Shown here: piece by piece, positions 1 to 64,000 of the stretch | Layout of the letters: the number at the start of each line of letters is the position of its first letter | Position numbering within the stretch: the first letter of the stretch is position 1 | NCBI GenBank assembly: GCA_016176525.1 | Contig: JACOWZ010000003.1 | Coordinates: 385,000-448,999 of the forward strand | Direction of reading: 5' to 3' | Length of the DNA: 64,000 nt | Source of the DNA: Candidatus Colwellbacteria bacterium | GTDB lineage: Bacteria; Patescibacteriota; Minisyncoccia; UBA6257; Colwellbacteraceae | Notes under the pieces: generated by a model | Databases searched by the model: none | Seen by the model: the letters and a program-made list of their open reading frames with translations, nothing else | What the model was told of the DNA's origin: nothing | Program-made: the position numbers and the translations under genes

Positions 1-1881
1 ATGATGAGTGTTAATCATCCAGACGTTTTAGATTTTATTACCTGTAAGAAAGTAGAAGGCGATATAAGAAACTTTAATATTTCTGTAAAAGTTACAGATG
101 AGTTTATGCGAGCTGTTTCAGAAGGTTCTAAAAAGCCATGGCTATGTGAGTGGAAAGGCAAAAAGATGAAACCGAGGAGAGTACTCCGGCGGCCAAACGG
201 CGCGGTTTACGGCGTGGAAGAGCTTGATATGACTGCCTCGCAAATTTTGGATGAGATTGTAGATTATGCGTGGTTAAACGGTGAGCCTGGAATTGTTTTT
301 ATTGACGAGGTTAATCGCACAAATCCTCTTCCCCAGATGGGTTCTATCCAATGCTCTAATCCGTGCGGAGAGCAATTTTTGCACCCGTACGACAATTGCA
401 ACCTTGGTTCTATAAACTTGGCTCCGTTTGCAAAAAATGGAGCAGTGGACTGGAAGCGGTTAAAGTTTGTAACCCAAGTAGCAACGAGAATGCTTGATAA
501 CGTTATAGATCGCTTTAATTTTCCGGTTGAGGCGGTAACCGAGCTTGCGCGCAAGAATCGCCGCATAGGGTTAGGTATTATGGGCTTTGCCGATATGCTC
601 TATCAGTTGGGGATTGCCTACAATTCCAAAGAAGGTATTGCAATGGCCGAGAAAACTATGAAGTTTATAAACGATACTGCGCATGAGTATTCTGCAAAGC
701 TTGCTAAAGAAAAGAGTGCATTCCCAAATTGGAAGGGCAGTATTTACGGCAAACGTAAGATTAAAATTAGAAATGCAGCTTTGACGACTGTCGCGCCAAC
801 TGGCTCTATATCTATGATGCTTGATACATCTTCCGGAATTGAGCCGAACTTTGCTCTCGCGTTTATCAAACAAGACAAGGACGGATTACAATATCCATAC
901 CTCAATAAATATTTCGATGCCGAACTTCACAAGCGTAAATTCAGCGAAGCGAGAATCAAAGAAATCCGAGACGAGGTTATAAAAACCGGCACAGTTCAAC
1001 ATATGAAGGATTTGCCGCAGAATCTACGCGACACGTTCGTTGTCGCTATGGATATTTCCGGCGAAGAGCATATGAAGGCCCAAGCCGCTTTCCAAAAACA
1101 TGTTGACAACTCAATATCCAAAACTATAAACCTGCCTAATAGCGCCACCAAAGAAGACGTGAAAGCTGGTTACGTTACTGCTTGGAAGTTGAAGTGTAAG
1201 AGTTCTACAGTTTACAGAGACGGTAGCCGTAATGTTCAGATTTTAAACATCGGCACATCGGACAAAGTCGTTTCTACGATTGAAGATCCGCTAAAACGCA
1301 AAGCGCCGATGAATTTAGAGGTAGATAAAGGCAAGATTGCGCCGCGCGTGAGGCCAGAGGTTATGCAGGGTAGAACTTACAAAATTAAAACCGGCTACGG
1401 CAATTTGTTTGTAACGATCAATAACGATGAGGCTGGTGCGCCGTTTGAGGTCTTCGCCGCAATTGGCAAGAGTGGTGGGTTTTTCCAAGAGCAGAGCGAG
1501 GCAATTTGCAGGCTAATATCACTTGCACTTCGCTCTGGAATTAAGACAGAAGAAATTATAGATATGTTAAAAGGCATTCGCGGGCCAATGCCAGTTATGA
1601 GCGACAAGGGCACTATTTTCTCTTTGCCGGATGCAATAGCTCGCGTTTTGGAAGAGCACGCAATGGGGTTTGGTGTGTCTTCTGGCGCGCAAGAGGCATT
1701 ACCTGTTCCGCAAACCGTTTTGGAATCCGCAGCTAAAAATGAGGTTATTTCTCCAAAAGCGCAGAAAAGAGAAATGGCAGATTTTGGCCACATGCCCGGG
1801 TGCCCGGATTGCGGCCAGTCACTTGTGATGGCAGAAGGATGTATATCATGCAAATCCTGTGGCTTTACGCGTTGTCTTTAG
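1..1881 (+). CDS. nrdJ: Class II (adenosylcobalamin-dependent) ribonucleotide reductase, C-terminal ~626 aa; the 5' end lies outside the window
   Basis: The ORF is open to position 1, so the first Met is an artefact. It has an SNPCGEQ active-site-type motif, an ISKTINLP/TVYRDGSR region and a C-terminal Cys-rich zinc ribbon (CPDCGQ...CISCKSCG). Confidence 0.8.
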   Translation: MMSVNHPDVLDFITCKKVEGDIRNFNISVKVTDEFMRAVSEGSKKPWLCEWKGKKMKPRRVLRRPNGAVYGVEELDMTASQILDEIVDYAWLNGEPGIVFIDEVNRTNPLPQMGSIQCSNPCGEQFLHPYDNCNLGSINLAPFAKNGAVDWKRLKFVTQVATRMLDNVIDRFNFPVEAVTELARKNRRIGLGIMGFADMLYQLGIAYNSKEGIAMAEKTMKFINDTAHEYSAKLAKEKSAFPNWKGSIYGKRKIKIRNAALTTVAPTGSISMMLDTSSGIEPNFALAFIKQDKDGLQYPYLNKYFDAELHKRKFSEARIKEIRDEVIKTGTVQHMKDLPQNLRDTFVVAMDISGEEHMKAQAAFQKHVDNSISKTINLPNSATKEDVKAGYVTAWKLKCKSSTVYRDGSRNVQILNIGTSDKVVSTIEDPLKRKAPMNLEVDKGKIAPRVRPEVMQGRTYKIKTGYGNLFVTINNDEAGAPFEVFAAIGKSGGFFQEQSEAICRLISLALRSGIKTEEIIDMLKGIRGPMPVMSDKGTIFSLPDAIARVLEEHAMGFGVSSGAQEALPVPQTVLESAAKNEVISPKAQKREMADFGHMPGCPDCGQSLVMAEGCISCKSCGFTRCL

Positions 1882-2108
1882 AAATTAAGCTATAACTTTG
1901 TCGCTTCGTCGTCGATATACACGCAGAGCGCGTATAATCTCCTCCTTGCTTCTCGTTCTAACTTAATTTCTTTTGACATCGCAAATTACTATTCTTCGGA
2001 GTGTCTTAGTGTTCATAAAAATTTCTTAGCATTTTTTAGACATTATAGTCTTTACCGGATTTTTGTAGTTTTGTATATAAAAATCCCCAGATTTATCTAG
2101 GGACTAAA

Positions 2109-2417
2109 CTAGCTGCGCCACCAATGTGATCGGGTTGTCTCGGCATAAAATCCGCCGATTTCAAAGCTCTCTTTAGGCTTTTCAGTAACCCAATCGCCAT
2201 TTGGGCCGACCCACATCTTTTCTCCACCAGTCTCAGATTCATAGCCGAATGATTTGTGCGACATAACGCCGTTACAGTTTGGGCATCGCCATTCTGTATC
2301 CATTGCTTCAGGGGGCATGCCTTCAATTGAAACAATGGTCTTGCAATGCTCGCAAATACCCAGACTCTCTAGTCCGACTGGTTTAGCCGATGTTAATGTG
2401 CTTTGATTCTTATCCAA
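2109..2417 (-). CDS. Small zinc-ribbon protein, hypothetical
   Basis: 102 aa ORF with CEHCKT...CPNCNG Cys4 pattern; no recognisable family. Confidence 0.35.
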   Translation of the reverse strand: MDKNQSTLTSAKPVGLESLGICEHCKTIVSIEGMPPEAMDTEWRCPNCNGVMSHKSFGYESETGGEKMWVGPNGDWVTEKPKESFEIGGFYAETTRSHWWRS

Positions 2418-2468
2418 TTCTACCGCTCCGTTGATGATAGGTTAATGTATAGAACTTTAATTTTCAAG

Positions 2469-3158
2469 CTATGCACCAAATTTATTGAGCGGGCATTTGT
2501 CGTGTGCGTGGGGTTTTGCGGCACAGTAGGTACGGCCATAGTCTACTAGGCGATAGTTTAATTCCGGCCATTCTTTTTTAGGTAATAATTCCATAAGGTC
2601 CCGTTCAATTTTTACGGGGTTTTTGTGTGCGGAGAGCCCCAGGCGTTGTGATAGGCGCATAACGTGCGTGTCTACTGCAATGCCCTCCACAATGCCGTAT
2701 GCATTGTGTAGCACAATATTGCCGGTTTTGCGCGCTACGCCGGGGAGTTCTAAGATTTCTTCCATTGTATTTGGCACCTTGCCGCCGAATTTTTCTTTAA
2801 CAAGTTTAGCGGAGGCCAAGATATTCTTCGTTTTATTGCGATATAGGCCGATTTCTTTTACGTCTTGTTCAAACTCCTCTTGTGTTGCGTTTACATAATC
2901 ATCCAGTTTTTTATATTTCTTAAAAAGCCGCGTGGTTACTTCATTTACCTTTTTGTCTGTTGTCTGCGCGGACAAAATTGTGGCAACCAGCAATTCCCAC
3001 GGATTTTTCCAATTAATTAGTGCAACTTTTGTTCTTGGAAATAGTTTTTTTAAGATTCTTAATATCTCTTTTGCTCGCTTTTTTCTTTTTTCTATAGACA
3101 TACCCACTTTAGTTTTTATCTTTAACCTTACCTTCAACCAGGTGTTATGATCAATCAT
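2469..3158 (-). CDS. nth: Endonuclease III (DNA-(apurinic or apyrimidinic site) lyase); the true start is probably the internal Met near 3101 (MSIEKRKK...)
   Basis: HhH-GPD region (LPGVARKTGNIVL), C-terminal 4Fe-4S Cys cluster (CAAKPHAHDKCPL). The longest-ORF start lies inside the 24-bp palindrome. Confidence 0.85.
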   Translation of the reverse strand: MIDHNTWLKVRLKIKTKVGMSIEKRKKRAKEILRILKKLFPRTKVALINWKNPWELLVATILSAQTTDKKVNEVTTRLFKKYKKLDDYVNATQEEFEQDVKEIGLYRNKTKNILASAKLVKEKFGGKVPNTMEEILELPGVARKTGNIVLHNAYGIVEGIAVDTHVMRLSQRLGLSAHKNPVKIERDLMELLPKKEWPELNYRLVDYGRTYCAAKPHAHDKCPLNKFGA

Positions 3159-3164
3159 AACACC
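3141..3164. repeat. 24-bp perfect palindrome GGTGTTATGATCAATCATAACACC (copy A)
   Basis: Read directly. Identical 11-bp arms recur at 3756, 28534 and 49017; only the central 2 bp vary. Confidence 0.9.
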
Positions 3165-3421
3165 GTTCTTTCGTTTTTTAATAGTTTTATTTTAGTTCTT
3201 GTGCCGCGGTTATATCCTCCAATTTTACCATCAGAACGTATTACTCGGTGGCAGGGGATGGAGGAGTTGTAATTTTTGTTCAAAATATTGCCCACAGCCC
3301 GGGCCGCGCGCGCATTACCTGCCCGCCGCGCCACCTCTTTGTAGGTTAGAGTTTTGCCGCGCGGAATTTTCTTTACAATTGCGAGTACCCTTTCTCTAAA
3401 CCTTGTCATATTTAGAAGCAA
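3155..3421 (-). CDS. Stand-alone methylated-DNA-protein-cysteine methyltransferase DNA-binding domain protein (COG3695-like)
   Basis: 88 aa; PCHRVI active-site motif with the Cys retained; HTH-like upstream segment. It overlaps nth and truB by a few nt, so it is probably co-transcribed. Confidence 0.7.
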   Translation of the reverse strand: MLLNMTRFRERVLAIVKKIPRGKTLTYKEVARRAGNARAARAVGNILNKNYNSSIPCHRVIRSDGKIGGYNRGTRTKIKLLKNERTVL

Positions 3422-4052
3422 ATTCTTTTAGTGTTAGAGAATTGATGCGGGTGAATTTGCCGACGCGGGTGCGCTCTAGCGCAGCTAGGTAGCCGCCGAC
3501 GCCGAGCTTTGCGCCAATGTCGCGGGCAAGCGAGCGAATGTAAACACCCTTACCGGTTTTTACGCGAATTTCCAAATATGGCCACTTGTATTTAATAAGT
3601 GCAATTTTTTTAATTTCAACTGGCCTTGGTTTTAACGCAGGAGTCTTGCCTTTGCGGGCCAATTGGTAAGCACGCTTGCCTTTGAGTTTTATTGCGCTGT
3701 ACGCCGGCGGGGTTTGCATAATTTTATCCTCAAAGGTTTTTAGCACTTTCTTTACGGTGTTATGATTGATCATAACACCGGTCTCTTCACGCTGCATCGG
3801 GCCTTCTGCATCATCTGTTGCGCTTGTGTACCCAAGTTTTATTTTTGCGATGTATTCTTTATCTGCGGCTACCTGCTTTTCTAGTTTGCGAGTATATTTA
3901 CGGCTGATTGCGACAACAAGCACCCCCTTTGCTAAAGGGTCTAGCGTACCGGCATGTCCGATTCGGCGTTCGCCGGTTATTTTGCGGAGTTTGTTTATTA
4001 TGTCGTGCGAAGTAGGGCCAGTGGGCTTATAAATACCAAAAATACCTTCCAA
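3396..4052 (-). CDS. truB: tRNA pseudouridine(55) synthase TruB
   Basis: GHAGTLDPLAKGVL catalytic motif; QTPPAYSAIKLKGKRAYQLARKG region. Contains the in-frame 8-aa insert GVMINHNT encoded by the palindrome. Confidence 0.9.
   Translation of the reverse strand: MEGIFGIYKPTGPTSHDIINKLRKITGERRIGHAGTLDPLAKGVLVVAISRKYTRKLEKQVAADKEYIAKIKLGYTSATDDAEGPMQREETGVMINHNTVKKVLKTFEDKIMQTPPAYSAIKLKGKRAYQLARKGKTPALKPRPVEIKKIALIKYKWPYLEIRVKTGKGVYIRSLARDIGAKLGVGGYLAALERTRVGKFTRINSLTLKEFASKYDKV
3756..3779. repeat. 24-bp palindrome copy B (GGTGTTATGATTGATCATAACACC), in-frame inside truB
   Basis: Read directly. Confidence 0.9.
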
Positions 4053-4054
4053 AG

Positions 4055-4921
4055 CTATTGTATTTCGTAGCGTACCGTAACGTTAATTATTACTTCTTGC
4101 GAGCCCGGTTCTATAGTGGGCGCAACTTTGCCGGCTTCTTCTGCAACTGCTGCGTCAAAGGAGCGTATTGCAAAAGGCGAGTAATATCCTTCTTCTATTG
4201 ATATAATTTTACCTATCCTGAAACCCGCTGCTTTTGCAGTGGCCTCTGCCTGCACGCGAGCTTTTTCTATTGCCATAGCGCGAGCTTGGTTTTGCAACTC
4301 TGCTGGGTCGTCTATCGTAAAGTTTAGGCTGGATACTGTGTTTGCGCCGTTTTCAACCACTCCGCCCAATAATGCGCTAATTTTCTCAAAATCGCGCACT
4401 TTTACCGAAACAGTTTGGTTTATTTCGTAACCAACAATTTCTGCCGGTGGGCACACGGAGTCGTTAGTTATAACCGTGCTCTCTGCACCGCCAAATCCGC
4501 TAACGCCGCTACCCATGGGGCTAAGAATGCGCGGATAAGATGGTGTGCAGTATTGGTAACGCGGGCTTACGTTGTAGCTCTCGGTTTTTATATCTTCGCT
4601 CTTTACACCCTGTGATTTAACAAAGTCTATTGCTTTGTTTGCTTTTTCAGTGTTGGTTTGTTGAAGCTCTGCCAAATCCAAGCCGCCTTGAGTTGTTATG
4701 CTAAATGTAAATGTTGCAATGTCGGGCACTGCCACCGCTTTGCCTTCGCCAGATGCCGAAAAGCTTCTAAATGATCCCGGTTCAATTTGCTTTGCATACG
4801 AGTCAGCAAATTTTGTTGCCGCGAATGCAAACATTAATATTGCTAATATACCCACTACGCCTAGGGCGTTTTTTATATTGTTTGTCATATCGCTATTATA
4901 CCAAACTATAACGTTCACCAC
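4055..4921 (-). CDS. SIMPL/DUF541-family periplasmic protein (26 kDa periplasmic immunogenic protein-like)
   Basis: N-terminal TM/signal; KARVQAEATAKAAGFRIGKIISIEE-type SIMPL signature. Confidence 0.6.
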   Translation of the reverse strand: MVNVIVWYNSDMTNNIKNALGVVGILAILMFAFAATKFADSYAKQIEPGSFRSFSASGEGKAVAVPDIATFTFSITTQGGLDLAELQQTNTEKANKAIDFVKSQGVKSEDIKTESYNVSPRYQYCTPSYPRILSPMGSGVSGFGGAESTVITNDSVCPPAEIVGYEINQTVSVKVRDFEKISALLGGVVENGANTVSSLNFTIDDPAELQNQARAMAIEKARVQAEATAKAAGFRIGKIISIEEGYYSPFAIRSFDAAVAEEAGKVAPTIEPGSQEVIINVTVRYEIQ

Positions 4922-5029
4922 CCACCCATACTCTACAAGTCACCGGCGTAAAATTCTTACTGAATTTTCGCCTATATCTTACGCCTATGCGCTCCGAAGA
5001 TGACTTTACGAGCATGGCTGGGCGGCTCC
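4916..5029. repeat. ~114-bp intergenic element bounded by inverted repeats, copy i (most divergent)
   Basis: Shares the CACCGGCGTAAAATTC...TTTTCGCC...GCTCCGAAGATGACT core with copies at 25846 and 50831. Confidence 0.7.
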
Positions 5030-5037
5030 GCACTTAT

Positions 5038-5664
5038 TTAGAATAATGAAATTTGATTTTTAGCTTCTGTAGTTTGTTTTGCTTCGGGCGCGGTTTTTGT
5101 AAGCAATGATTCAAAGTTTTTTATAAGTTCCGGCAGTTTTTTAAAGTCTGTTTCTAAATCTTTTAAAACTCCAGTGGAGCGCAGTGCCGCTGCGGGGTGG
5201 TATAGCGGGAATATCAATTTATTGCTCAAGCGAAAAACCCTGCCGTGGTCTTTAGAGATTTTTGCATAAGGCAGAAAGTAGTTCATAGAAAATCTGCCCA
5301 ATGGCGCTATTATTGGCGCATTTAGAATTTCCAGTTCGCGCTTTAAGTATGGAGCGTAGACGGCAATCTCCTCCGGGAGTGGGTCGCGATTCTCTGGCGG
5401 GCGGTGTTTTACAATGTTTGTTATATAGACCGTTGCGCGGGGTATGCCGATATTTACTAGTATTTTGTCTAAAAGTTTGCCGGCACGGCCCACAAATGGT
5501 GTTTTAAGCTCGTTTTCAAAACGTCCCGGCGCTTCGCCGATGAATACAACTTTTGAGTTTGTGTCTCCAACGCCGAAAACAAGATTTATTCCCTGTGCAC
5601 GGAGCGGCAGGGAATTATCAGTATCCATTTCTTCTTTTAGCTTAAGAAGCTCGGCAGATTTCAC
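5038..5664 (-). CDS. Uracil-DNA glycosylase, family 4
   Basis: GEAPGRFENELKTPFVGRAGKLLDKIL motif typical of family 4 UDG. Confidence 0.85.
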   Translation of the reverse strand: MKSAELLKLKEEMDTDNSLPLRAQGINLVFGVGDTNSKVVFIGEAPGRFENELKTPFVGRAGKLLDKILVNIGIPRATVYITNIVKHRPPENRDPLPEEIAVYAPYLKRELEILNAPIIAPLGRFSMNYFLPYAKISKDHGRVFRLSNKLIFPLYHPAAALRSTGVLKDLETDFKKLPELIKNFESLLTKTAPEAKQTTEAKNQISLF

Positions 5665-6227
5665 AAAATTGTTACAGAAGTTATGCTTACTGGTTCTTTA
5701 GGCTTTGAAATTTCTGTTGGGTTAAGAGGGTTCGGCTGGGTTTCTGCTCCGGCAATTTTGTCCACGGTTTCTAGCCCCTCTATAACATGCCCGAATATTA
5801 CATAGTTTTTAGGCAGGGGTTGGTCGGCATGCATTATAAAAAATTGGCTGCCGTTTGTATTTGGTCCGCGGTTTGCCATTGCAACTGTGCCGCGGAGGTA
5901 TTCGCCCTTAAACGGCTCGTCGGCAAAAACGTAGCCCGGCCCACCTGTGCCGTCGCCATTAGGGTCGCCGCCCTGTATCATAAATCCCGATATTACCCTG
6001 TGAAATATTGTGCCGTTGTAAAAACCCTCCCCGGCGAGTTTGATAAAATTTTCTGCCGTTTTTGGAGTTTTATCAGCGTACAATTCTATTTGTATTGTCC
6101 CTGCAGTTGTTTCTAATTGAACTACTGGGTTTGTGATTCTTGTTGTTTGCATATATAAAAGCACCGCAAGCACCGCGCCAACAAACGATAGGGCAAATGC
6201 AGCAGCGATTACTTTTTTTGTGGACAT
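5661..6227 (-). CDS. Cyclophilin-type peptidyl-prolyl cis-trans isomerase with N-terminal membrane anchor
   Basis: FHRVISGFMIQGGDP signature; N-terminal hydrophobic segment; 4-nt overlap with the UDG gene. Confidence 0.9.
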   Translation of the reverse strand: MSTKKVIAAAFALSFVGAVLAVLLYMQTTRITNPVVQLETTAGTIQIELYADKTPKTAENFIKLAGEGFYNGTIFHRVISGFMIQGGDPNGDGTGGPGYVFADEPFKGEYLRGTVAMANRGPNTNGSQFFIMHADQPLPKNYVIFGHVIEGLETVDKIAGAETQPNPLNPTEISKPKEPVSITSVTIL

Positions 6228-6258
6228 AAACCTAATTATACAACATTATAATTAAGCT

Positions 6259-7233
6259 ATGTTAATAGATGAGATAAAAATAAAAATTTCTGGTGGGGCA
6301 GGTGGCAGGGGTGCCGTGGCTTTCCAAAGAAATCTTAAGAGTTTGGGGCCGACTGGCGGGCATGGAGGGCGCGGAGGGAGAGTTTACTTTGAAGGGGTAT
6401 CGGACTTAAGCGCACTCAACCAATTTAGGTTTAAAAAAGACATTAAGGCCGAAGATGGCAAAGATGGCAGGAGCCAGTTTCGAGATGGGTCTGACGGCAG
6501 AGATTTAACCCTAAAAATTCCGGTAGGCACGATTATACACAACGTTACCAAGGGCGCTTCCTTTGAGATGTTAAAAATCGGCCAAAGGTTGCTTGCGGCC
6601 AAAGGCGGCCGGGGAGGCAGAGGTAATTTCCACTTTAGATCTTCGCGGAACACTAGCCCAAAAGAATTTGAAGAAGGCAGGGTTGGAGAAGAATTTGAAT
6701 TAAGGCTTGAATTAAAATTTATCGCAGATGTTGGCTTAGTCGGCTTCCCCAATGTTGGCAAATCAAGCTTGCTAAACGAGCTTACTAGCGCTAGAAGCAA
6801 GGTTGCAAATTATGCTTTTACAACTCTTGAGCCTAATCTAGGCGTTTATTATGAACTTATTCTTGCAGACTTGCCGGGACTTATAGAAGGCGCCTCGCGC
6901 GGCAAAGGTTTGGGCGTAAAATTCTTAAAACATATTGAGCGAACCAAGGTTATTTTTCATCTAGTTTCGGCAGACTCCGCCGACCCGGTTAAAGATTATA
7001 AAACAGTCCGCAAAGAACTGGGGCAATATAGCAAGGAACTGCTAAAAAAACGGGAGTTTTTGATGTTAGCGAAAAGCGACCTGATTGATGCAAAAAGCCA
7101 AAAGACCTTGCTTGCTAAGTTAAAAAAGCTTAATAAGTCGGCTATACATATATCTGTATACGATTGGGATAGTTTGGAAGAAGTTAAGCGTATTCTAAAC
7201 GAACTAGTTAAAGAGAAACATAATTCAGAATAA
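6259..7233 (+). CDS. obg: GTPase Obg/CgtA
   Basis: Gly-rich Obg fold N-terminus (GGAGGRGAVAFQ, GGRGGRG), G1 motif GLVGFPNVGKSSLL. Confidence 0.9.
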   Translation: MLIDEIKIKISGGAGGRGAVAFQRNLKSLGPTGGHGGRGGRVYFEGVSDLSALNQFRFKKDIKAEDGKDGRSQFRDGSDGRDLTLKIPVGTIIHNVTKGASFEMLKIGQRLLAAKGGRGGRGNFHFRSSRNTSPKEFEEGRVGEEFELRLELKFIADVGLVGFPNVGKSSLLNELTSARSKVANYAFTTLEPNLGVYYELILADLPGLIEGASRGKGLGVKFLKHIERTKVIFHLVSADSADPVKDYKTVRKELGQYSKELLKKREFLMLAKSDLIDAKSQKTLLAKLKKLNKSAIHISVYDWDSLEEVKRILNELVKEKHNSE

Positions 7234-7281
7234 AAATCTCGCCTAGTGTTTTGGCGAGGTAGGGTTCTGTGTTTATTGTTG

Positions 7282-7542
7282 TCACGCTTCACCCATTAGC
7301 TTTTTTCTTTCCTTCAGCCATTCAATGTGGAGTTTTTTCTTTTCTTCCTCTTTGTTGATGGCTGTTCCTGTTTCTTCCGCTAGCCCTAAGTTTTTAATGA
7401 ACTTTGCGCACTCCGGGCAATCTCCACTGGAAGTCAGCGCAACTTCCTTGTGTCTTGGGCAGGTTGATATTTCTACCATTTTTTCTCGCGCCCGCGCTTT
7501 TTGTTCTAAGCTCTTTCTAGCACTTTGTAGTGTTAAAGTCAA
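7282..7542 (-). CDS. Small hypothetical protein with CPRH...CPEC zinc-ribbon-like motif
   Basis: 86 aa ORF; Lys/Glu-rich tail; no family recognised. Confidence 0.35.
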   Translation of the reverse strand: MTLTLQSARKSLEQKARAREKMVEISTCPRHKEVALTSSGDCPECAKFIKNLGLAEETGTAINKEEEKKKLHIEWLKERKKLMGEA

Positions 7543-7682
7543 GTTGTGTAAATAAATGTAAAAAGTTTTCCACAGTTTGTGTTTTGTTTACTTGAGCAAA
7601 TAAGATAAAATTATTTTGTAAAGTATTTTTCTCCTTAAAAAATAAAGGTCGAGAGATTTCTAGTGTAAAAAAATAAATTAAA

Positions 7683-7799
7683 ATGGCTAAAAAAAGAAGA
7701 GTAATGAAAAGAAAGACTGCGAAAAAGAGAGCGACCAAGAGAAAAACTACAAAGAGAAGAAAATCTAAGAAAAGAACGACGCGCAGGAGAAGAAGGTAA
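7683..7799 (+). CDS. 38-aa Lys/Arg-rich peptide (MAKKRRVMKRKTAKKRATKRKTTKRRKSKKRTTRRRRR)
   Basis: Not in the ORF track because it is under 60 aa. ATG...TAA, immediately followed by a strong rho-independent terminator. Does not match the L34/L36 consensus. Confidence 0.4.
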   Translation: MAKKRRVMKRKTAKKRATKRKTTKRRKSKKRTTRRRRR

Positions 7800-7815
7800 G
7801 ATAGAGTTGTAAAAA

Positions 7816-7844
7816 CAGCCCCGCAAATGCGGGGCTGTTGTTTT
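7816..7844. terminator. Rho-independent terminator (CAGCCCCGC-AAAT-GCGGGGCTG + TTGTTTT)
   Basis: 9-bp GC stem and T-run read directly. Sits between convergent genes. Confidence 0.65.
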
Positions 7845-7882
7845 AGCACAAAAAAAATAGGCCAGGCGTGAAGCCTGAGCCT

Positions 7883-8194
7883 TTATTCTAGATTAAGTTC
7901 GCCGCGCAGCCAGTTGCGCAGATCGCCGTAGGTTTTGACACTTCTAGGAAACACTACCCGCAAAGCGCAGCGCGAACATGTGACGGCGTTGTGCGTTTCA
8001 GAAATTATATGTACATCCATCTGACCGCCGCAGACGATGTGGATGCCAACGTTGATGAGCGTGAGCTCCTCGTCGTCGGAATGCCCGTTGCTTTGCTTTT
8101 TCAGCATTTCGCCGAACCGTGTTAGTACTATTGGTTTTATTTTAATCACCCTTGTAGGGATTGCTAACACATACTCTAGTGCACTAGACCTCAA
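7883..8194 (-). CDS. Hypothetical protein
   Basis: 103 aa ORF, no recognisable motif. Confidence 0.35.
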   Translation of the reverse strand: MRSSALEYVLAIPTRVIKIKPIVLTRFGEMLKKQSNGHSDDEELTLINVGIHIVCGGQMDVHIISETHNAVTCSRCALRVVFPRSVKTYGDLRNWLRGELNLE

Positions 8195-8223
8195 TCGTCA
8201 AACCATGTAAAATGTTTGCGTAT

Positions 8224-8298
8224 TCCGGCGTAGCTCAGCGGTAGAGCGGCTCCCTGTTAAGGAGATGGTCGCAGGTTCGATCCCTGCCGCCGGAGCCA
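8224..8298 (+). tRNA. tRNA-Asn (GTT)
   Basis: Cloverleaf: acceptor TCCGGCG/CGCCGGA, anticodon loop CTGTTAA, T-arm GGTTCGATCC, encoded CCA. Confidence 0.85.
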
Positions 8299-8329
8299 AA
8301 TTCTTGATAGTCTGTGATATACTTTTTGC

Positions 8330-8749
8330 ATGAAAAGTAGTTTAGGGGCTGTGCCAATTACACTCATTTTAGTGGTTGTAATTGTGGTTGTGACGATTGG
8401 TGGAGTTGGTTTATATTTATATGTTCAAAATAAATTGAACTCGGTTGTAGAAGAATGTTCCGAAGATTCAATTTTGAGACTATACGAAGAAAAAAATTAT
8501 GAGGGTAGGTGTATCGCTCTTAAGGGGTCGGTTGATAATCTGGCTGACTATAATTTCGATAACATTTCGTCTTCTTTAAAAATAAAAGATGGCTATTCTG
8601 CTACATTCTTTGATGAAGCTGATTACAAAGGTAATTTTAGAATAGTTTGGACTAGCACCCCTTATTCAACGAGTGGTTTTGATAATTTAGTTTCTTCAAT
8701 AAGAGTTAAAGAAGGCGGAACTACAATAGAAATTAAGATGGAGGAGTAG
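8330..8749 (+). CDS. Membrane-anchored hypothetical protein with beta/gamma-crystallin-like Greek-key motifs
   Basis: N-terminal TM; YEEKNYEGRCIAL / ATFFDEADYKGNF motifs. Confidence 0.45.
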   Translation: MKSSLGAVPITLILVVVIVVVTIGGVGLYLYVQNKLNSVVEECSEDSILRLYEEKNYEGRCIALKGSVDNLADYNFDNISSSLKIKDGYSATFFDEADYKGNFRIVWTSTPYSTSGFDNLVSSIRVKEGGTTIEIKMEE

Positions 8750-8809
8750 CAAAATAAAATCCCTTCGGTTTAGCGAAGGGTGGGTAGAGATGATCGGTTT
8801 CTTGTTCGG

Positions 8810-8872
8810 CTACTTGGGGTTGCGGGGTGGGTAGTTGTGTGGCTTCGTTTGTCCGCCGTGGTTTTTATCCAT
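8810..8872 (-). CDS. 20-codon small ORF (MDKNHGGQTKPHNYPPRNPK) with perfect SD, promoter and terminator
   Basis: On the minus strand: TTGACA, 17 bp, TGnTATCTT; then TAAGGAGGTGA, 4 nt, ATG; stop; hairpin CCCTTCG/CGAAGGG; U-run. Confidence 0.35.
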   Translation of the reverse strand: MDKNHGGQTKPHNYPPRNPK

Positions 8873-8944
8873 TTGTTCACCTCCTTATGGTTCTGCCGAG
8901 AAGATATCATATTCAGAATATGGTGTCAAAGATAGATCTGAAAA

Positions 8945-9628
8945 TTGTTGGCGGAAGGGGATATTGATATACTAATATTAATGAGACAAAGTTGGATAAT
9001 TCTTATTCCACTCGCATTTGTAACGGGTTTTATGGCGTGCTATTTATGGAGTGGGTTTACTCCCGAATCGCTTGAGACGAACTTGGAAGCCACTATCGGA
9101 TTTATCGGTTGTTCGAACACCGCACAATCAGTTATGGGGTATAGTGCAGTAGGTGGGGATGAGTTTTGGGGAATATCCGACGATCGCAAGCACGACTTTG
9201 ACGGCGGTGCGGTTGCAGATTGGGTGGATATCGGCAATAAATTTTGGCACACATTCGATAATTATTATGCTGCTAATCCGAACACTGATACTATCTGGTG
9301 GCAGATGTGTGTGCGGAGCGATGAAGATCCGACGCTAGAAGATGCGCTTGAAATTGTTTCCGGCATTAAAGGCCGTATACCAGATGTAACAATATATGTA
9401 TCGTCATTGCCGTCGTATCAAGAGGGCATCTGCAGAATAACCGGCACAAGTGGTTTGGCGCGTGGGAAAGAATTAGCGAGCGAACTGGTTTTAAAGAGTG
9501 ATGTGAGGCGCGGCCCTGAATTGCGTTCGCACGAGCCCAGTGAGATACTAGATGATGGCTGTCATATGAATGATGAGGGTTTGCGTGCGGTTGGCGAACA
9601 GCTTAAACAATTTTTCGATTCAGTATGA
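8945..9628 (+). CDS. Hypothetical membrane protein
   Basis: TM segment near the N-terminus. 4-nt overlap with the downstream amidohydrolase gene suggests an operon. Confidence 0.4.
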   Translation: MLAEGDIDILILMRQSWIILIPLAFVTGFMACYLWSGFTPESLETNLEATIGFIGCSNTAQSVMGYSAVGGDEFWGISDDRKHDFDGGAVADWVDIGNKFWHTFDNYYAANPNTDTIWWQMCVRSDEDPTLEDALEIVSGIKGRIPDVTIYVSSLPSYQEGICRITGTSGLARGKELASELVLKSDVRRGPELRSHEPSEILDDGCHMNDEGLRAVGEQLKQFFDSV

Positions 9629-10761
9629 AAAGGATAGTTATAGTAGCAATTATTTTAGTGGTGGCTTTCGGCATATATAAATTTTATTCTGGAAGAGATT
9701 TAGGTGATGATGGGAGGCTTACACGAGCGATAGGCGAATATAATTGCCCAACGGTTTCCAATCTGCCCGATTTCGGCAAACTTTATGATGGTCCGCTTAT
9801 AGATACTCATATGCATATACCGCATCCGCCCGAAGGGCCGGAGTTTCTTGATTCGTTGCCATATTCCAGCCCGCACCCGCAACTAGGGCGGAGTATCACT
9901 GTGTCTGATTACATATGTAATTTCAAAACCACAGGAATTACCAAAGCTTTTATATTTTTCCCAGTTTTCCGTGGACTTGAAGATCTGCATCTTGCGGTAG
10001 CGGATGCGAGTGTTAAGAGATATCCAGAGTTTTTAGTGCCGTTTATTATGCCTCCAGAGAATGACAATGATCCGAGTGGATTTCCGACTGTAAGTGTTGA
10101 TGTTCTTGGAGAGATGCTCCAAGTGTATTCGGGGCTTTTTAGAGGCTATGGTGAAATAGGGCTCTATGCTCGCGGAGACAATAGAGGACCGACCGGAGCT
10201 CCCGAACTTCCGCCTGATTCAGAGAGGCTTCGCGAAATATACCCCATGATCCGAGAAAATAATCTTCTAGTTTACTTCCACTTAGGTCGCGGTCAGCAAG
10301 AATCTTATGAGCGTGTTTTGTCGGCAAACCCAGACATTAATTTTATATTTCATGGTGATCAGTTGATTCCATATGATCGCGGCGTGCAGAACCTTAATAT
10401 CATTGATGGAATACTTAGCCGTCATAAGAATGTCTATTACGGGATTGATGAGTTATATGGAGATGTTTGGCTTCTACATCCAGATAAAAGCAAAGATCAA
10501 TTCTTCAAACATTTTGAGAACTACGAAGAACTCTTGGAATATGATATCGCAACATGGAAAGGGTTTATAGAACGGCATCCCGACCAAGTGCTTTGGGGGA
10601 CCGACCGCGGGGTTGGCAATATCTGGAGCATGGATCGCGATGTAGGATTAACGCTTACACGTTATGCACGGGCATTTATTGCATTACTCGAACCATCTGT
10701 ACAAGATAGATTTGCTCATTTGAATGCCGAGGCGCTGTTGCTTAAATCATCGAATAAGTGA
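9625..10761 (+). CDS. Metal-dependent amidohydrolase-family (TIM-barrel) protein
   Basis: N-terminal TM; DTHMHIPHP metal-binding His motif. Confidence 0.55.
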   Translation: MKRIVIVAIILVVAFGIYKFYSGRDLGDDGRLTRAIGEYNCPTVSNLPDFGKLYDGPLIDTHMHIPHPPEGPEFLDSLPYSSPHPQLGRSITVSDYICNFKTTGITKAFIFFPVFRGLEDLHLAVADASVKRYPEFLVPFIMPPENDNDPSGFPTVSVDVLGEMLQVYSGLFRGYGEIGLYARGDNRGPTGAPELPPDSERLREIYPMIRENNLLVYFHLGRGQQESYERVLSANPDINFIFHGDQLIPYDRGVQNLNIIDGILSRHKNVYYGIDELYGDVWLLHPDKSKDQFFKHFENYEELLEYDIATWKGFIERHPDQVLWGTDRGVGNIWSMDRDVGLTLTRYARAFIALLEPSVQDRFAHLNAEALLLKSSNK

Positions 10762-10858
10762 GTTGAAAATAATACCAACTTTCTGTATTATAGATATGAA
10801 GTCTTCCCTTGTGGATGGCTTTTTGCTTTTCTAGATATATAATCCGCTAATTAAATAG

Positions 10859-12217
10859 ATGACTAAGGATAGCCTAAATGCTGTTGTTGGAAAGACCCCC
10901 TGGTGGCGCAGGGCCGTTTTTTATGAACTCTATGTAGATAAATTTGCTGGCAATTTTAGAGGGCTAGCCGATAAAATCTCATACTTTAAAACTTTGGGTG
11001 TAGACGCTTTGCATATTTTGCCGCACTATCCGTCTCCAATGGTAGATGATGGATATGATGTTTCAGACTACATGAATATTCGTAAAAACTTGGGCACGAT
11101 GGACGATTTTGCTTTGTTTGTAAGCCAGGCCAAAGATGCAGGAATTAAAATAATGGTTGAGTTGCCTTTTAATCACACCTCGGTGGAGCATCCGTGGTTT
11201 TTAAAAAGCAAGGAATCCAAAACTAACCCCTATCGCGATTATTATTTGTGGAGCAATACAGGCAAAGAACTTGCCGCGGCGGCTAACGCCTTCCCCGAAA
11301 TCAAGCCGAGTAATTGGGTATTTGATAAAGAAGCCGGCGCGTATTTTTTCTCAACTTTTTATCCGACGCAACCGGATCTTAATTGGGGCAATCCAGAGGT
11401 TTTGAAGGAAATACTAAAAGTAATTGATTTTTGGGTGGCAGCGGGTGTTAATGCTTTTCGGCTTGATGCGGTGTCATACTTGGCGAAGAGCGAGGGTAAG
11501 ATAAGAAATCTGCAAGAATCCCACGATATAATTAGAAAAATCAGGGATCATGTTGAGCGTAAATATGGGGATATTGCACTTTTGGGAGAAGTTCATGACA
11601 CATTGGATGTTACGCGAACATATTTTGGCGATGGTTTGGAATGCCAGCTGGTTTATAATTTTCCTCTTGCGGAAGCAATAGCGGTAAAACTTGTTTTGGG
11701 CGAGGATGAACGACTAAAAAAAATTATAAGCGATCTGTCGGCGCCAGCCGGCTCCGCTTGGGTTTCTTTTATAAGAAATCATGACGAATTGTCTTTGTCT
11801 ACACTAGATATTGAAACGCGCGAGCGGCTTTCGAATGCAATAGACCCAAAAAGGCGGTTAAGGTTCCACGGCGGTGTTTCCGCCCGACTCGCGGATATGT
11901 GTTTAAAGTCAAAACTCGGCTTCGAGGAGGCGGTGCGCACGGCATTCGGCTTATTACTTAGCCTGCCGACAGCAGCAGTAATATATTATGGCGATGAAAT
12001 AAATATGAAAAATGCCGATGGCGATGCTTATAAAGACACACGCCGTTTTGTTCGTGCAGAATTTGACTGGGAGGAAGCCGAAAAGCAAATAAAAAATCCC
12101 GCTTCTTTATTTTCGTTTATCCGCGGTAAAATCACTGAGCGTAGGATTCGCGGTAGAGAAGTTCTTGATTCTCGAATATTTGGGGATAATACCCAGATAT
12201 CATTGCGCGGCGTTTAA
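10859..12217 (+). CDS. Glycoside hydrolase family 13 (alpha-amylase family) catalytic-domain protein
   Basis: GH13 regions: ELPFNHTS, GVNAFRLDAVSYL, GEVHD, FIRNHDELSL. Confidence 0.8.
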   Translation: MTKDSLNAVVGKTPWWRRAVFYELYVDKFAGNFRGLADKISYFKTLGVDALHILPHYPSPMVDDGYDVSDYMNIRKNLGTMDDFALFVSQAKDAGIKIMVELPFNHTSVEHPWFLKSKESKTNPYRDYYLWSNTGKELAAAANAFPEIKPSNWVFDKEAGAYFFSTFYPTQPDLNWGNPEVLKEILKVIDFWVAAGVNAFRLDAVSYLAKSEGKIRNLQESHDIIRKIRDHVERKYGDIALLGEVHDTLDVTRTYFGDGLECQLVYNFPLAEAIAVKLVLGEDERLKKIISDLSAPAGSAWVSFIRNHDELSLSTLDIETRERLSNAIDPKRRLRFHGGVSARLADMCLKSKLGFEEAVRTAFGLLLSLPTAAVIYYGDEINMKNADGDAYKDTRRFVRAEFDWEEAEKQIKNPASLFSFIRGKITERRIRGREVLDSRIFGDNTQISLRGV

Positions 12218-12290
12218 AAAGCAGCGGTGCTAAAATTCTTCATATTGTCGTGGGTATTTTTATTGATGGTATAATAAAATAGCAATAAAG

Positions 12291-12548
12291 ATGCAGAAAA
12301 TTTTTGAAGATACTAAAAGAGTTAGAGTGGAAGTCCGTGAGCGGGCAGTGGGCTATATTACCGCGGCTTTTGCATTTGTCGCGGGCCTTGCGTGGAACGA
12401 GGCGATAAAAGCGTTTATTGAGTTTTTGTTTCCGCTTAGCAAAGACACAATTCTGGCAAAGTTTGTCTATGCGATATTACTAACAATTATTCTAACTATT
12501 ATTGCTGTTTATTTAGTAAAATTCTCTAAATCACAGAAAAATCAATAA
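12291..12548 (+). CDS. Small membrane protein, hypothetical
   Basis: 85 aa, two hydrophobic helices. Confidence 0.4.
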   Translation: MQKIFEDTKRVRVEVRERAVGYITAAFAFVAGLAWNEAIKAFIEFLFPLSKDTILAKFVYAILLTIILTIIAVYLVKFSKSQKNQ

Positions 12549-12617
12549 TAAAAAATCCTGCCAAGTATTTTACTTGTACGGGAGTTCCAGCCGCTGACAC
12601 GATTTTCTCTAGCGTTT

Positions 12618-13106
12618 TTGTATAATATATGTATGAAAAAGATTATTATTTTGATTTTGGTAGCAATCGGGGCTGGCCTTGCTTGGTGGCTTGGTTCACC
12701 ACTTTTTATAGATAAAGAGGTTAACGAAACAATTGAAGATATACAGAAAATGGCCCCGCCGATGGCTGCCGGCATGGAGTCTATATCGGTTACAGAAAGA
12801 ATTGGAACTTTTGTCGGTGCGGACGATTTTCATAAAGGTGAAGGAACAGTAAGTTTAATTAAATTGGGAGATAAATATTTCGTGCGGTTTGAAGATGATT
12901 TTAAAGTTACAAATGGCCCGGATTTATTTGTTTACTTCGGGCGCGATGGGGAATACATTAAAGATACTAATCTCGGAGTGCTAAAAGGAAATATAGGCAG
13001 CCAGAATTACGAGGTATCCGCAGAAATCAATCCAAATGATTACAACGAGGTTTGGGTATGGTGTCGGGCGTTCTCGGTGCCTTTTGCTAAAGCAGTTCTA
13101 AACTAG
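12618..13106 (+). CDS. Secreted DM13-domain protein
   Basis: Signal/TM; GTFVGADDFHKGEGTVSLIKLGDKYFVRFEDDFKVTNGPDLFVYFG matches the DM13 domain pattern. Confidence 0.55.
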   Translation: MYNICMKKIIILILVAIGAGLAWWLGSPLFIDKEVNETIEDIQKMAPPMAAGMESISVTERIGTFVGADDFHKGEGTVSLIKLGDKYFVRFEDDFKVTNGPDLFVYFGRDGEYIKDTNLGVLKGNIGSQNYEVSAEINPNDYNEVWVWCRAFSVPFAKAVLN

Positions 13107-13129
13107 GTGTTTTGTTACAATTTATGTAA

Positions 13130-13360
13130 ATGGCGCATAAAATACCCGCAGATTTATGGAAAGTTATTGTTTCTGACCCCGCAGCTCTTGTGGCGTGGAA
13201 AGATATTACGCCGCTTGCGCGCAATGAGTGGATTTGTTGGACAGTTTCGGTCAAAAAACCCGAGACGAGAAAGGAGCACGTCAAAAGAGTGGTATCGGAG
13301 TTGAAAGAAGGAAAACGCCGGCCATGCTGCTGGGCTGGTTGCTTACATCGTGAGGCTTAA
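13130..13360 (+). CDS. YdeI/OmpD-associated-like small protein
   Basis: 76 aa; Trp-rich motif similar to the YdeI C-terminal domain (weak). Confidence 0.4.
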   Translation: MAHKIPADLWKVIVSDPAALVAWKDITPLARNEWICWTVSVKKPETRKEHVKRVVSELKEGKRRPCCWAGCLHREA

Positions 13361-13893
13361 TTTTTCTTAAGCCAAGAAGATAATATTTTTTCTACTTCTA
13401 CAATAATTTTGCTAAGTGCGGTGTCTAAGATAGAGGGCTTAAATTCTGTGCGGCGAGTAAAAAGGTATGTTGCTATTATTGCCGGGAATATTGCAAGCAC
13501 TGGGTTTACAATTGCGCCTACAAAGACTATCGCGCCATAGCCCCATATAGAATATCGTTCTTTTTCTATAAGCCCGTAGGCGGAGACTATTGCAATTAGC
13601 CCAACTAACAGCCTTAACATATAGAGGGTTAAATTAGTTTTGCCTGGGTTTACAACGTCTATAAAACTACTGCCAACAATGCTTAAACCACCAATAAGGG
13701 TTGCAAGGGCGATTAATTTAAGTGCGTTTGGAGCGGTGCCCAAAGGCAATTTAATATTTAGCTCTTTTGCGGCTTCTGCAACGGCTTTTTGGGCTTTTTG
13801 TTCTACTTTCTTTACTTCTTTTGCCGAATCGGGATTTTTTGTAGATTCCATTGAAGTAATTTTACTATATGGGTGTTTTGGTGCAAAATACAT
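13357..13893 (-). CDS. Hypothetical membrane protein
   Basis: Three or four predicted TM helices; Lys-rich N-terminus. Confidence 0.45.
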   Translation of the reverse strand: MYFAPKHPYSKITSMESTKNPDSAKEVKKVEQKAQKAVAEAAKELNIKLPLGTAPNALKLIALATLIGGLSIVGSSFIDVVNPGKTNLTLYMLRLLVGLIAIVSAYGLIEKERYSIWGYGAIVFVGAIVNPVLAIFPAIIATYLFTRRTEFKPSILDTALSKIIVEVEKILSSWLKKN

Positions 13894-14787
13894 CAGACTA
13901 TGCGAGAGATAAAAAAAGTTGAATTATCGGCAGTTAGTTTAGGCATTGCTTTGGCTGTGGTTGTCGCAGCTGGCGGCTATGGGGTGTATAAGTTTTTTGC
14001 ATACGCGGATTCAACCCAAGAACAGTTAGATTCTTTAAATAGCAAAGTTAGCTCGTTAGATAGCCTTTTTAGCCAGCTTGCCCAGAACAATAATTTTTTG
14101 CAAGAAGCGTTGCAGAATGAGCAGCAAAGAAGAGCCGTTTTGGAGGCGACATTAGAAGATGTTTCCGGTGACTTAGGCGCTATTAAAAAACTGCAGGAAA
14201 TTGACCCCGAGATTCTAAAAAAATATTCAAAAGTATTTTTTTTAAGCGACAATTATGTGCCGTCGGACTTAGCGAATATTCCAGAGAGATATTTATTTGA
14301 GGAAAAGAACCCTGAAGAAATACATACAAAAGTTTTGCCGTTTATTTCGGATATGATACGAGCAGCGGATAGAAACGGCATAGATCTTAAAATTATTTCT
14401 GCCTACAGGTCTTTTGGAGAGCAAGTTGGTTTAAAGAGTACATATCGGGTGCTCTACGGCGCCGGCACAGCCAACAGTTTTTCTGCAGAGCAGGGCTATT
14501 CTGAACACCAGCTTGGCACAACCGTTGACTTTACCGTAGAAGAAGTTGGCGGCAATTTAGACGGTTTTGAAAAATCAGATGCCTACGAATGGCTTACGCG
14601 CAATGCCCATAATTATGGCTTTGTTTTGTCTTACCCGCCGGACAACAATTATTATGTGTTTGAGCCGTGGCACTGGCGGTTTGTAGGCAAAGAACTTGCT
14701 CGCGATTTAGATAACGATGATTTGTACTTATACGATATGCCGCAAAGGGATATAGACGAGTACCTTATAACTGTTTTTGACAGATAA
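13873..14787 (+). CDS. D-alanyl-D-alanine carboxypeptidase, peptidase M15B (VanY-like), with N-terminal TM and coiled coil; the start may be Met at 13900
   Basis: SAYRSFGEQ and SEHQLGTTVDF zinc-ligand motifs of the M15 family. Confidence 0.8.
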   Translation: MFWCKIHQTMREIKKVELSAVSLGIALAVVVAAGGYGVYKFFAYADSTQEQLDSLNSKVSSLDSLFSQLAQNNNFLQEALQNEQQRRAVLEATLEDVSGDLGAIKKLQEIDPEILKKYSKVFFLSDNYVPSDLANIPERYLFEEKNPEEIHTKVLPFISDMIRAADRNGIDLKIISAYRSFGEQVGLKSTYRVLYGAGTANSFSAEQGYSEHQLGTTVDFTVEEVGGNLDGFEKSDAYEWLTRNAHNYGFVLSYPPDNNYYVFEPWHWRFVGKELARDLDNDDLYLYDMPQRDIDEYLITVFDR

Positions 14788-14810
14788 ATAGTCGTGATAT
14801 AATTAAAAAA

Positions 14811-15719
14811 ATGAAAAACAAAAAATACGTTTGGTGGGTTATAGCTCTTTTGGTCCTAGTTGGCGGGTATTTTTGGATAACTAATCTGCCAGGGAGCCCG
14901 GTTACAGAAGAAACCGGTGAAGAAACGCAAGTTCCATCTAATGAGATAACTCCTGGCGGGGAAGAAGTAGAACAGAGTCCCGTGAGTGTTTTAGGCACAT
15001 CTGCGGGCGGCAATGATATTTTGGCGTATAACTATGGTGCGGGGGACAAAAATTTGCTCTTTATAGGTGGCATACATGGCGGGTACAGCTGGAACACGGC
15101 ACTCGTTGCCTATGAGCTTATAGATTATTTAGAGGCTAACCCAGGTGTTCTGCCTGCAAACGTTAAAGTAACTGTTATACCTGTTTTGAATCCAGATGGG
15201 TTAGAAAAAGTTTTTGGCACAACCGGCCGGTTTAGCGATAGCCAGGCGCCCGCTAACCAAGCAGCGACGGTTCCGGGCAGATTTAACGCAAACAATGTGG
15301 ATCTTAACCGCAACTTTGATTGTGACTGGCAGGCTAAAGCTATGTGGCAAACTACTCCAGTTAGCGGCGGCACAAGCGCATTTTCTGAGCCGGAGGCCCG
15401 TGCGTTAAAGAATTATATTGATGCAAATAATCCCTCTGCGGTTGTGGCGTGGTACAGTGCAGTTGGTGGAGTGTTTTCTTCTAATTGCCACAACGGAATA
15501 CTTGCAGAAACCAAAGAAATTACAAATGTGTATGCCGATGCATCAGGTTACAGAGCATACGAACAGTGGAGTTTTTATGAAACAACGGGTGATGCCGTAA
15601 ACTGGATGGCAAAAGAAGGAATTCCCGCAATAAGCGTACTCTTGACTACCCACAAAGATATTGAGTGGGATAAAAATAGAGCTGGCGTACTTGCTTTGTT
15701 CGAACATTTCGCAGAATAA
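14811..15719 (+). CDS. Zinc carboxypeptidase, peptidase M14 family (murein peptide/gamma-D-Glu-DAP peptidase-like), paralog 1
   Basis: GIHGGYSWNT, DLNRNFDC M14 signature; N-terminal TM. Confidence 0.8.
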   Translation: MKNKKYVWWVIALLVLVGGYFWITNLPGSPVTEETGEETQVPSNEITPGGEEVEQSPVSVLGTSAGGNDILAYNYGAGDKNLLFIGGIHGGYSWNTALVAYELIDYLEANPGVLPANVKVTVIPVLNPDGLEKVFGTTGRFSDSQAPANQAATVPGRFNANNVDLNRNFDCDWQAKAMWQTTPVSGGTSAFSEPEARALKNYIDANNPSAVVAWYSAVGGVFSSNCHNGILAETKEITNVYADASGYRAYEQWSFYETTGDAVNWMAKEGIPAISVLLTTHKDIEWDKNRAGVLALFEHFAE

Positions 15720-16574
15720 ATGCGCATCCATTTTTGGATTTTAGCGCTTATTGCCTTCGTAGTAGGTGCAATTGCGGTTTTTTCGTTGACCTGGTTTTTG
15801 CGCTCGGAGCCTACTAGAGAAGAAGTTATAACAGAACCTCTGCGCAAAGTGATTGGAGCATCCGTTGAGGGCAGAGATATTGAAAGTTATACGTATGGCG
15901 GAGGGGATACACATCTTGTTTTTGTTGGGGGTGTGCACGGAGGCTATGAATGGAACAGTGTAGTGCTTGCGTATGAGTTTATAGATTATTTTGATGAGAA
16001 TACTGGTATTATTCCGGATGGAATAAAAGTTACGGTTATCCCAAACGTAAACCCAGACGGGGTGTATAAAGTTATTGGCAAGGAGGGGCGGTTTGTAGCC
16101 GCGGATGCCCCGAGTGTAGAAAAAACCGTGCCCGGCAGATTTAATGCAAGAGGTGTTGATTTAAATCGAAACTTTGACTGCAAATGGAAACCGCAAAGTA
16201 TGTGGCGCGGCAATGTAGTTAGTGCGGGCACCGCGCCCTTTTCGGAGCCCGAAGCTAGGGCAATTAGAGACTTTACCTTAACAAATAGCCCTACTGCGGT
16301 TGTGTTCTGGCACAGTCAGGCAAATACAGTCTATGCTTCCGAGTGCGAAGACGGCATAATGCCGGCAACTATAGATATTATGGATGCTTATGCCAAGGCC
16401 GCAGGCTATAACGCGGTTGATTCCTTTGATGCCTACGAGGTTACTGGTGATGCAGAGGGATGGCTTGCCTCAATAGGCATACCTGCTATTACCGTAGAGC
16501 TAGAAACGCACGAAACAATTGAGTGGGATAGGAACCTTGCGGGGGTGCTTGCTATATTTGAATATTACAGGTAG
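15720..16574 (+). CDS. Zinc carboxypeptidase, peptidase M14 family, paralog 2 (tandem duplicate)
   Basis: GVHGGYEWNS, DLNRNFDC; collinear similarity to the upstream paralog. Confidence 0.8.
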   Translation: MRIHFWILALIAFVVGAIAVFSLTWFLRSEPTREEVITEPLRKVIGASVEGRDIESYTYGGGDTHLVFVGGVHGGYEWNSVVLAYEFIDYFDENTGIIPDGIKVTVIPNVNPDGVYKVIGKEGRFVAADAPSVEKTVPGRFNARGVDLNRNFDCKWKPQSMWRGNVVSAGTAPFSEPEARAIRDFTLTNSPTAVVFWHSQANTVYASECEDGIMPATIDIMDAYAKAAGYNAVDSFDAYEVTGDAEGWLASIGIPAITVELETHETIEWDRNLAGVLAIFEYYR

Positions 16575-16620
16575 CCTATATGCTATAATAAAAGGGTCGA
16601 TAAAAAACCAATAAAAAATA

Positions 16621-16869
16621 ATGGCAAACGCAGCATTTATGAAGCCGATGCAGCTTTCCGCAGATTTGGAGGCTGTGGTAGGCAAAGGGCCAATGCCTAG
16701 GTCTGAAGTCGTAAAGAAGCTTTGGGAATACATCAAAGCAAACGACTTGCAAGACAAACAGAACAAACGCAACATTAATGCCGACGCAAAGCTTAAGAAA
16801 GTTTTCGGCGGCAAAGAGCAAGTGTCAATGTTTGAGATGACCAAGCTCGTTTCTGGCCACCTTTCGTAA
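16621..16869 (+). CDS. Stand-alone SWIB/MDM2-domain protein
   Basis: 82 aa; VVKKLWEYIKANDLQD...KKVFGGKEQVSMFEMTKLVSGHL is typical of the SWIB domain. Confidence 0.7.
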   Translation: MANAAFMKPMQLSADLEAVVGKGPMPRSEVVKKLWEYIKANDLQDKQNKRNINADAKLKKVFGGKEQVSMFEMTKLVSGHLS

Positions 16870-16885
16870 CAAAAAAGAGCGCGGT

Positions 16886-17335
16886 TCAGTCGCGCTCGTC
16901 CGAAAATCCGCTGTGATCTGTAAAGATCGGCGGATTTTCTATTTGTGGGCTCCAATGTACTTTGGGTATTTCGGATTTTATCGGGAATCCTACAACGGTT
17001 TCTTCGGGTGGCTTTATACCGCCGCCACCGTCATCTCCACCGGATACGGTTTTGGGGTGTTCTCTTTTGTAGGCTGCTATCACCCGGTCTGCCTGTATTT
17101 TTGATCCCCAAGTTTCGTCTATCTTTCTCCAGTGTAGTGGAGTGACAAGAACGAACCCAAGGGATGCCAAGAGGAAAAGCGGGAATAGCGGACTGGGGTA
17201 GTAGACTGTCCCTAGCCCAGCGAACACTGTTGCAGCTGCGATAGTGTAGAGCTTGAACGCCCAAATTCCCAGTATTCCCAGCACTTGGGGTGCGTTGTAT
17301 CCTGCGAACATTTCTTTTCTCTCCTTCGCCCACAC
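16886..17335 (-). CDS. Hypothetical membrane protein with Gly-rich segment
   Basis: Multiple TM helices; GGDDGGGG stretch. Confidence 0.4.
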   Translation of the reverse strand: MWAKERKEMFAGYNAPQVLGILGIWAFKLYTIAAATVFAGLGTVYYPSPLFPLFLLASLGFVLVTPLHWRKIDETWGSKIQADRVIAAYKREHPKTVSGGDDGGGGIKPPEETVVGFPIKSEIPKVHWSPQIENPPIFTDHSGFSDERD

Positions 17336-17375
17336 TTTTAAAGGGCTTCTATACCCTTTATACCATAAAGGGGGG

Positions 17376-17795
17376 TTACTTGACTATTACAATTTTTATG
17401 GAGAAGTCGCCGTTTGCGATTGTACACTTACCCTCATTAACTGCTTCAAAGCGGGTGCCGCCTTCGGGCAAATCTGCGCTAGGAGTGTTTGATATTAATT
17501 TAACTGCGCCTTCCGGATTACATTTTATTTCGTAATCTGGGCCGTAATCCGTCGGTTCTAATAGAATAGTAAACCTAGACATTGTGTTATATTCAAAGGT
17601 TTTATTATTATCTTCGGCTTTTACTTGATATCGGTCGGTTATCGCTGGCGTTGGCAGCACATCGGTGCCGGCAAGAGCGATTAAGGTTATAAAGAAGAGA
17701 ACAGCTACGATTACAGATAGTGTTATTTTGTTAGTTTTTGTCATCACATTAAAAGACGCGGTAGAACATCTTTTATTACAGGAGTGTAATAGCAT
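17376..17795 (-). CDS. Hypothetical secreted/anchored protein; the start is probably the internal MTKTNK
   Basis: TM/signal segment then soluble domain. Confidence 0.4.
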   Translation of the reverse strand: MLLHSCNKRCSTASFNVMTKTNKITLSVIVAVLFFITLIALAGTDVLPTPAITDRYQVKAEDNNKTFEYNTMSRFTILLEPTDYGPDYEIKCNPEGAVKLISNTPSADLPEGGTRFEAVNEGKCTIANGDFSIKIVIVK

Positions 17796-17853
17796 ATCGC
17801 CGCAGACGTCTTATATATTACGGTGCGTGTTTTTTTAGCTTCTCTATTTTTAT

Positions 17854-18351
17854 ATGAATAAATCCATGAGAAGGGAGTATTTGAAATCATATGAAGAGTT
17901 CTCCGATGCTATTTTTAGATATTGTTATTTAAGAATTTCTGACAGAGATAGGGCGCAAGACCTTATGCAAGAGACTTTTCTAAACGCCTGGGGCTATATT
18001 AAAAACGGCAATAAAGTGCTTAATTTTAAAGCTTTTATCTATAGAACAGCCACCAATTTGATTGTTGATGAATATAGGCGCAGAAAGAAGAATATGTCTT
18101 TGGATAAGCTGCAGACTTTTGGGTTTGATAAGGCCTCTACCGACCACGAAGCTATGTTTAATGGCCAGATAGCGCGCGAGGTAATAGAGTTTATGGAAAA
18201 GCTTGATGATAAATACAAAGAAGTTCTGTTATTAAAATTTGTTGAAGATTTGTCTTACAAAGAAATTGCAGAAGTTTTGGGAATTACCGAGAAAAATGTG
18301 TCTGTGCGGATAAGCCGCGGTTCAAAGAAATTAAGAAAAATATTACGTTAA
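17854..18351 (+). CDS. RNA polymerase sigma-70 factor, ECF subfamily
   Basis: Region 2 (FLNAWGYI) and region 4 HTH (LSYKEIAEVLGITEKNVSVRISRGSKKL); no adjacent anti-sigma gene. Confidence 0.85.
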   Translation: MNKSMRREYLKSYEEFSDAIFRYCYLRISDRDRAQDLMQETFLNAWGYIKNGNKVLNFKAFIYRTATNLIVDEYRRRKKNMSLDKLQTFGFDKASTDHEAMFNGQIAREVIEFMEKLDDKYKEVLLLKFVEDLSYKEIAEVLGITEKNVSVRISRGSKKLRKILR

Positions 18352-18354
18352 AAA

Positions 18355-18380
18355 CCCAGCCCCGCCTTAGCGGAGCTGGG
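18355..18380. terminator. Hairpin terminator between convergent genes
   Basis: CCCAGCCCCGC / GCGGAGCTGGG stem with one mismatch; U-run on the minus-strand side. Confidence 0.5.
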
Positions 18381-18409
18381 TTGTCGGCCCATGGCGCCAT
18401 TTTTTTAAC

Positions 18410-20482
18410 CTATTCTTCCAGTGTTCTAAAACTGTGAGTGCTGGATTGTGTTGTATTGCCAGACTCATCAGTTGATTCAACCATGAAGAAGTAGGTTGTG
18501 TCGGGGCTAAGCCCTGTAACATTCTTTGAGTGGGCTGTTACAAGGTTTGCATCTCCGACTGAAGCCGCGGTTTCTGTATCAATCGGGCTTGCAGTGGAGT
18601 AGAAGACTCGGCTAGTGGATGCTTCATCCGTAGCCCAGCCTACCGTAACCGAAGTAGAAGTCCTATTAGAAACGCCGATATTAGAAATTACCGGCCCTTC
18701 TGTGTCTGCAGGCTTTTCTACTGCAAGAGTGTCAAAAGACATCTCTTCGCTCATAGAAACGTTGCCTGCCTCATCTGCCGACTCTACTATAAAGAAGTAG
18801 GTTGTTTCTGCATCAAGTTCGCTCAAATCAATTGAGTGAGATGATACGAGCTCTGCGGAAGAAACACTGTCAGCAGTTTCCACGTCAATGTTTGCCTCGT
18901 TAGAGAAGTAGACCTTAGAGTTGGAGCTTTCATCCGTATCCCAAGTTATTGTTGCGCTAGACTCTGTTATATCAGAGGTAGCAACATTAGAGATTACGGG
19001 AGCTGTTTCGTCTAGTTCTTCTTCCTCTTCTACAGCAAGCGTGGCAAATGAGTTTTCATCAGATTTGCTGACATTGTCTGCATCATCCGCAGAAGACGCT
19101 ACAAAGAAGTAGGTAGTCTCGGCTGAGAGGTTGTTCAAGGTTATAGAGTGAGTTCGAGTGCTGTCAAAGGCCCTCGTTACAGAGAATGATGTTGCTTCGT
19201 TAACTGGGCTTGTAAGAGAGTAATCTACTCGGCTATTGGAGTCTTCATCGGTTGTCCAAGTTACCGTTGCACTGGAGTCCGTAATGTTTGTTACCTCTAC
19301 GTTGGAGATAACCGGAGCCTCGGTGTCGGCTGCCTCTATTGTAGTAAACGAACCCTCGTCGGAGGTGGCAGTGTTGCCGGCCTCATCGGTTGATTCAAAT
19401 ACAAAGAAGTACTTGGTTCCCGCTGCAAGATTCATTAGATTCTTGGAGTGCTCGGTTACCAAGTTAGAGTCGCCTACAGAAGCTGCAGTCTCGGTGTCAA
19501 CGGGGCTTACAGTTCCGAAGTAAACTCGGCTTGTAGAAGCCTCGTTTGTATCCCAGGCAATAGCTGCGCTAGACTCTGTAATATTCAAGGTTTCAATATT
19601 ACTGATTACGGGAGCAGCTGTATCAGCCTCATCTTCATCATCTCCATCCTCGTCCTCGTCTCCGTTTTCGTCCTCATCTTCATCTTCTTCCTCTACAGCT
19701 TCTGTAGTGAAGGAACCCTCGTCGGAGGTGGCAGTGTTGCCAGCTTCGTCAATTGATTCTACAATGAAGAAGTATTCAGTCTTAGCTGTTAGACCAGTTA
19801 GGTTCTTAGAGTGAGCTGCTGCCAGATTACTGTCGCCTACAGAGGCGGCGGTTTCTTTATCAACCGGAGTTGAGGTTCCGAAGTAAACTCGGCTGGTTGA
19901 CGCTTCATCCGTAGTCCAATTTACGGTAGCGCTAGACTCCGTTATGTCTGTGACTTCAATATCACTTATTATCGGAGCTGTTTCGTCAGCCGGTTCTTCG
20001 TCTTGTCCGGCTGCTAATGCTTGAAGTTGCAGAACAATACCCGGAGGCAAATCGTCGCCGCACTCTTCAAGAATTAAACTAGCCGAAACAAGGCCGCGTT
20101 TAGCAAGATTAAGCAGTATGCCTGGTGGTTGGTCGCAGAGATCAGAGTCTTTCTGCGCTTTGGCAAATCGTACTGAACTTGCCGATTCCATAGAGGCGGA
20201 ATTCTGAACCTCGGCGTCAATGCTCTCTGAATCATCGCCAGCAGATGTTACAGCAACGTCATTAACAGATTCTACGCTTGCATCGGTGGTGGTTTGTGCG
20301 ACCACATTAGAAGATTCGCCGTCTGTACTAAACACTAGCGTTGTTGCAATAGCCAAAGTCAGCGCTACAAGCGTGACAATAGCAACTGAAATTTCTCCTT
20401 TCTGGTGTGTCAGTTTTTTAGTCATTGTTTTTTTGGTTTTTAATACGGCACTTAGTAGGTGCCTTCGACCTTTATGCCCCAT
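18410..20482 (-). CDS. Membrane-anchored surface protein with five tandem fibronectin type III-like repeats and a poly-acidic linker
   Basis: N-terminal cytoplasmic tail plus TM; five ~100-aa repeats (APVISN..T.ITESSA...W.TDE.S.SRVYF....P....TA.SV...NL...HS..L..L...T.YFF.VES.DEAGN); EEEDEDEDENGDEDEDGDDEDE linker. Confidence 0.75.
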   Translation of the reverse strand: MGHKGRRHLLSAVLKTKKTMTKKLTHQKGEISVAIVTLVALTLAIATTLVFSTDGESSNVVAQTTTDASVESVNDVAVTSAGDDSESIDAEVQNSASMESASSVRFAKAQKDSDLCDQPPGILLNLAKRGLVSASLILEECGDDLPPGIVLQLQALAAGQDEEPADETAPIISDIEVTDITESSATVNWTTDEASTSRVYFGTSTPVDKETAASVGDSNLAAAHSKNLTGLTAKTEYFFIVESIDEAGNTATSDEGSFTTEAVEEEDEDEDENGDEDEDGDDEDEADTAAPVISNIETLNITESSAAIAWDTNEASTSRVYFGTVSPVDTETAASVGDSNLVTEHSKNLMNLAAGTKYFFVFESTDEAGNTATSDEGSFTTIEAADTEAPVISNVEVTNITDSSATVTWTTDEDSNSRVDYSLTSPVNEATSFSVTRAFDSTRTHSITLNNLSAETTYFFVASSADDADNVSKSDENSFATLAVEEEEELDETAPVISNVATSDITESSATITWDTDESSNSKVYFSNEANIDVETADSVSSAELVSSHSIDLSELDAETTYFFIVESADEAGNVSMSEEMSFDTLAVEKPADTEGPVISNIGVSNRTSTSVTVGWATDEASTSRVFYSTASPIDTETAASVGDANLVTAHSKNVTGLSPDTTYFFMVESTDESGNTTQSSTHSFRTLEE

Positions 20483-20567
20483 TTCTGCACAAGATTTTGC
20501 ATTATGGGTTCAATTGCCTAGACGAGAGGTATTTGCTGCGTGCTACAAGATGGTATAATTTAAGAAA

Positions 20568-21038
20568 ATGGCTAAGAAATTTTGGATAGTGATTTTTATA
20601 TTTGGTGTTGCTGTTGGTTTTTTATATTTTTGGAATACCAGTAGTTTTAATAAACTGCCGGAAGATATTGCGGAACATATAAAACTTAAAAGTGATTTAA
20701 TAATACTTAATAGCCCTAAGCCTATGGCGGAAATTTCATCGCCATTAAAAATAACTGGGGAGGCTAGAGGTAATTGGTTTTTTGAGGCAAGTTTTCCAAT
20801 AACATTAACTAATTGGGATGGTTTAATTATTGCCCAGCATTATGCAACTGCAAAGGATGAGTGGATGACGACTGATTTTGTGCCATATGAGGCTATATTT
20901 GAATTTGAAAATCCATATAAAGAAGGGGACCAGGAGTTTATGCAGCGAGGATATTTGATTTTGCACAAAGATAATCCATCAGGTCTTCCGGAGAACGACG
21001 ACGCACTGGAAATTCCGGTTTTCTTTGCACCAGAATAA
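20568..21038 (+). CDS. Secreted protein with Gmad2/GerM-like immunoglobulin-like domain (hypothetical)
   Basis: N-terminal TM; SSPLKITGEARGNWFFEASFPITLTNWDG pattern. Confidence 0.45.
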   Translation: MAKKFWIVIFIFGVAVGFLYFWNTSSFNKLPEDIAEHIKLKSDLIILNSPKPMAEISSPLKITGEARGNWFFEASFPITLTNWDGLIIAQHYATAKDEWMTTDFVPYEAIFEFENPYKEGDQEFMQRGYLILHKDNPSGLPENDDALEIPVFFAPE

Positions 21039-21043
21039 AAAAG

Positions 21044-21068
21044 AGAGCAGTTTTTTCTGCTCTTTTTA
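21044..21068. terminator. Bidirectional rho-independent terminator (AGAGCAG-TTTTTT-CTGCTCT, flanked by A-run and T-run)
   Basis: Read directly, between convergent genes. Confidence 0.55.
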
Positions 21069-21080
21069 GTCTGTATTTAT

Positions 21081-21599
21081 TCACTCTTGTTCTTCTTGCT
21101 CTTCCTTACAGAGAGTGTGAACGCATTTACCGAGGTAGTCGTTTATTCTGTCTATCGCTTCTATTGCAAGTCGCCTGCGTTCTTGCAGAGTTATGCCTCC
21201 ATTGCGGAGTAATCCAAGAATCTTGTTGTATTGATTCAGATCTGTGATAACTGCACAGCGTTCGTAATTTCTCGCCCCCCAAGCGAGTAGAAAAACCCTA
21301 ACTGGTTCTACCTGCTCCATGCTTTGTACTTCTGTTTTTTCCGGAATTGGGCAGACTACAACATTAAATGGAATGTTAAAGTCGCCAATGCGCCCCTTAA
21401 GAAGGTCTTTTACTAAGTTGGCTTCTTCGATTTTCAGTTCCCGCTTGTTTAGGGGTAGGCTTTGGATTGTTAGTGGGCCGGCAGTTATTTGGAACCCGAC
21501 TTTAGCAAGCTCTACTACAAATTCAGCAGTGCTTTTTAACGGGTCCATGTTGTGGTCGGCGTGCGAGACACTAACAAACGCGCGTTTTTGCTCTTGCAT
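21081..21599 (-). CDS. Hypothetical protein
   Basis: 172 aa, acidic C-terminus; no family recognised. Confidence 0.4.
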   Translation of the reverse strand: MQEQKRAFVSVSHADHNMDPLKSTAEFVVELAKVGFQITAGPLTIQSLPLNKRELKIEEANLVKDLLKGRIGDFNIPFNVVVCPIPEKTEVQSMEQVEPVRVFLLAWGARNYERCAVITDLNQYNKILGLLRNGGITLQERRRLAIEAIDRINDYLGKCVHTLCKEEQEEQE

Positions 21600-21679
21600 A
21601 TGTTAAAGTCCTCTTAATTAGGAGAATAGCACTTTTTAGAGTTAGAGCGCAAGATATTAGTTTTGACTTTCTTATTTTT

Positions 21680-22186
21680 GTGTGTTACTACTTAAAAGTA
21701 GTCATGAGAGGTACGCACATTAACATACCCGCCGAGGAGCGAACGGTGATGATGACAACTGAAACAAAATCCCCCCCGAGAATAGTTATGGGGAGTGATA
21801 ACAATAATAACGACCGTGTCAGGGAGTTTAGCTTTAGTATTGTGTTGAACCCTGGGGAGCAAGTTAGGTTCTGGCCGCCGTTGCCGTATTGGGTAAAAAA
21901 ACATGTTTTGCCCAGAGAAGACTTAAGCTCTAGTGTAATTACAGCCCTACGTAAGCTTGCCGAGGTTGATGGAATCAAGAAAATCGGCCTTCTCAAGCAC
22001 GAGTTTGTAATAGAGAGAGCTCCAGCATGGGCATGGGACCGCATTTTGCCTCAAATTCTTAACATATTGAGGCATGTCTTTGACCTTGAAGATCCAACGC
22101 TCGTGGATGTGGTGAGTGAGCTTAAAGGCGCGCATGTCCCCGAAGCCGGTTTGGCGGAAGCCGACTATTCAGAACCAGAGGAATAA
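21680..22186 (+). CDS. Hypothetical protein (start uncertain)
   Basis: ORF with several candidate internal starts (MRGTHIN, MMTTE); acidic C-terminus. Confidence 0.35.
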   Translation: MCYYLKVVMRGTHINIPAEERTVMMTTETKSPPRIVMGSDNNNNDRVREFSFSIVLNPGEQVRFWPPLPYWVKKHVLPREDLSSSVITALRKLAEVDGIKKIGLLKHEFVIERAPAWAWDRILPQILNILRHVFDLEDPTLVDVVSELKGAHVPEAGLAEADYSEPEE

Positions 22187-22227
22187 CTCTGGTCTTTTTT
22201 GTTCAGGGTATAGGGTATAATAATAAT

Positions 22228-22785
22228 GTGGATTTAGGTTTTTTAGATTATAAAACGGTGCTTACCATAGCCCATTTGCTCGGTGTCGTGGTTGGTATGG
22301 GTGGCGCAGTTGCGAGTGATTTTATGTTTTTCTCAAGCGTTAAAGATGAGCGCATATCGCATACAGAGATGCGCTTTCTACGGCTTGGGAGCTTTATGGT
22401 GTGGATTGGTTTGGGTATTTTAGTGTTATCTGGGACTCTGCTTTTCTTTACTAACCCAGAGGTTTATATAAATTCTGCAAAATTCTTGGCGAAGATGACT
22501 ATTGTTGCAGTTATAGCTGCAAATGGAGTGTTTTTCCACCTTGTGCATATTCCGCGCCTCCACAGGCATATTGGCTCGCATTTTAAATCCTCGGATGAAT
22601 TTATGCGCACAGCGCCGTTTTTGATATTAAGCGGTGTTGTTTCTTTGGTCTCGTGGGCCTCTGCGCTTTTGTTGGGGAGCTTGCGGCAGATTCCTTATTC
22701 TTATTTAGAAATCATCGGGCTTTATGCTATAGTGTTGTTCTTTGCAGCGGCGGGCGCAATTATTTTTAGGAAATTTATTATATAG
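22228..22785 (+). CDS. Hypothetical integral membrane protein
   Basis: Five to six TM helices. Confidence 0.45.
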   Translation: MDLGFLDYKTVLTIAHLLGVVVGMGGAVASDFMFFSSVKDERISHTEMRFLRLGSFMVWIGLGILVLSGTLLFFTNPEVYINSAKFLAKMTIVAVIAANGVFFHLVHIPRLHRHIGSHFKSSDEFMRTAPFLILSGVVSLVSWASALLLGSLRQIPYSYLEIIGLYAIVLFFAAAGAIIFRKFII

Positions 22786-22793
22786 ACTCTTAA

Positions 22794-24014
22794 ATGCAAA
22801 GATTAATCTTATCGGGTTTGGTTTTGGGAATAGCTTTAATAGGCGCAGCTGGTTTTAAGGTTTCTTACGAGTCGGGTGCAAAAGCCGAGGAGGTAATCGG
22901 GTCGCCTTGGATAGCGAGTTTGTTTGCAGACAAGTCGGATAATATTGTTAGCCTTAAAATAGAAGAGGGGGATACATTTGGAATTTTAGCAGAAGCTGCG
23001 GGAGTTCACTCTACAGAAATCTTGGCCATTCTTGAAGCCGCAAAGGATAAATATAACCTTGCACGCATTGTAGAGGGCAGAGAAATAAGTTTTATTTTTG
23101 GAGAAGATCAAATATTTAACAAACTTGTTTACCAGATAAACGTTGATGAGGTGCTTGTTATGCAACATAGCCCCGACGCTTTGGTCGGAGTAGGTTGGAG
23201 CGCGGAGCGAATAAATACTCCTTATTCGGTAGAGACTGAAGAAGTTTCCGGGACGATTGCAACGTCTTTATATGAGGCGATTGTTGGCAGCGGCGGTGAT
23301 GAGCGCGTGGCGCTGCAACTTGCCGAAACTTTTGCTTGGCAAGTAGATTTCTTGGTTGATATTAGAGAGGGTGATAGCTTTAAAATGATTTATGAAAAAC
23401 GTTTTGTAAACGGCAACTATATAGGCCCGGGTAATATTTTGGCGGCGCAGTTTATAAACGCCGGCACTACTTTTAGGGGAATTTATTTCGCATCCGGCGA
23501 TAAAGCCGCTTATTATGATGAGAATGGCAACGCCTTGCAAAAGATATTTTTAAAATCTCCGCTTGCATATAAATATATCAGCTCTGGATTTACATACAAA
23601 AGAGTAAACCCGGTTACGGGGCATGTTGGTGCGCATCGCGCCATTGACTATGCTGCTCCGCATGGAACGCCGGTAGTTTCTATTGGCGACGGCACAGTTG
23701 CGTTTTCGGGTTGGAAAGACAACTTGTACGGCAATGCGGTTATTATTCGGCATAACGGCACTTACTCAACTTTGTACGGCCATTTTTACAGCGTAGCCGT
23801 AAGAATAGGCCAGAGGGTTAAACAGGGAGATGTGGTTGGCTATGTCGGTTCCACGGGCCAGTCTACTGGGTCGCACCTGCATTTTGAGATGTATAAAAAC
23901 GGCGGCCACGTTAACCCGTTTATAATAGAGCTGCCGCCGGGGGAGCCGGTTGCGGAGTCCGCTCGGGCAGAATTCGAGGCGCTTTGGCAAACATATAAAG
24001 ATTTTTTTAATTAA
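22794..24014 (+). CDS. Peptidase M23 family metalloendopeptidase with N-terminal anchor and OapA-like region
   Basis: HVGAHRAIDYAAPHGTPV ... GSTGQSTGSHLHFEM M23 catalytic motifs. Confidence 0.85.
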   Translation: MQRLILSGLVLGIALIGAAGFKVSYESGAKAEEVIGSPWIASLFADKSDNIVSLKIEEGDTFGILAEAAGVHSTEILAILEAAKDKYNLARIVEGREISFIFGEDQIFNKLVYQINVDEVLVMQHSPDALVGVGWSAERINTPYSVETEEVSGTIATSLYEAIVGSGGDERVALQLAETFAWQVDFLVDIREGDSFKMIYEKRFVNGNYIGPGNILAAQFINAGTTFRGIYFASGDKAAYYDENGNALQKIFLKSPLAYKYISSGFTYKRVNPVTGHVGAHRAIDYAAPHGTPVVSIGDGTVAFSGWKDNLYGNAVIIRHNGTYSTLYGHFYSVAVRIGQRVKQGDVVGYVGSTGQSTGSHLHFEMYKNGGHVNPFIIELPPGEPVAESARAEFEALWQTYKDFFN

Positions 24015-24065
24015 TGTGCTATACTTTACCCACAATTTAAAGGTCGTCTTTAAAAAAATAAATAA

Positions 24066-24527
24066 ATGAACAAATTTGTAGTAATAGCGGCTGTTGTTAT
24101 TTTGGCGCTTGTTGGGTGGTGGATATGGTCTCAAGGCGGCGCACCAACAACGCCAGGCACTGAAGAGACATCGCAAAATGGCGAGGTTACAGGAGAATCT
24201 GCTACTATTCAGCTTGCACAGAGTAATTTTTCTGGAGTAAGTGGTGCTGCTACTCTTATCGAATCAGGCAACAACCTTGTTGTGATGATTGAAACGTCTG
24301 GTGCACCCGGTGGTGTTGCACAGCCGGCGCACATACATGCTGGCACTTGCAGCGAGCTTGGTGGAATAGTGTATGAGCTTGCTCCTGTTTTGGATGGCAG
24401 TTCAGAAATACAGCTATCCGGCGTTAGCCTTAGCGATTTGGCTGAACAAATGCCTTTAGCTATAAATGTGCACAAGTCCGCTGAAGAAATAGGTGTAAAC
24501 GTTGCTTGTGGAGACATATCGCTTTAA
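24066..24527 (+). CDS. Secreted CHRD-domain protein
   Basis: N-terminal TM; PAHIHAGTCSELGG / LAINVHKS CHRD-like motifs. Confidence 0.5.
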   Translation: MNKFVVIAAVVILALVGWWIWSQGGAPTTPGTEETSQNGEVTGESATIQLAQSNFSGVSGAATLIESGNNLVVMIETSGAPGGVAQPAHIHAGTCSELGGIVYELAPVLDGSSEIQLSGVSLSDLAEQMPLAINVHKSAEEIGVNVACGDISL

Positions 24528-24600
24528 TTTAGACTTAAAGCTAGCAGTAAAAACGGGCAAACTTGCCCGTTTTTGCGTTTTCAATATAATAAGCAGGTAT

Positions 24601-25842
24601 ATGAAAAAAAGAATAAAGAGGATAATTGTGGTTACTATTTTAGTCCTTGCGCTTATCTCGTTTTTACTGCCGCCAACTTTTGGCGCAACAGAAGGTGTAA
24701 GCGCAAATGCACCTAAAATCTTGCCTGCAAATCCCTTCTATTTTATAAAGGAGGTTGGCCGCGGCGTGAGGAGTATTTTTACGTTTAACTCCACCGATAA
24801 AGTGGAATATGAGTTAAAAGTGGCAGATGTAAAAGCATTGGAGGTTGAGGCAGCGACAAATAATAGCAACGATCCTGGTGTGGTGGCTCCGGCAGTGCGT
24901 AATTTTAGAGAAAGCGTTGAAAAACTAAAACAACGGTTTGAAGGATTAGAACTCGCGACGGATAATGCGCGCATAGACGCGCTTTTAAATTTTTTTGCGG
25001 CTAGGTTGGTAAAACATACTGCAATTTTGCATAACGCAAGCAATAAGTTTAAGAGTTTGGAAAGTGAGATTATAGATGCAGCTAATAGTTTGCACAAAAC
25101 TTTTATTACAACAGTAGAGATGATTCTTAATTATACGAACGGAGACTTAAAGGCAATATCCATAATTGATTCAACAGATTCTATAGAAGAATTGATGCGT
25201 TTTAAAAACTATATAATTATGCGCTTTGAGGCAAGAGTTAAAGTAAGTGAACTTTCAAAAGAAGCTATAGAGGAGAGTATTGAATCTTTGGGGCTTAGTG
25301 AGGCGCGCAAGCTAAAAATTATAAATGAACTGCGAGAAAGAGCTTTTGATGAGTATTTAAAGAGTAATCTAAGTATAATAAAAACTGACTTAATAAAAAC
25401 TCTTGAATTGAATGGTGTGATTGAGGATAGCGATGTCCAAAAAGCTATTACAGAAGCTGAAGATTTAATTGAGTCTATTGCCGACCTTCAGATTGATAAG
25501 GCTAGATTTAACTTACTCGATGCGCAAAACTTGCTTAGAGCTGGTTCTAACGCGGCGGCGTTATCATCTGCACAGTCTGCTTATATCGCGGCGAGATCCG
25601 CTTTGGAAGAGTTGAATGCGAAGGATAAGGCGTCTGCAGAATTTTACTCGGAGCTTAAGGCGGAGTTTGATAGATTGGCCTCTATTGCAAGAAGCCGCGA
25701 TATTACAAGAGAAAACAATACTGCGTTTTATGAGCTATTAGAAAAAGTTGAAAAGCTGGTGCTTGGTGTGGAAACCTATGGACAGGCAAATGCCGCAAAA
25801 AGAGTGCTCACAGAGATAGAGGCGAGACTTTTAAGCTTGTAG
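24601..25842 (+). CDS. Secreted coiled-coil protein, DUF5667-like (start taken at MKKRIKR)
   Basis: Signal/TM then the PANPFYFIKEVGRGV motif and long helical regions. Confidence 0.5.
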   Translation: MKKRIKRIIVVTILVLALISFLLPPTFGATEGVSANAPKILPANPFYFIKEVGRGVRSIFTFNSTDKVEYELKVADVKALEVEAATNNSNDPGVVAPAVRNFRESVEKLKQRFEGLELATDNARIDALLNFFAARLVKHTAILHNASNKFKSLESEIIDAANSLHKTFITTVEMILNYTNGDLKAISIIDSTDSIEELMRFKNYIIMRFEARVKVSELSKEAIEESIESLGLSEARKLKIINELRERAFDEYLKSNLSIIKTDLIKTLELNGVIEDSDVQKAITEAEDLIESIADLQIDKARFNLLDAQNLLRAGSNAAALSSAQSAYIAARSALEELNAKDKASAEFYSELKAEFDRLASIARSRDITRENNTAFYELLEKVEKLVLGVETYGQANAAKRVLTEIEARLLSL

Positions 25843-25845
25843 ACT

Positions 25846-25959
25846 CACCAAACCCACAGTATCTCGAGTCACTGGCGTAAAATTCTTGCTGAATTTTCGC
25901 CTTCTTCTCGCGCCGTCGCGCTCCGAAAATGACTCTCGACACAATGGGTTTGGTTCGCC
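25846..25959. repeat. ~114-bp intergenic element bounded by inverted repeats, copy ii
   Basis: Terminal inverted repeats ACCAAACCCA...TGGGTTTGGT; fills the whole gap between convergent genes. Confidence 0.8.
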
Positions 25960-25960
25960 G

Positions 25961-27193
25961 TTAACCTAATCGGTCGTTTTTGATAAATATAAATAAGCCG
26001 CGAAGCCAGATTATAAGCGCCTTGTAGAGAGGCATAATAGAGGCAAGATATTTTAGCTCTACCAAGCCTTTTAATACCCATCCTAAAAATCCGCTTATTA
26101 TAAGCGGCCCTATTTTTGCAACTGCCCATTTGCCGCCCACAGGTATTATATAGGGGTAGCTTTTGGCGACATATTTTTTATGTGATGCAGTTTGTATGTC
26201 GCGGAGCACGTTTTCTGCCGCAACACGCGCTTGCTCAATCGCAGCAGGTGCCGTTTGCGGCGCTATTTGGCCCGTTTTTGGGTTTGTGGCACAGGTTATA
26301 TCGCCTATACCGAATATGCGGCCGTGGACAGTTAGGTCTGCGCTCTCCGGAATGCAAACCATTCCGCTCTCTACATCGGTTCTTTCTTTTGTTTTTCTAA
26401 ACGGTAGAGCTCGCAGTACGCTAGAGGGTTCTACTCCGCCAGTCCAGATAAGAACATCATAAGGGACGGTGTCTCCATCTTGGAGTAATAGATTTTTATT
26501 TTTTCCATCAACCGACACCACTGGGCTGTTTACGATTACTTTTATGCCAAGGCGCAGAAGCCTTTTGCTTATTTTTTCTATTACTCGTGGCTCAAAGTTG
26601 GATAGCACGGTTGGCCCTGCTTCTATTATTGTTATATTAGATTTTACTCCAAGCCAGTTTTTAAGTTCGCCTGCAAGCTCAACGCCGGTTGAGCCTCCTC
26701 CGATTACACAGATGTTTTCTCGCGGGGCTTCAGAGAGCACCGCATCTCTTATTTTTACAGCATCGGCGAATGTTTTAAATTCGTGGGCTGCTTCTTTTGC
26801 GCCTGGCACGCCGAAAAAGTTGGTTTGCGAACCTAGTGCCAATATTAAATAGTCGTACTTTATTGGATAGCCGTTTTTTAAGTGGATGTCGCCCGTACGC
26901 CTTGCTACGTCTAGCTCCGTAACCTCGTCGTTTATAAACTTTATAGGCAAGTTTTTAACCAGTTTTTCTATAGGGAATGTAACAATACGCTTGATTTTTG
27001 TATAATCCGCAGTTTCTTTATCAAGAGATGCTACTTCGTAGAGTGTGGGAGTATAGGTGTGGTACGCGTTTTTATCCACAAGTATAACCTCGTAATCATC
27101 TTGCAGATCGTATTTTTTAATGCCTTTACCAAGCGCTTTTGCAGCCGTTAGGCCGCCAAAACCCGCGCCTAAAATTACAATCTTTTTAACCAT
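25961..27193 (-). CDS. ndh: Type II NADH dehydrogenase / FAD-dependent pyridine nucleotide-disulfide oxidoreductase
   Basis: N-terminal Rossmann IVILGAGFGGLTAAKAL, second dinucleotide site ICVIGGGSTGVELAGEL, C-terminal TM tail. Confidence 0.85.
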   Translation of the reverse strand: MVKKIVILGAGFGGLTAAKALGKGIKKYDLQDDYEVILVDKNAYHTYTPTLYEVASLDKETADYTKIKRIVTFPIEKLVKNLPIKFINDEVTELDVARRTGDIHLKNGYPIKYDYLILALGSQTNFFGVPGAKEAAHEFKTFADAVKIRDAVLSEAPRENICVIGGGSTGVELAGELKNWLGVKSNITIIEAGPTVLSNFEPRVIEKISKRLLRLGIKVIVNSPVVSVDGKNKNLLLQDGDTVPYDVLIWTGGVEPSSVLRALPFRKTKERTDVESGMVCIPESADLTVHGRIFGIGDITCATNPKTGQIAPQTAPAAIEQARVAAENVLRDIQTASHKKYVAKSYPYIIPVGGKWAVAKIGPLIISGFLGWVLKGLVELKYLASIMPLYKALIIWLRGLFIFIKNDRLG

Positions 27194-27233
27194 ATCTTAG
27201 TAGTATAAGATATATAGGTTATAATCTAAAATA

Positions 27234-28292
27234 ATGGAACTAATATTCTTTGTTGTACTCACAATTGTTTTAATTGCCGGTTTCGGCCTGATTTTTTGGA
27301 CTTTACGCGGCGGTAAAGGCGAGGCTTCTGCGGGAAACTCGCTTAACCTTATTCAAAACCAGATAAACGAGCTTAATCGCACTTTAGACTCTAAACTTGG
27401 AGAATCGGGTAAGGCAATGCGCGAGCAGTTTTCTGAAAGCGCAAAGATTATTCGCGATGTAACCGAGAAACTAACCAGGCTTGATGAAACCAACAAGCAG
27501 GTTGTTAGTTTCGCGGACCAATTAAGGAGTTTGCAAGACATATTAAAAAATCCAAAACAGCGCGGAGTATTGGGTGAGTATTATCTTGAAACGCTTCTGA
27601 AAAATGTCTTGCCGCCTGATATATACAAAATGCAATATGCTTTTAAAAATGGTGATATTGTTGACGCCGTTGTTTTTGTAGGCAGGAAATCAGATGAGAA
27701 AATTATTCCGATTGATTCCAAATTTTCTTTAGAAAATTATAATCGGTTGGTTGAGGCAGCCGATAAGTCCGAAAAAGATCGCCTTGAGAAACTTTTTGTA
27801 AATGATCTCAAAAACAGAATTGTTGAGACATCAAAATATATCCGACCGGAGGAAGGGACTACTGACTTTGCTTTTATGTTTATTCCACATGAGGCAATTT
27901 ATTACGACCTATTAATTAACAAAGTTGGCGCAGTTTTGGAGGATACGGAAAATTTAATCCAGCGGGCCGCCGGTAAATACAAGGTTTTGATAGTTTCTCC
28001 AACTTCCTTTTTGGCATACCTGCAAACTGTTTTACAAGGCTTGCGTGCACTGAAAATAGAAGAATCTGCAAAAGAGATTAGGAAGCGGGTTGAGGAATTG
28101 GGCAAGCATATGTCGAGTTACGACACATATATGCAGAAGCTTGGTGCCCACCTTGGAACATCGGTAAATATGTATTCCAACGCGTACAAAGAGTTTAAAA
28201 AAATTGATAAAGACGTTTATCGTATAACCGGAGACAAAATGAATATTGAGCCTCTTACTGTGTCTGGCCCGGATTCGGCAGAAGATGAATAA
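27234..28292 (+). CDS. rmuC: DNA recombination protein RmuC
   Basis: N-terminal TM, long coiled coil, C-terminal RmuC nuclease-like domain (FAFMFIPHEAIYYDLL). Confidence 0.85.
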   Translation: MELIFFVVLTIVLIAGFGLIFWTLRGGKGEASAGNSLNLIQNQINELNRTLDSKLGESGKAMREQFSESAKIIRDVTEKLTRLDETNKQVVSFADQLRSLQDILKNPKQRGVLGEYYLETLLKNVLPPDIYKMQYAFKNGDIVDAVVFVGRKSDEKIIPIDSKFSLENYNRLVEAADKSEKDRLEKLFVNDLKNRIVETSKYIRPEEGTTDFAFMFIPHEAIYYDLLINKVGAVLEDTENLIQRAAGKYKVLIVSPTSFLAYLQTVLQGLRALKIEESAKEIRKRVEELGKHMSSYDTYMQKLGAHLGTSVNMYSNAYKEFKKIDKDVYRITGDKMNIEPLTVSGPDSAEDE

Positions 28293-28983
28293 AGTTGGTA
28301 TACAGAAAAAGTGGAGTAAATTTAAACACCGCGTAGGGTTGTTCAATCACGTGCCTTTTGTTGATTTTGCTTTTGCGGCGGGGAGTATGGCGATGGGCTC
28401 GGCGCGCGAGGATTCGGATTTTGACGTAATAGTTGGTGCACGGCACGGCAGAATTTTTACAGTGCGCTTTTTTTCGCATTTATTTTTCGCCTTGCGCAAA
28501 TGGAGAGCAACCCATAATTCAGATTCTCACTTAGGTGTTATGATTAATCATAACACCAGATCTAAAACTGCAGATAAAATATGTTTAAATCATTTTGTAA
28601 CGCCAAAAAGCTATAAATTCTCACCGCCATATAACGAATATTGGAATAAACTGTATTCAAACCTTGTGCCCTTACTCGGAAACGAGCCGGAGATAGAAAA
28701 GTTTATAGATATGAACGATTGGGTGCGGCCGGAGAGAAAATATATGCGCAGCCCTTTCCATGAGAATTTTAAGCCATCGCGCATACGAAAGTTTTTAGAG
28801 CGCGCACTCTCCGGGCCGTTTGGAGACTATATTGAAATAAAACTAAAAGCTTTCCAGATAAAAAGGATAAAGAAAAGCGCGAGTGATCCATCACACTATA
28901 AACCGCGCATAATTTATAGCGACGACGAGCTGGAGTTCCATCCGGATACCAAGAGAATTGAAGAAATACTTACTAAAAAGTAG
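28285..28983 (+). CDS. Nucleotidyltransferase-domain protein (Pol beta superfamily); overlaps the rmuC stop by 8 nt
   Basis: GSMAMGSAREDSDFDV (GS...DxD) NTase motif; contains the in-frame GVMINHNT palindrome insert. Confidence 0.6.
   Translation: MNKVGIQKKWSKFKHRVGLFNHVPFVDFAFAAGSMAMGSAREDSDFDVIVGARHGRIFTVRFFSHLFFALRKWRATHNSDSHLGVMINHNTRSKTADKICLNHFVTPKSYKFSPPYNEYWNKLYSNLVPLLGNEPEIEKFIDMNDWVRPERKYMRSPFHENFKPSRIRKFLERALSGPFGDYIEIKLKAFQIKRIKKSASDPSHYKPRIIYSDDELEFHPDTKRIEEILTKK
28534..28557. repeat. 24-bp palindrome copy C (GGTGTTATGATTAATCATAACACC), in-frame inside the NTase gene
   Basis: Read directly. Confidence 0.9.
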
Positions 28984-29031
28984 GAATTCTAAATATGTTA
29001 CACTACTTATTAGTACCTTAGAGGTGTTCAT

Positions 29032-29637
29032 TTGAAAAACAAAGGAAGGATTATCGGATCGTCGCCGGCTGCCGACTTTAAAAATAGCACTGCGTGGGCG
29101 AATATAACTTGGCACATGCTTGATGACAAACCCTTTGGCAAACCATTTGTCGCGTCGTTCGGCTGGCGTAATGCGATGGCTTACATCTACAGTAAGACGG
29201 CATGCGACGCTCTTGTGTCGCAGTGGTGGAAGAAGAAGCGAGACCCTACAAGCCATGAAAGAAGAAATATCATTCGCCGGGAACGTCGGGACGGTTGGCG
29301 TACGGTGATGGTAAAGCTTGTTCCACTCCAGAAAGGCGAAGGCAGGCGTTCAGAAACCGACTTTTTGGGGGAAACTGGAATCGCTTGGGTGAACATTAAC
29401 ACACCCAGTCCAATCTGGCCGAACGAGAAACCGGGTGTCTGTGACGGATTCATAACAGGTGGTCCGGCAGCATTTGGCACTCGCAACGGCGCGATTGATT
29501 CCGCTATACACTGGCGCTGGTACAAGAAACGCAAGCCCACTGCCGCCGATAGGAGAAAAATTCTAGCTGGACTCCGCCGCGAAGGCTACCGCACTATTAT
29601 GGTAAAACTTGTGCTGGTAAAGCCACTTGAGCCTTAG
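29032..29637 (+). CDS. Hypothetical Trp/Arg-rich protein with an internal duplication; higher GC than its surroundings
   Basis: Two homologous halves ending ...WWKKKRDPTSHERRNIIRRERRDGWRTVMVKLV and ...WYKKRKPTAADRRKILAGLRREGYRTIMVKLV; about 50% GC. Confidence 0.5.
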   Translation: MKNKGRIIGSSPAADFKNSTAWANITWHMLDDKPFGKPFVASFGWRNAMAYIYSKTACDALVSQWWKKKRDPTSHERRNIIRRERRDGWRTVMVKLVPLQKGEGRRSETDFLGETGIAWVNINTPSPIWPNEKPGVCDGFITGGPAAFGTRNGAIDSAIHWRWYKKRKPTAADRRKILAGLRREGYRTIMVKLVLVKPLEP

Positions 29638-29660
29638 GAAAATTCCTAAGGCTTTTTATT
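29631..29660 (+). terminator. Rho-independent terminator (GCCTTAGG-loop-CCTAAGGC + TTTTTATT)
   Basis: Read directly, overlapping the stop of the upstream ORF. Confidence 0.6.
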
Positions 29661-29731
29661 AAAATGGTTTGACAATTAAGTCTTAGAGTTATATTCTCTC
29701 GACCAGAACCCTAAAAATAGGAGGAATTGAA

Positions 29732-30115
29732 TTGGTTCAAAAAGTAAAACTCAGAGTTCCTAGGGCTGCAGAATATTCTGCTATTATGGGGACTCTAAAA
29801 GCGCTAAGCAACGAAACCAGATGCATGTTGCTGGCACTACTTCTTAAGGCCGGCAAAGACGGCCTACGTACGAATGAGCTTGCGAGTAAGGCTGGGATAT
29901 CGCAAAGTCTTACTACTAAACACTTGATGCCACTTACGCAGACACTCTTAGTTGTTAACTATGTTAAGAAGATTAAGGGTGAGCGTCCCATTGCGAGCAT
30001 TTACTATGCATCTACAGAGGGTGAAAAGTGGTTCCGCAAGCTTCGATTCTTGCAAGATGGCGGCGTTTTACTCCCTCTTCTTCCTGAAATCCAAAAGATA
30101 GCCTCACGAACGTGA
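29732..30115 (+). CDS. Winged-helix transcriptional regulator (ArsR-like), TTG start
   Basis: AGGAGG SD 7 nt upstream of TTG; NETRCMLLALLLKAG...LRTNELASKAGISQSLTTKHL HTH. Confidence 0.5.
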   Translation: MVQKVKLRVPRAAEYSAIMGTLKALSNETRCMLLALLLKAGKDGLRTNELASKAGISQSLTTKHLMPLTQTLLVVNYVKKIKGERPIASIYYASTEGEKWFRKLRFLQDGGVLLPLLPEIQKIASRT

Positions 30116-30126
30116 GGTTTTTTTAT
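30102..30126 (+). terminator. Rho-independent terminator (CCTCAC-GAAC-GTGAGG + T-run)
   Basis: Read directly. Confidence 0.55.
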
Positions 30127-30173
30127 TCTTTTTTCACTAGCCACTAATCACTAGTCGCTATATACTTATTTCT

Positions 30174-32321
30174 ATGTTACTAAAGCGCTTGGAATTACAG
30201 GGGTTTAAGTCTTTTGCCGAGAAGACCGTTTTGGATTTAAACACACCCGTTACAGCAGTTGTTGGTCCGAATGGCAGCGGCAAATCTAATGTGACGGATG
30301 CCATCCGCTGGCTTTTAGGCGAGCGCGAAGCGCGCCATTTGCGGGGCGCAAAGGTAGAAGACTTAATCTTTGCAGGCACCGAAAAAAAGGCCCGCATGGG
30401 CCAAGCTCAGGCGACGCTAATCTTGGATAATTCGTCTGGTTATTTCCCCGTTGAATATGCAGAAGTGTCTGTTTCGCGCAAAATAAACCGTGACGGGGAT
30501 TCGCAGTTTTTTATAAACAAATCCGAAGTGCGGCTTAAAGATATTTTAGACTTTTTTGCAAAAACTCGCGTGGGTGCTAGGGGGCTTACAATAATTAGCC
30601 AGGGCGATAGCGATATGTTTTTGCGCGCGACCCCGGAAGAAAGGCGGGAGATGATGGAAGAAGTTTTGGGCCTAAAAGAGTACCAGTTGCGCAAAACAGA
30701 GAGTGAAAAGAGGCTTAAGACTACGCTTGAGAACTTAGACAAAGCCTCTGCTCTTATAGAAGAGATAAAGCCGCATATGCGGTTTTTGAAAAAGCAGGTG
30801 TCGCGCTACGAGAGCCGTGAGGTGCTATCGCACGAGCTAATGGATTTGGAGAATAATTTTTATGGCAAGAGGTTAAAAGTTTTTAGAACAGAGACTAAAA
30901 ATCTTAACACGCAAAGAGAATTGTTGGAGGCGGATATAAAACGCGAGGAAGCGAACTATAAAGAGCTTGAAGAGAATTTAAACAAAATTAAGGAGAGCGA
31001 ACCGAAAGAGGAAAAGGCAGTGGAAACCGATGATAAAGAGCGTGAAAAACTTTTGGCGCGCAGATCTGAGCTATCGCGCAGCTTCGGCAAAATTGAGGCG
31101 CAGTTAGAATTTGAAGCGGGGCAAAGAGCTGTTAAGAACGCCGGCGTAGACTTCGCCGCGCTTTTAAAGGAAGTAAGGGAAGTTGCGTACGCGCTGTTGC
31201 AAGAAACTGAAATCCAAAATATTTATACAAAGCTAGGTACTATTGTCAAAAAAATAGACGAAATTTTTACAGATGGCGATAAAGCGCAGAGCAAGGCTCT
31301 TATTGAGGCGCAAAATAAATTAGCAGGGGAGCTTGCCCGACTAGACAAAGAGATTAAAGATATAACGAAGCGTGAAGAAGAAGAGCGCTCACGCATGCTA
31401 AGTTTTAGTAAAGACTTTACCGATGCTTACGAAAAAGCGGAAATGCAGAGAAAAAAACTGGAGAGTGTCAAACAAGAAAAACAGAAAACTCAGTTTGCGA
31501 TAGAAAAAGTAGAGCTTCAGACGTCTAACTTAAAAGAAGAGTTAAGCCAGATTGGGCGCACACTTGAATCTATTGAAAATTTTGCAGTTACCGAGATTAG
31601 TGCTTTAGATGAAAATACTGCAATAAAACGCATGTATCGTCTGCGTGGAGAGCTGGCGGGTATTGGCGAGTTGGATGAAAATCTACTTAAAGAAGCGCGC
31701 GAGACTGAAGAAAGGCACACATTCTTAACTTCGCAGGTAGAAGATTTGCAAAAAGCCACAAACGACCTAAAAACTCTTATAAAAGAACTTGATGAGAAAA
31801 TTAAGCACGATTTTACGGATGCGCTAAAGTCAATAAACAACGAGCTAACAAGTTTTATGACTCTTATGTTCGGCGGAGGCAGAGCGAAACTTGTGGCGAA
31901 GCAACTAAATAACGAAATAATAGAGCAACAAAATAACAAGACAGATGTAGAAGATAGCCGGATTGGTATAGATGTTGAGTTGTCTTTGCCGCGCAAGCGC
32001 CTAAAGGGGCTCGAAGTGCTCTCTGGGGGCGAGAGGGCGCTTGTTTCTGTGTCAATACTTTTTGCCCTTATTTCTGTTAGCCCGCCGCCGTTTTTGGTGC
32101 TTGATGAGGTTGACGCACCCCTTGATGAGGCAAATGCCAAGAGGTTTAGCAATATTATTCGCGATATGTCTAAAAAAACGCAGTTTATTATTGTTACGCA
32201 CAACCGCGCAACTATGGAAGCTGCAGACTTTCTGTATGGAGTTACTATGGGGGCAGATGGCGCTTCGCGTGTTTTGTCACTAAAGTTGGAGGCGGCAAAA
32301 GAAGCTGTTGCGGCGGCATAG
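30174..32321 (+). CDS. smc: SMC-family chromosome segregation ATPase, unusually short (715 aa)
   Basis: N-terminal Walker A VVGPNGSGKSN; C-terminal LSGGERALVSVSILFAL signature with FLVLDEVDAPLD Walker B; coiled-coil middle; conserved synteny upstream of rpsP. Confidence 0.8.
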   Translation: MLLKRLELQGFKSFAEKTVLDLNTPVTAVVGPNGSGKSNVTDAIRWLLGEREARHLRGAKVEDLIFAGTEKKARMGQAQATLILDNSSGYFPVEYAEVSVSRKINRDGDSQFFINKSEVRLKDILDFFAKTRVGARGLTIISQGDSDMFLRATPEERREMMEEVLGLKEYQLRKTESEKRLKTTLENLDKASALIEEIKPHMRFLKKQVSRYESREVLSHELMDLENNFYGKRLKVFRTETKNLNTQRELLEADIKREEANYKELEENLNKIKESEPKEEKAVETDDKEREKLLARRSELSRSFGKIEAQLEFEAGQRAVKNAGVDFAALLKEVREVAYALLQETEIQNIYTKLGTIVKKIDEIFTDGDKAQSKALIEAQNKLAGELARLDKEIKDITKREEEERSRMLSFSKDFTDAYEKAEMQRKKLESVKQEKQKTQFAIEKVELQTSNLKEELSQIGRTLESIENFAVTEISALDENTAIKRMYRLRGELAGIGELDENLLKEARETEERHTFLTSQVEDLQKATNDLKTLIKELDEKIKHDFTDALKSINNELTSFMTLMFGGGRAKLVAKQLNNEIIEQQNNKTDVEDSRIGIDVELSLPRKRLKGLEVLSGGERALVSVSILFALISVSPPPFLVLDEVDAPLDEANAKRFSNIIRDMSKKTQFIIVTHNRATMEAADFLYGVTMGADGASRVLSLKLEAAKEAVAAA

Positions 32322-32360
32322 AGTTGACAGAGAGACGGTATAATGTAAGATATACCAACA

Positions 32361-32738
32361 ATGTTAGCTATTAAATTAAGAAATGTTGGCAAAAAACATC
32401 AGAGGTCTTTTAGGTTTATCGTAAAAGAAAAAAGATCTAAGGTGCAAGGCAAGTTTATAGAAGATTTAGGCTGGTACAATCCGAGTACCGATAAGTTTGA
32501 AGTAAACAAAGACCGCGCGGTGTATTGGTTGGGCGTTGGTGCAAAGCCGACTATGACTGTTGCACAGATCTTAAAGAAGTCCGGAGTTAAATTGCCAGAG
32601 GGCATTAAGACTTCTAGAACTTATTCTATAAAGAAGAAAGAGGAGGAGAAAAAGGAAGGGGTGGCTAAACCCGAAGCAGTTAACACTGCAGCAGAAACAA
32701 AACCAGAAGAACAGAAAAAGGTCGAGGAGAAAAAATAA
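32361..32738 (+). CDS. rpsP: 30S ribosomal protein S16 with Lys/Glu-rich C-terminal extension
   Basis: MLAIKLRNVGKKHQRSFRFIV...GWYNP...WLGVGAKPT matches S16. Confidence 0.9.
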   Translation: MLAIKLRNVGKKHQRSFRFIVKEKRSKVQGKFIEDLGWYNPSTDKFEVNKDRAVYWLGVGAKPTMTVAQILKKSGVKLPEGIKTSRTYSIKKKEEEKKEGVAKPEAVNTAAETKPEEQKKVEEKK

Positions 32739-32759
32739 TCAGAAATTCTAAAATCAGAA

Positions 32760-33104
32760 ATGGCAGTTGAGCAAGATGAAAAGTTTTTGGAGTTTGTAGT
32801 AAAGTCCATCGTTGACAATCCAGACGATGTAAAAATTGAAAGGAAAGTTGACGAAATGGGAGTGCTACTCACTCTAAAGGTGAACTCTAAGGATATGGGG
32901 CAGGTTGTTGGCCGCGAGGGCAACACAGCCAAGTCTATTCGCTCGCTTCTGCGCATAGTTGGCATTAAGCACAATGCCCGCGTTAATTTAAAGATTGACG
33001 AGCCGGATGGCGGCAGAGGTCCGAAACCAAGAGAAGAAAAGTCAGCGGACACCAACTTGGGTTCAGTCAATAAAGTGATTGAAGATATAAAAGATGTAGA
33101 ATAA
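32760..33104 (+). CDS. KH-domain RNA-binding protein (YlqC/UPF0109-like)
   Basis: GQVVGREGNTAKSIRSLL KH GXXG-type motif; positioned between rpsP and trmD as in Firmicutes. Confidence 0.8.
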   Translation: MAVEQDEKFLEFVVKSIVDNPDDVKIERKVDEMGVLLTLKVNSKDMGQVVGREGNTAKSIRSLLRIVGIKHNARVNLKIDEPDGGRGPKPREEKSADTNLGSVNKVIEDIKDVE

Positions 33105-33109
33105 AAAAA

Positions 33110-33136
33110 CCGCCCCCACCGGGGCGGTTTTTTTTA
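33110..33136 (+). terminator. Rho-independent terminator (CCGCCCC-CACC-GGGGCGG + T8)
   Basis: Read directly. Confidence 0.7.
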
Positions 33137-33151
33137 TACTATAATACTATT

Positions 33152-33820
33152 ATGCAATTTGATGTAATAACCCTATTCCCAAAGGTTTTAGAGCCGTATT
33201 TAAATGAATCTATTTTGGGCCGGGCGGTTAGGAATAACTTAATAACCGTAAAACTACATAACCTACGTAACTTTAGCAGAGATAAACACAAGAAAGTTGA
33301 TGATAGGCAGTATGGCGGCGGGCCGGGGATGGTATTGCAAATTAAACCTATAATAACTGCGGTAACAAAGGTAACAGTCAGCAAAGTAACAAATAAACCT
33401 AAAGTAATTATTTTTTCGGCGGCTGGTAAGCAATTTGATGACAAAATGGCGCGGAGATTTGCAAAGGAGAAAAGCTTAGTGCTTGTCGCCGGCCGGTATG
33501 AGGGAATTGACGCGCGTGTACTGAAAATATTAAAAGACCAAGGTTATAAAGCAGAAGAAGTTTCTATTGGTCCATATATACTAACTGGCGGGGAGATTCC
33601 TGCGCTTGCTGTGATTGATGCGGTAGCTCGCAAGATTCCCGGAGTACTGGGCAAAAGCGAATCCTTGGAAGAAAAGCGTTTTGGCGCAGGCGTGCCGGTT
33701 TACACACGGCCAGAGGTATTTGAGTATAAGGGTAAAAAGTACAGGGTGCCTAATGCGCTTTTATCTGGGCACCATAAGAAGATAGAGGAATGGCGCACCA
33801 AAAAGCGCAAATTGACCTAA
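33152..33820 (+). CDS. trmD: tRNA (guanine37-N1)-methyltransferase TrmD
   Basis: MQFDVITLFP N-terminus, GRYEGIDARV, ILTGGEIPALAVIDAVAR SPOUT motifs. Confidence 0.9.
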   Translation: MQFDVITLFPKVLEPYLNESILGRAVRNNLITVKLHNLRNFSRDKHKKVDDRQYGGGPGMVLQIKPIITAVTKVTVSKVTNKPKVIIFSAAGKQFDDKMARRFAKEKSLVLVAGRYEGIDARVLKILKDQGYKAEEVSIGPYILTGGEIPALAVIDAVARKIPGVLGKSESLEEKRFGAGVPVYTRPEVFEYKGKKYRVPNALLSGHHKKIEEWRTKKRKLT

Positions 33821-33852
33821 TTTGTAAATTGATATAGTATTATCCATACTTT

Positions 33853-34686
33853 ATGGTTAAAAAAGATACAGCTTTGGAGAACGAAGTTTCGGACGATGTA
33901 AAATCTGCAGAGTCCGAAATCGCGCTTACATCCGACGAAGAGAATCAAATTCGCCAAATGGTTGAGGCCGGGGTTTTTTATGGATTTTCAAAATCCAAAA
34001 CGAACCCAAAGATGAAGCCGTATATCTTGTCTAACAGGTCTGGAGTAGAAATTATTGATTTGCGGCAGACTATGCATTTTTTGCAGACTGCGGCTCTTGC
34101 TATAAAAGAAAAAATTGCAACTGGGGCTAAGGTACTTTTCGTTGGCACAACGCCTTCAGCTAGAAGCTTTGCTAAGGCATTTGCGGAACGCAATGGTATG
34201 CCCTATGTTGCAGAGCGCTGGCTTGGCGGCACCCTTACTAACTTTAAGACTATCTCTGAACGCATAAAGTATTTTAGAAAACTTAAAGAAGACAAGGCGG
34301 GTGGCAAACTGCAAAAATATACAAAAAAAGAAAGATTAGAAATAGATGAAGAGCTTATAAAACTAGAAAGGCTCTTTAAAGGAATTGACGAAATGGATCA
34401 ATTGCCGGGTATGCTTGTAATAACCGATACCGTGCAAGAGGTGACTGCAGTTAGAGAAGCGCGTAAAGTTAAAATTCCGTCTGTTGGTTTTGTAAATACG
34501 AATGGCGACCCGAAAGCGGTTAATTACCCTGTGCCCATGAACAACAGAAATCCCAAGAGTGTAGAGTTTATGTTTTCTTATCTTGAAAAATTTGTTGAGG
34601 AAGGTAAGCGAGATGCAGAGACTAAATTGCGAAAAGAGGCTATACAAGCATCAAAACGAGACGAAGGAACAAGGGAAAATGTTTAA
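33853..34686 (+). CDS. rpsB: 30S ribosomal protein S2
   Basis: AGVFYGF...KMKPYIL N-terminus, [10 protein letters not shown] motif; followed by tsf. Confidence 0.85.
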
Positions 34687-34688
34687 AA

Positions 34689-35135
34689 ATGTTTAAGGCA
34701 GAAGACGTCCAAAAACTTAGAGCCCAAACCGGCGCCGGTGTTATGGAGTGCAAACGCGCCCTAGAAGATGCTGCTGGTGATTTTGATAGGGCTGTGGAGT
34801 TAATACAAGAAAGAGGGTTTACTAAGGCAGAGAAAAGAGCAGGCAGGTCTGCAAGTGCTGGGTTGGTGCACTCTTACGTGCACAACGGTAGGGTTGGCGT
34901 GCTTTTGGAGTTGAATTGTGAAACGGACTTTGTTGCTAAAAACGAAGAGTTTAAAAATCTTGCACACGAGCTTGTAATGCAAATCGCAGCTATGAATCCG
35001 CAAGATGATAAAGAGTTTTTAGAACAGGAATATATTAAAGACAGCTCAATTACAATTAAAGCGCTTATAAAAAGCGCAATAGCAAAAATAGGAGAGAATA
35101 TTAAAGTAGGCAGGTTTATCCGTTACGAGTTATAA
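34689..35135 (+). CDS. tsf: Elongation factor Ts (short form)
   Basis: [33 protein letters not shown]-like N-terminus; dimerisation core. Confidence 0.85.
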
Positions 35136-35142
35136 TAACTTT

Positions 35143-35439
35143 ATGTACGATTTGTTTTTGCAGCTTGCGCTTATGTTTTCCCTTGGAGCTATAGTTTATT
35201 TAGTAACTATTGCTGTGCCGCGCGTTAAAGGCGGCGAGGAGTCTAGTCCTGTAAACGGCATTCTTTCTAAAGTGCCGTTACACAGGGTGGATAGCGCGAT
35301 AAGTAAATATCGCGACAAGTTTTTAAGAAGGCTTAAGGTTCTAATAATGAAGGCCGACAATATTGTCGGCAAGCGGCTACAGAAAGACAAAGACAGCGAC
35401 AACTTGAAAAATGGCTCCGATTCGCCTAAATTAGAATAG
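35143..35439 (+). CDS. Small membrane protein, hypothetical
   Basis: 98 aa, N-terminal TM. Confidence 0.35.
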   Translation: MYDLFLQLALMFSLGAIVYLVTIAVPRVKGGEESSPVNGILSKVPLHRVDSAISKYRDKFLRRLKVLIMKADNIVGKRLQKDKDSDNLKNGSDSPKLE

Positions 35440-35449
35440 CTGGAAATAA

Positions 35450-35533
35450 GGGCAGATGGCGGAGTGGTCAATCGCACGACGCTGTAAACGTCGCGGCTTT
35501 ATGCCTACGCAGGTTCGAATCCTGCTCTGCCCA
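35450..35533 (+). tRNA. tRNA-Tyr (GTA), long variable arm, no encoded CCA
   Basis: Acceptor GGGCAGA/TCTGCCC, anticodon loop CTGTAAA, variable arm ~14 nt, T-arm GCAGGTTCGAATCCTGC. Confidence 0.8.
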
Positions 35534-35684
35534 CAAATCAAAAATGGATTGTCTTGCGCAATCCTATTTTTGATTTATGATGGTTAGATTAAGACAGGAT
35601 TCGAAGACCGCAGCGAAATCCGCCAGCTGGCGGATGAGCGAGGGGCGGCCTGCGAGCGCGACGAGCGACGGCGAGGAGCGACTT

Positions 35685-35709
35685 GTAGGAGAATCCTGCT
35701 CTGCCCACA
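35685..35709 (+). repeat. Direct duplicate of the tRNA-Tyr 3' end (GTAGGAGAATCCTGCTCTGCCCACA)
   Basis: 19 of 19 nt identical to tRNA-Tyr positions ~35515-35533 plus flanking similarity. Confidence 0.8.
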
Positions 35710-35740
35710 GTTCGACTCTATGGAACCGTAATATAACTCT

Positions 35741-36331
35741 ATGACCAAACGTACTAAAAAGATTATTGATTTTTTGTACGAGATCGAGAAATTCAAACTC
35801 GTTGAAAGGCGGACATATTTGTCGAATCAAAAGAGGCATGAATCTGATGCCGAGCATGAGTGGCATATGGCGATGATGATTTGGCTTTTCTCAACTGTTA
35901 TAAAGAAAAAGTTTGATGTGTTTCATGCGATGAAACTCGCACTTGTGCATGACTTGCCGGAGATTTATGCAGGGGATACGTATAGGTTCGATCCTAAAGG
36001 CAATAATACAAAGAGAGCGCGTGAGGTGAAGGCGGCTCGCAAACTCTTTGCTCAACTACCTAAAGATTTAGATAAAGAATTCTGGGCGCTCTGGGATGAG
36101 TACGAAGAAAATAAAACTTATGAGGCTAGAATTGTGCATTTCGTTGATGGAACAAATCCAGGTATTCAGAATATGGTTTCAAAAGCCAAAGCATGGAAAG
36201 AGAATAAATTAGATAGGAAAAGCGTATTCAAGAGGAGAGATGAATTGCTTCAATATATCGACAGCAAAGAACTTAAGGATTGGCTCAATTCGTTAGTTGA
36301 TGAAGCTGTAAAAAAGAAGTATCTTATTTAA
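35741..36331 (+). CDS. HD-domain phosphohydrolase (YfbR-like 5'-deoxynucleotidase)
   Basis: ESDAEHEWHMAMM...LALVHDLPEIYAGD HD motifs. Confidence 0.8.
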   Translation: MTKRTKKIIDFLYEIEKFKLVERRTYLSNQKRHESDAEHEWHMAMMIWLFSTVIKKKFDVFHAMKLALVHDLPEIYAGDTYRFDPKGNNTKRAREVKAARKLFAQLPKDLDKEFWALWDEYEENKTYEARIVHFVDGTNPGIQNMVSKAKAWKENKLDRKSVFKRRDELLQYIDSKELKDWLNSLVDEAVKKKYLI

Positions 36332-36339
36332 GTAATTTT

Positions 36340-36411
36340 GCCGCCCTAGCTCAACGGCAGAGCAACTCTTTTGTAAAGAGTAGGTTGGGGGTTCGATTCC
36401 TCTGGGCGGCT
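36340..36411 (+). tRNA. tRNA-Thr (TGT)
   Basis: Acceptor GCCGCCC/GGGCGGC, anticodon loop TTTGTAA, T-loop TTCGATT; the T-stem has two G-U pairs. Confidence 0.7.
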
Positions 36412-36415
36412 CAAA

Positions 36416-36754
36416 ATGCCAAAGCAGGAGTTAATAAATTTAGAGCCAGAGAAACCATCTATAACAAAACTTAAAGAGGCTATATTTTCTTCTCCTGAAA
36501 AAATAGAGAGCGAGCTTGCTAAGGGCGGCAATGATTGGCTTGCTTGTTTTACAACAAGAGTGCAGGTTATAGAGGCGCTTTTTGGAAGCGCAATTAATGA
36601 TTTAGACGAGAGCGAAGACACGCGTTATAAAGAAAATATAGATTCGCTCAAAAAACATTTAGAAGAAGTTAGAGGGCGCTATCCTGTAGATGAAGAAGAT
36701 CCGCCGAAATATATAAAGAGCGAGCTTTTAGGTATGCTGGATATTTTGCACTGA
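36416..36754 (+). CDS. Hypothetical protein
   Basis: 112 aa acidic ORF between two tRNA-Thr genes. Confidence 0.4.
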   Translation: MPKQELINLEPEKPSITKLKEAIFSSPEKIESELAKGGNDWLACFTTRVQVIEALFGSAINDLDESEDTRYKENIDSLKKHLEEVRGRYPVDEEDPPKYIKSELLGMLDILH

Positions 36755-36779
36755 AGCATTTAGAATGTATTTACGCTTC

Positions 36780-36852
36780 GCCAATGTAGCTCAGTCGGTA
36801 GAGCAACTCCATGGTAAGGAGTAGGTCGCCGGTTCAATTCCGGCCATTGGCT
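36780..36852 (+). tRNA. tRNA-Thr (GGT)
   Basis: Acceptor GCCAATG/CATTGGC, anticodon loop ATGGTAA, T-arm GCCGGTTCAATTCCGGC. Confidence 0.8.
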
Positions 36853-36993
36853 CAAAATACAAAAGCATATCTTTATATTGATGGCCGAATTGAACCGTGG
36901 AAAGGGGTCGGGAAAACTAGTTTTCCCGTTGCGGAAATATTAAAACCGCAGGGTTTTAAAGAGCGAGTTGCTGTATAGCGACTCGCGACGTGA

Positions 36994-37012
36994 AATTCCG
37001 ACCATTGGCTCA
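36994..37012 (+). repeat. Direct duplicate of the tRNA-Thr(GGT) 3' end (AATTCCGACCATTGGCTCA, 1 mismatch)
   Basis: Read directly; an inverted partial T-arm copy lies at ~36881-36898. Confidence 0.75.
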
Positions 37013-37057
37013 AGGTTTGCGTTTTTTGGCATTCTAGTTTAATATTTTCTAACTCTT

Positions 37058-37231
37058 ATGGCAGTTAGGAAATTATCAGAAAACTTAATAAGGCTCCGAT
37101 GTGCCACCTGTAAGCGGGTTAATTACTATACGCGTAAGAATAAGAAAAAGGTGGAGCGAAAGCTGGATTATAAAAAGTTTTGTAACTGGTGCAGAAAGAG
37201 CACTACTCACAAAGAAGTAAAACTTAAGTAG
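37058..37231 (+). CDS. rpmG: 50S ribosomal protein L33 (zinc-ribbon form)
   Basis: 57 aa, missed by the ORF track; CATCKRVNYYTRKNKKK...FCNWCRKSTTHKEVK fits the L33 C4 pattern. Confidence 0.8.
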   Translation: MAVRKLSENLIRLRCATCKRVNYYTRKNKKKVERKLDYKKFCNWCRKSTTHKEVKLK

Positions 37232-37234
37232 TTT

Positions 37235-37855
37235 GTGACAAAAGAGAAATTAATTGAAGGCTTAATTTCTGCAGAATATCTTAAAACTTCGCGTATAATA
37301 GAGGCGTTTCGCGCGGTTGATAGGGCAGATTTTGTGCCCAAAGAATATCAGAGCGAAGCCTACGGCAATTATCCGTTGTCGATAGGCGAGGGGCAGACGA
37401 TATCTCAACCACTTACCGTGGCTTTTATACTGGAGCTGCTCCAACCGCAGATAGGTGATAAGGTTTTAGATGTCGGCGCTGGGTCTGGCTGGCAGACTGC
37501 ACTTATAGCCTATTGTGTTGGCGAGAAAGGTAAAGTTGTTGCTGTTGAAAGGATTAAGAGTCTTAAAGATATGGCGGATAGTAATATTAAAAAATATCCG
37601 AAACTCGCAAAACGCGCAGAAGTTATTTTGGGTGACGGTTCAAAAGGGTATAAGCCCGGTGCCCCATACGACAAAATTATAGCTGCGGCTTCTGGCGAGG
37701 ATATGCCAGACGCCTGGAGGGCGCAGCTTAAGATCCACGGACGCATTGTCGCCCCGGTGCAGAACAGTATTGTAGTGTGGGATAAGATTGATGATAAGCA
37801 ATTTAAAAAACAAGAGTATAGCGGTTTTAGTTTTGTGCCTCTCATTCGCGAATAG
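37235..37855 (+). CDS. pcm: Protein-L-isoaspartate O-methyltransferase (GTG start)
   Basis: SAM-binding VLDVGAGSGWQTAL; GEGQTISQP motif. Confidence 0.85.
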   Translation: MTKEKLIEGLISAEYLKTSRIIEAFRAVDRADFVPKEYQSEAYGNYPLSIGEGQTISQPLTVAFILELLQPQIGDKVLDVGAGSGWQTALIAYCVGEKGKVVAVERIKSLKDMADSNIKKYPKLAKRAEVILGDGSKGYKPGAPYDKIIAAASGEDMPDAWRAQLKIHGRIVAPVQNSIVVWDKIDDKQFKKQEYSGFSFVPLIRE

Positions 37856-37980
37856 ACAAGTCCTATACCTTTGTTTAGAATTATTGTTGGCGGTGGGTAA
37901 ATACTCACTCATACATATTAGGAGGCATTTCCCGCCGCCTTCTAGGCAACTAAAATTTTAACCTTAAACTATTAAACATA

Positions 37981-38298
37981 ATGACTATAAATATAACTGC
38001 TAACGATTTGGATTTAACTCCTGCGTTTAAAGAATTTATTGAATCTAAAGTAGGCGCGCTAAACAAATTCGTAGAAAGATTTGATGGGGATAGCCTAATC
38101 ACAAATGTTGTGGTTTCTCGCACTACAGCGCACCACAGGCACGGCGAAGTGTTTGATGCCAAAATTGATATTGGCTTGCCTGGCTCGATTATAAGAGCTG
38201 CTGCAATAGCACCTGATGCGAGAACCGCTGTTTTAGATGCTTGTAAAAAACTTGAACGCGAGATTGAGAAGTATAAGACTAAGATTGGCTCGCGATGA
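37981..38298 (+). CDS. hpf: Ribosome hibernation promoting factor / RaiA (short form)
   Basis: S30EA-family pattern; immediately upstream of secA with 4-nt overlap. Confidence 0.8.
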
Positions 38299-40832
38299 TT
38301 AAAAAACTAAAAAGCCTTTTTTTATTTAGAGGAGACGATTATAAGAAGCGCGTCCAAGAAATAAATTCTCTTGAGAGTGAAATTAAGGCACTCTCCGATG
38401 AGGAGCTTAAAAAAGAAAGCCAAAAGTTAAGAGAGCACGCAAAGGCGGGCGAAGATTTAAACGGGCTTTTGCCGCGCGCATTTGCTCTTGTGCGCGAAGC
38501 GGCTCGCCGCACTTTAGAGCAAAGGCATTTTGATGTCCAACTTGTAGGCGGAATTGTTTTGCATAAGGGCGCGGTTGCCGAGATGCTGACTGGTGAGGGT
38601 AAAACACTTACTGCCACATTGCCGGTTTATTTAAATGCGTTAGACGGCAAAGGGGCGCATGTTATAACAGTAAATGATTATTTAACAAAGAGGGACGTTG
38701 TATGGATGGGGCAAATTTACCACTTTTTAGGGCTTAAAGTTGCCTGCATTGCACACGAATCTTCTTTTATATATGACCCAGAACATACGGGGGAAAAATT
38801 ACAAACAGAGGATAAAGAAAGAGACGCTTTAGGCAGCTTTAAGGTTGTAGAAGAGTTCTTGCGGCCGGTTAACCGCAAAGAGGCATACGAAGCAGACATT
38901 ATTTATGGCACAAACCATGAGTTTGGGTTTGATTATTTGCGCGACAATTTAACACCAAGTTTAGCTGCGCGCGTGCAGAGAGAGCATAATTTCGCCGTTA
39001 TAGACGAGGTAGACTCAATCTTAATTGATGAGGCAAGAACTCCGCTTATAATATCGGCTCCCGACAGGGCATCTTCGGACCATTACAAAGTTTTTGCCCG
39101 CGCAGTTAGAAACCTGAATACGGAAGAAGATTATACGGTGGATGAAAAGCTCAAATCGGTTGCAATAACTGAATCCGGCATAAACAAGATTGAAAGAATG
39201 TTAGGGGTAAAAGATTTATACGCACTGGAGAATTTGCGCCTTGTGCACTATTTGGAAGCAAGCCTAAAAGCCAAAGCGCTCTTTGAGCGTGACAAAGACT
39301 ATGTTGTGCGGAACGGTGAAGTAATTATAGTTGACCAATTTACAGGTAGACTGATGTTGGGGCGCAGATATTCTAGCGGTTTGCACCAGGCGATTGAGGC
39401 AAAAGAAGGGGTGTATGTTAAAGAAGAATCTAAAACCTATGCGCAGATTACAATACAAAACTATTTTAGGCTTTACAAAAAAATATCCGGTATGACGGGA
39501 ACTGCGCAAACATCTGCCGAAGAATTCCATAAAGTTTATAACTTGGAGGTTGAAAGTATTCCGCCAAATAAGCCGATGGTAAGAGACGACAGGCCGGACA
39601 GAATATTTAGAACTACAGAGGCAAAATACTCTGCGATTGTGCGAGAAGTTAAAGAGAGGCATGAGAACGGCCAGCCGGTTTTGGTTGGCACAGTCTCCAT
39701 TGAGAAAAACGAGTTTTTGGGCCAGCTTTTGCGCAAAGAGGGCTTGCCGGCTGAGATTTTAAACGCGAAGAACCACGAGCGTGAAGGTGCAATTATTGCA
39801 CAGGCTGGCAAACCCGGGGTGATTACTATCGCCACCAACATGGCAGGCCGCGGTGTAGACATTGTATTGGGGGGCAACCCAGGGACCCCGGAAGAGGCGG
39901 AAAAAGTGCGTAAAGCAGGCGGCCTGCATGTTATAGGCACAGAGAGGCACGAGGCGAGGCGCATTGACAACCAGCTTCGCGGGCGCGCAGGCAGGCAGGG
40001 TGACCCGGGCAGCAGCCAGTTTTTTGTATCCACTGAGGACGACCTTATGCGCATTTTCGGCGGCGAGCGAATCAAAGGAATTATGGATAGGTTTAAGCTA
40101 GAAGACGAGCTGCCGCCGAATAAGTTTATTGGTGGCGCATTGGAGCAAGCACAGAGCAAGATTGAAGGGTTCCACTTTGATGCCCGTAAACACTTGCTTG
40201 AGTATGACGACATTTTAAACAAACAGAGGACAAACTTTTATGGCAAGCGCCTAAAAGTTTTACAGGCGTTAGATAGCGGAAACCCCAAACAAGTATTTAA
40301 AGAGCTTTTAGAGAGTTATATTGGGCGCTTGCGCGAAACAAATATTGATATAGAAGAGCTAATTAAGCTTTTTACAGAAAGCTATGTTTTATCTAAAGAA
40401 GAAGCTGAAAAAATTAAAGAGAATGATGAAGTTTTCAATTTAGGGCTATCTAACATAGATAAAAAACTAGGCGGTCTGGAAAACTCTAAAGCGATAGGCA
40501 CTAGGTTTTTGGGTGTAATGGACTTTTTATGGATGAACCACTTAGAAGACGTGGAGGCGCTTACCGAATCTGTACGTATTCGCGCATATGGGCAAAAAGA
40601 CCCGCTTGTTGAATATCGTAAAGAAGGATACCAATTATTCCAGATGTTGCAGGCGAATATTGAGGCGTGGCTTTTTAACAACATCTTTAAGTTTAAGGAT
40701 TTACCTAAGGATGGTGAAACACAACAGATAAAAGTTGCGCTAAAAGATACTAAGTCTAGTGGCAAGATTGGCAGAAACGACCCCTGCCCATGCGGCAGCG
40801 GCAAAAAATACAAAAAGTGCCATGGCGCGTAG
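38295..40832 (+). CDS. secA: Preprotein translocase ATPase SecA
   Basis: DEAD-like motor motifs ([32 protein letters not shown]), C-terminal Zn finger [14 protein letters not shown]. Confidence 0.95.
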
Positions 40833-40870
40833 CGCAATATTTCAATATTTAAACATTTAAATATTTAAAA

Positions 40871-41191
40871 ATGAGCAAATTTTATAAAATAGTTGTTTTT
40901 GTTCCAGTGGATGCTGCAGATAAAGTGCGGGGTGCTATTACGCGAGCTGGTGGGGGTAGAATAGGTAATTATTCCGGTTGTAGTTTCTCCTCTAAGGGAA
41001 TTGGTCGTTTTAAGCCAGAGATAGGCGCAGATCCTGTTATTGGTAAAGTTGGTCAATCAGAGAAGGTGGAAGAAGAGAGAATTGAGGTTAGATGCGAGGA
41101 GGCAGTAGTTAAAGATATAATCACTGCGATTAAAAAATCTCATCCATATAATGAAGTTGCTTTAGATGTTTATGAATTAGTAGATTTTTAA
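40871..41191 (+). CDS. Small conserved protein, NIF3-insert/PII-like fold candidate (hypothetical)
   Basis: 106 aa; C-terminal HPYNEVALDVYEL motif resembling NIF3/CutA-type domains; weak. Confidence 0.4.
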   Translation: MSKFYKIVVFVPVDAADKVRGAITRAGGGRIGNYSGCSFSSKGIGRFKPEIGADPVIGKVGQSEKVEEERIEVRCEEAVVKDIITAIKKSHPYNEVALDVYELVDF

Positions 41192-41231
41192 TCTTCGATA
41201 TTGAAATATATAAATATTTAAAAATCTAAAC

Positions 41232-41684
41232 ATGGAGTTTAAAGATTTCTTAGTTAGGGCAAAGATTAATACCTATGCGACAGCTGGCGAAGGAGGCGAG
41301 AAAAGACTAAATGATGGCTCAAAAGAACTAATTTATAAAGAAGGTGATTTTATATATCGTGATAGATATTTCGGCGCACTGAGTTTTGTTGGTGAAGAAA
41401 TTGTATTTAAAAATAAGATACCGATTTGGGGTATGAATTACTGTGGCGCAACTATGGATCCGAGTATGACCAATGAAAAAGTTGCCGACTTTCTTAAAAG
41501 GGCCTTGAGAGCAGTTACAAGCGATATGCCATTTCGCGGTCCTTCAGAATTTAAAGAAGGAGATTGGTTCTACATAAATCAAGTTTCAGGCGATGTGAAT
41601 AGTTTCTCTGGTCACGAAGAGATTAAATATAAAGACCATGCTGTTTATAAGCTAGATTATCACGGTGGTATTATTAAAAAATAA
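41232..41684 (+). CDS. Hypothetical protein (DUF5680-like)
   Basis: YATAGEGGEKRLNDGSKELIY.EGDFIYRDRYFG pattern; no confident family. Confidence 0.4.
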   Translation: MEFKDFLVRAKINTYATAGEGGEKRLNDGSKELIYKEGDFIYRDRYFGALSFVGEEIVFKNKIPIWGMNYCGATMDPSMTNEKVADFLKRALRAVTSDMPFRGPSEFKEGDWFYINQVSGDVNSFSGHEEIKYKDHAVYKLDYHGGIIKK

Positions 41685-41701
41685 TATTTAAAGATTTAAA
41701 T

Positions 41702-42151
41702 ATGACAGCAGATGTTAGGCAATTAATTAAAGAAGTATTGAAGAAAGGTTATCTTATGAGTCTAGCTACGCTTGATGAGGGTGGTGTGTGGGTTGCTGAT
41801 GTAATTTATATTCATGACAATGATTTTAATATTTATTGGATGTCTGACCCCAGTGTACGGCACTCACAGGCAATAATAAAGAATAATCGAGTGGCTGGGA
41901 CTATAACGGTAAGCGGCGTAAAAGAGGACAATATGGGAATTCAGTTTGAAGGTATAGGCGAAAAGATAGATGGAGACAGATATGATTTGGCTCTAAAACA
42001 TTATAAAAAGAGAAAAAAACCAGCACCTAAAGAAAACGAGGATGTGCTCCAGGGAGATTCTTGGTATGTGTTGAAACCAAAGAAGATCCAATTAATTTAT
42101 GAGAAATTATTTGGTTTTGAAAAGCAGGATTTGGACATGAAATATATATGA
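41702..42151 (+). CDS. Pyridoxamine 5'-phosphate oxidase-like FMN-binding split-barrel protein
   Basis: YLMSLATLDEGGVWVADVIYIHD...IYWMSDPSVRH pattern typical of PNPOx-like/general stress protein 26. Confidence 0.6.
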   Translation: MTADVRQLIKEVLKKGYLMSLATLDEGGVWVADVIYIHDNDFNIYWMSDPSVRHSQAIIKNNRVAGTITVSGVKEDNMGIQFEGIGEKIDGDRYDLALKHYKKRKKPAPKENEDVLQGDSWYVLKPKKIQLIYEKLFGFEKQDLDMKYI

Positions 42152-42591
42152 TAAATAACGATAAAAAATTTCTAAGATCAGCGATTAAACAATCAAAATT
42201 ATCTGTTGAACAAGGCAGGTTCCCGGCCGGGGCAATATTAGTCTTGAATGGAGAAGTTATTGCATCGGAGATGAGCGATACGGATTCTGGATATGAGCAT
42301 GCAGAATGTAGAGCTGTTGATACCGCGTTCCAAAAAGTAGGAAAGCTTACAAATACTACACTGTATGCCTCGATGGAACCTTGTCTGATGTGTCTTGGGC
42401 GAGCCTACTGGGCTGGAATTCGTAAGATAGTATTTGCTATTTCTAGAAACAGTGTGCCTAAGGAGTATTATGAAGGATTACACGATAATAATGAGTTGAT
42501 GGATAGTTTTAATGAAAAAATTGAGCTAATACATCTTAGTGAGCTTGAAGAAGAAGCTATAAAAGTCGTGCGTATGTGGAATCAAGTATAG
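42148..42591 (+). CDS. CMP/dCMP-type zinc-dependent nucleoside/nucleotide deaminase
   Basis: HAECRAV and EPCLMC zinc-ligand motifs. Confidence 0.75.
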   Translation: MINNDKKFLRSAIKQSKLSVEQGRFPAGAILVLNGEVIASEMSDTDSGYEHAECRAVDTAFQKVGKLTNTTLYASMEPCLMCLGRAYWAGIRKIVFAISRNSVPKEYYEGLHDNNELMDSFNEKIELIHLSELEEEAIKVVRMWNQV

Positions 42592-42598
42592 AAGTATT

Positions 42599-43012
42599 AT
42601 GCTAAATAAAGCAGGCGGGGTTGTGTTGAATAAAGATGGCAAGATTGCTATTGTGAAAAATAGTGGCAGGTTCGGCGAATATTGGTCTTTACCTATGGGG
42701 AGAGTAGATGAAAACGAAGATGTTTTTGACTGCGCTCTACGCGAAATTCGTGAAGAAACTGGGTTAGTTAATCTGGAGCTGGTAAAGAAACTCGGCAGTT
42801 ATAACAGAAAGGGTATGGATTATGATAATGGCGAGCCGAAGGAAGTCCCCAAGAAAATAACTTTGTTTTTGTTTAATACAAACGAGATGGAGCTGAAGCC
42901 TGTCGACCCCGACAACCCAGAAGCAAAATGGGTTACAATAGATGAAGCGATAAATTTAATGAGGCACGAGGGAGACAAAGAATTTTTAAGAAGCGTTAAG
43001 GACAAAATATAA
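42599..43012 (+). CDS. NUDIX hydrolase
   Basis: Nudix box GRVDENEDVFDCALREIREETGL. Confidence 0.8.
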   Translation: MLNKAGGVVLNKDGKIAIVKNSGRFGEYWSLPMGRVDENEDVFDCALREIREETGLVNLELVKKLGSYNRKGMDYDNGEPKEVPKKITLFLFNTNEMELKPVDPDNPEAKWVTIDEAINLMRHEGDKEFLRSVKDKI

Positions 43013-43015
43013 AAA

Positions 43016-43435
43016 ATGGAGGATAAAATAGTGTTGCAAGTTGGAGTTAAAGTTTTGCTTAAAAATAAAGACGGCCGATATCTGTTATTGCGCAGATCTC
43101 TAGAAAAATATCCTGAAGTTCCAAATAGGTGGGATATAGCTGGCGGCAGAATTGATCCTGGCACAACTCTGCTTGAGAATCTGAAGCGAGAAGTTATAGA
43201 GGAAACCAGTTTGGAATTAAAAGGAGCGCCGAGATTGGTGGCTGCCCAGGATATTTTGAGGATAAAAGGGCGCCACGTTGTTCGGCTTACATACATAGGC
43301 GAGGCCGAGGGAGAGCCGCGCCTTGATGGAGAGGAGCATGATATGTATAAATGGGTGACTATTCCGGAAATTGGCGAATTGACCGGCGTTGATATTTATT
43401 TTAAAGAATTATTAGATAATAAAGTTATACAATAA
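43016..43435 (+). CDS. NUDIX hydrolase
   Basis: Nudix box GGRIDPGTTLLENLKREVIEETSL. Confidence 0.8.
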   Translation: MEDKIVLQVGVKVLLKNKDGRYLLLRRSLEKYPEVPNRWDIAGGRIDPGTTLLENLKREVIEETSLELKGAPRLVAAQDILRIKGRHVVRLTYIGEAEGEPRLDGEEHDMYKWVTIPEIGELTGVDIYFKELLDNKVIQ

Positions 43436-43450
43436 ATTTTGTAACTGATT

Positions 43451-43966
43451 ATGCCGGCTAAAAAAATAAGCATAGACGAGGCGAAGAAAGACAAACTGTT
43501 TTATTTTGTCACCAATGTTTTAGTGTACAAAGATGGAAAGTGTTTAATATTAAAACGGCACGAACGCGAGAAAGTGCACCCGGGCAAATGGGGCACGCCT
43601 GGCGGCAAGCTTGAGTGGGATGATTTTCCACTAAAGCCGGATGGCGAAGTTTATAACGATGTCTGGCAGTTCCATAAAGCGGTTGAGGATTTATGCAGGC
43701 GCGAGGTACGCGAGGAAGCTGGTTTGGAGATTGGAGATGAGTTTGCATATATTGATTCTACAGTTTTTGTGCGGCCCGATGGCATTCCGGTGGTGCTAAT
43801 AAAACTAGGTTGTAAGTACAAGGGTGGGGAGGTGAAACTTGAAGAAGACGCCTTTACAGACTACGCGTGGGTGGACGCGGAGGAGATTAAGAAGTATGAT
43901 TGCGTGATTAACGTACCGGAAGAAATTGCAAAAACCATAAAACTTTTTGGTAAATATCATGGCTAA
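43451..43966 (+). CDS. NUDIX hydrolase (divergent)
   Basis: GGKLEWDDF...REVREEAGL Nudix-box-like motif. Confidence 0.7.
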   Translation: MPAKKISIDEAKKDKLFYFVTNVLVYKDGKCLILKRHEREKVHPGKWGTPGGKLEWDDFPLKPDGEVYNDVWQFHKAVEDLCRREVREEAGLEIGDEFAYIDSTVFVRPDGIPVVLIKLGCKYKGGEVKLEEDAFTDYAWVDAEEIKKYDCVINVPEEIAKTIKLFGKYHG

Positions 43967-44213
43967 AAATAAACCACTCCCACCGCTTTCGGGAAAAGCA
44001 AAGCAGATAAAAGTAGGAGGCGTATATGAGCATTTTAAAGGTGATAATTATCGCGTAATCGGCGTGGGCCGCGATAGCGAGGATTTACATGAAGTTGTTA
44101 TCTATCAAGGGGAATATGAAGGTAAGCCTATTTTTGTACGTGCAGTCGAGATGTTTTTAGACAACGTTCAAAAACCTGATTACCAAGGCCCAAGGTTTCA
44201 GCTTATAGAATAA
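43947..44213 (+). CDS. DUF1653-family small protein
   Basis: YEHFKGDNYRVIGV...HEVVIYQ pattern typical of DUF1653. Confidence 0.55.
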   Translation: MVNIMAKNKPLPPLSGKAKQIKVGGVYEHFKGDNYRVIGVGRDSEDLHEVVIYQGEYEGKPIFVRAVEMFLDNVQKPDYQGPRFQLIE

Positions 44214-44234
44214 AAACCCTCTAATCGTAGAGGG

Positions 44235-44696
44235 TTAGTAGGGCGTGAATTCTATTTTTTGGAATCCAGAAGCGCTTTCTTTGTAGTGTACTGTAGCGCG
44301 GAATCTCTCGCCGCGGATTGCTTTTGGAAACCATTTGCGGTCTGATTCGAGCATTTGATCCAGAGGCAGTGTGCTTACGCTTACCCATTGCGGGATCATT
44401 TCGCTTGTCTCTTTTGGGCGTCCGCGGAACTTATCGGTCCAAAAAATATGAACCTTGAAATCTGGCTCGCCGCTTGCGAAAAACGTTATCACCGCGATTT
44501 CGTTTAAGGTGCTCGGTATAAGATGAATGCCTAGTTCTTCTCTTGCTTCTCTTACAACACAGTGTAGAAGAGTTTCACCGGGTTCAACCTTGCCTCCCGG
44601 ACCGTTTAGTGTTTTTGCGCCAATTTCGCCCTTTTTCTTGTAACCGAGCAGCACCTTGCCGTCTCTTACTATTATTGCGAGTGTTGCGATTTTCAT
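44235..44696 (-). CDS. NUDIX hydrolase (MutT-like)
   Basis: Nudix box GGKVEPGETLLHCVVREAREELGI. Confidence 0.8.
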   Translation of the reverse strand: MKIATLAIIVRDGKVLLGYKKKGEIGAKTLNGPGGKVEPGETLLHCVVREAREELGIHLIPSTLNEIAVITFFASGEPDFKVHIFWTDKFRGRPKETSEMIPQWVSVSTLPLDQMLESDRKWFPKAIRGERFRATVHYKESASGFQKIEFTPY

Positions 44697-44744
44697 ACAT
44701 CACCTTTAGCGCAGTTGTACTGTTCTATAGTATAGTTATCAGTA

Positions 44745-45230
44745 ATGGATAATCAATACTTGCACGAAGTTGTTATAACTGCGATTGTGGTTAAGGATAA
44801 CAAATATCTTATTACGCGCAGAGCGGCGACGAAAAAGCGTTTCCCTGGAATGTGGACTGTACCTGGAGGCAAACTTGAAACGGATGACTATATAAATTTG
44901 CCGAAAGACACAGAGCACTATTGGTATAACGTTTTGGAGAAGACTTTAAAGCGCGAAGTAAAAGAAGAGGTTGGTGTTGATATTAAAAACATTGAGTATG
45001 TAACAAGTTTAGCCCGCGTGCATGAAGATGGTGCGCCGTCGTTGGTTATTTCTTGCATGGCAGACTATGCAGGAGGCGAAATAACACTACAAGAGGGTGA
45101 AACCGATAAATACGAGTGGGTGAGTTTAGAAGAAGCTAAAAACTACGAGCTTATTGATGGAATTTATGACGAGCTTGCTATGGCAGATGCTAAACTGCGT
45201 GGAGTGAAGAGCGAGTGGAAAAGGAGTTAG
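44745..45230 (+). CDS. NUDIX hydrolase
   Basis: Nudix box GGKLETDDY...LKREVKEEVGV. Confidence 0.8.
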   Translation: MDNQYLHEVVITAIVVKDNKYLITRRAATKKRFPGMWTVPGGKLETDDYINLPKDTEHYWYNVLEKTLKREVKEEVGVDIKNIEYVTSLARVHEDGAPSLVISCMADYAGGEITLQEGETDKYEWVSLEEAKNYELIDGIYDELAMADAKLRGVKSEWKRS

Positions 45231-46329
45231 CATGGTTTAGTAAAATATTTATCTTTTTTTGGAAGTTTTCTTTGGAGAATTTCTTTGCGGTTTTTGAAAC
45301 GGTTCGGCGGTTAAATTTAAACCTAGTAAAAGCCTCAATCGCGGCTATTAGGGCCTCTGGGGACTGCTCATCAAAAAGTACTCCGTTTGTGCCGTCTTCA
45401 ATAATTTCTGTCTGGCCACCTTTGTTGTAGGCAATTACCGGCGTGCCGCAGGCAATAGACTCTGCCGCTGTTAGCCCAAAATCTTCCACTTGCGGAAAAA
45501 TTGTCGCGCGAGCGCCGCTTATAATTTTGCGCATTTCGTCATCGTGTTTCCCATTGCCGATCAACTTTATATTTGGCGATGTAATAATCTGTTCAACTTT
45601 TTCTCTATGCGGGCCGTCGCCCAAGATTATAAGCGGAGTATTAAGTTTGTTGAACGCTTTAACTATTAAGTCAAATTTCTTGTAGTGGAGTATGCGCCCG
45701 AAGGCAAGGAAGTATTCGTGTTTGGAAAACGGCAGCTTTTGTACAGGTTCCTCTTTGTCATAATAGAAAGTATTAGTGTCAACCGGCGGGTGAACAACAA
45801 AGACATCTCTGCCATAGAATTTGCGCACTTTATCTGCTGTAAATTCAGAGTTTGCCAGTAGCATATTAGGCTTTAACCCCATGCGCTCATCCCAGTTTTT
45901 AAGGTAAGAAATTATAGGGTGGGCGGCCTTGATAAGCGATTCATCAAAAAGAGTACCAAGATATTCTTGAGGTTCCCATGCGTAGCGAAGAGGCGAGTGG
46001 GTATAGCTTATATGGAACCCACGGCTGTATCTTATGCCTTTTGCCCAGCCTGCAGTGGCAGAAATTATAATATCGTATTTGTCGCCTAAATTTATGCTAT
46101 TTGCCGCTCCAGGCATTAGCGGTACAAAAAAACGGTGGTTTTTGTGCACCAGAGAGTTGTTTAAAAAGCTGGTTTTTATTGTTTTGCCGGCAAAGTGGCC
46201 GTTTTGGGAGCCTGGCTGGTGGAAGAGGGTATAGATTGGCGCTTCAGGGAACATCTCGGAGAGTGCTACAAGCACACGCTCCGCTCCGCCGAATTGATTT
46301 AGATAGTCGTGGACTAATGCTACACGCAT
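45190..46329 (-). CDS. Glycosyltransferase family 4 (GT-B fold)
   Basis: MRVALVHDYLNQFGGAERV N-terminus; EDFGLTAAESIACGTPVIA C-terminal sugar-donor motif. Confidence 0.85.
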   Translation of the reverse strand: MRVALVHDYLNQFGGAERVLVALSEMFPEAPIYTLFHQPGSQNGHFAGKTIKTSFLNNSLVHKNHRFFVPLMPGAANSINLGDKYDIIISATAGWAKGIRYSRGFHISYTHSPLRYAWEPQEYLGTLFDESLIKAAHPIISYLKNWDERMGLKPNMLLANSEFTADKVRKFYGRDVFVVHPPVDTNTFYYDKEEPVQKLPFSKHEYFLAFGRILHYKKFDLIVKAFNKLNTPLIILGDGPHREKVEQIITSPNIKLIGNGKHDDEMRKIISGARATIFPQVEDFGLTAAESIACGTPVIAYNKGGQTEIIEDGTNGVLFDEQSPEALIAAIEAFTRFKFNRRTVSKTAKKFSKENFQKKINILLNHANSFSTRSSLHAV

Positions 46330-46341
46330 AGTTATAATTCT

Positions 46342-46950
46342 ATGGTGAAGTACCCTTTTTGGAAACGTGTGGAGGACATTTTGGGCTCTACCTTTGGGAT
46401 TTTGCTTATTTCGCCCATTTTGCCTTTTATAGTTCTAGCAATAAAACTTGAGTACCCGCGTGAAAAGACACTTGTAAAACTAAAAAGAGTAAGCGAAGGC
46501 AAGATAATAGAAGTATATAAATTTAGAAATATGATACCGAATGCGGATAAAATAAAAAAAGATCTATTACATTTAAACGAACGCACAGACGGCCCGTTTT
46601 TTAAGATTTCTAGAGATCCACGCGTGACGCGGGTTGGGCGAGTGTTGCGCAAATTTCGCTTAGATGAATTTCCGCAGCTTATAAATGTTTTGCGGGGCGA
46701 GCTTGCGCTTGTGGGTCCACGGCCGCATGAGCGCGAGGAGGTTGATGCCTACCCCGCGGAGTATAAAGATATAGCTGAATATAGAGCCGGAGTAACCGGT
46801 CTTTCACAAGTTAGCGGCGCATCAAGCCTCGCTTTTATGCGCGAGCTTGAACTGGACAAATTTTATATACAAAACCGTTCTTTATGGATGGATGTTAAAA
46901 TACTTTTTAGAACCGCCGCGATTTTATTTTTTGACCCAACAGCAGTATGA
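46342..46950 (+). CDS. Bacterial sugar transferase (polyprenyl-phosphate hexose-1-phosphate transferase, WbaP C-terminal-type)
   Basis: N-terminal TM; DEFPQLINVLRGELALVGPRP and AGVTGLSQV motifs. Confidence 0.85.
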   Translation: MVKYPFWKRVEDILGSTFGILLISPILPFIVLAIKLEYPREKTLVKLKRVSEGKIIEVYKFRNMIPNADKIKKDLLHLNERTDGPFFKISRDPRVTRVGRVLRKFRLDEFPQLINVLRGELALVGPRPHEREEVDAYPAEYKDIAEYRAGVTGLSQVSGASSLAFMRELELDKFYIQNRSLWMDVKILFRTAAILFFDPTAV

Positions 46951-48998
46951 AAAAACAACCGATAAATAACGTAAGGTATGTAGTAAAAGATGTTTATCAT
47001 CCGCGGGAGCGCGGGCGTAAATTGCGCAAATCCACAAAAAGCTCCGGATATTTTTCGCGCGCCGGTTGGGTGCCTAATAAATTTAATATAAAACCGCGGC
47101 GCCTGCCATTTGGAGTGAGGAGAGTTGCAGCCTTTGGGGCACTCGCCATATTTTTGGCTGTGTTTGCTTATGGAGGTTATCTCTGGAGCTATAAAGACGA
47201 TGGGATGCGTTCTATTTCTAATATCTATGAGAACTTTAAGTCGGCTGCAGAAAATATGGTGCTCTTGAACACTGATGCAGCGCGGGAATTTTTAGAAAAC
47301 ATAGAAATTGAAGTTAAAGGCATTGATGGCAGAACAAAACTCTTGAACGCGGCGCCTGTTTTAAGCGAAGTTCCACGCGCAGTCGGCAATATTGCGGAGC
47401 TCACTACTCTTATGAATTTACTGAATTCCGATGTTGAAAGTTTAAAGACCAATGGCTTCAATATGCTTTTTAGCGAAACCGGCCAAGGAATAACGAGTAT
47501 TTTAAAGAATACTCAAGCAAATATTGTTAAAATAGAAAATCTCGTAAGAGAGCTTAAAAACGCTGCCTCGAAGTTTGGGCTTGCCTCTACAACCATAGCC
47601 GGCGATTATTTAGCGCTTGATGTTAGCCTTACTAGGGGCTCTGATTTCATTAACGGCATCTTAAATCTTTTGGATTCTGGCGAGGATAAGAGATTGATTG
47701 TATTTTTTGAAAACCCTTCGGAGATTAGGCCCGGTGGCGGGTTTTTAGGCAGTTATGCAGAATTAGTGCTCGGTGGCGGCAGAGTAAAGCAGATAAATGT
47801 AAACGATGTTTATTATCCTGTGCGGTTTTCCGATTTTAAAATTGTGCCGCCTAAGCAGTTGCAAGCTATAGTGGGCAGTTGGAACACACAGGATGCGAAT
47901 TGGTTTTTTGATTTTGCAATGTCTGCCGAAAAAACCCTTGATTTTTTGGAAGCCTCGGATATTTACGAGGGTAAACATATGGCAGGCGCAGTCGCAATAA
48001 ATGTAAAAGTCATAGAAGATATATTGCCGCTTATCGGGGAAATAGAGGTGCCAGAATATGGGCTTACACTAACTTCTAAAAACTTTTTGCGCGAGGTACA
48101 AGAAGAGGTTGAGGTAGGTAGAGATAAGAAGCCCGGCCAGAACCCCAAAAAGATTTTAAATATTATAACGCCAATTTTAATGGAGCGGCTCTCAAACTTA
48201 GATGATAACGACAAATTACAGCTTGCCCAAATTTTTGCAAAGCGCGCTATAAACAAAGATATAAAGTTTTATTTCCGCGACAAAACCCTACAAGATTTCG
48301 CAGAAGAATATCTTGTTGCCGGCAGGGTGTTTAAAATACCCACAGGGTTTAGTGGAGATTACTTAGCTGTAGTTAATGCCAACGTTGCGGGAGGGAAAAC
48401 CGATGTTTTTGTGCGCCAGAGTATTGATTTAACTTCACATATAGATAGTGCTGGTGCAGTTGTAAACAAGCTCTCTATTGAACGTGCACATGAGGGCTAT
48501 GGTGAGAGAGAATGGTGGTATAGGGCGACCAACCAGAATTACATAAAAGTATTCGCGCCCACCGGCGCCAAGCTAGAGAGTTTGAGCGGCAACACTTCTA
48601 AAAATGTAACTCCCTTGGTAGACTATAGCATCGCGGATTATAAGGTTGATGAGGATTTGTCTTATGTGGAAGATACTAGAAGGTTCTTAACAGAGTTTGA
48701 AACATCTGAGTTTAAGGAGCTTGGAAAAACTTCTTGGGGAACATGGTTTAGCGTACAGGCAGGGGCAGAGCGCACACTTGAATTGCAATATGTTAACCCT
48801 AAGCGCGTGCGCGCTTATGATGGGGCAAAATATATATTTGTGCTAGACAAGCAATCTGGAGTTGAGTCTGAATTTAAGTATTCAATTGCTACACCGGAGG
48901 GTTTTGTGTGGGCAGAGTCCGGCACAAGTATATTCGAATATTCTACAAGAGAGATCCCCGCGCGGCTTACAATAGAATTAACTCTAAGAGAAGAATAA
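46947..48998 (+). CDS. Large membrane-anchored extracytoplasmic protein, DUF4012-like
   Basis: N-terminal TM; conserved ENPSEIRPGGGFLGSYAEL motif; follows the sugar transferase with 4-nt overlap. Confidence 0.55.
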   Translation: MKKQPINNVRYVVKDVYHPRERGRKLRKSTKSSGYFSRAGWVPNKFNIKPRRLPFGVRRVAAFGALAIFLAVFAYGGYLWSYKDDGMRSISNIYENFKSAAENMVLLNTDAAREFLENIEIEVKGIDGRTKLLNAAPVLSEVPRAVGNIAELTTLMNLLNSDVESLKTNGFNMLFSETGQGITSILKNTQANIVKIENLVRELKNAASKFGLASTTIAGDYLALDVSLTRGSDFINGILNLLDSGEDKRLIVFFENPSEIRPGGGFLGSYAELVLGGGRVKQINVNDVYYPVRFSDFKIVPPKQLQAIVGSWNTQDANWFFDFAMSAEKTLDFLEASDIYEGKHMAGAVAINVKVIEDILPLIGEIEVPEYGLTLTSKNFLREVQEEVEVGRDKKPGQNPKKILNIITPILMERLSNLDDNDKLQLAQIFAKRAINKDIKFYFRDKTLQDFAEEYLVAGRVFKIPTGFSGDYLAVVNANVAGGKTDVFVRQSIDLTSHIDSAGAVVNKLSIERAHEGYGEREWWYRATNQNYIKVFAPTGAKLESLSGNTSKNVTPLVDYSIADYKVDEDLSYVEDTRRFLTEFETSEFKELGKTSWGTWFSVQAGAERTLELQYVNPKRVRAYDGAKYIFVLDKQSGVESEFKYSIATPEGFVWAESGTSIFEYSTREIPARLTIELTLREE

Positions 48999-49016
48999 GC
49001 TTTAATTCACATTGCA

Positions 49017-49040
49017 GGTGTTATGATCAATCATAACACC
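49017..49040. repeat. 24-bp palindrome copy D (GGTGTTATGATCAATCATAACACC), 28 bp upstream of lepA
   Basis: Read directly. Confidence 0.9.
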
Positions 49041-49068
49041 ACTGTATCAGCACATCATTTATGAATAT

Positions 49069-50820
49069 ATGGAGATAAGAAATTTTGTAATCATAGCCCA
49101 TGTTGACCATGGGAAGAGTACGCTTGCCGATAGGCTTTTGGAGGCGACCCACACCGTTTCAGCGCATAAGATGAAAGCGCAGTATTTAGATGCGCTGGAG
49201 CTTGAGCGCGAGCGTGGGATAACCATAAAAATGGCACCGGTAAGAATGAAATATGGCGAATATATTTTGAATTTAATTGATACTCCTGGGCACAGCGACT
49301 TTAGTTATGAAGTTTCGCGCTCTTTGGGTGCGGTTGAGGGTGCGGTGCTACTGGTCGATATTACACAAGGCGCGCAGGCTCAAACCCTTGCAAATTTAGA
49401 CTCTGCCCGGCGCGCAGGCTTAAAAATAATAGGCGCGATAAATAAAATTGATTTAAACCCGGCGGGTGCGGATACTGCTTCCGAGGAACTCGCCTCGCTT
49501 TTGGGCTGTAAAAAAGAAGAAATTCATCGTGTTTCAGGCAAAACCGGCGAGGGTGTGGAAGGCCTTTTACAAGATATTGCGCGTAGAGTTCCTGGGCCTA
49601 AAATCGGGGGTGAGGAAAAATCTGCGCTTATTTTTAGCTCTACTTATAATAACCATAAAGGTGTTATTGCGTATGTTCGGGTTTTCGGCGGCAAGTTTAA
49701 GGCGGGTGAAAATGTGAAGCTTTTGGGAGTTAACGAGTCTTTTAAGATAAAAGAAGTTGGCTACTTTACGCCAGAATTTAAACCAGCCGACGCATTAGAG
49801 AACGGTGAGATAGGGTATATTGCAACTGGAATAAAAGATCCCGATATTATCAAAATAGGTGACACTGTTGGTTCAGATGGCGGGACGCCTCTGTCTGGTT
49901 TTAAAATTCCCCAGCCGGTTGTCTTTGTATCTATCTATCCAGACGAGAGTGATGACTATGACGATTTGAAGTTTGCTTTTGGCAAGTTACGGCTTGGTGA
50001 TTCTTCTTTAAGTTTTGCGCCGGATTTTAACGAAGTATTGGGGCGAGGCTTTAAATGCGGCTTTTTGGGCAAACTGCATATGGAAATAACAATACAAAGA
50101 TTAGAACGTGAGTTTGGCTTAAAAACTGTAAACAGTTTTCCGTCGGTTGCATATTTGGTTAAAACAAAAGATAAGGGGGAGTTTATTGCCGAGACTCCGC
50201 AAGATTTTCCTGCAGACTATTTAGAGGCTAAAGAGCCGATGGCGAATTTAGAGGTTTTGATCCCTGGGGAATATCTAGGCGCGTTTCTGGGGCTCAAAAA
50301 TGAGTTTAAGTTGGAGAATATTACAACCGACAATTACTTGCATAAAATAAAAGTGCGCGCGGCTCTTCCGCTCTCCGAGCTTATTGCGGATTTTGACGAC
50401 AGGTTAAAATCTATATCTTCTGGGTTTGCATCTTTTAGCTACGAGATAACTGATTTTCGCAGTGCAGACTTAAGAAAGTTAGATGTGCTTGTCGCCGGTG
50501 AACCTTTGGCGGGGCTCTCCAGAATTGTGCACAAAGAAGATGTTGAATCGGTTGGCCGCAATCTTGTTGTAAGGCTAAAAGACCTTTTACCGAAGGTGCA
50601 GTTTACGCAGGCCTTGCAGGCAATTGTGGGTGGCAAAATTATAGCGCGCGAAACTATACCGGCTCTACAAAAACGGCTTGGTTATTTTGGCAAAACCGGA
50701 GGAGACAGAACCCGCAAAATGAAACTCTGGAAGAAACAAAAAGAGGGTAAGGCGCGGCTAAAGGAGAGGGGGAGGGTGAGTGTACCCGCCGAGGCATTTA
50801 AGGAGCTTTTGAAAAAGTAA
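49069..50820 (+). CDS. lepA: Elongation factor 4 (LepA)
   Basis: G1 AHVDHGKSTLADRLL, DTPGH, NKIDL motifs; LepA C-terminal domain. Confidence 0.9.
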   Translation: MEIRNFVIIAHVDHGKSTLADRLLEATHTVSAHKMKAQYLDALELERERGITIKMAPVRMKYGEYILNLIDTPGHSDFSYEVSRSLGAVEGAVLLVDITQGAQAQTLANLDSARRAGLKIIGAINKIDLNPAGADTASEELASLLGCKKEEIHRVSGKTGEGVEGLLQDIARRVPGPKIGGEEKSALIFSSTYNNHKGVIAYVRVFGGKFKAGENVKLLGVNESFKIKEVGYFTPEFKPADALENGEIGYIATGIKDPDIIKIGDTVGSDGGTPLSGFKIPQPVVFVSIYPDESDDYDDLKFAFGKLRLGDSSLSFAPDFNEVLGRGFKCGFLGKLHMEITIQRLEREFGLKTVNSFPSVAYLVKTKDKGEFIAETPQDFPADYLEAKEPMANLEVLIPGEYLGAFLGLKNEFKLENITTDNYLHKIKVRAALPLSELIADFDDRLKSISSGFASFSYEITDFRSADLRKLDVLVAGEPLAGLSRIVHKEDVESVGRNLVVRLKDLLPKVQFTQALQAIVGGKIIARETIPALQKRLGYFGKTGGDRTRKMKLWKKQKEGKARLKERGRVSVPAEAFKELLKK

Positions 50821-50830
50821 CCCTAGCCTT

Positions 50831-50945
50831 CACCAAACCCACAGTATCTCGAGTCACCGGCGTAAAATTCCCGACTGTTTTTTCGCCTTTTTCTCGCCTC
50901 GTCAGGCTCCGAAGATGACTCTCGACACAATGGGTTTGGTTCGCC
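50831..50945. repeat. ~115-bp intergenic element bounded by inverted repeats, copy iii
   Basis: Near-identical to copy ii over ~105 of 115 positions; terminal IRs ACCAAACCCA/TGGGTTTGGT. Confidence 0.8.
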
Positions 50946-50951
50946 TAAATA

Positions 50952-51260
50952 TTGTTTGGGATTTATAATGTAACTATGCGCATAGTGGTCTATATAGTAT
51001 TCGGTGCTGTAAGCGCCATAATTCTCTACCACCTCTATGGCGCTAATTTAGAGAGGTTGGAGCTAAAAGAGAGATACTCTGCTTCAATGGAGGAGTTGGG
51101 TGAGTTAAAGACTGATATAGAGGGCCTAGAGAGTGACATTGAATACTACTCTGACCCGCGCAATCTTGAAAAAGAGATGCGTGCGAGGTTTAATTACAGA
51201 GCTCCAAATGAAAAGACTATTATAGTTGTGCCGGAGGAGAGTAACGACGCAACAGAGTAA
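50952..51260 (+). CDS. Septum formation initiator (FtsB/DivIC-like) small membrane protein; the start is probably the internal MRIVVY
   Basis: TM then coiled coil then ARFNYRAPNEKTIIV C-terminal motif. Confidence 0.5.
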   Translation: MFGIYNVTMRIVVYIVFGAVSAIILYHLYGANLERLELKERYSASMEELGELKTDIEGLESDIEYYSDPRNLEKEMRARFNYRAPNEKTIIVVPEESNDATE

Positions 51261-51286
51261 CGAGGTAACTAAGTAACAATGTAACT

Positions 51287-51357
51287 GCGAGTGTAGTACA
51301 GTGGCAGTACGCGACCTTCCCAAGGTTGAGACGAGGGTTCGATTCCCTTCACTCGCT
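51287..51357 (+). tRNA. tRNA-Gly (CCC)
   Basis: Acceptor GCGAGTG/CACTCGC, anticodon loop TTCCCAA, T-arm GAGGGTTCGATTCCCTT. Confidence 0.8.
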
Positions 51358-51530
51358 CAAATGTTATAATATTTGTATGGATGGCAAGACTAAAGAATTT
51401 ATAGATGCGGCGCTTACAGACAAGCCAACGTCTTTTAAAGACAGTTTACTGCGCAGGCCTGTTAGTCTTGGGAATATAGCAGACGCGTTTCGGATTGGTT
51501 TGCGGTCTATTTTTAAAAAGTCTAAAAAAA

Positions 51531-51806
51531 CTACGGAGCAGGTTCCTCCACAGGAGCAGACTCCTCCGCAGGAGCAACAACCTCCGCAGGTAAAGTAATG
51601 CCAAGCTTCGGCGCTATTTTTTCATAACCTTCTGTGTTTAAGTGTATAAGCTCTGCGCGAATTTGCTCTTGGTCTATGCTGAATATTTTGTTGATTCTGT
51701 CGGATACAAACCGATATGTTGCATATGTTCCTAATGATATAAATATTGCCAAAAATAGAGTAATAACCCTATACAACCATCTGTTTTTTTCTTTTTGATT
51801 ATTCAT
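51531..51806 (-). CDS. Small membrane protein, hypothetical (pilus-cluster associated)
   Basis: Single TM, Pro/Glu/Ala-rich tail. Confidence 0.3.
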   Translation of the reverse strand: MNNQKEKNRWLYRVITLFLAIFISLGTYATYRFVSDRINKIFSIDQEQIRAELIHLNTEGYEKIAPKLGITLPAEVVAPAEESAPVEEPAP

Positions 51807-51810
51807 ATTT

Positions 51811-52380
51811 TTAGCGAATATCTTTAACGTAGAGCCTCGCTCTAACTGTGGTTTGCGATAAGGCAGATGCCCACCCGCCGAAGGCTTCGCCCGAGGAAAT
51901 TGAAAAACTCAATATTGGCGAGAAGAATTGCAGCTCTTCAATTTCTTTTAATAGGCTGGTTAGAGATGTTATGTTCATAGTTTCGTTTAGCGCATATTCG
52001 GTGTATGCCAGGCGCACTCCGCTTTCGCCGGGGTCATCAAGCGGAATCGGCTGCGAGAAGCGCGGAGTTTGTATTATTCCATATTTTCTTGTAATGGAGT
52101 CTAACACGACCAGAAAGTCTAGAATATTTTCTGATGATGGTACGGAATCTTCCAGTTTTGCATAATTTTCTTCGCCTATTTTTGCAAGCGCATCGCGGTG
52201 CTCTTGCTCGTTTTCTGCGCGGCTAATTTGTATTTCTTGGTTAGTCTTCTGCGATTGAATATCTGCGCTGATTTTGTTTATCTGCCAACCGGATATTCCT
52301 ATTACAATACCGGAGACAATAAGCGCTATAAGCGGTTTTATTGCATATCTTGGTATTTTAGGAATATTTAGCTTTTGCAT
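51811..52380 (-). CDS. PilO-like type IV pilus inner-membrane component (hypothetical)
   Basis: N-terminal TM plus coiled coil; sits directly downstream of the pilM/N fusion. Confidence 0.45.
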   Translation of the reverse strand: MQKLNIPKIPRYAIKPLIALIVSGIVIGISGWQINKISADIQSQKTNQEIQISRAENEQEHRDALAKIGEENYAKLEDSVPSSENILDFLVVLDSITRKYGIIQTPRFSQPIPLDDPGESGVRLAYTEYALNETMNITSLTSLLKEIEELQFFSPILSFSISSGEAFGGWASALSQTTVRARLYVKDIR

Positions 52381-52386
52381 GATTAT

Positions 52387-53793
52387 TTAGTATAAAGTTT
52401 GCGGGTTTTTAACTTTAAACCTTACGTTGAATGGAATGTTTGTGCGCAGTTCCAGATTTTGTATCGGTATCTCAACTTCCGTTGCAAACTCGGATTCTTC
52501 TAGGGTTTTTCTAAACTCGCTTAATATTTCTCTTGTAGATGCTTTGCCCTCTAAAACTAGAGTTTCTGTAGGATTGCCGATTGTAAGTTTGGTAATAGTT
52601 ATACCGGCTGGCAGTGCGGCGCGGAGAGTTTCTAAAAACCTGCTCCAGCGAGGGCTAGTGGAGTCAATCTCTGCGAGTTGGCCAGTTAGGCTGTTAAACG
52701 CCAAAACCCTTTTTTCTAGGGCAATGTTTTCTACACTTCTTTCTTGGATAATTGCCAAAGTTTCTGTTTTTACGCCTTCTTGTATTATGGCAAGAAGCGC
52801 CCACGAACCCAAGAAAACAGCGCTAAATATTATTGAAACTCCGGTTATTACGTTTGATACAAGCCTTATAAAGGCGAGCCTTTTTTGCTCTTCGTAGGCA
52901 GTTTCTGTGCCCACTGCCATAAGACTGATTAACTCGTCGTCGCTGCGGGGGATTAAGCCGCGGAGAGCCGCGCCGAGGGCCCCGAGCCATTCTTTTGCTT
53001 TGCCTGTCAGTCTTTGGTCGGCGGCGAATTTTTCCGGGAGTTTTAAGTTTTCTGCAGAAATTGTCGCCGAGAACAGCATTTTTGTGGATTCGCTGAAGTC
53101 TGAGAATCTTTTTATTGCCGAATTCAATTCATCTGCGGACAGGTTTGCCGGCAAAATGTGCGCAAATTTAACAGATTTGTGTTGTATAACAGCAAAAGTT
53201 TGAGTTGTTTTGTCGGGTAAAATAACAAGTGTTGGCGCATCTGTGCCGATCTCTGCAACGCGCGCGGCTGCAAGCACCCGCGGTTCCATGGCTATTATTT
53301 TTAGCTTTGCGTTTGTTATCGCTTTTATGTATGCGTTTGCGTGGTTCTTGCGGATTAATGCGAGTAATAGCTCGTTTGTGTTTTTTCCCTCAACGCGTTC
53401 CCAGTCAATATATGCGTCTTCTGGCGGAACCGGCAAATTAAAACCCGATGCTGTTGCCATTGCCTCTTGCAGTTTGCCTCTAGTAATGCTTGCTGGGAAT
53501 GTAAAAGTTCTAAAATATACTTTTGCCTCTGGTATAGAGACTATTACGTTTGCAGGGCGGGCGGAAAGCTTTTCTAAAACTTTATTTATTGCCTCGGTTA
53601 GCTTTTCAGGCTGTTTTAGTTCGCCGTCTGCGACTATGTCTTCTTGTAGCGGCTCTTCTGCGAGTTCTTTTATAAAAAGTTTGCCGCTCTTGTCGCGTGC
53701 GAGCCAGGCAAGCCGCACCGCGTCGTCTGCAATATCTAGTCCGGCAATCGCTTCTTCAATTGTCAGGAGTTTTACTATCTCACTCATTAACAT
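52387..53793 (-). CDS. pilM: Type IV pilus assembly protein PilM fused to a PilN-like TM/coiled-coil domain
   Basis: Actin-like PilM N-terminus (LDIADDAVRLAWL...KELAEEPLQEDIVADG), internal TM ITGVSIIFSAVFLGSWALLAII. Confidence 0.7.
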   Translation of the reverse strand: MLMSEIVKLLTIEEAIAGLDIADDAVRLAWLARDKSGKLFIKELAEEPLQEDIVADGELKQPEKLTEAINKVLEKLSARPANVIVSIPEAKVYFRTFTFPASITRGKLQEAMATASGFNLPVPPEDAYIDWERVEGKNTNELLLALIRKNHANAYIKAITNAKLKIIAMEPRVLAAARVAEIGTDAPTLVILPDKTTQTFAVIQHKSVKFAHILPANLSADELNSAIKRFSDFSESTKMLFSATISAENLKLPEKFAADQRLTGKAKEWLGALGAALRGLIPRSDDELISLMAVGTETAYEEQKRLAFIRLVSNVITGVSIIFSAVFLGSWALLAIIQEGVKTETLAIIQERSVENIALEKRVLAFNSLTGQLAEIDSTSPRWSRFLETLRAALPAGITITKLTIGNPTETLVLEGKASTREILSEFRKTLEESEFATEVEIPIQNLELRTNIPFNVRFKVKNPQTLY

Positions 53794-53885
53794 TAATTCT
53801 ACACTATTTTACTCTGTGCGGTTATTAACATTCTTACCTAAGTCTTAGAGTCGTTTTATGCTATAATTTTCTCGTTAAATTAGAA

Positions 53886-54560
53886 ATGCAAAATTCAACC
53901 AAAAAAGGGTTCACATTGCTTGAGCTCTTGATTGTTATTACCATAATTTCCATTCTCTCGGTTATTTTGATTATTGCGTTAAACCCTGCGGAAACTCTTC
54001 GCAAAGCCCGCGATGTTCAGCGAATATCTGATTTAGCATCTCTCAAAAACGTGATCGCTATTTATATAACTGAGAATGGCGGAGACAATAGTTTTCCTGC
54101 TTTAGATGGTGATCAGACAAATGATGACAATGCTGATTGTGAGGGTGGTGGTGGGACTGAAAGGGTCTGGCTCAGTGCGGATGGAAATGCAACCCCTGAT
54201 ACAAGTATATATGCAAATACGGCCGTTTATACTGACGGTGATAACGGTGATTTCGCAGTTGATGGCACGGGTTGGATTCCGGTTGATTTCGAGGCTCTTA
54301 CTGGCGGTTCACCTATCTCTGGTTTGCCTATTGACCCATCAAATAGCAACGAAGTTACTCTTGGTACTGCAGTTAGCGACACTACGTTGGTATATACTTA
54401 TGTTTGTAGTGACGCAAATACTACATTTGAAATAAATGCAGTTCTTGAAAGTGCTGATTTCGTCAATGGTGGTCCTAATGATAAAGAAGGAAGAGACGGT
54501 GGTAATAATGACAATTTATATGAGGTTGGCACAGAGTTGGATATTGTAAACAGCCGATAG
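53886..54560 (+). CDS. Type IV pilin (prepilin-type N-terminal cleavage/methylation domain)
   Basis: KKGFTLLELLIVITIISIL class III signal; divergently oriented from pilM. Confidence 0.75.
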   Translation: MQNSTKKGFTLLELLIVITIISILSVILIIALNPAETLRKARDVQRISDLASLKNVIAIYITENGGDNSFPALDGDQTNDDNADCEGGGGTERVWLSADGNATPDTSIYANTAVYTDGDNGDFAVDGTGWIPVDFEALTGGSPISGLPIDPSNSNEVTLGTAVSDTTLVYTYVCSDANTTFEINAVLESADFVNGGPNDKEGRDGGNNDNLYEVGTELDIVNSR

Positions 54561-54709
54561 TGGTTGACTTTATTTTAGGTCCGTTTGCGATTTGGAGTAG
54601 TTAGATTTTTTGTTTTCGGGTCTGTGTTAGTATGTTAGTTGCTATTATTGGGCACAATCAAACCCTAACGGGTTTCTAGCTTTTGTAATATGTAATATAA
54701 TTCTAGGCA

Positions 54710-56119
54710 ATGAATTCTTTAACCAAATATATCTTGGTTAGTGCAGCCAGTTTGTTAGCTATAATTACTCTTAGTATTTTTGTCTTTAATCTTTTCACAG
54801 AACAAGATAATAAAGCGGATTCCACAAAAAATCATAACTTTATTAGGAATGAGTCTAATATCGAGACTATTTCTACTCCAGTAGAAAAAACAGATGGTTT
54901 AACTTTAGAAGAAGCGTTTAATCAAACTAACTTAGGAAGTAGGATGTCTTCTAGAGCTTGCTCGAGAGATCTGAATAAAGTAATATATTGTGTTCTTCCT
55001 AGGGAAGTAGGTAAGCATTCAGTATCAAACATACTACTTTTGAGGTCAGATAATGATGGTAAGGATTGGTCAGAAGAAATCGTACCCACTGGAATTTATA
55101 GTACCAACACTTTACCGGCTATAACAATTGACTCGCAAAATAATATTCATATAGTCTGGATTGGTATAGATTTAACTGGATACCTAGATAAACAGGTATT
55201 TACTATCGAGTGGTACGAGGCTCTTCACAAAAGATTCAACCTTTTGCATATAACTAAAACCAACTCTAACTGGGGGAATGTATACAAACTAGGTGATAGC
55301 GGTGGGGATATTAACCCATCGATAGCGTTAGACTCAAGAAATGCTATCCATGTTGTTTGGTTTAATACTTTAAATAGAACTCTATTATACAGAAAATTAT
55401 CTGCAGGGGTTTGGGGTGCTACAGGGGTGTTGGCTTCTAATATAAATTTTCCTAGAAAAACCGCTACTTTAGCTGTCGATTTACAAAATAATATTCATGT
55501 TGTTTGGGCAGATGATGATATTTATTATAAAGAAATTAGGGATGGTATTTTGGAAGAAACAGTTGATATAGATACAAGGCCCGAAATATATATAGAGGTC
55601 CCCTCGCTGTTTGTAGGGGCGTTTGGGGATTTTAATCCCTCAATTGCAATAGATTCGCAAAATAATATACACATTGTTTGGATATCTAGTGGTCTTCTTG
55701 AAGGCAGACAAGCGCCGCAAGAAGATGTAATTATGTATCAAAAGAAAGATAAGAATGGGTGGCTTGAACAACCCATAAATGTGGCCTATGGGTGGGATAA
55801 TCCCCAAGGCAAACCTTTGATTTGCTTGGATTCTAGAGATAATATTTACATAAGTTGGTATTCTTACGACATATATAATCGTGGCCCACTTAGGGGTGGC
55901 ACTTCGCCGCGAATAGTTTCTGATGAATTTATAACATTACCATTAAAGCAAAAAATTCCTATATCTACTTGTAGTATTTGGCCTCAAAAAGATGGCGTTT
56001 CAGCCAATATTCCTAACTACGGCTATGAGATTTTGGAAACGGAAAATGGCATCCCTTCTGTTTTTATAGGAACCGAATCAGTGCAGTTACCAGAGTATGT
56101 GGATAAAGCCGGAGGATAG
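54710..56119 (+). CDS. Secreted repeat protein (beta-propeller-like, five D-x-QNNIH-V-VW repeats); AT-rich, probably an inserted cassette
   Basis: N-terminal TM; repeats TIDSQNNIHIVW / LDSRNAIHVVW / VDLQNNIHVVW / IDSQNNIHIVW / LDSRDNIYISW. Confidence 0.55.
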   Translation: MNSLTKYILVSAASLLAIITLSIFVFNLFTEQDNKADSTKNHNFIRNESNIETISTPVEKTDGLTLEEAFNQTNLGSRMSSRACSRDLNKVIYCVLPREVGKHSVSNILLLRSDNDGKDWSEEIVPTGIYSTNTLPAITIDSQNNIHIVWIGIDLTGYLDKQVFTIEWYEALHKRFNLLHITKTNSNWGNVYKLGDSGGDINPSIALDSRNAIHVVWFNTLNRTLLYRKLSAGVWGATGVLASNINFPRKTATLAVDLQNNIHVVWADDDIYYKEIRDGILEETVDIDTRPEIYIEVPSLFVGAFGDFNPSIAIDSQNNIHIVWISSGLLEGRQAPQEDVIMYQKKDKNGWLEQPINVAYGWDNPQGKPLICLDSRDNIYISWYSYDIYNRGPLRGGTSPRIVSDEFITLPLKQKIPISTCSIWPQKDGVSANIPNYGYEILETENGIPSVFIGTESVQLPEYVDKAGG

Positions 56120-56210
56120 CAGGGTTGCACAGAGAGTATAATAAGAACATGAAAAAATATTTACTCATAATCCTTCCGGTTTTGGTTTTTGTGTTTGGGG
56201 TGAATAGTCT

Positions 56211-56876
56211 ATGATTGAATTTATATTAGGTCCGTTTGCGGTTTGGGCACCATATGTTTTTTTGTTTGGAGCGCTTGCATCGGCTGTGTTTTTTTACATT
56301 AAAAAATTTTCTGCAAAGTGGTATTGGGTTTTAGTTTGGGCAACGCTTGGGTTTAAGGCACTTTTTGCAGCGTTCTTATCTTGGGGGCAATATTTTGTGT
56401 GGCTACGCGGCGGGGAGTTTACACAGACGTTTTTAAACACGCCGCTTAGTGCTGATACGCCCGACACCGTGCTTACTTTTGTAACCAAGCTTTTTCGCCC
56501 GCTTTTCGAAACAGAAAAAGGATATTTTCTTTTTTACGCTTATAGTAGATTCTGGATAAATCTAATTGTTCTTATTGTTGCCGCTATCGGCTTTTGGCTG
56601 TTCTTAAAAATGCTTAAAAAATACAGAGCCAGATTTTTTGACACAGGCGAGGTAGAGCTAGGGTTCTTGATGGCATTAGTCGCAGGTTGGCCGGGATTTT
56701 TGGTTTTTGTGCCGCTTGTGTTTTTGGCGGTGGTGTTTGTATCAATATTCCGCGGAATATTCCTTAAAGAGGCATATACAACGCTGGGATGGCCAATGCT
56801 CTTAGCCGCACTTCTTACCTTAATTTGGGGAAGTAGCTTAATAGACTTGCTGAATTTGGGAGTTTTCCGCATATAG
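56211..56876 (+). CDS. Polytopic membrane protein in the pilus locus (prepilin-peptidase position, but the A24 motifs are not evident)
   Basis: Six to seven TM helices; lacks the GGDVKL motif. Confidence 0.45.
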   Translation: MIEFILGPFAVWAPYVFLFGALASAVFFYIKKFSAKWYWVLVWATLGFKALFAAFLSWGQYFVWLRGGEFTQTFLNTPLSADTPDTVLTFVTKLFRPLFETEKGYFLFYAYSRFWINLIVLIVAAIGFWLFLKMLKKYRARFFDTGEVELGFLMALVAGWPGFLVFVPLVFLAVVFVSIFRGIFLKEAYTTLGWPMLLAALLTLIWGSSLIDLLNLGVFRI

Positions 56877-56894
56877 AATGCTATAATTTAATAT

Positions 56895-58610
56895 ATGCTT
56901 CACTTGGCTCCAGAAAAGTTAAAAAAGCTGCTTACCGAGTCTGGTGTTGTTGAAGATGCAAACTTTTCTTCCGCAGAAAAAGAGGCGCAAACGCAAGGTA
57001 GAGATGTGGCGAGTGTCTTAATATCCAACGGCGCAATTCCAGAACATTATTTTACCGAGCTTATAGCAAAGTATGCCAGTGTGCCTATTGTCGGTTTGGT
57101 GGGCGTAAAGATTCCATCAACAACCTTAGAGCTAATACCGGAGACCTATGCGTACTCCAAAAATGTGGCGGCGTTTGAATATAAAAAAGGAGACTTCGTA
57201 AAAGTTGCGATGCTGGACCCATTTGATTACGAAACGCTGGAGTTTTTAAGGGTACACATCGGTCTTAAGGTAATTCCGCATGTTACAACCAAAAGCGGTT
57301 TGCAAAACGCACTTAAGCAATATAAAGAAAAGCTGGGTAAAGAATTTAGCGAGATTATAAAAGAAAGCGTTGAGAAATCTATGTCGCTAACTGGCGAAGC
57401 AGACTTGGCTAAGGTTGCAGAAGCAGTGCCAGTGGTCTCGACACTCAAGAGCATAATTGAATACGCTATCAGCTTAAACTCTTCTGATATTCACTTTGAG
57501 CCATTTGATAAAAATTTGGTTGTGCGTTTTAGAATAGACGGGGTGCTTCGCGAGATTTTTGATTTGCCAAAAGCCATAGAGCCAACAATAGTGGCGCGCA
57601 TAAAAATACTTGCTAATTTACAGATAGATGAGCACCGCGTACCGCAGGACGGCAGGTTTAAGTTTGATGTGGGCGGCAAAGAGGCTGTTGATATTCGCGT
57701 TAGCATTATTCCGGTTCTCTATGGCGAAAAGGCAGAGATGAGGCTTTTGCGTAGTTCTTCTAGGCCGATTTCTTTAGAAGACTTGGGGTTGTCGTCCAAG
57801 GCAGTGCTAATTGTACGCGATGAGATTCAAAAACCGCACGGAATGATTTTGTCTACCGGCCCAACCGGCAGCGGTAAAACTACAACGCTCTATGCTATTT
57901 TGCATATATTAAACACGTCGAAGGTAAATATTACTACAATTGAAGACCCTATTGAGTACGAAGTGCCGGGTATAAACCAAATACAAGTTAACCCCAAAGC
58001 AAAAGTAACATTTAGCACGGGGCTGCGCTCTATTTTGCGGCAAGACCCGAATATTATAATGGTGGGTGAAATTCGCGATTCAGAGACTGTGGCAATAGCG
58101 ATACAATCGGCATTAACGGGCCACTTGATGCTATCCAGCTTACACACAAACGATGCGCCTGCTGCAATTCCGCGGCTTATAGACATGGGGGCGGCACCGT
58201 TTTTGCTTGCATCCACTATAAATTTGGTTATAGCACAGCGGCTTGTGCGCAAAATTTGCGACACTTGCATCGGCTCATTTGGAACAACACAGCAAATAAA
58301 GCGTCTGATAGAGATACAATTAGAGCTTACCGGCCACAAATATGACGAAAGCGTTATTCCAAAAACTTTGTATAAAGGAGCCGGTTGCAATGCATGCGGA
58401 GACACGGGGTATAGAGGGCTAATTGGCGTTTTTGAAGTGTTTAGAGTAACCGATGTTATCCGCCAGCTTATGTTAAAGAGCGCCTCCGCTGGAGAACTGA
58501 AGAAAGAAGCAATAAAAGAAGGAATGGTTACGCTTTTTGAAGATGGACTGGAAAAAGCAAAGGCCGGAGTAACAACAATAGAAGAAGTTCTCCGCGTTAT
58601 GCAAGAATAA
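56895..58610 (+). CDS. pilB: Type IV pilus assembly ATPase PilB (GspE family)
   Basis: Walker A LSTGPTGSGKTTTLYA, Asp box, His box, tetracysteine CDTC...CNACGD. Confidence 0.9.
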   Translation: MLHLAPEKLKKLLTESGVVEDANFSSAEKEAQTQGRDVASVLISNGAIPEHYFTELIAKYASVPIVGLVGVKIPSTTLELIPETYAYSKNVAAFEYKKGDFVKVAMLDPFDYETLEFLRVHIGLKVIPHVTTKSGLQNALKQYKEKLGKEFSEIIKESVEKSMSLTGEADLAKVAEAVPVVSTLKSIIEYAISLNSSDIHFEPFDKNLVVRFRIDGVLREIFDLPKAIEPTIVARIKILANLQIDEHRVPQDGRFKFDVGGKEAVDIRVSIIPVLYGEKAEMRLLRSSSRPISLEDLGLSSKAVLIVRDEIQKPHGMILSTGPTGSGKTTTLYAILHILNTSKVNITTIEDPIEYEVPGINQIQVNPKAKVTFSTGLRSILRQDPNIIMVGEIRDSETVAIAIQSALTGHLMLSSLHTNDAPAAIPRLIDMGAAPFLLASTINLVIAQRLVRKICDTCIGSFGTTQQIKRLIEIQLELTGHKYDESVIPKTLYKGAGCNACGDTGYRGLIGVFEVFRVTDVIRQLMLKSASAGELKKEAIKEGMVTLFEDGLEKAKAGVTTIEEVLRVMQE

Positions 58611-58611
58611 T

Positions 58612-59826
58612 ATGTTATTTACTTACGAAGCGTTTAATGTAAATGGGCAGACTGTTAGGGGCGAGATAGATGCCAAGTCGGAAAAAGACGTGGTTTTGTA
58701 TTTGGAAGGGCGCGGGCTAATTCCATCGCGCGTACACCCAAAACATAAAGCAGAAAAGAAAGGAGTTCTGTCCACTCAATTTTTTGCAAAAATCAGCGAA
58801 ACAGACAAGATATTTTTGGTGCGCAATCTTGCAACAGCAATAAAAGCGGGTTTGAGCTTAAACGACGCGTTGGAAATTGTATTACAAGACACAAAAAAGG
58901 GGCTTATGCGCGATGTGCTAACTCATGTGCGCGACAGCGTGCGCGAGGGCCACACCTTATCTGATTCTTTTATGCCGTATAAAGATTTATTCCCGGGCAT
59001 TTTTATAGGACTTTTGCGTGCGGGGGAATCCGGCAGCCAGCTAGACAAGGTTTTGGAGGAGCTATCAAGGCACATGGTTAAGGAATACTCGCTTATTAAG
59101 AAAATTAAGTCTGCTATGGTCTACCCGATACTTTTGCTAACGGTTGGTTTTGCGGTGGTTGTGTTTCTTTTAACTTTTGTCTTGCCGCGCCTGACTGGTA
59201 CATTCCAACTCTCCGGCGTGGAATTGCCGCTTATAACCCGTGTTTTGGTTGTTATAAGCGATACTTTAAGCGGTAATCCGATTGTTACCACGTTGGTTTT
59301 TTTGGGGCTTACGTCGGGAATATTTTTAGGTGCAAGAACGAGAGCCGGCAAAAAAATCCGCAACAAGATTTTTATGAAGACTCCGGTGGTCAATGACTTA
59401 ATACGTAAGGTTGCACTGGTGCGGTTTACGCGCACACTAGGCAGCTTAATAACGGGCGCGACTCCAATACTTGAAGCATTGCAAACTTCTGCTGGCGCGG
59501 TCGCAAACGATGAGTATAAAGAGGCGATTTTGGACTCTGCGGGCAAAGTGCAGGTCGGAGTCACTTTATCTAAAGCGATGAAGAATTATCCGGAGCTTTT
59601 CCCACTACTATTAACTAATTTGGTGGCGGTGGGTGAGAAAACCGGCAGTTTGGAGTATGTGCTTGCGACTTTCTCTAATTTCTACGAAGAAGAAGTTGAT
59701 ACAAAACTAAAAGATCTAACAACACTCTTTGAGCCGATACTTTTAATGATTATGGGCCTTATTGTCGGTGGAATTGCAGTTGCGGTACTGTTGCCTATTT
59801 ACCAATTAGTAGGACGCTTTACATGA
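58612..59826 (+). CDS. pilC: Type IV pilus platform protein PilC (GspF family)
   Basis: Two GspF repeats, three TM segments. Confidence 0.9.
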   Translation: MLFTYEAFNVNGQTVRGEIDAKSEKDVVLYLEGRGLIPSRVHPKHKAEKKGVLSTQFFAKISETDKIFLVRNLATAIKAGLSLNDALEIVLQDTKKGLMRDVLTHVRDSVREGHTLSDSFMPYKDLFPGIFIGLLRAGESGSQLDKVLEELSRHMVKEYSLIKKIKSAMVYPILLLTVGFAVVVFLLTFVLPRLTGTFQLSGVELPLITRVLVVISDTLSGNPIVTTLVFLGLTSGIFLGARTRAGKKIRNKIFMKTPVVNDLIRKVALVRFTRTLGSLITGATPILEALQTSAGAVANDEYKEAILDSAGKVQVGVTLSKAMKNYPELFPLLLTNLVAVGEKTGSLEYVLATFSNFYEEEVDTKLKDLTTLFEPILLMIMGLIVGGIAVAVLLPIYQLVGRFT

Positions 59827-60311
59827 TAAGAGATAAGAATGCCTTCACACTTATTGAGGCGGTTATTGTTATAGGAATACTTTCTGTGTTATTAGCAATT
59901 CTCGCCCCTACGCTTGTTGGCACATTTAAAGAGAGTGATATCGATTCCGCAGTTACCACAATTATTTCAGATATAAGAATTGCGCAGGCAAATTCTACTT
60001 CTGGAAAAGATGAAGCCCAGTGGGGAGTATGTTTTCAAAATTCTACAGATGATAGATATTTTATACTTTCACCCCCAGATGATTGCCCTGTAAGCGGAGA
60101 CCCGACCCCCAGCAGTATTATCAAAACAGAAGTTTTTTTGAAAGAAGGTATGGCATTTACTTCGCCCGCGAGCGGGGCTTCTACGCTTATTTCTTTTTCA
60201 CGCATAAGGGGAGAAATAACTGCAAATACAACCATTACTATTACTTTGCGCGGTTTAACCAGAACGATTAATATTGATAAAAGCGGACTAATTTATTGCA
60301 GTGATTGTTAA
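59823..60311 (+). CDS. Pseudopilin / minor pilin (prepilin-type N-terminus)
   Basis: KNAFTLIEAVIVIGILSVLLAI class III signal. Confidence 0.7.
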   Translation: MIRDKNAFTLIEAVIVIGILSVLLAILAPTLVGTFKESDIDSAVTTIISDIRIAQANSTSGKDEAQWGVCFQNSTDDRYFILSPPDDCPVSGDPTPSSIIKTEVFLKEGMAFTSPASGASTLISFSRIRGEITANTTITITLRGLTRTINIDKSGLIYCSDC

Positions 60312-60328
60312 TTTGCTAAAATAAAAAT

Positions 60329-62515
60329 ATGAATCGTAGAGGCCAGTTACTTCTGGAAATTTTAATTGCTATTGCGGTTGGAGCTGTGGTTTTATCGCTT
60401 GGTGCGGGGCTTATTTATGTAAGCTTGAACGGCGCAATAGTTTCTGTGGAGCGCAACGTTGCCTTAGGAATTGCGGATTTTATGATAGAGAGCATACGCA
60501 CTGCCGCGTATGAAAATTGGAACACAATTGATGCCCCGCCGTTGGATTCAACCGGCGACTTTGGCGGCGCAAAGGGCAGTGGCATAAAGTATTACCCCCA
60601 GAGAATATATGACAATGGTTATGCTTCTATTATTTTGGACGAAAGCGCGACAGCCTCAAGTGACAGGTGGGACACAACAGACACTATAAACGCGACTTCT
60701 TCAATCGGCAACGTTACTTTTTTAGCTTTAGACGACGGCTCTGCGTGGGTTAGTCGCGCGCCGAGCTCTTATGAGAGCGATGGCGACATACTTGAAACCC
60801 GCCATAATTGGGAAATTATACGTAACCCTGGTGGTTCGCTTAATTTTGTAACTGTTTTAGAAGAGCACGATGATGCAAACCCAAGTAATAATACTTATTA
60901 TGGGTTGTTTGTGGGTGATGGTGAAATCGCACAGCTGTGGAATGATTCTAACAGAACCATGACATCACTAGACGTTGATGCAGTGCTTACTCCAAATTTA
61001 AGGAGTGCGGCCGGGTATGATGATGGAGTTATTGTTGCAGGCGGAGGTTCCGGGGCAACAACGAAGATTTGGGAAACTACAGATATATTTGCATCTACAC
61101 CTGTATTTACGGCGTGGGCCTCTTCGGAGCTTTTATCCGGTACTGTTAATTCCGCTACGCCAAATGGCATAGCGCCGTCAAGCACCATTTGGGTTGTCGG
61201 ATCTTCTGGCCTTGTTGCAAGGATAAGCTCCACTCTTGTTGTTGATGATTGTACCGATGACCTTGCGAATGTAAATTTTAATAGTGTTTCGGCATCTACA
61301 TCTACAAATGTTTGGGTTGTGGGCGACAGCGGCAATGTTTGGCAAAATAAGTCTTCTACAGGTTGTAGTGTTAATAGCAATAACTGGGTTGATCGTTCAG
61401 CTACTAGTCCGACAGATAAATGGGGAAGCAATACCAATATACTTAGTGTTAGAGCATCCAGTACTGGTTCGGCAATTATTGCGGGAGATAACGGGGAAGT
61501 TTGGGCCTATGACGGTTCTAGTTGGACGCAAATTTGTGGCAATGGATATAACGACGACGAAGACCACGCTAATTTTAGAGACTGCGACGAAACTTACACA
61601 AACACCGTAAGATGGGGGACTGCCAATATGCGGGTATCGGAAAGCTATTCATCGCAAATTTGGATTGTTGGCTCCGGGGGTAAGGTATTTAAACAAAGTT
61701 CGCAAAGGGTGGAAATTAGAACAGGCGAGGGTACTGTTGATGACTACGCATACTATTTTTATATAGCAAATATTTGCCGAGATGATCCAGATGTAGGCGA
61801 CCCTGATTTAATTAATGGTTTTATAACTGGGTTTACCGACAGTGACGGAGCCGATGAGACGTGCGTAGAGAGCACCGGCACTTATGACCCCACAACACTT
61901 TCTATAGCCGCAGAGGTTACCTGGCCAAGAGGTGGTGTTTCTAAAATTGATTATATAACAAGGTGGCCAGGCTTTGCGTGCACTTTCGTGGCTGTACCGA
62001 CTGCCGAAACTACCAGTACAACGCGCGCTTGCCCCCGGGTAGCGATTAACGATATTCTTTTTGATACAAGTAGCTCTAGTTTTAAATTACTTCCTCTAAT
62101 TGGGAACGCTATACTTACTTCTCCTGTAATTGATTTGATGGGGCTTCGCCAGAATGATGCCGCCGATAATGGTGTGTTTTTACACTCATTTTTATGGGAA
62201 GGCACCGAGCCTTCTGGATCAAGCGTAAGATTTATATTTGCAACATCAGATTGTACAAATGGCGCAACTAACCCACCAACATGCAACAGTGGTTCTTGGA
62301 CTAATTATGATGGAGGCGAAACCTCGTGCGCTTCTGGTGATTTTATTAGCAACTATAAAGATATTAACTCAGGTACGGTTTCGGCTGTTACCGGATGTTC
62401 AAACCAGTTTGGAACAAAAAGATATTTAAGAATTCAAATGAATTTAACGCGAACTGACCCTATACTTGGCACAAGCCCAGAAGTAACCGAGTTTAAGCTT
62501 TATTTTTTACCCTAA
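60329..62515 (+). CDS. Large (728 aa) pilin-like protein, candidate pilus-tip adhesin
   Basis: N-terminal RRGQLLLEILIAIAVGAVVL prepilin-like helix then ~690-aa Ser/Thr/Asp-rich globular region. Confidence 0.55.
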   Translation: MNRRGQLLLEILIAIAVGAVVLSLGAGLIYVSLNGAIVSVERNVALGIADFMIESIRTAAYENWNTIDAPPLDSTGDFGGAKGSGIKYYPQRIYDNGYASIILDESATASSDRWDTTDTINATSSIGNVTFLALDDGSAWVSRAPSSYESDGDILETRHNWEIIRNPGGSLNFVTVLEEHDDANPSNNTYYGLFVGDGEIAQLWNDSNRTMTSLDVDAVLTPNLRSAAGYDDGVIVAGGGSGATTKIWETTDIFASTPVFTAWASSELLSGTVNSATPNGIAPSSTIWVVGSSGLVARISSTLVVDDCTDDLANVNFNSVSASTSTNVWVVGDSGNVWQNKSSTGCSVNSNNWVDRSATSPTDKWGSNTNILSVRASSTGSAIIAGDNGEVWAYDGSSWTQICGNGYNDDEDHANFRDCDETYTNTVRWGTANMRVSESYSSQIWIVGSGGKVFKQSSQRVEIRTGEGTVDDYAYYFYIANICRDDPDVGDPDLINGFITGFTDSDGADETCVESTGTYDPTTLSIAAEVTWPRGGVSKIDYITRWPGFACTFVAVPTAETTSTTRACPRVAINDILFDTSSSSFKLLPLIGNAILTSPVIDLMGLRQNDAADNGVFLHSFLWEGTEPSGSSVRFIFATSDCTNGATNPPTCNSGSWTNYDGGETSCASGDFISNYKDINSGTVSAVTGCSNQFGTKRYLRIQMNLTRTDPILGTSPEVTEFKLYFLP

Positions 62516-62562
62516 AGATTATCCACAGATTATAGTCTGTAGAGTTTAGTATAATAAATAAT

Positions 62563-63390
62563 ATGCATCAAAAAGGTGCTCACAAGAGGAGAAACGGGTT
62601 TAGCTTGATGGAATTGCTTGTTTATGTAGTTGTTTTGTCTGTTGTAGGTCTTGTTGTAGGTGGCACTATAGTTTCGCTTATACAGGGTGGTGGGCGAATT
62701 GAAGCAAGAGGAGAGGTGGCATCAAATATTCGATTTGTTGCAGAAAAAATTAAGCAAGACCTTAAAAATGCCACAAATATTTATTCTCCTTCTGCACAGA
62801 GTTCTTCAACTACCTTGGATATAGACACTCTTGTAACAACAACTGCTTCTTCAAACCCTTTTATTAAGAACGCTTATGCGGAGTGTATCGGAACTTTTAG
62901 GCTTTTTTGCATACAAGGTGGTGGCCTTGGTGGGGGAGGCGGTGGAGATGGAGGCGGTTCTACGCCTCAATCTGGTCCCGCTACAAATACAGAGAGGGTA
63001 ACGTATGGTTTAAATTCTAGCACTGGTGCTATAGAGCGCACCGTAGATAGCGTGGTAGAGCGCCTTACATCAGATTCTGTTGTTGTTAGTGCAGTTAGTT
63101 TTGAATGGGTGCAGAGTATAAACCCAATTACTAGGCGCGCTGTTGTCTCTATTAGAACAATATTAAGCGTGCGATATGATACAGATGTGGTTGCCAACCA
63201 GTATTCAGAAGCAAAAACAATGACGTTTCCGTTAGGCTCAATGTTTGGCATATATGTTGGCGGTCCGCAAACTGCCCCGCCACCGGCTCCACCTGGTTTG
63301 CCGCCTCCACCGCCGGCTTTTCGCCCTCCGGGCGGAGGAATTATTGAAACTAATCCGGATTTGCCTGGAGGGGGCCTGTTTGAGATATGA
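62563..63390 (+). CDS. Pseudopilin with Gly-rich and Pro-rich C-terminal tail
   Basis: RRNGFSLMELLVYVVVLSVV class III signal; GGGLGGGGGGDGGGS and APPPAPPGLPPPPPAFRPPGGG segments. Confidence 0.7.
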   Translation: MHQKGAHKRRNGFSLMELLVYVVVLSVVGLVVGGTIVSLIQGGGRIEARGEVASNIRFVAEKIKQDLKNATNIYSPSAQSSSTTLDIDTLVTTTASSNPFIKNAYAECIGTFRLFCIQGGGLGGGGGGDGGGSTPQSGPATNTERVTYGLNSSTGAIERTVDSVVERLTSDSVVVSAVSFEWVQSINPITRRAVVSIRTILSVRYDTDVVANQYSEAKTMTFPLGSMFGIYVGGPQTAPPPAPPGLPPPPPAFRPPGGGIIETNPDLPGGGLFEI

Positions 63391-63845
63391 CGAATCGGGG
63401 TGTTGTGTCTTTACCTGTTGTAATAGTGTTGGCTTTTATTACGCTTGCTGTGGGCATTGCTGTAACAGCCATTGGTTTTGGCGAAGTTTCTGTTTCTGCA
63501 GAAGATGTTGGGGCATCGGTTGCCTTAACTTATGCAGAGGCCGGCGCTAGGGAAGCATTGCGCAAGATTTCTGTGTCTCCTTTTGATACATTTGCAACCA
63601 CTACTGATGATTTCCATATTGCTTTCCAAGACAATGGGTGCGACACGGACCCCGGCGCTGATTGCGTAAGGGTTACTATGGAAGATACAGCCGCAAACAC
63701 AATAGAAATAATCTCAAAAGGGGAGCATACTGTAGGCGGCAGGGCGAATGTTAGAACAGTTAAAGTTACGGTAACGCAATATGCCAGCGCCGACGACTCT
63801 TATGTTGAAGAAATAATTTCAAACGCGGTTTGGGAAGACTTTTAA
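63387..63845 (+). CDS. Minor pilin-like membrane-anchored protein (hypothetical)
   Basis: N-terminal hydrophobic helix without the canonical G-F-T-L-x-E; 4-nt overlap with the upstream pseudopilin. Confidence 0.4.
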   Translation: MTNRGVVSLPVVIVLAFITLAVGIAVTAIGFGEVSVSAEDVGASVALTYAEAGAREALRKISVSPFDTFATTTDDFHIAFQDNGCDTDPGADCVRVTMEDTAANTIEIISKGEHTVGGRANVRTVKVTVTQYASADDSYVEEIISNAVWEDF

Positions 63846-63846
63846 G

Positions 63847-64000
63847 CTATTCGGGCCTCTTTTTGAATAGAGAAATCAAGAATATTGCCGCTGCGGTTAG
63901 TATTATTGTGGGCCCGGTTATAAAACCGAAGTAGGCAGAAATTCCCAAACCCAATATTACAGATACTATAGAGATTCCTATTGATACAAGAACCATTTCT
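63847..64000 (-). CDS. C-terminal fragment of a membrane protein; the gene continues beyond the window
   Basis: Minus-strand frame translates to a hydrophobic helix ...ISIVSVILGLGISAYFGFITGPTIILTAAAIFLISLFKKRPE-stop. Confidence 0.3.
   Translation of the reverse strand, partial: EMVLVSIGISIVSVILGLGISAYFGFITGPTIILTAAAIFLISLFKKRPE

Follow-up and report, generated by a model that had tools for sequence, protein, structure and literature searches.

The window analysed here is a stretch of 64,000 nucleotides from a metagenome-assembled genome of Candidatus Colwellbacteria (Patescibacteria/CPR). The gene under study, called the orphan ORF below, lies between a nucleotidyltransferase gene and smc, and its product, the repeat protein, is identical to the NCBI entry HYS87_02365. 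The genes and features of the locus are as follows.

24502-25842: gene of a DUF5667 protein
25961-27193, minus strand: ndh-type Pyr_redox_2 gene
27234-28292, plus strand: rmuC (PF02646, E 1e-54), a backbone gene outside the orphan module
28285-28983, plus strand: gene of a Pol-beta-fold nucleotidyltransferase (NTase), a backbone gene of a family found across Patescibacteria
28534-28557: perfect 24-nt palindrome within the NTase gene; its in-frame translation, GVMINHNT, falls in a variable loop of the protein
29021-29026, plus strand: SD-like GAGGTG, read from the sequence, 5 nt ahead of the TTG start of the orphan ORF
29032-29637, plus strand: orphan ORF (repeat protein gene), TTG start, 201-aa product
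29032-29334, plus strand: repeat 1 of the protein, residues 1-101, with a pI of 10.6 taken alone
29335-29637, plus strand: repeat 2 of the protein, residues 102-201, and the stop codon
29629-29659, plus strand: intrinsic terminator (11-bp stem, 4-nt loop, T-run) overlapping the stop codon of the orphan ORF
29669-29697, plus strand: sigma-70-like promoter match TTGACA-17-TATTCT ahead of the wHTH gene (10 of 12 positions, consensus match only)
29732-30115, plus strand: gene of a putative ArsR/SmtB-like winged-helix (wHTH) protein, 127 aa, TTG start, GGAGG at 29720-29724
30100-30126, plus strand: intrinsic terminator of the wHTH gene
30174-32321, plus strand: smc, 715 aa, which bounds the variable slot on its downstream side and is preceded by a promoter-like site (30138-30166)

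On the whole, the locus follows a conserved backbone order, namely ndh on the minus strand, then rmuC, NTase, a gap, smc, rpsP and KH, and in the window the gap between NTase and smc holds 1.19 kb. Downstream of smc lie rpsP, a KH-domain gene, trmD, rpsB and tsf. Three sequencing runs, each assembled on its own, yielded contigs that match the window with 100% identity over the locus and its junctions, and since the junctions are thus reproduced in three independent contigs, the locus is not an assembly chimera.

The gene layout given in a preliminary description of this DNA agrees with our analysis. The NTase gene starts with ATG at 28285, overlaps rmuC by 8 nt and includes the palindrome; the orphan ORF ends in a clean terminator, whose hairpin (29629-29654) has a dG of -17.9 kcal/mol (z -4.2) and is matched by none of 200 shuffles; and the wHTH gene, initiated at TTG (29732) with GGAGG 7 nt ahead of it, has its own terminator, with a hairpin at 30100-30119 of dG -12.9 (z -4.3). 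The 48-nt spacer between the NTase gene and the orphan ORF shows neither a promoter-like nor a terminator-like site and forms no stable structure, as judged by consensus signals in a host whose promoters are not characterised.

Neither mobility genes (integrase, transposase) nor a tRNA are present between 24.5 and 35 kb, and a search for flanking direct repeats around the orphan module finds none. The Rfam covariance models give no match in the window, the best being RAGATH-22 with 24 bits versus a gathering score of 120. The 10-mers common to the upstream regions of rmuC, the orphan ORF, the wHTH gene and smc are at about chance level, and by our own estimate a 14-nt inverted repeat (29135/29662) is no more than chance would give. 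As a side observation on the palindrome, the copy in the NTase gene is one of 4 in the window, and the GVMINHNT encoded by it is the sole low-pLDDT segment in the AF2 model of the NTase.

Relatives and base composition of the orphan ORF and the wHTH gene

We present here the searches for relatives of the repeat protein. A k-mer-seeded HMMER search of 5.8 billion clusters matches the protein to itself only. A profile built from the two repeats and run exhaustively by hmmsearch on 1.84 billion sequences, which represent about 15 billion proteins, likewise recovers nothing else. Neither degenerate patterns scanned across viral and metagenome contigs nor tblastn searches of phage and plasmid collections find a relative, and there is no paralogue within the window. 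The earlier statement that no domain can be assigned is borne out by the profile libraries: the whole protein has no match in Pfam, PHROGs or PADLOC at E<=1, its sole NCBIfam match (E 0.23) is noise, its halves give noise alone against Pfam at E<=10 (E 0.53), and sequence and profile searches of the PDB give nothing significant (E >= 0.07). By sequence comparison, the repeat protein is a singleton. The nearest syntenic genomes are distant, with identities of 52-54% for SMC (L005 and L006), 52-55% for the NTase and 71-76% for RmuC, and for a fast-evolving small protein orthologues could exist in genomes yet to be sampled.

The wHTH gene has some recognisable affinity. Residues 21-75 of its product are covered by the HTH_20, HTH_5 and NF033788 profiles with E-values from 8e-9 to 7e-3; among them, NF033788 scores 35.2 bits (E 8e-9) against a cutoff of 55, and HTH_20 scores 21.6 bits (E 2e-4) against a cutoff of 27. 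The matches are significant yet sub-threshold, and they point to the ArsR/SmtB-like regulator that had been proposed. The protein resembles ArsR/SmtB regulators in these profile matches and in size (about 100-127 aa); it differs in that, where ArsR has its CxC metal site, inspection of the wHTH translation finds a single Cys, in NETRCMLL, and in that the scores lie below the curated cut-offs. The NCBI model of the protein has 96 aa, so that its start, as inferred from the length, would fall at about residue 32 and cut into the matched domain. In PADLOC the protein matches generic HTH regions of Csa3/CasR only, and our searches find no close relative of it.

The wHTH gene had also been described as a private regulator of the orphan ORF, which the arrangement of signals does not sustain. 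Because a strong terminator (29629-29654) and a promoter-like site (29669-29697) lie between the two genes, the wHTH gene probably forms a separate, monocistronic transcription unit; it may or may not regulate the orphan ORF, and adjacency alone links the two. With the same signals between them, the genes do not have the single operon of a type II toxin-antitoxin-like pair.

As for base composition, the GC island noticed earlier (about 50% in a background of about 43%) is confirmed, the orphan ORF having a GC content of 0.517 (51.7%) against 0.426 (42.6%) for the window (z = 2.8 for windows of 606 nt). Only one region of the window is richer in GC, with 0.533 at about 39550, inside secA. For each of 69 genes we calculated the GC content expected from its amino-acid sequence and the window's own synonymous-codon preferences. 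The expected value for the orphan ORF is 0.478, which is among the highest of the 69 genes because of the many Arg, Gly, Ala, Pro and Trp residues in the protein, and roughly half of the 9-point excess is thus amino-acid content. The GC3 of 0.535, against an expected 0.444, gives a binomial z of 2.8. This is near the top of what native genes show, and smc (2.8), secA (3.05) and others match it, the gene-to-gene sd being 1.84. By tetranucleotide distance the orphan ORF has a z of 1.6 (95th percentile of windows) and the whole 1.19-kb module a z of 0.6, and in GC-normalised dinucleotide relative abundance (rho distance) the position is at the median. The wHTH gene is native in composition, with a GC content of 0.45 and a GC3 z of 0.3.

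The windowed calculation therefore supports one half of the earlier claim and not the other: the GC excess is real, and the signature of the module is native. The step from a compositional shift to horizontal acquisition is not supported, since the expected GC is already raised and GC3, tetranucleotides and dinucleotides are all within the native spread. The GC island is real, yet it is no evidence for foreign origin; the excess probably reflects an amino-acid content weighted towards Arg, Gly, Ala, Pro and Trp more than it does foreign origin, to which the high GC3 leaves some chance.

These results bear on the reading that the orphan ORF and the wHTH gene are a horizontally acquired regulator-effector cassette with a defence, toxin-like or anti-phage role, inserted between NTase and smc. 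Syntenic relatives lack the 1.19-kb gap content, our searches find close relatives of neither gene, and the orphan ORF has raised GC and GC3 and a tetranucleotide distance in the top 5% of windows, all of which such a cassette would show. We nevertheless consider it unlikely, since the supposed regulator gene is native in composition and so are the tetranucleotide and dinucleotide signatures of the module, mobility genes, a tRNA and flanking direct repeats are missing from the surroundings, and the repeat protein matches no PADLOC family (0 families) or PHROG and nothing in the viral, phage and plasmid collections. In addition, a terminator and a separate promoter-like site split the two genes, in contrast to an operon of the toxin-antitoxin type.

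The variable slot behind the nucleotidyltransferase in other genomes

An SMC-based scan of the genome collection returned only one unrelated, distant locus, and synteny was instead analysed via homologues of the NTase. This NTase family counts at least 449 members, with identities of about 50%, and the source names on its members are all Patescibacteria lineages or plain 'bacterium'. It shows an invariant G-S...D-F-D motif and has no curated family assignment, and an AF2 model built from a 69-sequence alignment is two-domain with a pLDDT of 91.8. Thus the neighbours of the orphan ORF are a bona fide RmuC (PF02646) and a two-domain NTase with GS...DxD, as in the Pol-beta NTases MNT, KNTase/ANT and GlnE; they differ from these known systems in being conserved backbone genes of Patescibacteria, and the repeat protein is not found with them elsewhere.

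We examined 12 NTase loci, in which rmuC is located directly upstream of the NTase gene in 9, at a distance of two genes in one and missing from two, and a relative of the repeat protein occurs in none (0/12). What follows the NTase gene varies widely. It is groES directly in three loci (L009, L012 and L013) and smc directly, after an 86-nt spacer, in L005, and in about half of the loci (5-6 of 12) a small basic PD-(D/E)xK-like protein comes right after the NTase. This family (alignment A3) has an invariant E...D...QxK signature, with one or two members in each of L008, L010, L011, L015 and L016. In L006/7, the gap between NTase and smc has an unrelated 134-aa ORFan, and in L014 it has unrelated ORFs of 186 and 229 aa. 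The slot ORFans of L006/7, L014 and the window are mutually unrelated; those of L006/7 and L014 are basic and GC-richer than their own genomes, an excess that is fully explained by amino-acid content, and in L006 a terminator follows the slot ORFan ahead of smc, as in the window. Alignment of the repeat profile by hhalign finds no relation to the slot ORFan of L007, to family A3 or to the wHTH protein, and the slots of the relatives have no Rfam match. One apparent similarity, between an ORF of L014 and the wHTH protein (BLASTP E 7e-4 in a single comparison), was discarded because the L014 ORF has no HTH profile match.

Our analysis shows that the position after the NTase gene is a variable slot, and that the pairing of rmuC with NTase is a conserved feature of the backbone, without the repeat protein. 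The gap content of the window is missing from the syntenic relatives, and as these are distant (52-54% identical in SMC), gain and loss are indistinguishable. The pair lies in housekeeping synteny (ndh, smc, groES, rpsP) and not in a defence island; in PADLOC, RmuC matches the generic RmuC domain of DRT.

The preliminary description had speculated on a module of RmuC, the NTase and the repeat protein, and had suggested looking for their co-occurrence. The speculation loses its footing here, since rmuC stands upstream of the NTase gene in 9 of the 12 loci, all of them lacking the repeat protein, and no relative of the protein emerges from the 12 loci or from the exhaustive search. A related reading makes the protein a lineage-specific third component of an RmuC-NTase DNA-processing or defence module, replacing the PD-(D/E)xK-like protein. 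As the orphan ORF is on the same strand as the NTase gene, with a 48-nt spacer and no terminator between, it is probably co-transcribed with it, and such a replacement would also fit the small basic PD-(D/E)xK-like family after the NTase in about half of the loci and the unrelated basic ORFan with a terminator at the same position in L006. We regard this reading as very unlikely, because for a singleton co-occurrence cannot be shown, the NTase has nothing downstream in 4 loci and no rmuC in 2, the repeat protein has no similarity to the PD-(D/E)xK-like family, the rmuC-NTase pair is placed among housekeeping genes rather than in a defence island, and the match of RmuC to the generic domain of DRT is the sole one in PADLOC. 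The more particular version of it, in which the repeat of about 95 aa would be a previously unseen nucleic-acid-binding domain acting as the lineage-specific RmuC-NTase partner in the place of the PD-(D/E)xK-like protein, has a slimmer chance still.

Internal duplication, selection and putative function of the repeat protein

The description of the protein as two homologous halves with a basic C-terminal motif proves correct. BLASTP aligns residues 1-102 with 103-201 at 40% identity over 85 aa (E 1e-13), 39 columns are invariant between the two repeats, and both repeats have the C-terminal motif W-[KY]-K-K-R-x-P-T-x3-R-R-x-I-x4-R-R-[DE]-G-[WY]-R-T-[VI]-M-V-K-L-V. At the DNA level the similarity is nearly absent, with a best BLASTN match of 14 nt. 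In a 41-codon C-terminal block, 21 residues are identical, 15 of which are encoded by different codons; the differences between repeats number 16, 9 and 32 at the first, second and third codon positions, and the divergence amounts to a pS of 0.88 and a pN of 0.34.

The antisense frame with shared wobble positions (ORF 29187-29540) also shows repeat similarity. That frame is interrupted by a stop codon at 29586-29588, within the conserved part of repeat 2, and by more stops at 29189 and 29183, and its BLOSUM sum between repeats is 123 versus 173 for the sense frame, i.e. the antisense substitutions are less conservative. The stop in the conserved block and the less conservative antisense substitutions together show that selection acts on the sense frame, and the orphan ORF is a real protein-coding gene under selection. 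Since the synonymous divergence between repeats is saturated, the orphan ORF is not a recent de novo ORF, and the protein is best explained by a domain of about 95 aa that was duplicated in tandem long ago. That the orphan ORF is instead non-functional, either a spurious or decaying frame in a GC-rich intergenic stretch or a gene for a non-coding RNA, is extremely improbable: a GC-rich island in an AT-rich genome is frequently an RNA gene, the ORF has no homologues anywhere and long ORFs are open on the antisense strand too, but its repeats are far more alike in protein (E 1e-13) than in DNA (14 nt by BLASTN), their differences gather at third codon positions with pN well below pS, the antisense frame is broken inside the conserved block, and an SD, a start codon and a terminator accompany the ORF, which has no Rfam match.

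In its properties, the repeat protein is strongly basic, having a pI of 10.5 and a net charge of about +20, and Trp makes up 5% of its residues versus a window mean of 1.3%. No 19-residue window has a hydropathy above 0.66, so that the protein is predicted to lack a membrane segment and a signal peptide. The two repeats share the conserved basic residues K37, R46, K68-K69-R70, R77-R78, R85-R86, R90 and K95 and the aromatics F16, W22, W27, F43, W66 and W/Y at 89; in each repeat this gives about 11 conserved Arg/Lys, including R-R-x6-R-R on a helix predicted to be amphipathic, and 5-7 conserved aromatics. A single-sequence AF2 model (pLDDT 34) is unusable for the fold; in this low-confidence model PT-x3-RR-x-I-x4-RR-x-G is helical and the beta strand RT[VI]MVKLV follows. 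By our own helical-wheel estimate, four arginines would lie on one face of the helix and Ile80 on the opposite one.

The explanation that we prefer overall, with about an even chance of being right, is a lineage-restricted, duplicated, basic and putatively nucleic-acid-binding protein encoded in a variable slot. The orphan ORF would be a gene restricted to this lineage of Candidatus Colwellbacteria and added to the slot, and it would be transcribed as the last gene of an rmuC-NTase unit, with the hairpin at 29629 ending the transcript. The product would be soluble, cytoplasmic and strongly basic, and the two repeats would form a covalently linked pseudo-dimer binding a polyanion, most plausibly DNA or RNA. 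It is the Arg/Lys and aromatic residues conserved in both repeats that make such a binder the most likely function, and for nucleic-acid binding by a pseudo-dimer in particular, judged from charge and conservation pattern, we put the chance at even or slightly below. Pseudo-dimeric nucleic-acid-binding proteins that arose by tandem duplication are exemplified by the TBP-type internal duplication; the repeat protein is like them in having two homologous domains per chain with conserved Arg/Lys and aromatics, and differs in that it has no sequence or profile similarity to such families and its binding is a prediction.

CPR genomes commonly contain singleton hypothetical proteins, and the orphan ORF resembles the orphan genes of CPR/Patescibacteria in that it has no detectable homologue, is small and basic, and sits in a variable slot of a syntenic block. 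Unlike many of them, it has an internal sign of long-term purifying selection. It is thus one more lineage-specific hypothetical CPR protein, with unusually good support for being a real gene, as the internal duplication provides its own test of selection. As a by-product, our analysis finds a Pol-beta-fold NTase that is widespread in Patescibacteria, usually beside rmuC and often followed by a small nuclease-like protein, and for experiments this conserved trio of rmuC, NTase and nuclease-like gene is more promising than the singleton repeat protein. As far as profile comparison reaches, the domain of the repeat protein belongs to no known family, and if it has a nucleic-acid-binding fold not seen before, one more family would join the very many Patescibacteria proteins that are annotated without a function.

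The nucleotidyltransferase family and its downstream neighbours

The Patescibacteria family to which the NTase (28285-28983) belongs is well conserved and has at least 449 members; it is uncharacterised, and neither Pfam nor NCBIfam gives a match above curated thresholds. Its AF2 model, with a pLDDT of 91.8, predicts a Pol-beta fold followed by a helical C-terminal domain. Among the 12 NTase loci examined from other genomes (L005 to L016), rmuC lies directly upstream in nine, and a family of small basic proteins is encoded directly 3' of the NTase in five, as follows.

L008 4774-5217, family member
L010 4709-5398, family member
L011 4995-5681, family member
L015 4729-5094 and 5200-5544, two members, a tandem duplication
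L016 4791-5423, family member

Pfam provides no assignment for this small family, and the invariant E...D...QxK of its members is a PD-(D/E)xK-like signature.

The slot before smc, the SMC homologue and the regulator start

In two other lineages (L006/L007 and L014), the variable slot between the NTase and smc holds unrelated basic ORFans, the one in L006 followed by a terminator.

L006 5698-6111, slot ORFan (the same as L007 1830-2234)
L006 6125-6144, terminator 3' of this ORFan
L014 4748-5308 and 5337-6026, two slot ORFans

Their G+C content is above that of their own genomes, an excess that their amino-acid content explains. The SMC homologue encoded next to the slot (30174-32321 in the window, with relatives in L005, L006 and L014) has just 715-736 aa and is thus much shorter than canonical bacterial SMC proteins, which have about 1,100-1,200 aa. 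For the ArsR/SmtB-like winged-helix regulator (29732-30115), the NCBI model has 96 aa, a length that would place its start at about Met32, inside residues 21-75 matched by HTH profiles; the TTG at 29732, with GGAGG before it, is the better start.

Palindromes and a compositional outlier in the window

The strongest tetranucleotide outlier in the window is found at 18400-20500, where one ORF encodes repeated fn3 / purple-acid-phosphatase-N-type domains.

18410-20482, minus strand, ORF of 690 aa

Most of the 40-nt spacer between the divergent ndh and rmuC is occupied by a perfect palindrome, which we regard as a candidate operator.

27192-27213, ATATCTTA-N6-TAAGATAT

Another palindrome, of 24 nt, is present in four copies, with none expected from shuffles, and the flanks of the copies are not conserved.

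3141-3164, 3756-3779, 28534-28557 and 49017-49040, GGTGTTATGAT(T/C)(A/G)ATCATAACACC

Three of the four lie within ORFs, all in the same phase and translated as GVMI(N/D)HNT.

truB, residues 92-99
NTase, residues 84-91, the sole low-pLDDT loop of its model
HhH-GPD glycosylase ORF, N-terminus, with the ATG of the ORF inside the palindrome

The 24-nt palindrome resembles, in miniature, the in-frame palindromic elements of Rickettsia.

Follow-up and report, generated by a model that had tools for sequence, protein, structure and literature searches.

Small elements with direct and inverted copies of the gene 3' end behind tRNA genes of a Candidatus Colwellbacteria genome have the layout of Escherichia coli tRNA-linked repeats

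In the genome of Candidatus Colwellbacteria, a CPR/Patescibacteria bacterium, the tRNA-Tyr gene is followed by a real feature whose layout is of the poorly understood tRNA-linked repeat (TLR) kind and is new to this distant phylum. Within the window, the whole 64-kb stretch of DNA that was analyzed, one such element lies behind tRNA-Tyr and a second behind tRNA-Thr(GGT) (Table 1). Both consist, in this order, of A (the gene 3' end), an AT-rich hairpin, A' (an inverted copy of the gene end), a GC-rich core X, and again A (the direct copy). Both begin 1 nt past the tRNA gene, as do the elements of the related loci L086, L088, L093, L094, L098, L101, and L105, and in every element the arms match the gene in front. 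On balance, we favor the reading that the downstream copy of the tRNA-Tyr end forms the right arm of an insertion element or trailer RNA of the TLR type, small (~175 bp) and without an integrase.

The tRNA-Tyr/tRNA-Thr region is a core housekeeping neighborhood, with the gene order trmD, rpsB, tsf, a 98-aa open reading frame (ORF), tRNA-Tyr, an HD_3 hydrolase gene, tRNA-Thr(TGT), a 112-aa ORF, tRNA-Thr(GGT), rpmG, pcm, hpf, and secA. ARAGORN detected five tRNA genes in the window, all of them intact, and no others. Rfam returned tRNAs only, both at the gathering threshold over the whole window and at E <= 10 over 35400-37100; at E <= 0.1-1, the related loci likewise gave tRNAs only, plus RtT in E. 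coli. Among relatives, the HD gene has a scattered distribution (its best match, at 72% identity, comes from a 1.2-kb contig, and the following ones are below 50%), and its synteny failed as an anchor for finding them. For Logan contigs from the same organism, three of three upstream contigs end at window position 35522, and the downstream ones begin at 36896 or 36964. These breaks may be due to a tRNA k-mer shared with a co-occurring relative, to loss of coverage at the hairpins, or to real heterogeneity.

The repeat GAATCCTGCTCTGCCCACA has two exact occurrences in the window, the left and right copies of the Tyr element, and 0 matches in 100 dinucleotide shuffles, even with 2 mismatches allowed. 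The right copy runs from T-loop G57 to the discriminator plus CA and is preceded by GTAGG where the tRNA has GCAGG. A complete tRNA-Tyr gene with an exact 19-nt downstream copy and this flanking similarity, as described in the original prediction, was thus confirmed by ARAGORN, Rfam, and the shuffles. The spacer between the copies is 155 nt, and the whole element of ~175 bp is non-coding. No credible ORF was found in the 155-bp bounded segment, and the 55-aa ORFs that cross the two elements (35577-35744 and 36811-36978) have a layout that is not conserved. The hairpin, the 14-bp palindrome, the GCGAG/GCGAC repeats, and the raised GC content described earlier were all found. The hairpin AATCAAAAATGGATTG...CAATCCTATTTTTGATT has a terminator-like score on both strands, the palindrome CCGCCAGCTGGCGG lies at 35620-35633, and GC is 0.61-0.71 across 35580-35699 versus about 0.33-0.45 in the flanks. 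In addition, the core of an inverted copy, CAGGATTCGAA (35595-35605), is complementary at 11/11 positions to 35514-35524. The fold of the Tyr element is more stable than those of its shuffles (z = -4.3).

The same architecture, also foreseen, is present at tRNA-Thr(GGT), where the direct repeat has 19/20 identity between the two copies. The core of the inverted copy, GAATTGAACCG (36887-36897), is complementary at 11/11 positions to 36830-36840, the fold is again more stable than shuffles (z = -3.4), and rpmG starts 45 nt downstream of the right copy. The A' segment carries the CCGGCC of the functional tRNA, and the right copy carries CCGACC, the allele of the L086 tRNA.

Table 1. Features of the two elements and the genes in front of them (window positions)
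Feature	Position	Strand	Support
tRNA-Tyr(GTA), complete, gene in front of the element	35450..35534	+	ARAGORN; Rfam RF00005, 61.1 bits (35450-35533)
Left copy A of the 19-nt repeat (T-loop 3' half, T-stem 3' strand, acceptor 3' strand, discriminator, CA)	35517..35535	+	
AT-flanked hairpin, terminator-like on both strands; apex of the long A/A' palindrome	35536..35575	+	
A', inverted copy of the tRNA-Tyr 3' part; portion facing the acceptor strand degenerate	35578..35607	+	
X, GC-rich core of the Tyr element; hairpin TCCGCCAGCTGGCGGA at 35619-35634, GCGAG/GCGAC repeats	35608..35690	+	
GTAGG within X of the Tyr element, mimic of the T-stem 5' strand	35685-35689	+	
Right copy A of the 19-nt repeat; predicted pairing with A' closes the Tyr element	35691..35709	+	
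tRNA-Thr(GGT), complete, precedes the second element	36780..36853	+	ARAGORN; Rfam
Left copy of the Thr(GGT) 3'-end repeat AATTCCGGCCATTGGCTCAA, CCGGCC allele	36836..36855	+	
A' of the Thr element TTGATGGCCGAATTGAACCG (inverted T-loop, T-stem 3' strand, acceptor)	36878..36897	+	
X-core of the Thr element, conserved family	36898..36993	+	Covariance model R1, 131.7 bits
X-core parts in order: GGGGUC motif, P1 (36909-36928), GCGGAA, P2 (36940-36959), variable hairpin (36961-36986), GUGAAAU			
Right copy of the Thr(GGT) 3'-end repeat AATTCCGACCATTGGCTCAA, CCGACC allele as in the L086 tRNA	36994..37013	+	

When the tRNA was included in the fold, its 3' part was predicted to pair with A' in a single long hairpin in both elements; A, the hairpin, and A' together form one long imperfect palindrome centered on the hairpin. 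In MFE folds of the window Tyr element and of those in L093, L094, and L098, a helix between A' and the 3' copy closes the element, with GC-rich hairpins inside and a single-stranded acceptor tail. The closing helix is weaker in the Thr-type elements. The tRNA-sense strand gave the better fold in 6/8 CPR elements. Of the two possible partners of A', the genuine tRNA gave the stronger predicted pairing, and the 3' copy the weaker, in all nine elements measured, including those of E. coli. The closing-helix model accounts for this preference no better than a DNA palindrome or a fold that sequesters the tRNA would. Together with the long palindrome, the complementarity of A' to the tRNA may leave two alternatives, a target-mimicking DNA hairpin or an origin by fold-back template switching.

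How closely the arms follow the gene is seen in L094 and L105, two CPR loci whose nearest named relatives are Vogelbacteria. They are close relatives, with a neighboring protein 87% identical, and their tRNA-Tyr genes differ in the T-loop (TTCGAAT versus TTCAAAT), the T-stem (CCTGC versus CCTAC), and the acceptor strand (CCTGCGC versus CCTACGC). A' changes in step with the tRNA at all three places (3/3). The 3' copy tracks the T-loop and T-stem, and its acceptor part retains the other allele. The cores of the two Tyr elements are unrelated, even though the hosts are close.

Relatives were gathered through EF-Ts genome and contig look-ups plus one metagenome pattern scan. In these related CPR genomes, the elements are patchily present behind tRNA-Tyr (L093, L094, L098, L101, and L105), tRNA-Thr(GGT) (L086 and L101), tRNA-Thr(TGT) (L088, where the contig end cuts the element), and rpmG (L105, the sole non-tRNA case among the CPR elements). 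The window, L101, and L086, the three deepest lineages of the clade, have the Thr(GGT) element at one and the same site, 45-69 nt ahead of rpmG. Empty sites, which the original prediction had proposed to look for, were found as well. In L085 and L003, tRNA-Tyr, tRNA-Thr(TGT), and tRNA-Thr(GGT) are close-set without an element, so that both tRNA sites of the window have empty counterparts there, and in L085 rpmG follows directly; the tRNA-Tyr site of L086 is also empty. When 73 tRNAs were scanned across 105 loci, direct plus inverted downstream copies were detected only in the CPR element loci and in E. coli tyrT/tyrV.

A conserved core is common to five elements: those behind tRNA-Thr(GGT) in the window, L086, and L101, the one behind tRNA-Thr(TGT) in L088, and the one behind tRNA-Tyr in L101. 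Its shared order is GGGGUC, P1, GUGGCGGA, P2, AGCGCAG, a variable hairpin, and GAGCAGUGA. The Thr(GGT) elements of the window and L086 have 78% identity, and the hosts of the conserved core have an S2+Tsf identity of only 58-64%. Across five sequences, P1 and P2 are 90.6% paired, with compensatory changes in 7/17 pairs; the covariation score was reached by 0/500 shuffles and collapsed when the registers were slid. A covariance model, R1, was constructed from the Thr(GGT), Thr(TGT), and L101 Tyr elements. It scored 131.7 bits at 36874-37016 in the window, on a Thr element sequence that belongs to its own training set, and recovered its own members only from 33 CPR loci. With filters off, one weak new member appeared behind the rpmG gene of L105 (E = 0.029; nhmmer E = 0.025).

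The flagged Tyr element (35576-35712) gave no match to R1 at E <= 1 in the window. With filters off, the Tyr-type elements of L098, L093, and L094 reached only E = 0.1-7, and with nhmmer they did not rise above shuffled controls. Homology of the Tyr core to the Thr-type family was not demonstrable by the covariance model (filters on or off) or by nhmmer. The Tyr core has short motifs in common with L098, L093, and L105, such as GAGCGACGGCGA with L105. For the flagged Tyr element, the claim is one of architecture and not of a sequence family.

The copy in L105 lies behind a protein gene, and because of it the element layout is not tRNA-specific; the specificity for tRNA att sites that had been proposed is refuted by the same copy. 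There, the last 36 nt of rpmG are repeated at 78% identity, and about 45 nt of the gene end are inverted, with perfect inverted repeats of 13 and 14 nt and one of 18 nt at 89%. L094 provides the empty rpmG site, in which the stop codon passes straight into the terminator. The displaced gene end in L105 still encodes KKQTPHKEVKK followed by a stop. Of the 8 positions that separate it from the functional end, 7 are third codon positions (P = 0.0026). The A' segment carries a lineage-specific ACG codon that matches the left copy, and the A'/X junction lies at GAATT, a motif also present in the Thr-type arm. The codon pattern, from these few sites, suggests that two coding rpmG alleles may have been joined in L105, as if incoming DNA had brought its own target end.

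For a small insertion element or trailer RNA of the TLR type, a plausible course can be outlined. The element would arrive and stay at a gene 3' end through recombination across the shared 3'-end segment, with an A/A' palindrome that either travels with the element or is kept in step with the gene, and the direct repeats would permit precise loss. Read-through of a leaky hairpin could transcribe the element on the tRNA strand, and A' would then pair with the 3' copy; the resulting helix would close the core, with a 3' strand the same as in the tRNA. By analogy with RtT and RrB of E. coli, this closing helix might act as a tRNA-like 3'-end processing site and release a discrete small RNA while leaving the tRNA unharmed. 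Both RtT and RrB come from a transcript that includes the upstream gene, and from it a discrete RNA is processed.

No integrase, recombinase, or transposase domain was detected among the 26 window ORFs of 180-480 aa. Three patterns were searched for in 2.9 million viral contigs; two gave no match, and the third gave one chance match inside an ORF, with no tRNA. Of the three options that the original prediction had offered, a tiny non-autonomous element or ncRNA fits best, in view of the empty sites and the allele junction in L105. Its interpretation as a whole is partly supported; the inverted copy and the match to the E. coli TLRs had been missed. A conserved RNA lacking empty sites was to have counted against that interpretation. 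Covariation was indeed found in the Thr element, but empty sites exist too.

A vertically inherited host RNA would be a rather unlikely source of the elements. It would be a tRNA-Thr/rpmG trailer or leader, for example an rpmG processing or regulatory module, with arms maintained by gene conversion and absences that reflect direct-repeat losses. Such an RNA would suit the Thr(GGT) element, which keeps one site upstream of rpmG in the three deepest lineages and has a core conserved with compensatory changes; 4/6 core-family copies flank rpmG, and precise deletion through the direct repeats is possible, as in L085. However, copies of the core also lie behind tRNA-Tyr (L101) and tRNA-Thr(TGT) (L088) and downstream of rpmG (L105), each with arms matched to its gene. 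The unrelated Tyr-element cores of the close relatives L094 and L105, as well as the displaced rpmG end with the signature of a different coding allele, are also difficult to reconcile with vertical inheritance.

The covarying core speaks against a neutral origin. In template switching at the terminator palindrome, the nascent strand would fold back, copy the gene end in inverted form, and re-prime, which would leave a functionless A-A'-(filler)-A. This would explain why A, the hairpin, and A' form a single imperfect palindrome centered on the hairpin and why A' is always the best match to the left copy, including the ACG codon in the L105 rpmG element, where the A'/X junction at the shared GAATT suggests microhomology. 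It leaves unexplained both the conserved core in elements behind different genes and the 78% identity of elements whose hosts are 58% identical in S2+Tsf. Taken together, we regard template switching as distinctly unlikely.

Very unlikely, in our estimation, is an attL/attR scar, that is, a tyrosine-integrase island that had entered the T-loop-to-3'-end att site of tRNA-Tyr and was later deleted to ~155 bp. The identity blocks of tRNA-targeting integrases start in the T-loop and run just beyond the tRNA end, and the direct repeat has the same extent. Relatives have empty sites, and the L105 rpmG copy joins two coding alleles in the manner of attP-borne gene ends. Of the attL/attR signature first described, the direct repeat flanking an insert and the empty sites therefore stand, but a recombinase in or beside the segment was not found among the window ORFs of 180-480 aa. 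Moreover, independent deletions would not repeatedly yield a layout of ~130-260 bp that includes an inverted copy, as found behind four genes and in at least seven CPR genomes, and the recurrence of equally small elements of this three-part form makes the scar of a largely deleted integrative element an unlikely option. Across deep lineages the Thr element is retained and shows covariation, the targets (two tRNA types, rpmG, and E. coli 5S) are too unlike for one site-specific enzyme, and no matching element was found in the 2.9 million viral contigs.

Finally, a second, degenerate tRNA-Tyr as the owner of the 3' copy, a relic of tandem duplication, is already largely refuted and extremely improbable: GTAGG-AGAAT-CCTGC ahead of the acceptor strand resembles a T-arm with a shortened loop, and the E. 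coli tyrT/tyrV tandem has a TLR-type unit between its genes, but the Rfam tRNA model is blank at E <= 10 in 35535-35740 and 36854-37057, ARAGORN finds no such tRNA, there is no remnant of a D-arm or anticodon arm, a relic would have no inverted copy, and a tRNA relic cannot account for the element behind rpmG.

The reading as a small insertion element or trailer RNA can be extended, in a form that we consider rather doubtful. TLR-type elements might constitute a cross-phylum, integrase-less mobile class that homes to highly expressed genes at their 3' ends (those for tRNA and 5S rRNA, and rpmG) and carries a target-mimicking A/A' hairpin, either brought along or re-templated. Insertion would proceed by homology-guided, single-strand (CTX-phi/attC-like), or RNA-templated recombination. 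If this were true, the E. coli TLRs would be members of the class, and the conserved CPR core would be the first tractable comparative handle on its mechanism. That the layout occurs in CPR bacteria too, with gene-matched arms, empty sites in close relatives, a covarying core, and one copy behind a protein gene, suggests that it reflects some general process or function acting where highly expressed genes end, and not a peculiarity of enterobacteria. Occupied versus empty sites, and one core with different targets, offer the comparisons that could separate selfish insertion, a processing module, and a regulatory RNA. In practice, such repeats should not be scored as prophage or island remnants in scans of tRNA att sites.

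Among known systems, a group I or T-loop intron was rejected, since the core is too small, Rfam gives no match, and the tRNA is complete without splicing. In mascRNA/MALAT1 and in RNase P guide or minihelix substrates, as would be the case here, the 3' strand of a helix consists of the acceptor plus the T-stem 3' strand, followed by the discriminator; this likeness would offer tRNA-type end processing to a non-tRNA transcript. The CPR elements differ in having no cloverleaf or T-loop, and their A' pairs better with the genuine tRNA. The Correia/CREE, ERIC/IRU, and REP/BIME repeats are likewise small, non-coding, hairpin-forming, and patchy and occur in transcribed gene 3' regions. These bacterial MITE-like repeats each bring a fixed set of terminal inverted repeats and have short target duplications, whereas the CPR arms are copies of the neighboring gene and vary with the site.

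Inverted segments about 90-100 nt apart in the CTX-phi attP and the integron attC fold into a duplex that mimics a double-stranded target, and after insertion one junction has an inverted partner beside the repeat. The likeness of the CPR elements to this type is a lead only; unlike these systems, they have no Xer- or IntI-type target and no phage or cassette genes. With attL/attR pairs, the window elements share a direct repeat of the tRNA 3' end that starts in the T-loop and a left copy that restores a functional gene; empty sites in relatives and, in one case, two juxtaposed gene-end alleles are further common points. They differ in an insert of only ~155 bp without integrase or cargo, in the inverted target copy, which is missing from att sites, and in targets too diverse for one site-specific recombinase.

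The closest likeness is to the TLRs of E. coli, which reportedly include the RtT RNA (rttR, RF00391) and the 5S-linked RrA, RrB, and RrF and are said to go back to Egan and Landy in 1978 and Rudd in 1999. At the E. coli tyrT locus, we found 178-bp units that each end in the last 19 nt of tRNA-Tyr, and each tyrT-tyrV unit holds GGGGAAGG, antisense to the T-stem and acceptor. In the Rfam RtT consensus, the same helix between the antisense segment and the 3' copy closes the structure, and the acceptor tail is single-stranded. In the rrnB 5S trailer, a direct repeat of 30 nt and an inverted one of 35 nt follow the order seen in the CPR elements. [quoted passage not shown] The authors of the same work suggested that the repeat signals processing by RNase E, and they noted the retraction of an earlier claim that tied RtT to the stringent response (PMC8144298).

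Measured against this description, both window elements have the position of a TLR (PMC8144298), and at the 3' end the Tyr element has 19/19 and the Thr(GGT) element 19/20 identical positions, against no chance match in shuffles. They lie directly behind the gene and on its strand, with a hairpin or terminator between gene and element; an antisense segment and the 3' copy are predicted to close a GC-rich, multi-hairpin core, and the size is 130-180 nt. On the other hand, there is no detectable sequence or covariance-model similarity between the window elements and the TLRs. The RtT model RF00391 (gathering threshold 45 bits) was absent from the window at gathering and from 35400-37100 at E <= 10, and therefore the likeness is one of architecture and not of family membership. 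It also had no match in L093 or L094 at E <= 1, in the same run in which four E. coli units scored 133-138 bits; with the window, L093, and L094 all lacking a match, the architecture could be convergent. Further differences are that the hosts are CPR bacteria rather than Enterobacterales, that the window elements are single and the E. coli TLRs stand in tandem arrays, that one CPR relative has its element behind a protein gene (rpmG), and that transcription and processing in CPR are putative. A literature search returned no such elements outside Enterobacterales and nothing relevant for CPR. Nearly five decades after they became known in E. coli, the TLRs lack an accepted origin or function, and the class now extends to CPR.

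The HD_3 hydrolase gene that follows the Tyr element, the insert of about 175 bp behind tRNA-Tyr, was probably acquired horizontally as cargo (coordinates are given in the table). Its occurrence among the relatives was sporadic; the corresponding position held a TyrRS-like gene in L001 and L002, and nothing in L003, L085, and L086. The sole close homologue (72%) was located on a 1.2-kb contig (L081:150-749), where it carried an early stop codon; the end of a GIY-YIG-like ORF lay ahead of it, and tRNA-Thr(TGT) again came next.

Features of the HD_3 locus and of the nested tRNA arrangement in a relative
Feature	Position	Setting
HD_3 hydrolase gene	window 35741-36331	flanked by the Tyr element and tRNA-Thr(TGT)
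Complete inner tRNA-Thr(TGT)	L003:9985-10057 (JASEIG010000008.1)	within a disrupted outer tRNA-Thr(TGT)-like gene, region L003:9945-10120

Independent Logan assemblies of this organism (L082-L084 and L090-L092), derived from three runs, all stopped at window position 35522, within the T-loop of tRNA-Tyr, and restarted at 36896 or 36964, within the Thr element, which has the same layout behind tRNA-Thr(GGT). The intervening 1.4 kb, comprising the Tyr element, the HD gene, tRNA-Thr(TGT), and a 112-aa ORF, was not found in these assemblies by the protein look-ups made.

Other tRNA genes were interrupted in the relatives. The nested arrangement in L003 was bounded by an 18-bp inverted repeat (TCCCCCACCATTTGCCGA / TCGGCAAATGGTGGGGGA), and the outer gene was without 11 nt of the anticodon stem-loop. 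This outer gene was split around the inner tRNA into a 5' part, GCCACCTTAGCTCAGTTGGTAGAG, and a 3' part, TAAAGCGAAGGTCC...GGTGGCTCC. A GIY-YIG ORF was also present about 230 nt downstream. In L086, tRNA-Thr(GGT) (12001-12268) was split after the anticodon by an insert of about 190 nt, which matched no Rfam family, group I introns included (E ≤ 0.1). The 5' end of this tRNA gene also contained the end of a 201-aa ORF (L086:11405-12010), for which Pfam gave no match.

Rearrangements and repeats were also observed near tRNA-Tyr and rpmG. The tRNA-Tyr of L088 (10766-10848) lies on the strand opposite to that of all other clade members, reflecting a local inversion adjoining the tRNA cluster. The rpmG-hpf spacers of L085 (1720-2180) and L086 (12700-12860) both opened with CGTTCGC, and that of L085 contained a segment of about 250 nt with ends marked by a 19-bp inverted repeat (GGAACCTATCTCATATATA / TATATATGAGATAGGTTCC). 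Approximately 2.4 kb away from the rpmG element, tRNA-Leu(CAA) is adjoined by a large serine recombinase (L106:5455-6455; Resolvase and Zn_ribbon_recom), probably an unrelated integrase of a prophage or island at another tRNA.

In L105 (region 3800-3960), the tRNA-Tyr element was followed by a further antisense arm, likewise partial (TTAGGATTTGAAAGG, ~3813-3827), and then, after about 130 nt, by a terminator. The arrangement has the appearance of a second unit beginning there, either in tandem or decayed, and recalls the tyrT array of E. coli. Profile searches gave no support for homology of the window Tyr element to the tRNA-linked repeats (TLR) of E. coli, and the resemblance of its motifs could be due to chance in GC-rich sequence. 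The Tyr-element hairpin AAATCCGCCAGCTGGCGGAT (35619-35634) is similar to the hairpin AAATCCGCCGGGAGCGGATTT of the rrnB 5S-linked TLR (L109:341-363), and in the tyrT-tyrV spacer, as in the Tyr element, GAGGAGCGA stands before the 3' copy.

Follow-up and report, generated by a model that had tools for sequence, protein, structure and literature searches.

The insert at 36853-37013, between tRNA-Thr(GGT) and the ribosomal protein L33 gene (rpmG), is one copy of a family of small, protein-less, strongly folded insertions that sit just after tRNA genes in Patescibacteria and carry both a direct and an inverted copy of the 3' end of that tRNA. The family is best explained as non-autonomous mobile cassettes targeting tRNA 3' ends, although the mobile nature is favored only somewhat over the alternatives and the route of insertion is inferred. 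The sequence analyzed, referred to here as the window, is a 64-kb segment from a Candidatus Colwellbacteria MAG, and the tRNA, cassette and rpmG features described in it lie on the plus strand. The original prediction, that two tRNA genes carry mini-inserts bounded by their own 3' ends and that these represent either a family of small tRNA-targeting integrative elements or remnants, or an unrecognised tRNA-linked structured RNA, is supported in both halves, with three refinements. The two inserts in the window belong to different core families, they are complete small units and not remnants of larger elements, and integration by an integrase is not shown, since no recombinase was found.

ARAGORN places an intact tRNA-Thr(GGT) at 36780-36852/3 (72.2 bits with the Rfam tRNA model), with a promoter-like site just upstream at 36738-36766. 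The 3' 20 nt (36836-36855, tRNA positions about 57-73 plus CAA; DR1) recur 158 nt downstream at 36994-37013 (DR2) with a single G>A change (19/20). No other match with up to three mismatches is present in the window, against 0.01 expected from shuffles. The variant CCGAC in DR2 equals the T-stem of the tRNA-Thr(GGT) in L069, a genome whose L33 is only about 60% identical to that of the window. DR1 is followed by an A/T-rich linker (36856-36876), a place that in most family members holds an intrinsic-terminator-like hairpin; here there is none. An antisense arm (36877-36897) is the reverse complement of the T-loop, the T-stem 3' strand and the acceptor 3' strand. Within it, 36881-36897 (ATGGCCGAATTGAACCG) is complementary to tRNA positions about 51-68 with one base deleted, and an exact 11-nt core pairs 36830-36840 with 36887-36897. 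All three predicted hairpins are present, at 36909-36928, 36930-36950 and 36963-36986, and the spacer folds better than all of 200 shuffles (z = -3.8). In addition, 36940-36947 pairs with 36952-59, and comparative data support this pairing as well as the TGCGG/CCGCA hairpin. The cassette is identical, over the part they cover, in three independent assemblies of other sequencing runs (L095-L097), whose contigs end inside it, so it is not an assembly artefact.

The same design is seen behind tRNA-Tyr(GTA) (35450-35534). Here the direct repeat 35517-35535 is matched 19/19 at 35691-35709, and the cassette (35535-35709) comprises a terminator-like hairpin (35536-35579), an antisense arm (35592-35605, with the inverted copy at 35595-35605) and a three-way-junction core (35595-35698), with a fold z of -5.2. 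The two inserts show no similarity to each other above shuffles, and neither do the Thr insert and the neighboring ORF112. The first 15 nt after tRNA-Thr(TGT) (36340-36412) and after tRNA-Thr(GGT) are, however, similar (36408-36426 versus 36849-36867, 17/19 including the tRNA end), and the start of the Thr insert therefore resembles the start-codon region of ORF112.

To ascertain whether the design recurs, loci were collected around rpmG from metagenomes (L006-L085) and around PCMT from genomes and assemblies. In 86 sequences, 15 of 177 tRNAs (Trp, Tyr, Leu, Thr and Arg; about 10% of the tRNAs sampled) have a copy of their own last 17 nt, with two mismatches or fewer, 69-244 nt downstream; the copies are 17-36 nt long. 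Most also carry an antisense arm and a conserved core, and in all 15 tRNA-proximal cassettes examined, 12-24 nt are complementary to the resident tRNA. Model searches add cases with decayed repeats (L019, L021, L026b, L059a) and one (L016) behind a tRNA that ARAGORN misses because of an intron. The layout is constant: the tRNA, usually an intrinsic-terminator-like hairpin with a T run, an arm antisense to tRNA positions about 54-75, a core, a short junction (GTGAC/GTGGC in type A, GACGTGA in type B), and the direct copy, which starts at position 56/57 and ends 0-4 nt past the discriminator (once 17 nt). The conserved GAA at the end of the arm is simply the complement of T54-T55-C56. The same 17-nt segment of one isoacceptor from different loci is only about 60% identical, and about 1% of pairs reach 16/17, yet the downstream copy matches its own tRNA exactly in most cases, which indicates local origin or rapid homogenisation. 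In these sequences, the base after the discriminator is almost always C, and the next two bases are C-A in 84 and C-C in 47 of 177 genes, so that most genes encode N73-C-A rather than CCA or random sequence.

The cores fall into two types. Type A, which includes the tRNA-Tyr insert of the window, is a three-way junction rich in tandem G-A motifs. An alignment of 17 copies showed compensatory changes at 17 of 18 predicted pairs, and the covariance model built from it (R1) finds 20 copies in 15 of 84 loci at E < 1e-7. It scores window 35595-35698 at 62.9 bits (E about 3e-18) and finds nothing else in the 64 kb. On the model-based alignment, 93% of cells are paired, against 69% in shuffles and about 40% when partners are slid, and none of 500 shuffles reaches the observed values; since the alignment is fitted to the model, these numbers lean towards it. 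The cores are only 60%-75% identical to one another.

Type B, the insert behind tRNA-Thr(GGT), consists of GGAAAGGGGUC, a hairpin, a pseudoknot-like region and a variable hairpin. The window core is 86% identical over about 72 nt to an insert behind tRNA-Trp in L069, with a score of 90 against 15.7 +/- 2.3 for shuffles. A small model (R2) then uncovered a third full copy, L069 723-905, which lies behind an intron-containing tRNA-Thr(GGT) and has a 19/19 repeat. The 5' domain of the window copy (36899-36928; 72.3 bits with R2) contains the invariant GGAAAGGGGTC followed by hairpin 1 (36909-36928), which has two A-U to G-C double changes across the three copies; the two compensatory pairs are in L069b, a copy from the L069 genome. 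Stem S1 (36930-34 / 36946-50) shows G-C to U-A and U-A to G-U, and stem S2 (36940-45 / 36954-59) shows U-A to C-G at two neighboring pairs in different sequences. Together (36930-36959), these stems make either an H-type pseudoknot or two alternative hairpins. Hairpin 3 (36963-36986) has a different sequence in each copy but occupies the same place, and the GACGTGA junction (36987-36993), immediately 5' of DR2, is conserved between the window copy and L069b. In total, at least five compensatory double changes are seen, although the changes were read by eye because MAFFT misplaces one gap. A related form, B2, shares GGAAAGGGGTC, hairpin 1 and the S2 hairpin (UUAGAAACC-GNG-GGUUUCUAA), but has its own closing helix with arms that are not tRNA-like. 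It lies between rpmG and tRNA-Trp in L053 (4158-4345) and L021 (1989-2100), and upstream of tRNA-Tyr in L079 (625-784), with no Rfam match. L079 also carries another short repeat family (TTTTCGGGAC... / CGGGATC...) with copies in two spacers of the same tRNA cluster (430-640 and 1110-1210).

Evidence for insertion and loss comes from several loci. L041 and L042, from different metagenomes, are 100% identical over 107 + 172 nt of flank and differ only by a 141-nt cassette bounded by a 19-nt repeat. Filled and empty sites thus coexist, although this single pair could equally reflect a deletion between the repeats. Cassettes stack in tandem in L064 (three copies), L026, L060 and L059, with the copy nearest the tRNA having the best arms, whereas distal copies have decayed or very short repeats such as CACA. 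L059a carries a downstream copy that resembles a different tRNA-Tyr, like that of L064, rather than the resident one. The tRNA-Thr(GGT)-rpmG junction is widely conserved. In most relatives rpmG lies about 20-90 nt after the tRNA, whereas in the window (rpmG at 37058-37231) the gap is 205 nt. The distance to the rpmG match is 17-67 nt in about 14 of 31 loci and 90-160 nt in most of the rest, values that run up to about 25 nt above the true gap because the match often starts at residue 7-9. In the Colwellbacteria relatives L108 and L109, the three spacers at the same sites are 8, 1 and 18 nt. In the window, an HD-domain gene (35741-36331) and ORF112 (112 aa, 36416-36754, starting 4 nt after tRNA-Thr(TGT)) lie between tRNA genes that are 1-8 nt apart in other Colwellbacteria. 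ORF112 has no homologue other than itself among 5.8 billion proteins, and the nearest PCMT homologue is 66% identical. The same Thr(GGT)-rpmG junction holds a type A cassette in L016, and the two type B cassettes of L069 have arms that match Thr and Trp, respectively.

No plausible open reading frame lies inside any insert; the only ORFs, of 46-55 aa, overlap the tRNA or the repeat. Genes next to cassettes are housekeeping genes (miaA, parB, alr, NYN and EamA), and no recombinase, transposase or reverse transcriptase was found in Pfam searches limited to 10 window ORFs of recombinase-like size (284-410 aa) and 10 ORFs next to cassettes. The only recombination-related hit among the window ORFs scanned is an RmuC-family gene (27234-28292), a nuclease family said to act at inverted repeats, for which no link to the cassettes is shown. 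Small ORFs do lie inside the tRNA/rpmG cluster in L112 (2169-2435), where a GIY-YIG Pfam hit is recorded, and in L016 (1326-1570), where the ORF looks GIY-YIG-like by eye only and is flanked by GC-rich hairpins (GCCCGCC...GGCGGGC). No copies of tRNA ends that would mark kilobase-scale islands were found within the 4-10 kb loci. No Rfam 15 family matches either type, at the gathering threshold or at E up to 10, in the window or in L064, L053 and L069, apart from tRNA itself and chance or hairpin-type weak hits. Scans of viral contigs with type A and type B motifs gave only chance matches, with low model scores and no hairpin. BLAST of both types against phages and of type A against plasmids gave no match. 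No description was found in the literature searched, the nearest being a report of group I introns in Patescibacteria tRNAs (PMC13011429).

Taken together, the window insert would be a somewhat aged copy of a cassette family of about 90-245 bp. DR2 has one change, and the antisense arm has one deletion and three transitions, all of which leave G-U pairs with DR2. Insertion is inferred to occur by recombination within the T-loop-to-3'-end block, following the same logic as tRNA-targeting integrases, with the incoming DNA carrying a replacement 3' end, and often a terminator, so that the gene survives; the enzyme would be supplied in trans or be a host function. The two arms are inferred to pair into a 12-23 bp helix that closes the core into a self-contained domain. 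As folded single-stranded DNA this helix would imitate the duplex target, as in integron attC or CTX-phage attP, and in RNA it would keep the antisense arm away from the tRNA. The tRNA-sense strand folds better in 16 of 17 elements, and G-U pairs outnumber A-C 21 to 8 (p = 0.024), although G-U enrichment in the arm helix alone was not informative (22 against 21). As there is no terminator between tRNA-Thr(GGT) and rpmG, the window cassette is probably co-transcribed with both, and DR2 recreates the original junction between the tRNA 3' end and the rpmG leader. Some features do not fit easily. The insertion chemistry is pure inference, the sequence just upstream of DR2 does not resemble the T-stem 5' strand, so that the inverted core-binding sites of a classical tyrosine-recombinase att site are not evident, and the repeat length, 4-6 nt in the distal units of L064 and L059, usually 19-23 nt and 36 nt in L047, fits no single known mechanism. 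If the cassettes are mobile, they show a way for a 100-200 bp non-coding sequence to enter essential tRNA genes harmlessly with arms that always match the local target, and would explain part of the odd intergenic content of the very compact Patescibacteria genomes. Independently of mobility, types A and B are two well-supported structured RNA or single-strand motifs from a phylum with few characterised non-coding RNAs.

A more speculative and rather unlikely possibility, not excluded by the data, is that the cassettes are retargetable elements, in which a small structured nucleic acid uses the arm complementary to the tRNA 3' end, paired with a copy of that end, to select or imitate its insertion site. 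The arms would be re-templated from each new tRNA at insertion, or soon after by template switching, in effect a protein-less, guide-bearing cassette mobilised by a host enzyme.

Among the alternatives, the one that survives best, though it is less likely, is a functional small RNA or cis-acting RNA domain linked to tRNA genes. The core would be a protein- or ligand-binding fold, and the antisense arm, the tRNA 3' half and the downstream copy would form a three-part switch or a processing stem coupling the cassette to tRNA or mRNA maturation, with copies spread by duplication and ordinary recombination. Indeed, the strong conservation of structure despite 25%-40% sequence divergence looks like long-term selection on an RNA (or single-strand) structure and could mean a host function rather than selfish mobility. 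The compensatory changes in the pseudoknot-like type B core, the free-standing B2 RNAs at a conserved place between rpmG and tRNA-Trp, the strand preference and the G-U pairing retained in the window arm also fit this reading. In contrast, most relatives lack the cassette at the same tRNA, filled and empty alleles exist in otherwise identical DNA, tandem stacking occurs with decayed or truncated arms in distal copies (L026b, L021, L019), and the same site holds type A in L016 and type B in the window. The strong terminators directly upstream of most copies argue against high expression, and no Rfam family matches.

Scars of larger integrated elements, with attL and attR left after deletion of the interior, are unlikely. 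The identity block from the T-loop to just past the 3' end probably corresponds to the classical att geometry of integrases that use the T-loop (Williams 2002, Nucleic Acids Res 30:866), and partial tRNA 3' halves without a core do occur nearby, in L002 (Tyr) and in L042 (3850-3890) and L053 (3915-3950), where tRNA-Thr 3' halves of a different sequence (variable region, T-arm, acceptor strand) lie directly behind an intact tRNA-Thr(GGT). However, more than 20 inserts all measure 90-245 bp and share conserved cores in the same order and orientation, none has an open reading frame or gene fragment, and the searches for distant tRNA ends and for matches in viral, phage and plasmid sequences, within the limits given above, were negative. 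Equally doubtful is replication template switching alone, in which a fold-back at the terminator hairpin and the palindromic T-loop (TTCGAA) produces a direct-inverted-direct triplication of the tRNA end. The tRNA 3' end, the terminator hairpin and the antisense arm do form one long quasi-palindrome centered on the hairpin loop in L064a, L019, L054 and L047, and in L047 both the 36-nt repeat and the palindrome include 17 nt of native flank. Weak miRNA-precursor-like Rfam hits span this hairpin, and the antisense arm extends 2-5 nt further into the T-loop than DR2, as if copied from the tRNA itself. Such switching cannot create the 60-150 nt conserved cores shared between unrelated genomes and different tRNAs, but, being a known mutational process in quasi-palindromes, it is a plausible way for the arms to be kept matched to the local tRNA. 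An ordinary feature of the locus is very unlikely: although the insert lies in the rpmG 5' region and its closing helix and three hairpins superficially resemble a cloverleaf, a degraded tRNA pseudogene is excluded because no tRNA-model match covers 36853-37013 at E up to 10 and the region is homologous to inserts behind other tRNAs and not to D or anticodon arms, and an rpmG leader is contradicted by the homologous core behind tRNA-Trp, downstream of rpmG, in L069 and by the short spacer before rpmG in most relatives.

Analogous to tRNA-targeting integrative elements (P4-like phage or island integrases that cross over in the T-loop), the cassettes lie behind an intact tRNA, have an identity block starting in the T-loop and ending just past the gene (0-17 nt), restore the 3' end and accrete in tandem at one site. 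They differ in measuring 90-245 bp instead of kilobases, in lacking an integrase or other gene, in carrying an internal inverted copy of the target and a conserved structured core, and in having no evident symmetric core-binding site at the right junction, where, from reading the sequences, the bases 5' of DR2 (GACGTGA, GTGAC, AGGA) do not resemble the T-stem 5' strand. With integron attC cassettes and the Xer-dependent CTX-phage attP they share the order of site copy, short cargo, and inverted arm, variable or structured loop and direct arm, as well as an imperfect hairpin with single bulged bases, structure conserved more than sequence, a strand preference and arrays that grow at one entry point. 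However, no R''/R' core motifs (RYYYAAC / GTTRRRY) or intI are present; by inspection the outer ends are tRNA acceptor sequence ending N73-C-A, the target is a tRNA 3' end and not attI or dif, and the loop is a conserved multi-helix fold. Like MITEs and other small bacterial repeats (Correia, RPE, BIME/REP), they are small, non-coding, hairpin-forming, non-autonomous and probably transcribed as part of neighboring units, but the arms are copies of the local target and not element-specific terminal repeats, the duplication is long and variable (4-36 nt), no parent insertion sequence is known, and R1, R2 and motif searches find only one type A and one type B copy in the 64-kb window, both at tRNAs. 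Casposons and Cas1-mediated CRISPR spacer integration probably share insertion at tRNA 3' ends with a long target duplication and tandem arrays; here there are no Cas1 or polymerase genes and no fixed 14-15 bp duplication, and an inverted target copy is present. From reading the sequences, hammerhead, twister, HDV, K-turn/C-D box, a primer-binding site for a mature tRNA (the copies end N73-C-A, not CCA), IS200/IS605, IS91 and IS110 bridge-RNA logic were set aside because the defining motifs or geometry are absent.

The group I introns of Patescibacteria tRNA genes (PMC13011429) are likewise structured RNA insertions that leave tRNA function intact in the same phylum, but they interrupt the anticodon loop (35/36 and neighboring sites) and self-splice, whereas the cassettes lie behind a complete tRNA, are shorter and have no group I core (no Rfam hit even at E up to 10). 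Interestingly, L016 (1630-1935) and L069 (442-722) have tRNA-Thr(GGT) genes interrupted after the anticodon GGT by related inserts of about 205-226 nt, probably group I introns of this kind, and each gene is followed by a cassette. ARAGORN misses both genes, and for L016, Rfam at gathering score finds neither the tRNA nor an intron. The cassettes may also complicate assembly and annotation, since three Logan contigs end inside the window cassette and the repeats create false partial tRNAs. A further arrangement, of nested tRNA genes, is seen in L098 (2018-2210) and L002 (3769-3985). A 5' half of a tRNA, up to the anticodon stem, is followed by an inverted repeat enclosing a complete tRNA of the same kind (tRNA-Thr(TGT), 2086-2159, in L098; tRNA-Tyr, 3829-3913, in L002) and then by the matching 3' half, as if a hairpin-flanked replacement tRNA had been inserted into the anticodon loop of the resident gene.

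Follow-up and report, generated by a model that had tools for sequence, protein, structure and literature searches.

Ten small genes follow secA on the chromosome of Candidatus Colwellbacteria (Paceibacteria, CPR), five of which encode NUDIX hydrolases, and on balance we favour the reading that the array comprises housekeeping genes predicted to act in nucleotide-pool sanitation. In the window, the whole 64-kb stretch of DNA that was analysed, these five (N1–N5) are the only NUDIX ORFs. Across 173 comparison loci (1.89 Mb), a set that is itself enriched for NUDIX genes, no 5 kb segment held more than three NUDIX ORFs, so that five in 2.6 kb is far above background, and the initial annotation was right to call this density unusual. 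Since relatives hold only changing subsets of the array, we regard it as a real and unusually dense cluster, but one of ordinary housekeeping genes rather than a new system.

Organisation of the cluster

The ORF list and profile matches confirmed the coordinates, content and order of the ten genes in 40871-45230 as first annotated: NIF3-insert (g1), DUF5680 (g2), PNPOx/YhbP-like (g3), deaminase (g4), N1, N2, N3, DUF1653 (g8), N4 and N5 (Table 1). A Pfam search of the ten ORFs matched g2, g4, g8 and the five NUDIX ORFs, the last with E-values of 4e-21 to 1e-11. The left anchor of the locus is the hpf-secA pair (37981..40832, plus strand), which is kept in relatives, and the eight genes from g1 to g8 extend this string on the same strand, with spacers of at most 40 nt or with overlapping ends. 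The start of g4 overlaps the stop of g3 by 4 nt, and the most likely start of g8, the ATG at 43959, which agrees with an independent gene call on a contig of the same strain (L081), overlaps the stop of N3 by 8 nt. For N2, an independent gene call places the start at about 43031. The string ends at a G+C-rich hairpin that is predicted to be a terminator-like site; N4 points toward it, and N5 is divergent from N4, with a 3' end that shares 41 nt with the convergent GT4 gene. The right anchor, from GT4 to LepA, is also present in L174 and L102. Elsewhere in the window are genes for an HD_3/YfbR-like 5'-deoxynucleotidase, ribonucleotide reductase and DNA repair.

Table 1. Features of the secA-proximal cluster and its borders (positions within the window).
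Feature	Position	Strand	Description	Basis
hpf	37981-38298	+	Ribosomal_S30AE	Pfam, ORF list
secA	38295-40832	+		Pfam, ORF list
AT-rich element	40833..40872	+	tandem 8-bp ATATTTAA-like units, stops at g1 start codon	repeat family D1
g1	40871..41191	+	stand-alone NIF3-insert (PII-like) domain, 106 aa	PDB 2gx8 match
AT-rich copy before g2	41194-41233		related; 32-nt core 41194-41225	88% identical
g2	41232..41684	+	DUF5680 protein, 150 aa	Pfam E 2.6e-35
AT-rich copy before g3	41680-41703		related	pattern search
g3	41702..42151	+	PNPOx-like/YhbP-like split-barrel protein, 149 aa	profile matches under cut-off
g4	42148..42591	+	zinc deaminase (HAE...PCLMC), 147 aa	dCMP_cyt_deam_1 E 8.6e-19
N1	42599..43012	+	NUDIX, canonical box GRVDENEDVFDCALREIREETGL	Pfam E 4.3e-21
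N2	43016..43435	+	NUDIX, deviant box (GRIDPGT...REVIEETSL)	Pfam E 2.2e-17
N3	43451..43966	+	NUDIX, box split by ~23-residue beta-hairpin insertion	Pfam E 1.1e-11; alignment A1
g8	43959..44213	+	DUF1653 protein, 84 aa	Pfam E 1.4e-18
Hairpin	44215..44236		AACCCTCTA-ATCG-TAGAGGGTT, between convergent g8 and N4	terminator scan
N4	44235..44696	-	MTH1/NUDT1-like NUDIX, canonical box, 153 aa	PDB match
N5	44745..45230	+	NUDIX, conserved ~17-residue insertion	Pfam E 1.2e-16
Right anchor	45190..50820	- (GT4)	GT4 glycosyltransferase, Bac_transf, DUF4012, LepA	Pfam on same-strain contig L081

The NUDIX proteins are diverged paralogs, three of them from separate conserved families

Pairwise identity among N1–N5 is 23-38%, and they are therefore diverged, ancient paralogs, as had been proposed, near-identical recent duplicates being excluded. 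Each had also been credited with a distinct Nudix box, a description that holds in refined form: only N1 and N4 match the canonical GX5EX7REUXEEXGU box, N2 has T in place of the first E and S in place of G, and in N3 and N5, which are paralogs with 38% identity, the box is interrupted by a conserved insert some 17-23 residues long.

Classification into substrate subfamilies, as the initial annotation had suggested, gave a specific assignment for N4 only, which is predicted to be MTH1/NUDT1-like. It matched zebrafish, dog and human MTH1 in the PDB (E 2.5e-26 to 1e-22, residues 2-135) and retains the asparagine of NG(F/P)GGK in the MTH1 alignment; of the three residues in the MTH1 WxDD motif that recognise the base, two are missing ('QMWADD' to 'QMLESD'), and the score against the E. 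coli-type MutT model was 43.6 bits (cut-off 97.9). N1, N2, N3 and N5 fell below all NCBIfam equivalog cut-offs applied, and a search of these four for the signature motifs of ADP-ribose, NADH and CoA hydrolases found none. N1 appears weakly nearest to Ap4A hydrolases, RppH and Dcp2, with Aquifex Ap4A hydrolase 3i7u as its best PDB match (1.7e-9) and 33.5 bits against the RppH model (cut-off 116). N2, N3 and N5 are judged to be MutT/NudG/NudI-like from matches to MutT-related, NudI and NudG proteins, among them that of N2 to M. mazei MutT-related 3grn (6e-13), and fold support for this likeness comes from the AF2 model of N3 (pLDDT 86.6), for which the best folds were NudI/YfaO (TM 0.55-0.68).

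Each of these three proteins is assigned to a family of its own conserved across CPR, with 60-85% identity overall. N2 has 1,404 homologs in a CPR-wide family, the best 120 being 62-71% identical. N3, whose family is found in DPANN too, has 2,195 homologs at E<=1e-5; the 120 best full-length homologs share 59-66% identity, those among them with a named organism are all from CPR bacteria or DPANN archaea, and homologs lie in an archaeal gene context in L084-L086. Orthologs of N5 in 80 metagenome loci are 73-85% identical, compared with 54-60% for SecA of the same genomes. Because N2, N3 and N5 belong to separate conserved families, we infer that the cluster was assembled by gathering pre-existing genes and not by tandem or local duplication.

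Such conservation also bears on whether the array is a conflict system, in which NUDIX proteins and deaminase would break down signalling or modified nucleotides, or drain the nucleotide pool, against phage, or else a phage-derived anti-defence island, an alternative raised at the outset. All five NUDIX proteins matched PDC-S07, a generic NUDIX model for candidate defence genes (E 1e-9 to 2e-17), the zinc motif of g4 matched a dCTP-deaminase defence model (4.5e-6), and NUDIX PHROGs were also matched. However, the PADLOC and PHROGs matches are generic to the superfamily, that of the deaminase spanning 46 residues around the zinc site, and IMG/VR contains no close relatives of N1 and N5, while N2, N3 and N5 represent core families that are inherited vertically and conserved better than SecA. 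The search for mobile-element, phage and specific defence signals at the cluster found none, with integrase, flanking repeats, phage genes and a border tRNA all absent. We consider a conflict role highly improbable, and the anti-defence proposal is not upheld.

The deaminase and the other non-NUDIX genes

The gene first annotated as a CMP/dCMP-type deaminase does encode a zinc deaminase, but not one of the dCMP type. Its best PDB match was TadA 7cph (7e-17 over residues 3-136), with guanine/guanosine deaminases at ~4e-10; the dCMP deaminases reached only ~7e-3, and that assignment was rejected. These matches place g4 in the TadA/guanine-deaminase/cytosine-deaminase clade, and it may be a divergent tRNA deaminase instead of a nucleotide deaminase. 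Against the TadA equivalog model it scored 48.9 bits (cut-off 150), and since 'DPKGGCSGT' of TadA pairs with 'VPKEYYEGL' in the PDB alignment, g4 lacks this Gly-rich segment.

A tRNA-directed g4 would fit a role of the locus in RNA maturation and decay beside hpf-secA, and not in the dNTP pool, with g4 as the tRNA A34 deaminase TadA, N1 as an RppH-type RNA 5'-pyrophosphohydrolase or decapping enzyme, and other NUDIX proteins removing the non-canonical RNA caps NAD, dpCoA and Np4A. The TadA match, the matches of N1 to proteins of the Ap4A hydrolase, RppH and Dcp2 types, the upstream gene for a ribosome hibernation factor and the alignment of the N3 model with BdRppH and NudC (E ~1e-10) are in line with this. 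Against it stand the scores of g4 and N1 below the TadA and RppH cut-offs, the altered Gly-rich segment, the NudC SQPWPFPxS motif, which is present in none of the five NUDIX proteins, and the clear MTH1-likeness of N4, and we judge an RNA-centred function unlikely.

The first ORF, as annotated, is NIF3-insert/PII-like: g1 matched residues 161-260, the insert domain, of 2gx8, a NIF3-related protein from B. cereus (E 5.5e-27), with no Pfam match and with the NIF3 catalytic core absent. Its orthologs at 62% lie after secA in L014 and adjoin N5 in L162. Roughly 100 homologs of the DUF5680 protein g2 occur in CPR and DPANN, and comparison of the AF2 model of g2 (pLDDT 91) with PDB folds gave no convincing match. 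The PNPOx_N and YhbP models scored g3 at 27.1 bits (cut-off 28.1) and 50.9 bits (cut-off 176), respectively, and its orthologs at 73% lie immediately 3' of secA in L030, L049, L124 and L127. The DUF1653 protein g8 matched the uncharacterised PDB entry 3be3 (E 1.9e-5) and adjoins N5 orthologs in several genomes; DUF1653-NUDIX (P0430) and DUF1653-ITPase/XTPase fusions exist.

The weak matches of g3 might alternatively point to maintenance of flavin, pterin or NAD cofactors, in which flavin/pterin intermediates or damaged cofactors would be the substrates of a PNPOx-like protein that binds FMN, a deaminase resembling RibD, NudB-like NUDIX proteins and a NIF3-related domain. Weak matches of g4 to the RibD model (2e-5) and of N1, N2 and N5 to the dihydroneopterin-triphosphate diphosphatase model (5e-5 to 4e-3) are of the same kind, but all lie far under cut-offs and are weaker than the TadA or MutT-type matches. 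With no NIF3 catalytic core in g1 and no riboflavin or folate genes found nearby, this appears very unlikely.

Relatives carry varying subsets at the same locus

The complete ten-gene cluster was found in this strain only, and relatives carry varying subsets at the same spot. Sub-blocks comprise secA-g3-N5 (L124, L127), N3-N5 (L087, L099), N2-N5 (L177, N2 preceding N5) and DUF1653-N5-GT4-Bac_transf-DUF4012 (L102); in L174, N2 lies 3' of secA in the arrangement secA-N2-...-GT4-Bac_transf-DUF4012-LepA. N5 is the hub of this gene-neighbourhood network. Within 2 kb of N5 orthologs (204 kb) there were 17 cluster-family ORFs, against none further away (285 kb), and in 80 related loci the 5 kb downstream of secA contained 18 NUDIX ORFs and the 5 kb upstream only one. 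Scattering in close relatives, which the initial annotation had taken to count against a sanitation island, was thus found in part: no relative has the full set and N5 is mostly alone, but subsets recur at the locus far above chance.

These neighbourhoods could also have arisen if the region 3' of secA were a permissive, well-expressed operon tail that gathers and turns over small housekeeping genes, the NUDIX genes being co-located without a common pathway and the other five genes not connected to them. What lies between secA and GT4 is different in each relative, with six unrelated small ORFs, none with a Pfam match, in L174, lepA directly after secA in L073, and a Nuc_deoxyrib_tr-like gene and others in L087. 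Of the loci examined, about 80% have N5 without other cluster families, DUF5680 homologs elsewhere have neighbours unrelated to NUDIX, and DUF1653 is found fused to many unrelated domains. However, the cluster families are far denser around N5 and secA than at a distance from them, a row of five genes from a single superfamily is not readily accounted for by neutral accretion on its own, and the secA-NUDIX adjacency is seen in E. coli too, where secA-mutT (checked) is echoed by the present cluster. Unrelated accretion is possible but somewhat doubtful as a full account.

Predicted function of the array

Under the favoured reading, the NUDIX array would provide constitutive house-cleaning for a pool of nucleotides obtained by scavenging. 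The host belongs to the CPR, as the initial annotation had supposed in proposing a nucleotide scavenger, and an exact copy of g2 is present on a 645-kb Ca. Colwellbacteria contig. Patescibacteria are described as dependent on nucleotide import and on interconversion pathways (PMC11665869). Each NUDIX protein, through its REx2EE metal site, would hydrolyse a different nucleoside-diphosphate-X class to NMP and PPi or Pi: oxidised purine (d)NTPs in the case of N4, dinucleoside polyphosphates or RNA 5' ends for N1, and (d)NTP-type substrates for N2, N3 and N5. For the deaminase, the substrate would be either a free base or nucleoside or A34 of tRNA. The cluster occupies the interval between secA and the GT4/Bac_transf/DUF4012/lepA block, where related genomes have differing subsets of these families.

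The proposed sanitation island thus has specific evidence in N4, but not in the four NUDIX proteins below the equivalog cut-offs or in the possibly tRNA-directed deaminase. Several points count against sanitation: the substrate roles of all ten proteins are predictions from sequence, the best match of g4 is to a tRNA deaminase and not a nucleotide-pool enzyme, and four genes (NIF3-insert, DUF5680, PNPOx-like and DUF1653) have no functional link to nucleotides. Since the full set occurs only in this strain, N5 is mostly alone and DUF5680 elsewhere lies apart from NUDIX genes, a shared pathway is not required by the data.

AT-rich repeats precede the first three genes

The G+C content of g1–g4 is 0.36-0.38, below the mean of 0.429. 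A pattern search for the 8-bp unit of the AT-rich element gave 10 matches against 0.1 expected, and a search upstream of orthologs in other genomes did not find the element. All 10 lie within the spacers before g1, g2 and g3. Because g1–g4 have low G+C and a private upstream element in common, these features hint that part of the array was a later addition.

A dense array of small genes behind secA

The initial annotation had described ten small ORFs directly after secA, and all ten are present in the order it gave (Table). Pfam gives matches well above threshold for DUF5680 (g2), dCMP_cyt_deam_1 (g4), NUDIX (all five of N1 to N5) and DUF1653 (g8). The eight genes from g1 to g8 are co-directional with hpf and secA and follow secA with gaps of 38, 40, 17, -4, 7, 3, 15 and -8 nt, while N5 is divergent from N4 and overlaps at its 3' end the convergent GT4 glycosyltransferase gene. 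The start of the DUF1653 gene is most likely the ATG at 43959, giving a protein of 84 aa; a gene call made independently on a contig of the same strain places it there too.

Features of the secA locus and of other regions of the window
Feature	Position	Strand	Remark
Ribonucleotide reductase	1-1881		with TSCPD domain
HhH-GPD glycosylase	2469-3158
88-aa protein	3155-3421		MGMT DNA-binding domain only, possibly alkyltransferase-like
Uracil-DNA glycosylase (UDG)	5038-5664		family-4 type
172-aa ORF	21081-21599	-
Region with tRNA genes	35450-36853		tRNA-Tyr, tRNA-Thr(tgt), tRNA-Thr(ggt)
HD_3/YfbR-like 5'-deoxynucleotidase	35741-36331
112-aa ORF	36416-36754		no Pfam match
hpf-secA	37981-40832	+
Ten-gene cluster	40871-45230
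AT-rich element	40833-40872		tandem 8-bp ATATTTAA-like units, palindrome ATATTTAAATAT; directly before g1 start codon
g1, NIF3-insert protein	40871-41191	+
AT-rich element	41194-41233		as above; directly before g2 start codon
g2, DUF5680	41232-41684	+
AT-rich element	41680-41703		as above; directly before g3 start codon
g3, PNPOx/YhbP-like	41702-42151	+
g4, zinc deaminase	42148-42591	+
N1, NUDIX	42599-43012	+
N2, NUDIX	43016-43435	+
N3, NUDIX	43451-43966	+
g8, DUF1653	43959-44213	+
G+C-rich hairpin	44215-44236		between g8 and convergent N4
N4, NUDIX	44235-44696	-
N5, NUDIX	44745-45230	+

The five NUDIX genes are the only NUDIX ORFs in the 64-kb window. They are packed within 2.6 kb, and the largest contig known for this genome measures 645 kb; the maximum across 173 comparison loci was 3 NUDIX ORFs per 5 kb. 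An identical copy of g2 occurs on an NCBI contig of 644,793 bp from a Ca. Colwellbacteria MAG. The NUDIX genes are typical of the window in G+C content, and g1 to g4 (0.36-0.38) fall in the lowest 10% of the 58 window genes (mean 0.429, s.d. 0.032), a mild dip. Exact-protein look-ups returned same-strain Logan contigs, which carry an identical cluster, and no other genomes. SecA is 52-68% identical to the proteins of Paceibacteria/Parcubacteria MAGs, among the top entries are Ca. Colwellbacteria MAGs, which align along almost the entire protein with 64-65% identity, and the nearest secA among relatives is 65-68% identical.

The NUDIX proteins are diverged paralogs

All five proteins match the Pfam NUDIX family (PF00293) with 45-76 bits, against a cut-off of 21.1, and the REx2EE catalytic core is present in every one. 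It can be seen that N1 and N4 match the canonical box GX5EX7REUXEEXGU exactly, that N2 carries T at the first E and S at the G (GRIDPGT...EETSL), and that N3 and N5 keep GGKxE and REx2EExG but have these parted by a conserved insertion. Pairwise identity is 23-38%, with N3 and N5 the closest pair at 38%, which bears out the earlier description of the genes as diverged paralogs and rules out recent tandem duplication. Recent duplication is also at odds with the orthologs of N2, N3 and N5 in other phyla-level CPR groups, which are closer to them than are the paralogs in the cluster.

None of the five proteins reached an NCBIfam equivalog cut-off. The signature motifs of ADP-ribose, NADH and CoA pyrophosphatases, which we take to be a proline 15-16 residues after the box, SQPWPFPxS and an upstream LLTxR motif, are absent from all five, and the corresponding NCBIfam models score far below cut-off. 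Likewise, there is no MutT of the E. coli type among them by the curated model (TIGR00586 / NF008044), for which N4 scored best at 43.6 bits against a cut-off of 97.9 and the other four at most 35 bits. Judged by sequence, the proteins are NUDIX-fold hydrolases with intact REx2EE sites, and every step beyond this is what we infer.

N4 resembles MTH1 and N1 the RppH/Ap4A hydrolase family

N4 is the sole NUDIX protein of the five for which similarity points to a specific assignment, as MTH1-like. Its residues 2-135 align with zebrafish, dog and human MTH1/NUDT1 with E values of 2.5e-26 to 1e-22 (2.5e-26 to 7e-23 for 5otn, 5hzx, 5mzf and 1iry), and it shares with MTH1 the canonical Nudix box, the asparagine of NG(F/P)GGK and a C-terminal WFP motif. 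However, the MTH1 sequence 'QMWADD' aligns with 'QMLESD', so that N4 has Leu in place of the Trp and Ser in place of the first Asp, while the second Asp is kept. The base-recognition residues of human MTH1 are Asn33, Trp117, Asp119 and Asp120, which would place the two substitutions at W117 and D119. Since N4 lacks this Trp and the first Asp, its specificity may differ from that of MTH1.

N1 was best matched by Ap4A hydrolases (that of Aquifex, 3i7u, at 1.7e-9, and those of lupin and C. elegans), by RppH models and by Dcp2. Although these matches and the canonical box place N1 nearest to the Ap4A hydrolase/RppH (NudH) group, the E values are only 1e-9 to 1e-6, and the RppH models (NF001938 and related) give at most 33.5 bits against cut-offs of at least 116. 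Its tyrosines after the box lie at +12 and +19, positions that differ from the Tyr at +16 to +18 after the Nudix box that we take as the ApnA signature. N1 resembles the RppH/Ap4A hydrolase family while falling short of the curated thresholds for membership.

N2, N3 and N5 belong to large conserved families

The remaining three proteins have many close relatives. The best 120 of 1,404 homologs of N2 are 62-71% identical, the best 120 of 2,195 homologs of N3 are 59-66% identical, and orthologs of N5 were found in 80 metagenome loci at 73-85% identity. In four genomes (L005, L012, L072 and L087) the N5 orthologs are 74-76% identical where SecA is 54-60% identical, indicating that this small NUDIX protein is better conserved than the core translocase. 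Each of N2, N3 and N5 is thus a member of a large family with strong conservation, and the cluster therefore came together from families that were already old and separate, rather than through duplication in place.

The best PDB match of N2 is an uncharacterised MutT-related protein of M. mazei (6e-13). N3 and N5 match NudI (YfaO) and NudG (Orf135) weakly by sequence (about 1e-7); the latter are pyrimidine (d)NTP pyrophosphohydrolases. These were the best matches by both sequence and fold, and both sides lead into the Nudix box with FPG-W-x-PGGK(L)E. However, identity is only 25-28% and TM 0.55-0.68, the NudI model (NF012016, cut-off 95 bits) gives 33.4 bits for N3, 36.6 for N5 and 25.8 for N2, and N3 and N5 carry inside the Nudix box a conserved insertion of ~17-23 residues that is absent from NudI and NudG. 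The insertion lies between GGKLE and the REx2EE helix, comprises ~23 residues in N3 and ~17 in N5, and is conserved in both families. It is predicted to form a beta hairpin in the AlphaFold model of N3 (pLDDT 86.6), for which a fold search returned generic Nudix-fold matches only, NudI first, and resolved no subfamily. The cluster contains three widely conserved, unstudied CPR NUDIX families (N2, N3 and N5). In two of them (N3 and N5) the Nudix box is split, which makes for a variant structure of the classic catalytic motif that can be tested.

Within N3 itself, several nearly invariant positions of the insertion are altered at residues 60-76, where the family consensus is approximately 'PTRxNGDV.DF' and the window has 'PDGEVYNDVWQF'; this departure may reflect relaxed or shifted constraint beside the paralog N5. 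Proteins of the N3 family also occur in archaeal contexts in three comparison loci (L084-L086, e.g. L084 8001-8516), where the neighbours are a RadA that contains an intein, ribosomal aS21, EF-1beta and an AEP-like primase. These proteins are about 65-66% identical to bacterial N3, indicating a NUDIX family common to CPR bacteria and DPANN archaea, by either cross-domain transfer or extreme conservation.

The accompanying genes

The first ORF, g1, had been called a NIF3-insert protein, and the match to residues 161-260 of 2gx8, a NIF3-related protein of B. cereus (E 5.5e-27), agrees with this. Only this insert domain is matched; the core halves of NIF3 that carry the metal site are absent from the 106-aa protein and Pfam gives no match at all, NIF3 included. 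The protein is therefore a NIF3-insert domain that stands on its own. For g3 a PNPOx-like fold is probable from profile scores below threshold (PNPOx_N narrowly so at 27.1 bits, cut-off 28.1; YhbP 50.9 bits, cut-off 176), and no solved structure was matched by sequence.

For g4, a dCMP deaminase of the ComEB / T4 Cd type was not borne out. TadA (7cph, 7e-17) and guanine/guanosine deaminases (~4e-10) were matched far better than dCMP deaminase structures (~7e-3), and a match to a PHROG dCMP deaminase spans residues 44-104 only. The TadA model (NF008113) gives 48.9 bits against a cut-off of 150, and the Gly-rich 'DPKGGCSGT' loop that follows PCxxC in TadA aligns with 'VPKEYYEGL' in g4. The protein belongs to the TadA / guanine-deaminase / cytosine-deaminase clade and is one of two things, a TadA that has diverged or a deaminase of bases or nucleosides.

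Homologs of DUF5680 (g2) number about 100 and come from CPR bacteria and DPANN archaea; its confident model (pLDDT 91) found no convincing match among solved structures, and the genes beside it in two other genomes have no relation to NUDIX. For DUF1653 there is a single structure, 3be3, itself uncharacterised, and a search at E<=1e-3 gave 1,955 representatives. Among 20 longer representatives there was one fusion each to NUDIX, to NTPase_I-T (ITPase/XTPase family) and to a cytidylyltransferase; the other partners included GNAT, GDPD, SnoaL, aminotransferase IV, MazE and UPF0158, besides tandem DUF1653 copies, and several of the 20 had no second domain. The variety of partners marks it as a promiscuous accessory domain. 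Full-text searches turned up no work about NUDIX genes of CPR/Patescibacteria and no functional study of DUF1653 or DUF5680.

The secA locus has a conserved frame and a variable filling

No relative examined carries the whole gene set; the frame of the secA locus is conserved and its filling variable. In another Colwellbacteria genome (L174), hpf and secA (66%) are followed by an N2 ortholog (65%); after it come six small ORFs of opposite orientation and then GT4(-), Bac_transf, DUF4012 and LepA. L087 has secA, a NUDIX gene, a Nuc_deoxyrib_tr-like gene and further genes, then orthologs of N3 and N5; L124 and L127 have secA, g3 and N5; L102 has DUF1653, N5, GT4(-), Bac_transf and DUF4012; and L177 has N2, N5 and a HAD hydrolase. 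In L073 lepA follows secA directly.

This variation in the secA-GT4 interval is what would be expected under the main rival explanation, that the genes are merely co-located in a permissive locus. The same families are, however, strongly enriched locally, which speaks against that explanation. Around secA in 80 Paceibacteria loci we counted 18 NUDIX ORFs over the 5 kb downstream (267 kb) but a single one over the 5 kb upstream (319 kb), and around 80 N5 orthologs all 17 ORFs of the cluster's families lay within 2 kb (204 kb, 15 loci) versus 0 beyond 2 kb (285 kb). By our own calculation the chance of all 17 lying near N5 under an even spread is ~3.5e-7, or ~3e-5 with ~12 independent events, the loci not being phylogenetically independent. 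Were the genes merely co-located, the locus would still show that Paceibacteria have a 'small-gene hotspot' of changing content after secA, and it would extend the secA-mutT adjacency of E. coli.

Two of the comparison loci showed further features. The six small ORFs of L174 (87-155 aa; 6873-10054), which lie on the opposite strand between secA/N2 and GT4, have no Pfam match and no likeness to window genes. On a metagenome contig (L143, 915-3110) an N5 ortholog is joined by an N1-like and an N4-like gene in an unbroken row of three NUDIX genes, the only other triple found besides L087/L088.

Mobility, defence and a repeated upstream element

The cluster was also considered as a mobile or genomic island, which we reject since neither an integrase nor flanking direct repeats were found and no tRNA gene lies at its borders. 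A phage or anti-defence origin was rejected because the PADLOC and PHROGs matches are generic: PADLOC gave nothing beyond PDC-S07, a generic candidate model for NUDIX, and a zinc-motif match of 46 residues to a dCTP deaminase model, and no specific PADLOC defence-protein match with partner genes was found. A search of IMG/VR, which reaches close relatives only, found none for N1 or N5. Riboswitches or other ncRNAs in the spacers were discarded, Rfam finding just the window's five tRNAs.

The ATATTTAA-like units give 10 matches in 64 kb versus 0.1 expected, and lie only at the g1, g2 and g3 spacers; the copies of the element at g1 and g2 are 88% identical over 32 nt. The element may be a shared promoter, operator or leaderless-start signal. 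It was rejected as a cassette signature, as a search in front of the orthologs from other genomes did not find it and the only similar site was in L102. There, at 2337-2362, nearly the same motif (ATATTTAAAGATTTAAACATTTAAAG) stands in the divergent GT4/Bac_transf spacer, ~15-20 nt upstream of a TATAAT box by our own count. Instead of being the scar of a cassette, the motif may be an element specific to the lineage, with a regulatory role or an association with promoters.

A proposed housekeeping array for the nucleotide pool

Patescibacteria are described as depending on imported nucleotides and interconversion pathways (PMC11665869). The locus bears on how the nucleotide pool is supplied and kept up in episymbiotic CPR bacteria without de novo synthesis. 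As one hypothesis, the initial annotation had proposed a sanitation/salvage island; the observation behind it is confirmed, and the interpretation is supported in part. The best-supported reading is an array of housekeeping NUDIX pyrophosphohydrolases that would act on different substrates, together with a deaminase, its task being most plausibly the cleaning of the scavenged nucleotide pool. An MTH1-like N4 and MutT/NudG/NudI-like N2, N3 and N5 fit this reading, as do the secA-mutT precedent and the presence in the window of a YfbR-like 5'-deoxynucleotidase, a ribonucleotide reductase and DNA-repair genes.

The genes are of known kinds in an unusually dense arrangement. As in the secM-secA-mutT operon of E. 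coli, a NUDIX house-cleaning gene stands immediately 3' of secA, and since mutT there follows secA directly, the secA-NUDIX adjacency is itself an old, known arrangement. Unlike that operon, the cluster has five NUDIX genes and five others, and its 8-oxo-dGTPase candidate (N4) is of the eukaryote-like MTH1 type and on the opposite strand. Deinococcus and Bacillus have NUDIX-rich genomes with many diverged paralogs of presumably different substrates. The window's genome likewise holds several such paralogs, but those of Deinococcus and Bacillus are dispersed over multi-megabase chromosomes, whereas here the five lie together.

If the sanitation reading is true, the locus offers a compact, clonable set of five NUDIX enzymes whose substrates can be determined directly, three of them from very widely conserved, unstudied CPR families (that of N3 also in DPANN). 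A more specific proposal, which we consider unlikely, is that N2, N3 and N5 represent uncharacterised core NUDIX families of ultra-small symbionts that form, with the DUF1653, PNPOx-like and NIF3-insert proteins, a loose module for an undescribed step on scavenged nucleotides, fully assembled in the window. Such a step could, for example, replace a missing Dut, MazG or RdgB, or convert imported (d)NTPs or NDP-X to usable NMPs.

Other genes of nucleotide and DNA metabolism in the window

The window opens with a DNA/nucleotide maintenance group (1-5664), which runs from the ribonucleotide reductase to the UDG. Upstream of hpf-secA, the HD_3/YfbR-like 5'-deoxynucleotidase and a 112-aa ORF are interleaved with three tRNA genes. 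The 172-aa ORF on the reverse strand briefly matches, at residues 109-168, the start of the AICARFT/IMPCHase profile, and may represent either a piece of this purine-biosynthesis enzyme or one of its domains on its own.
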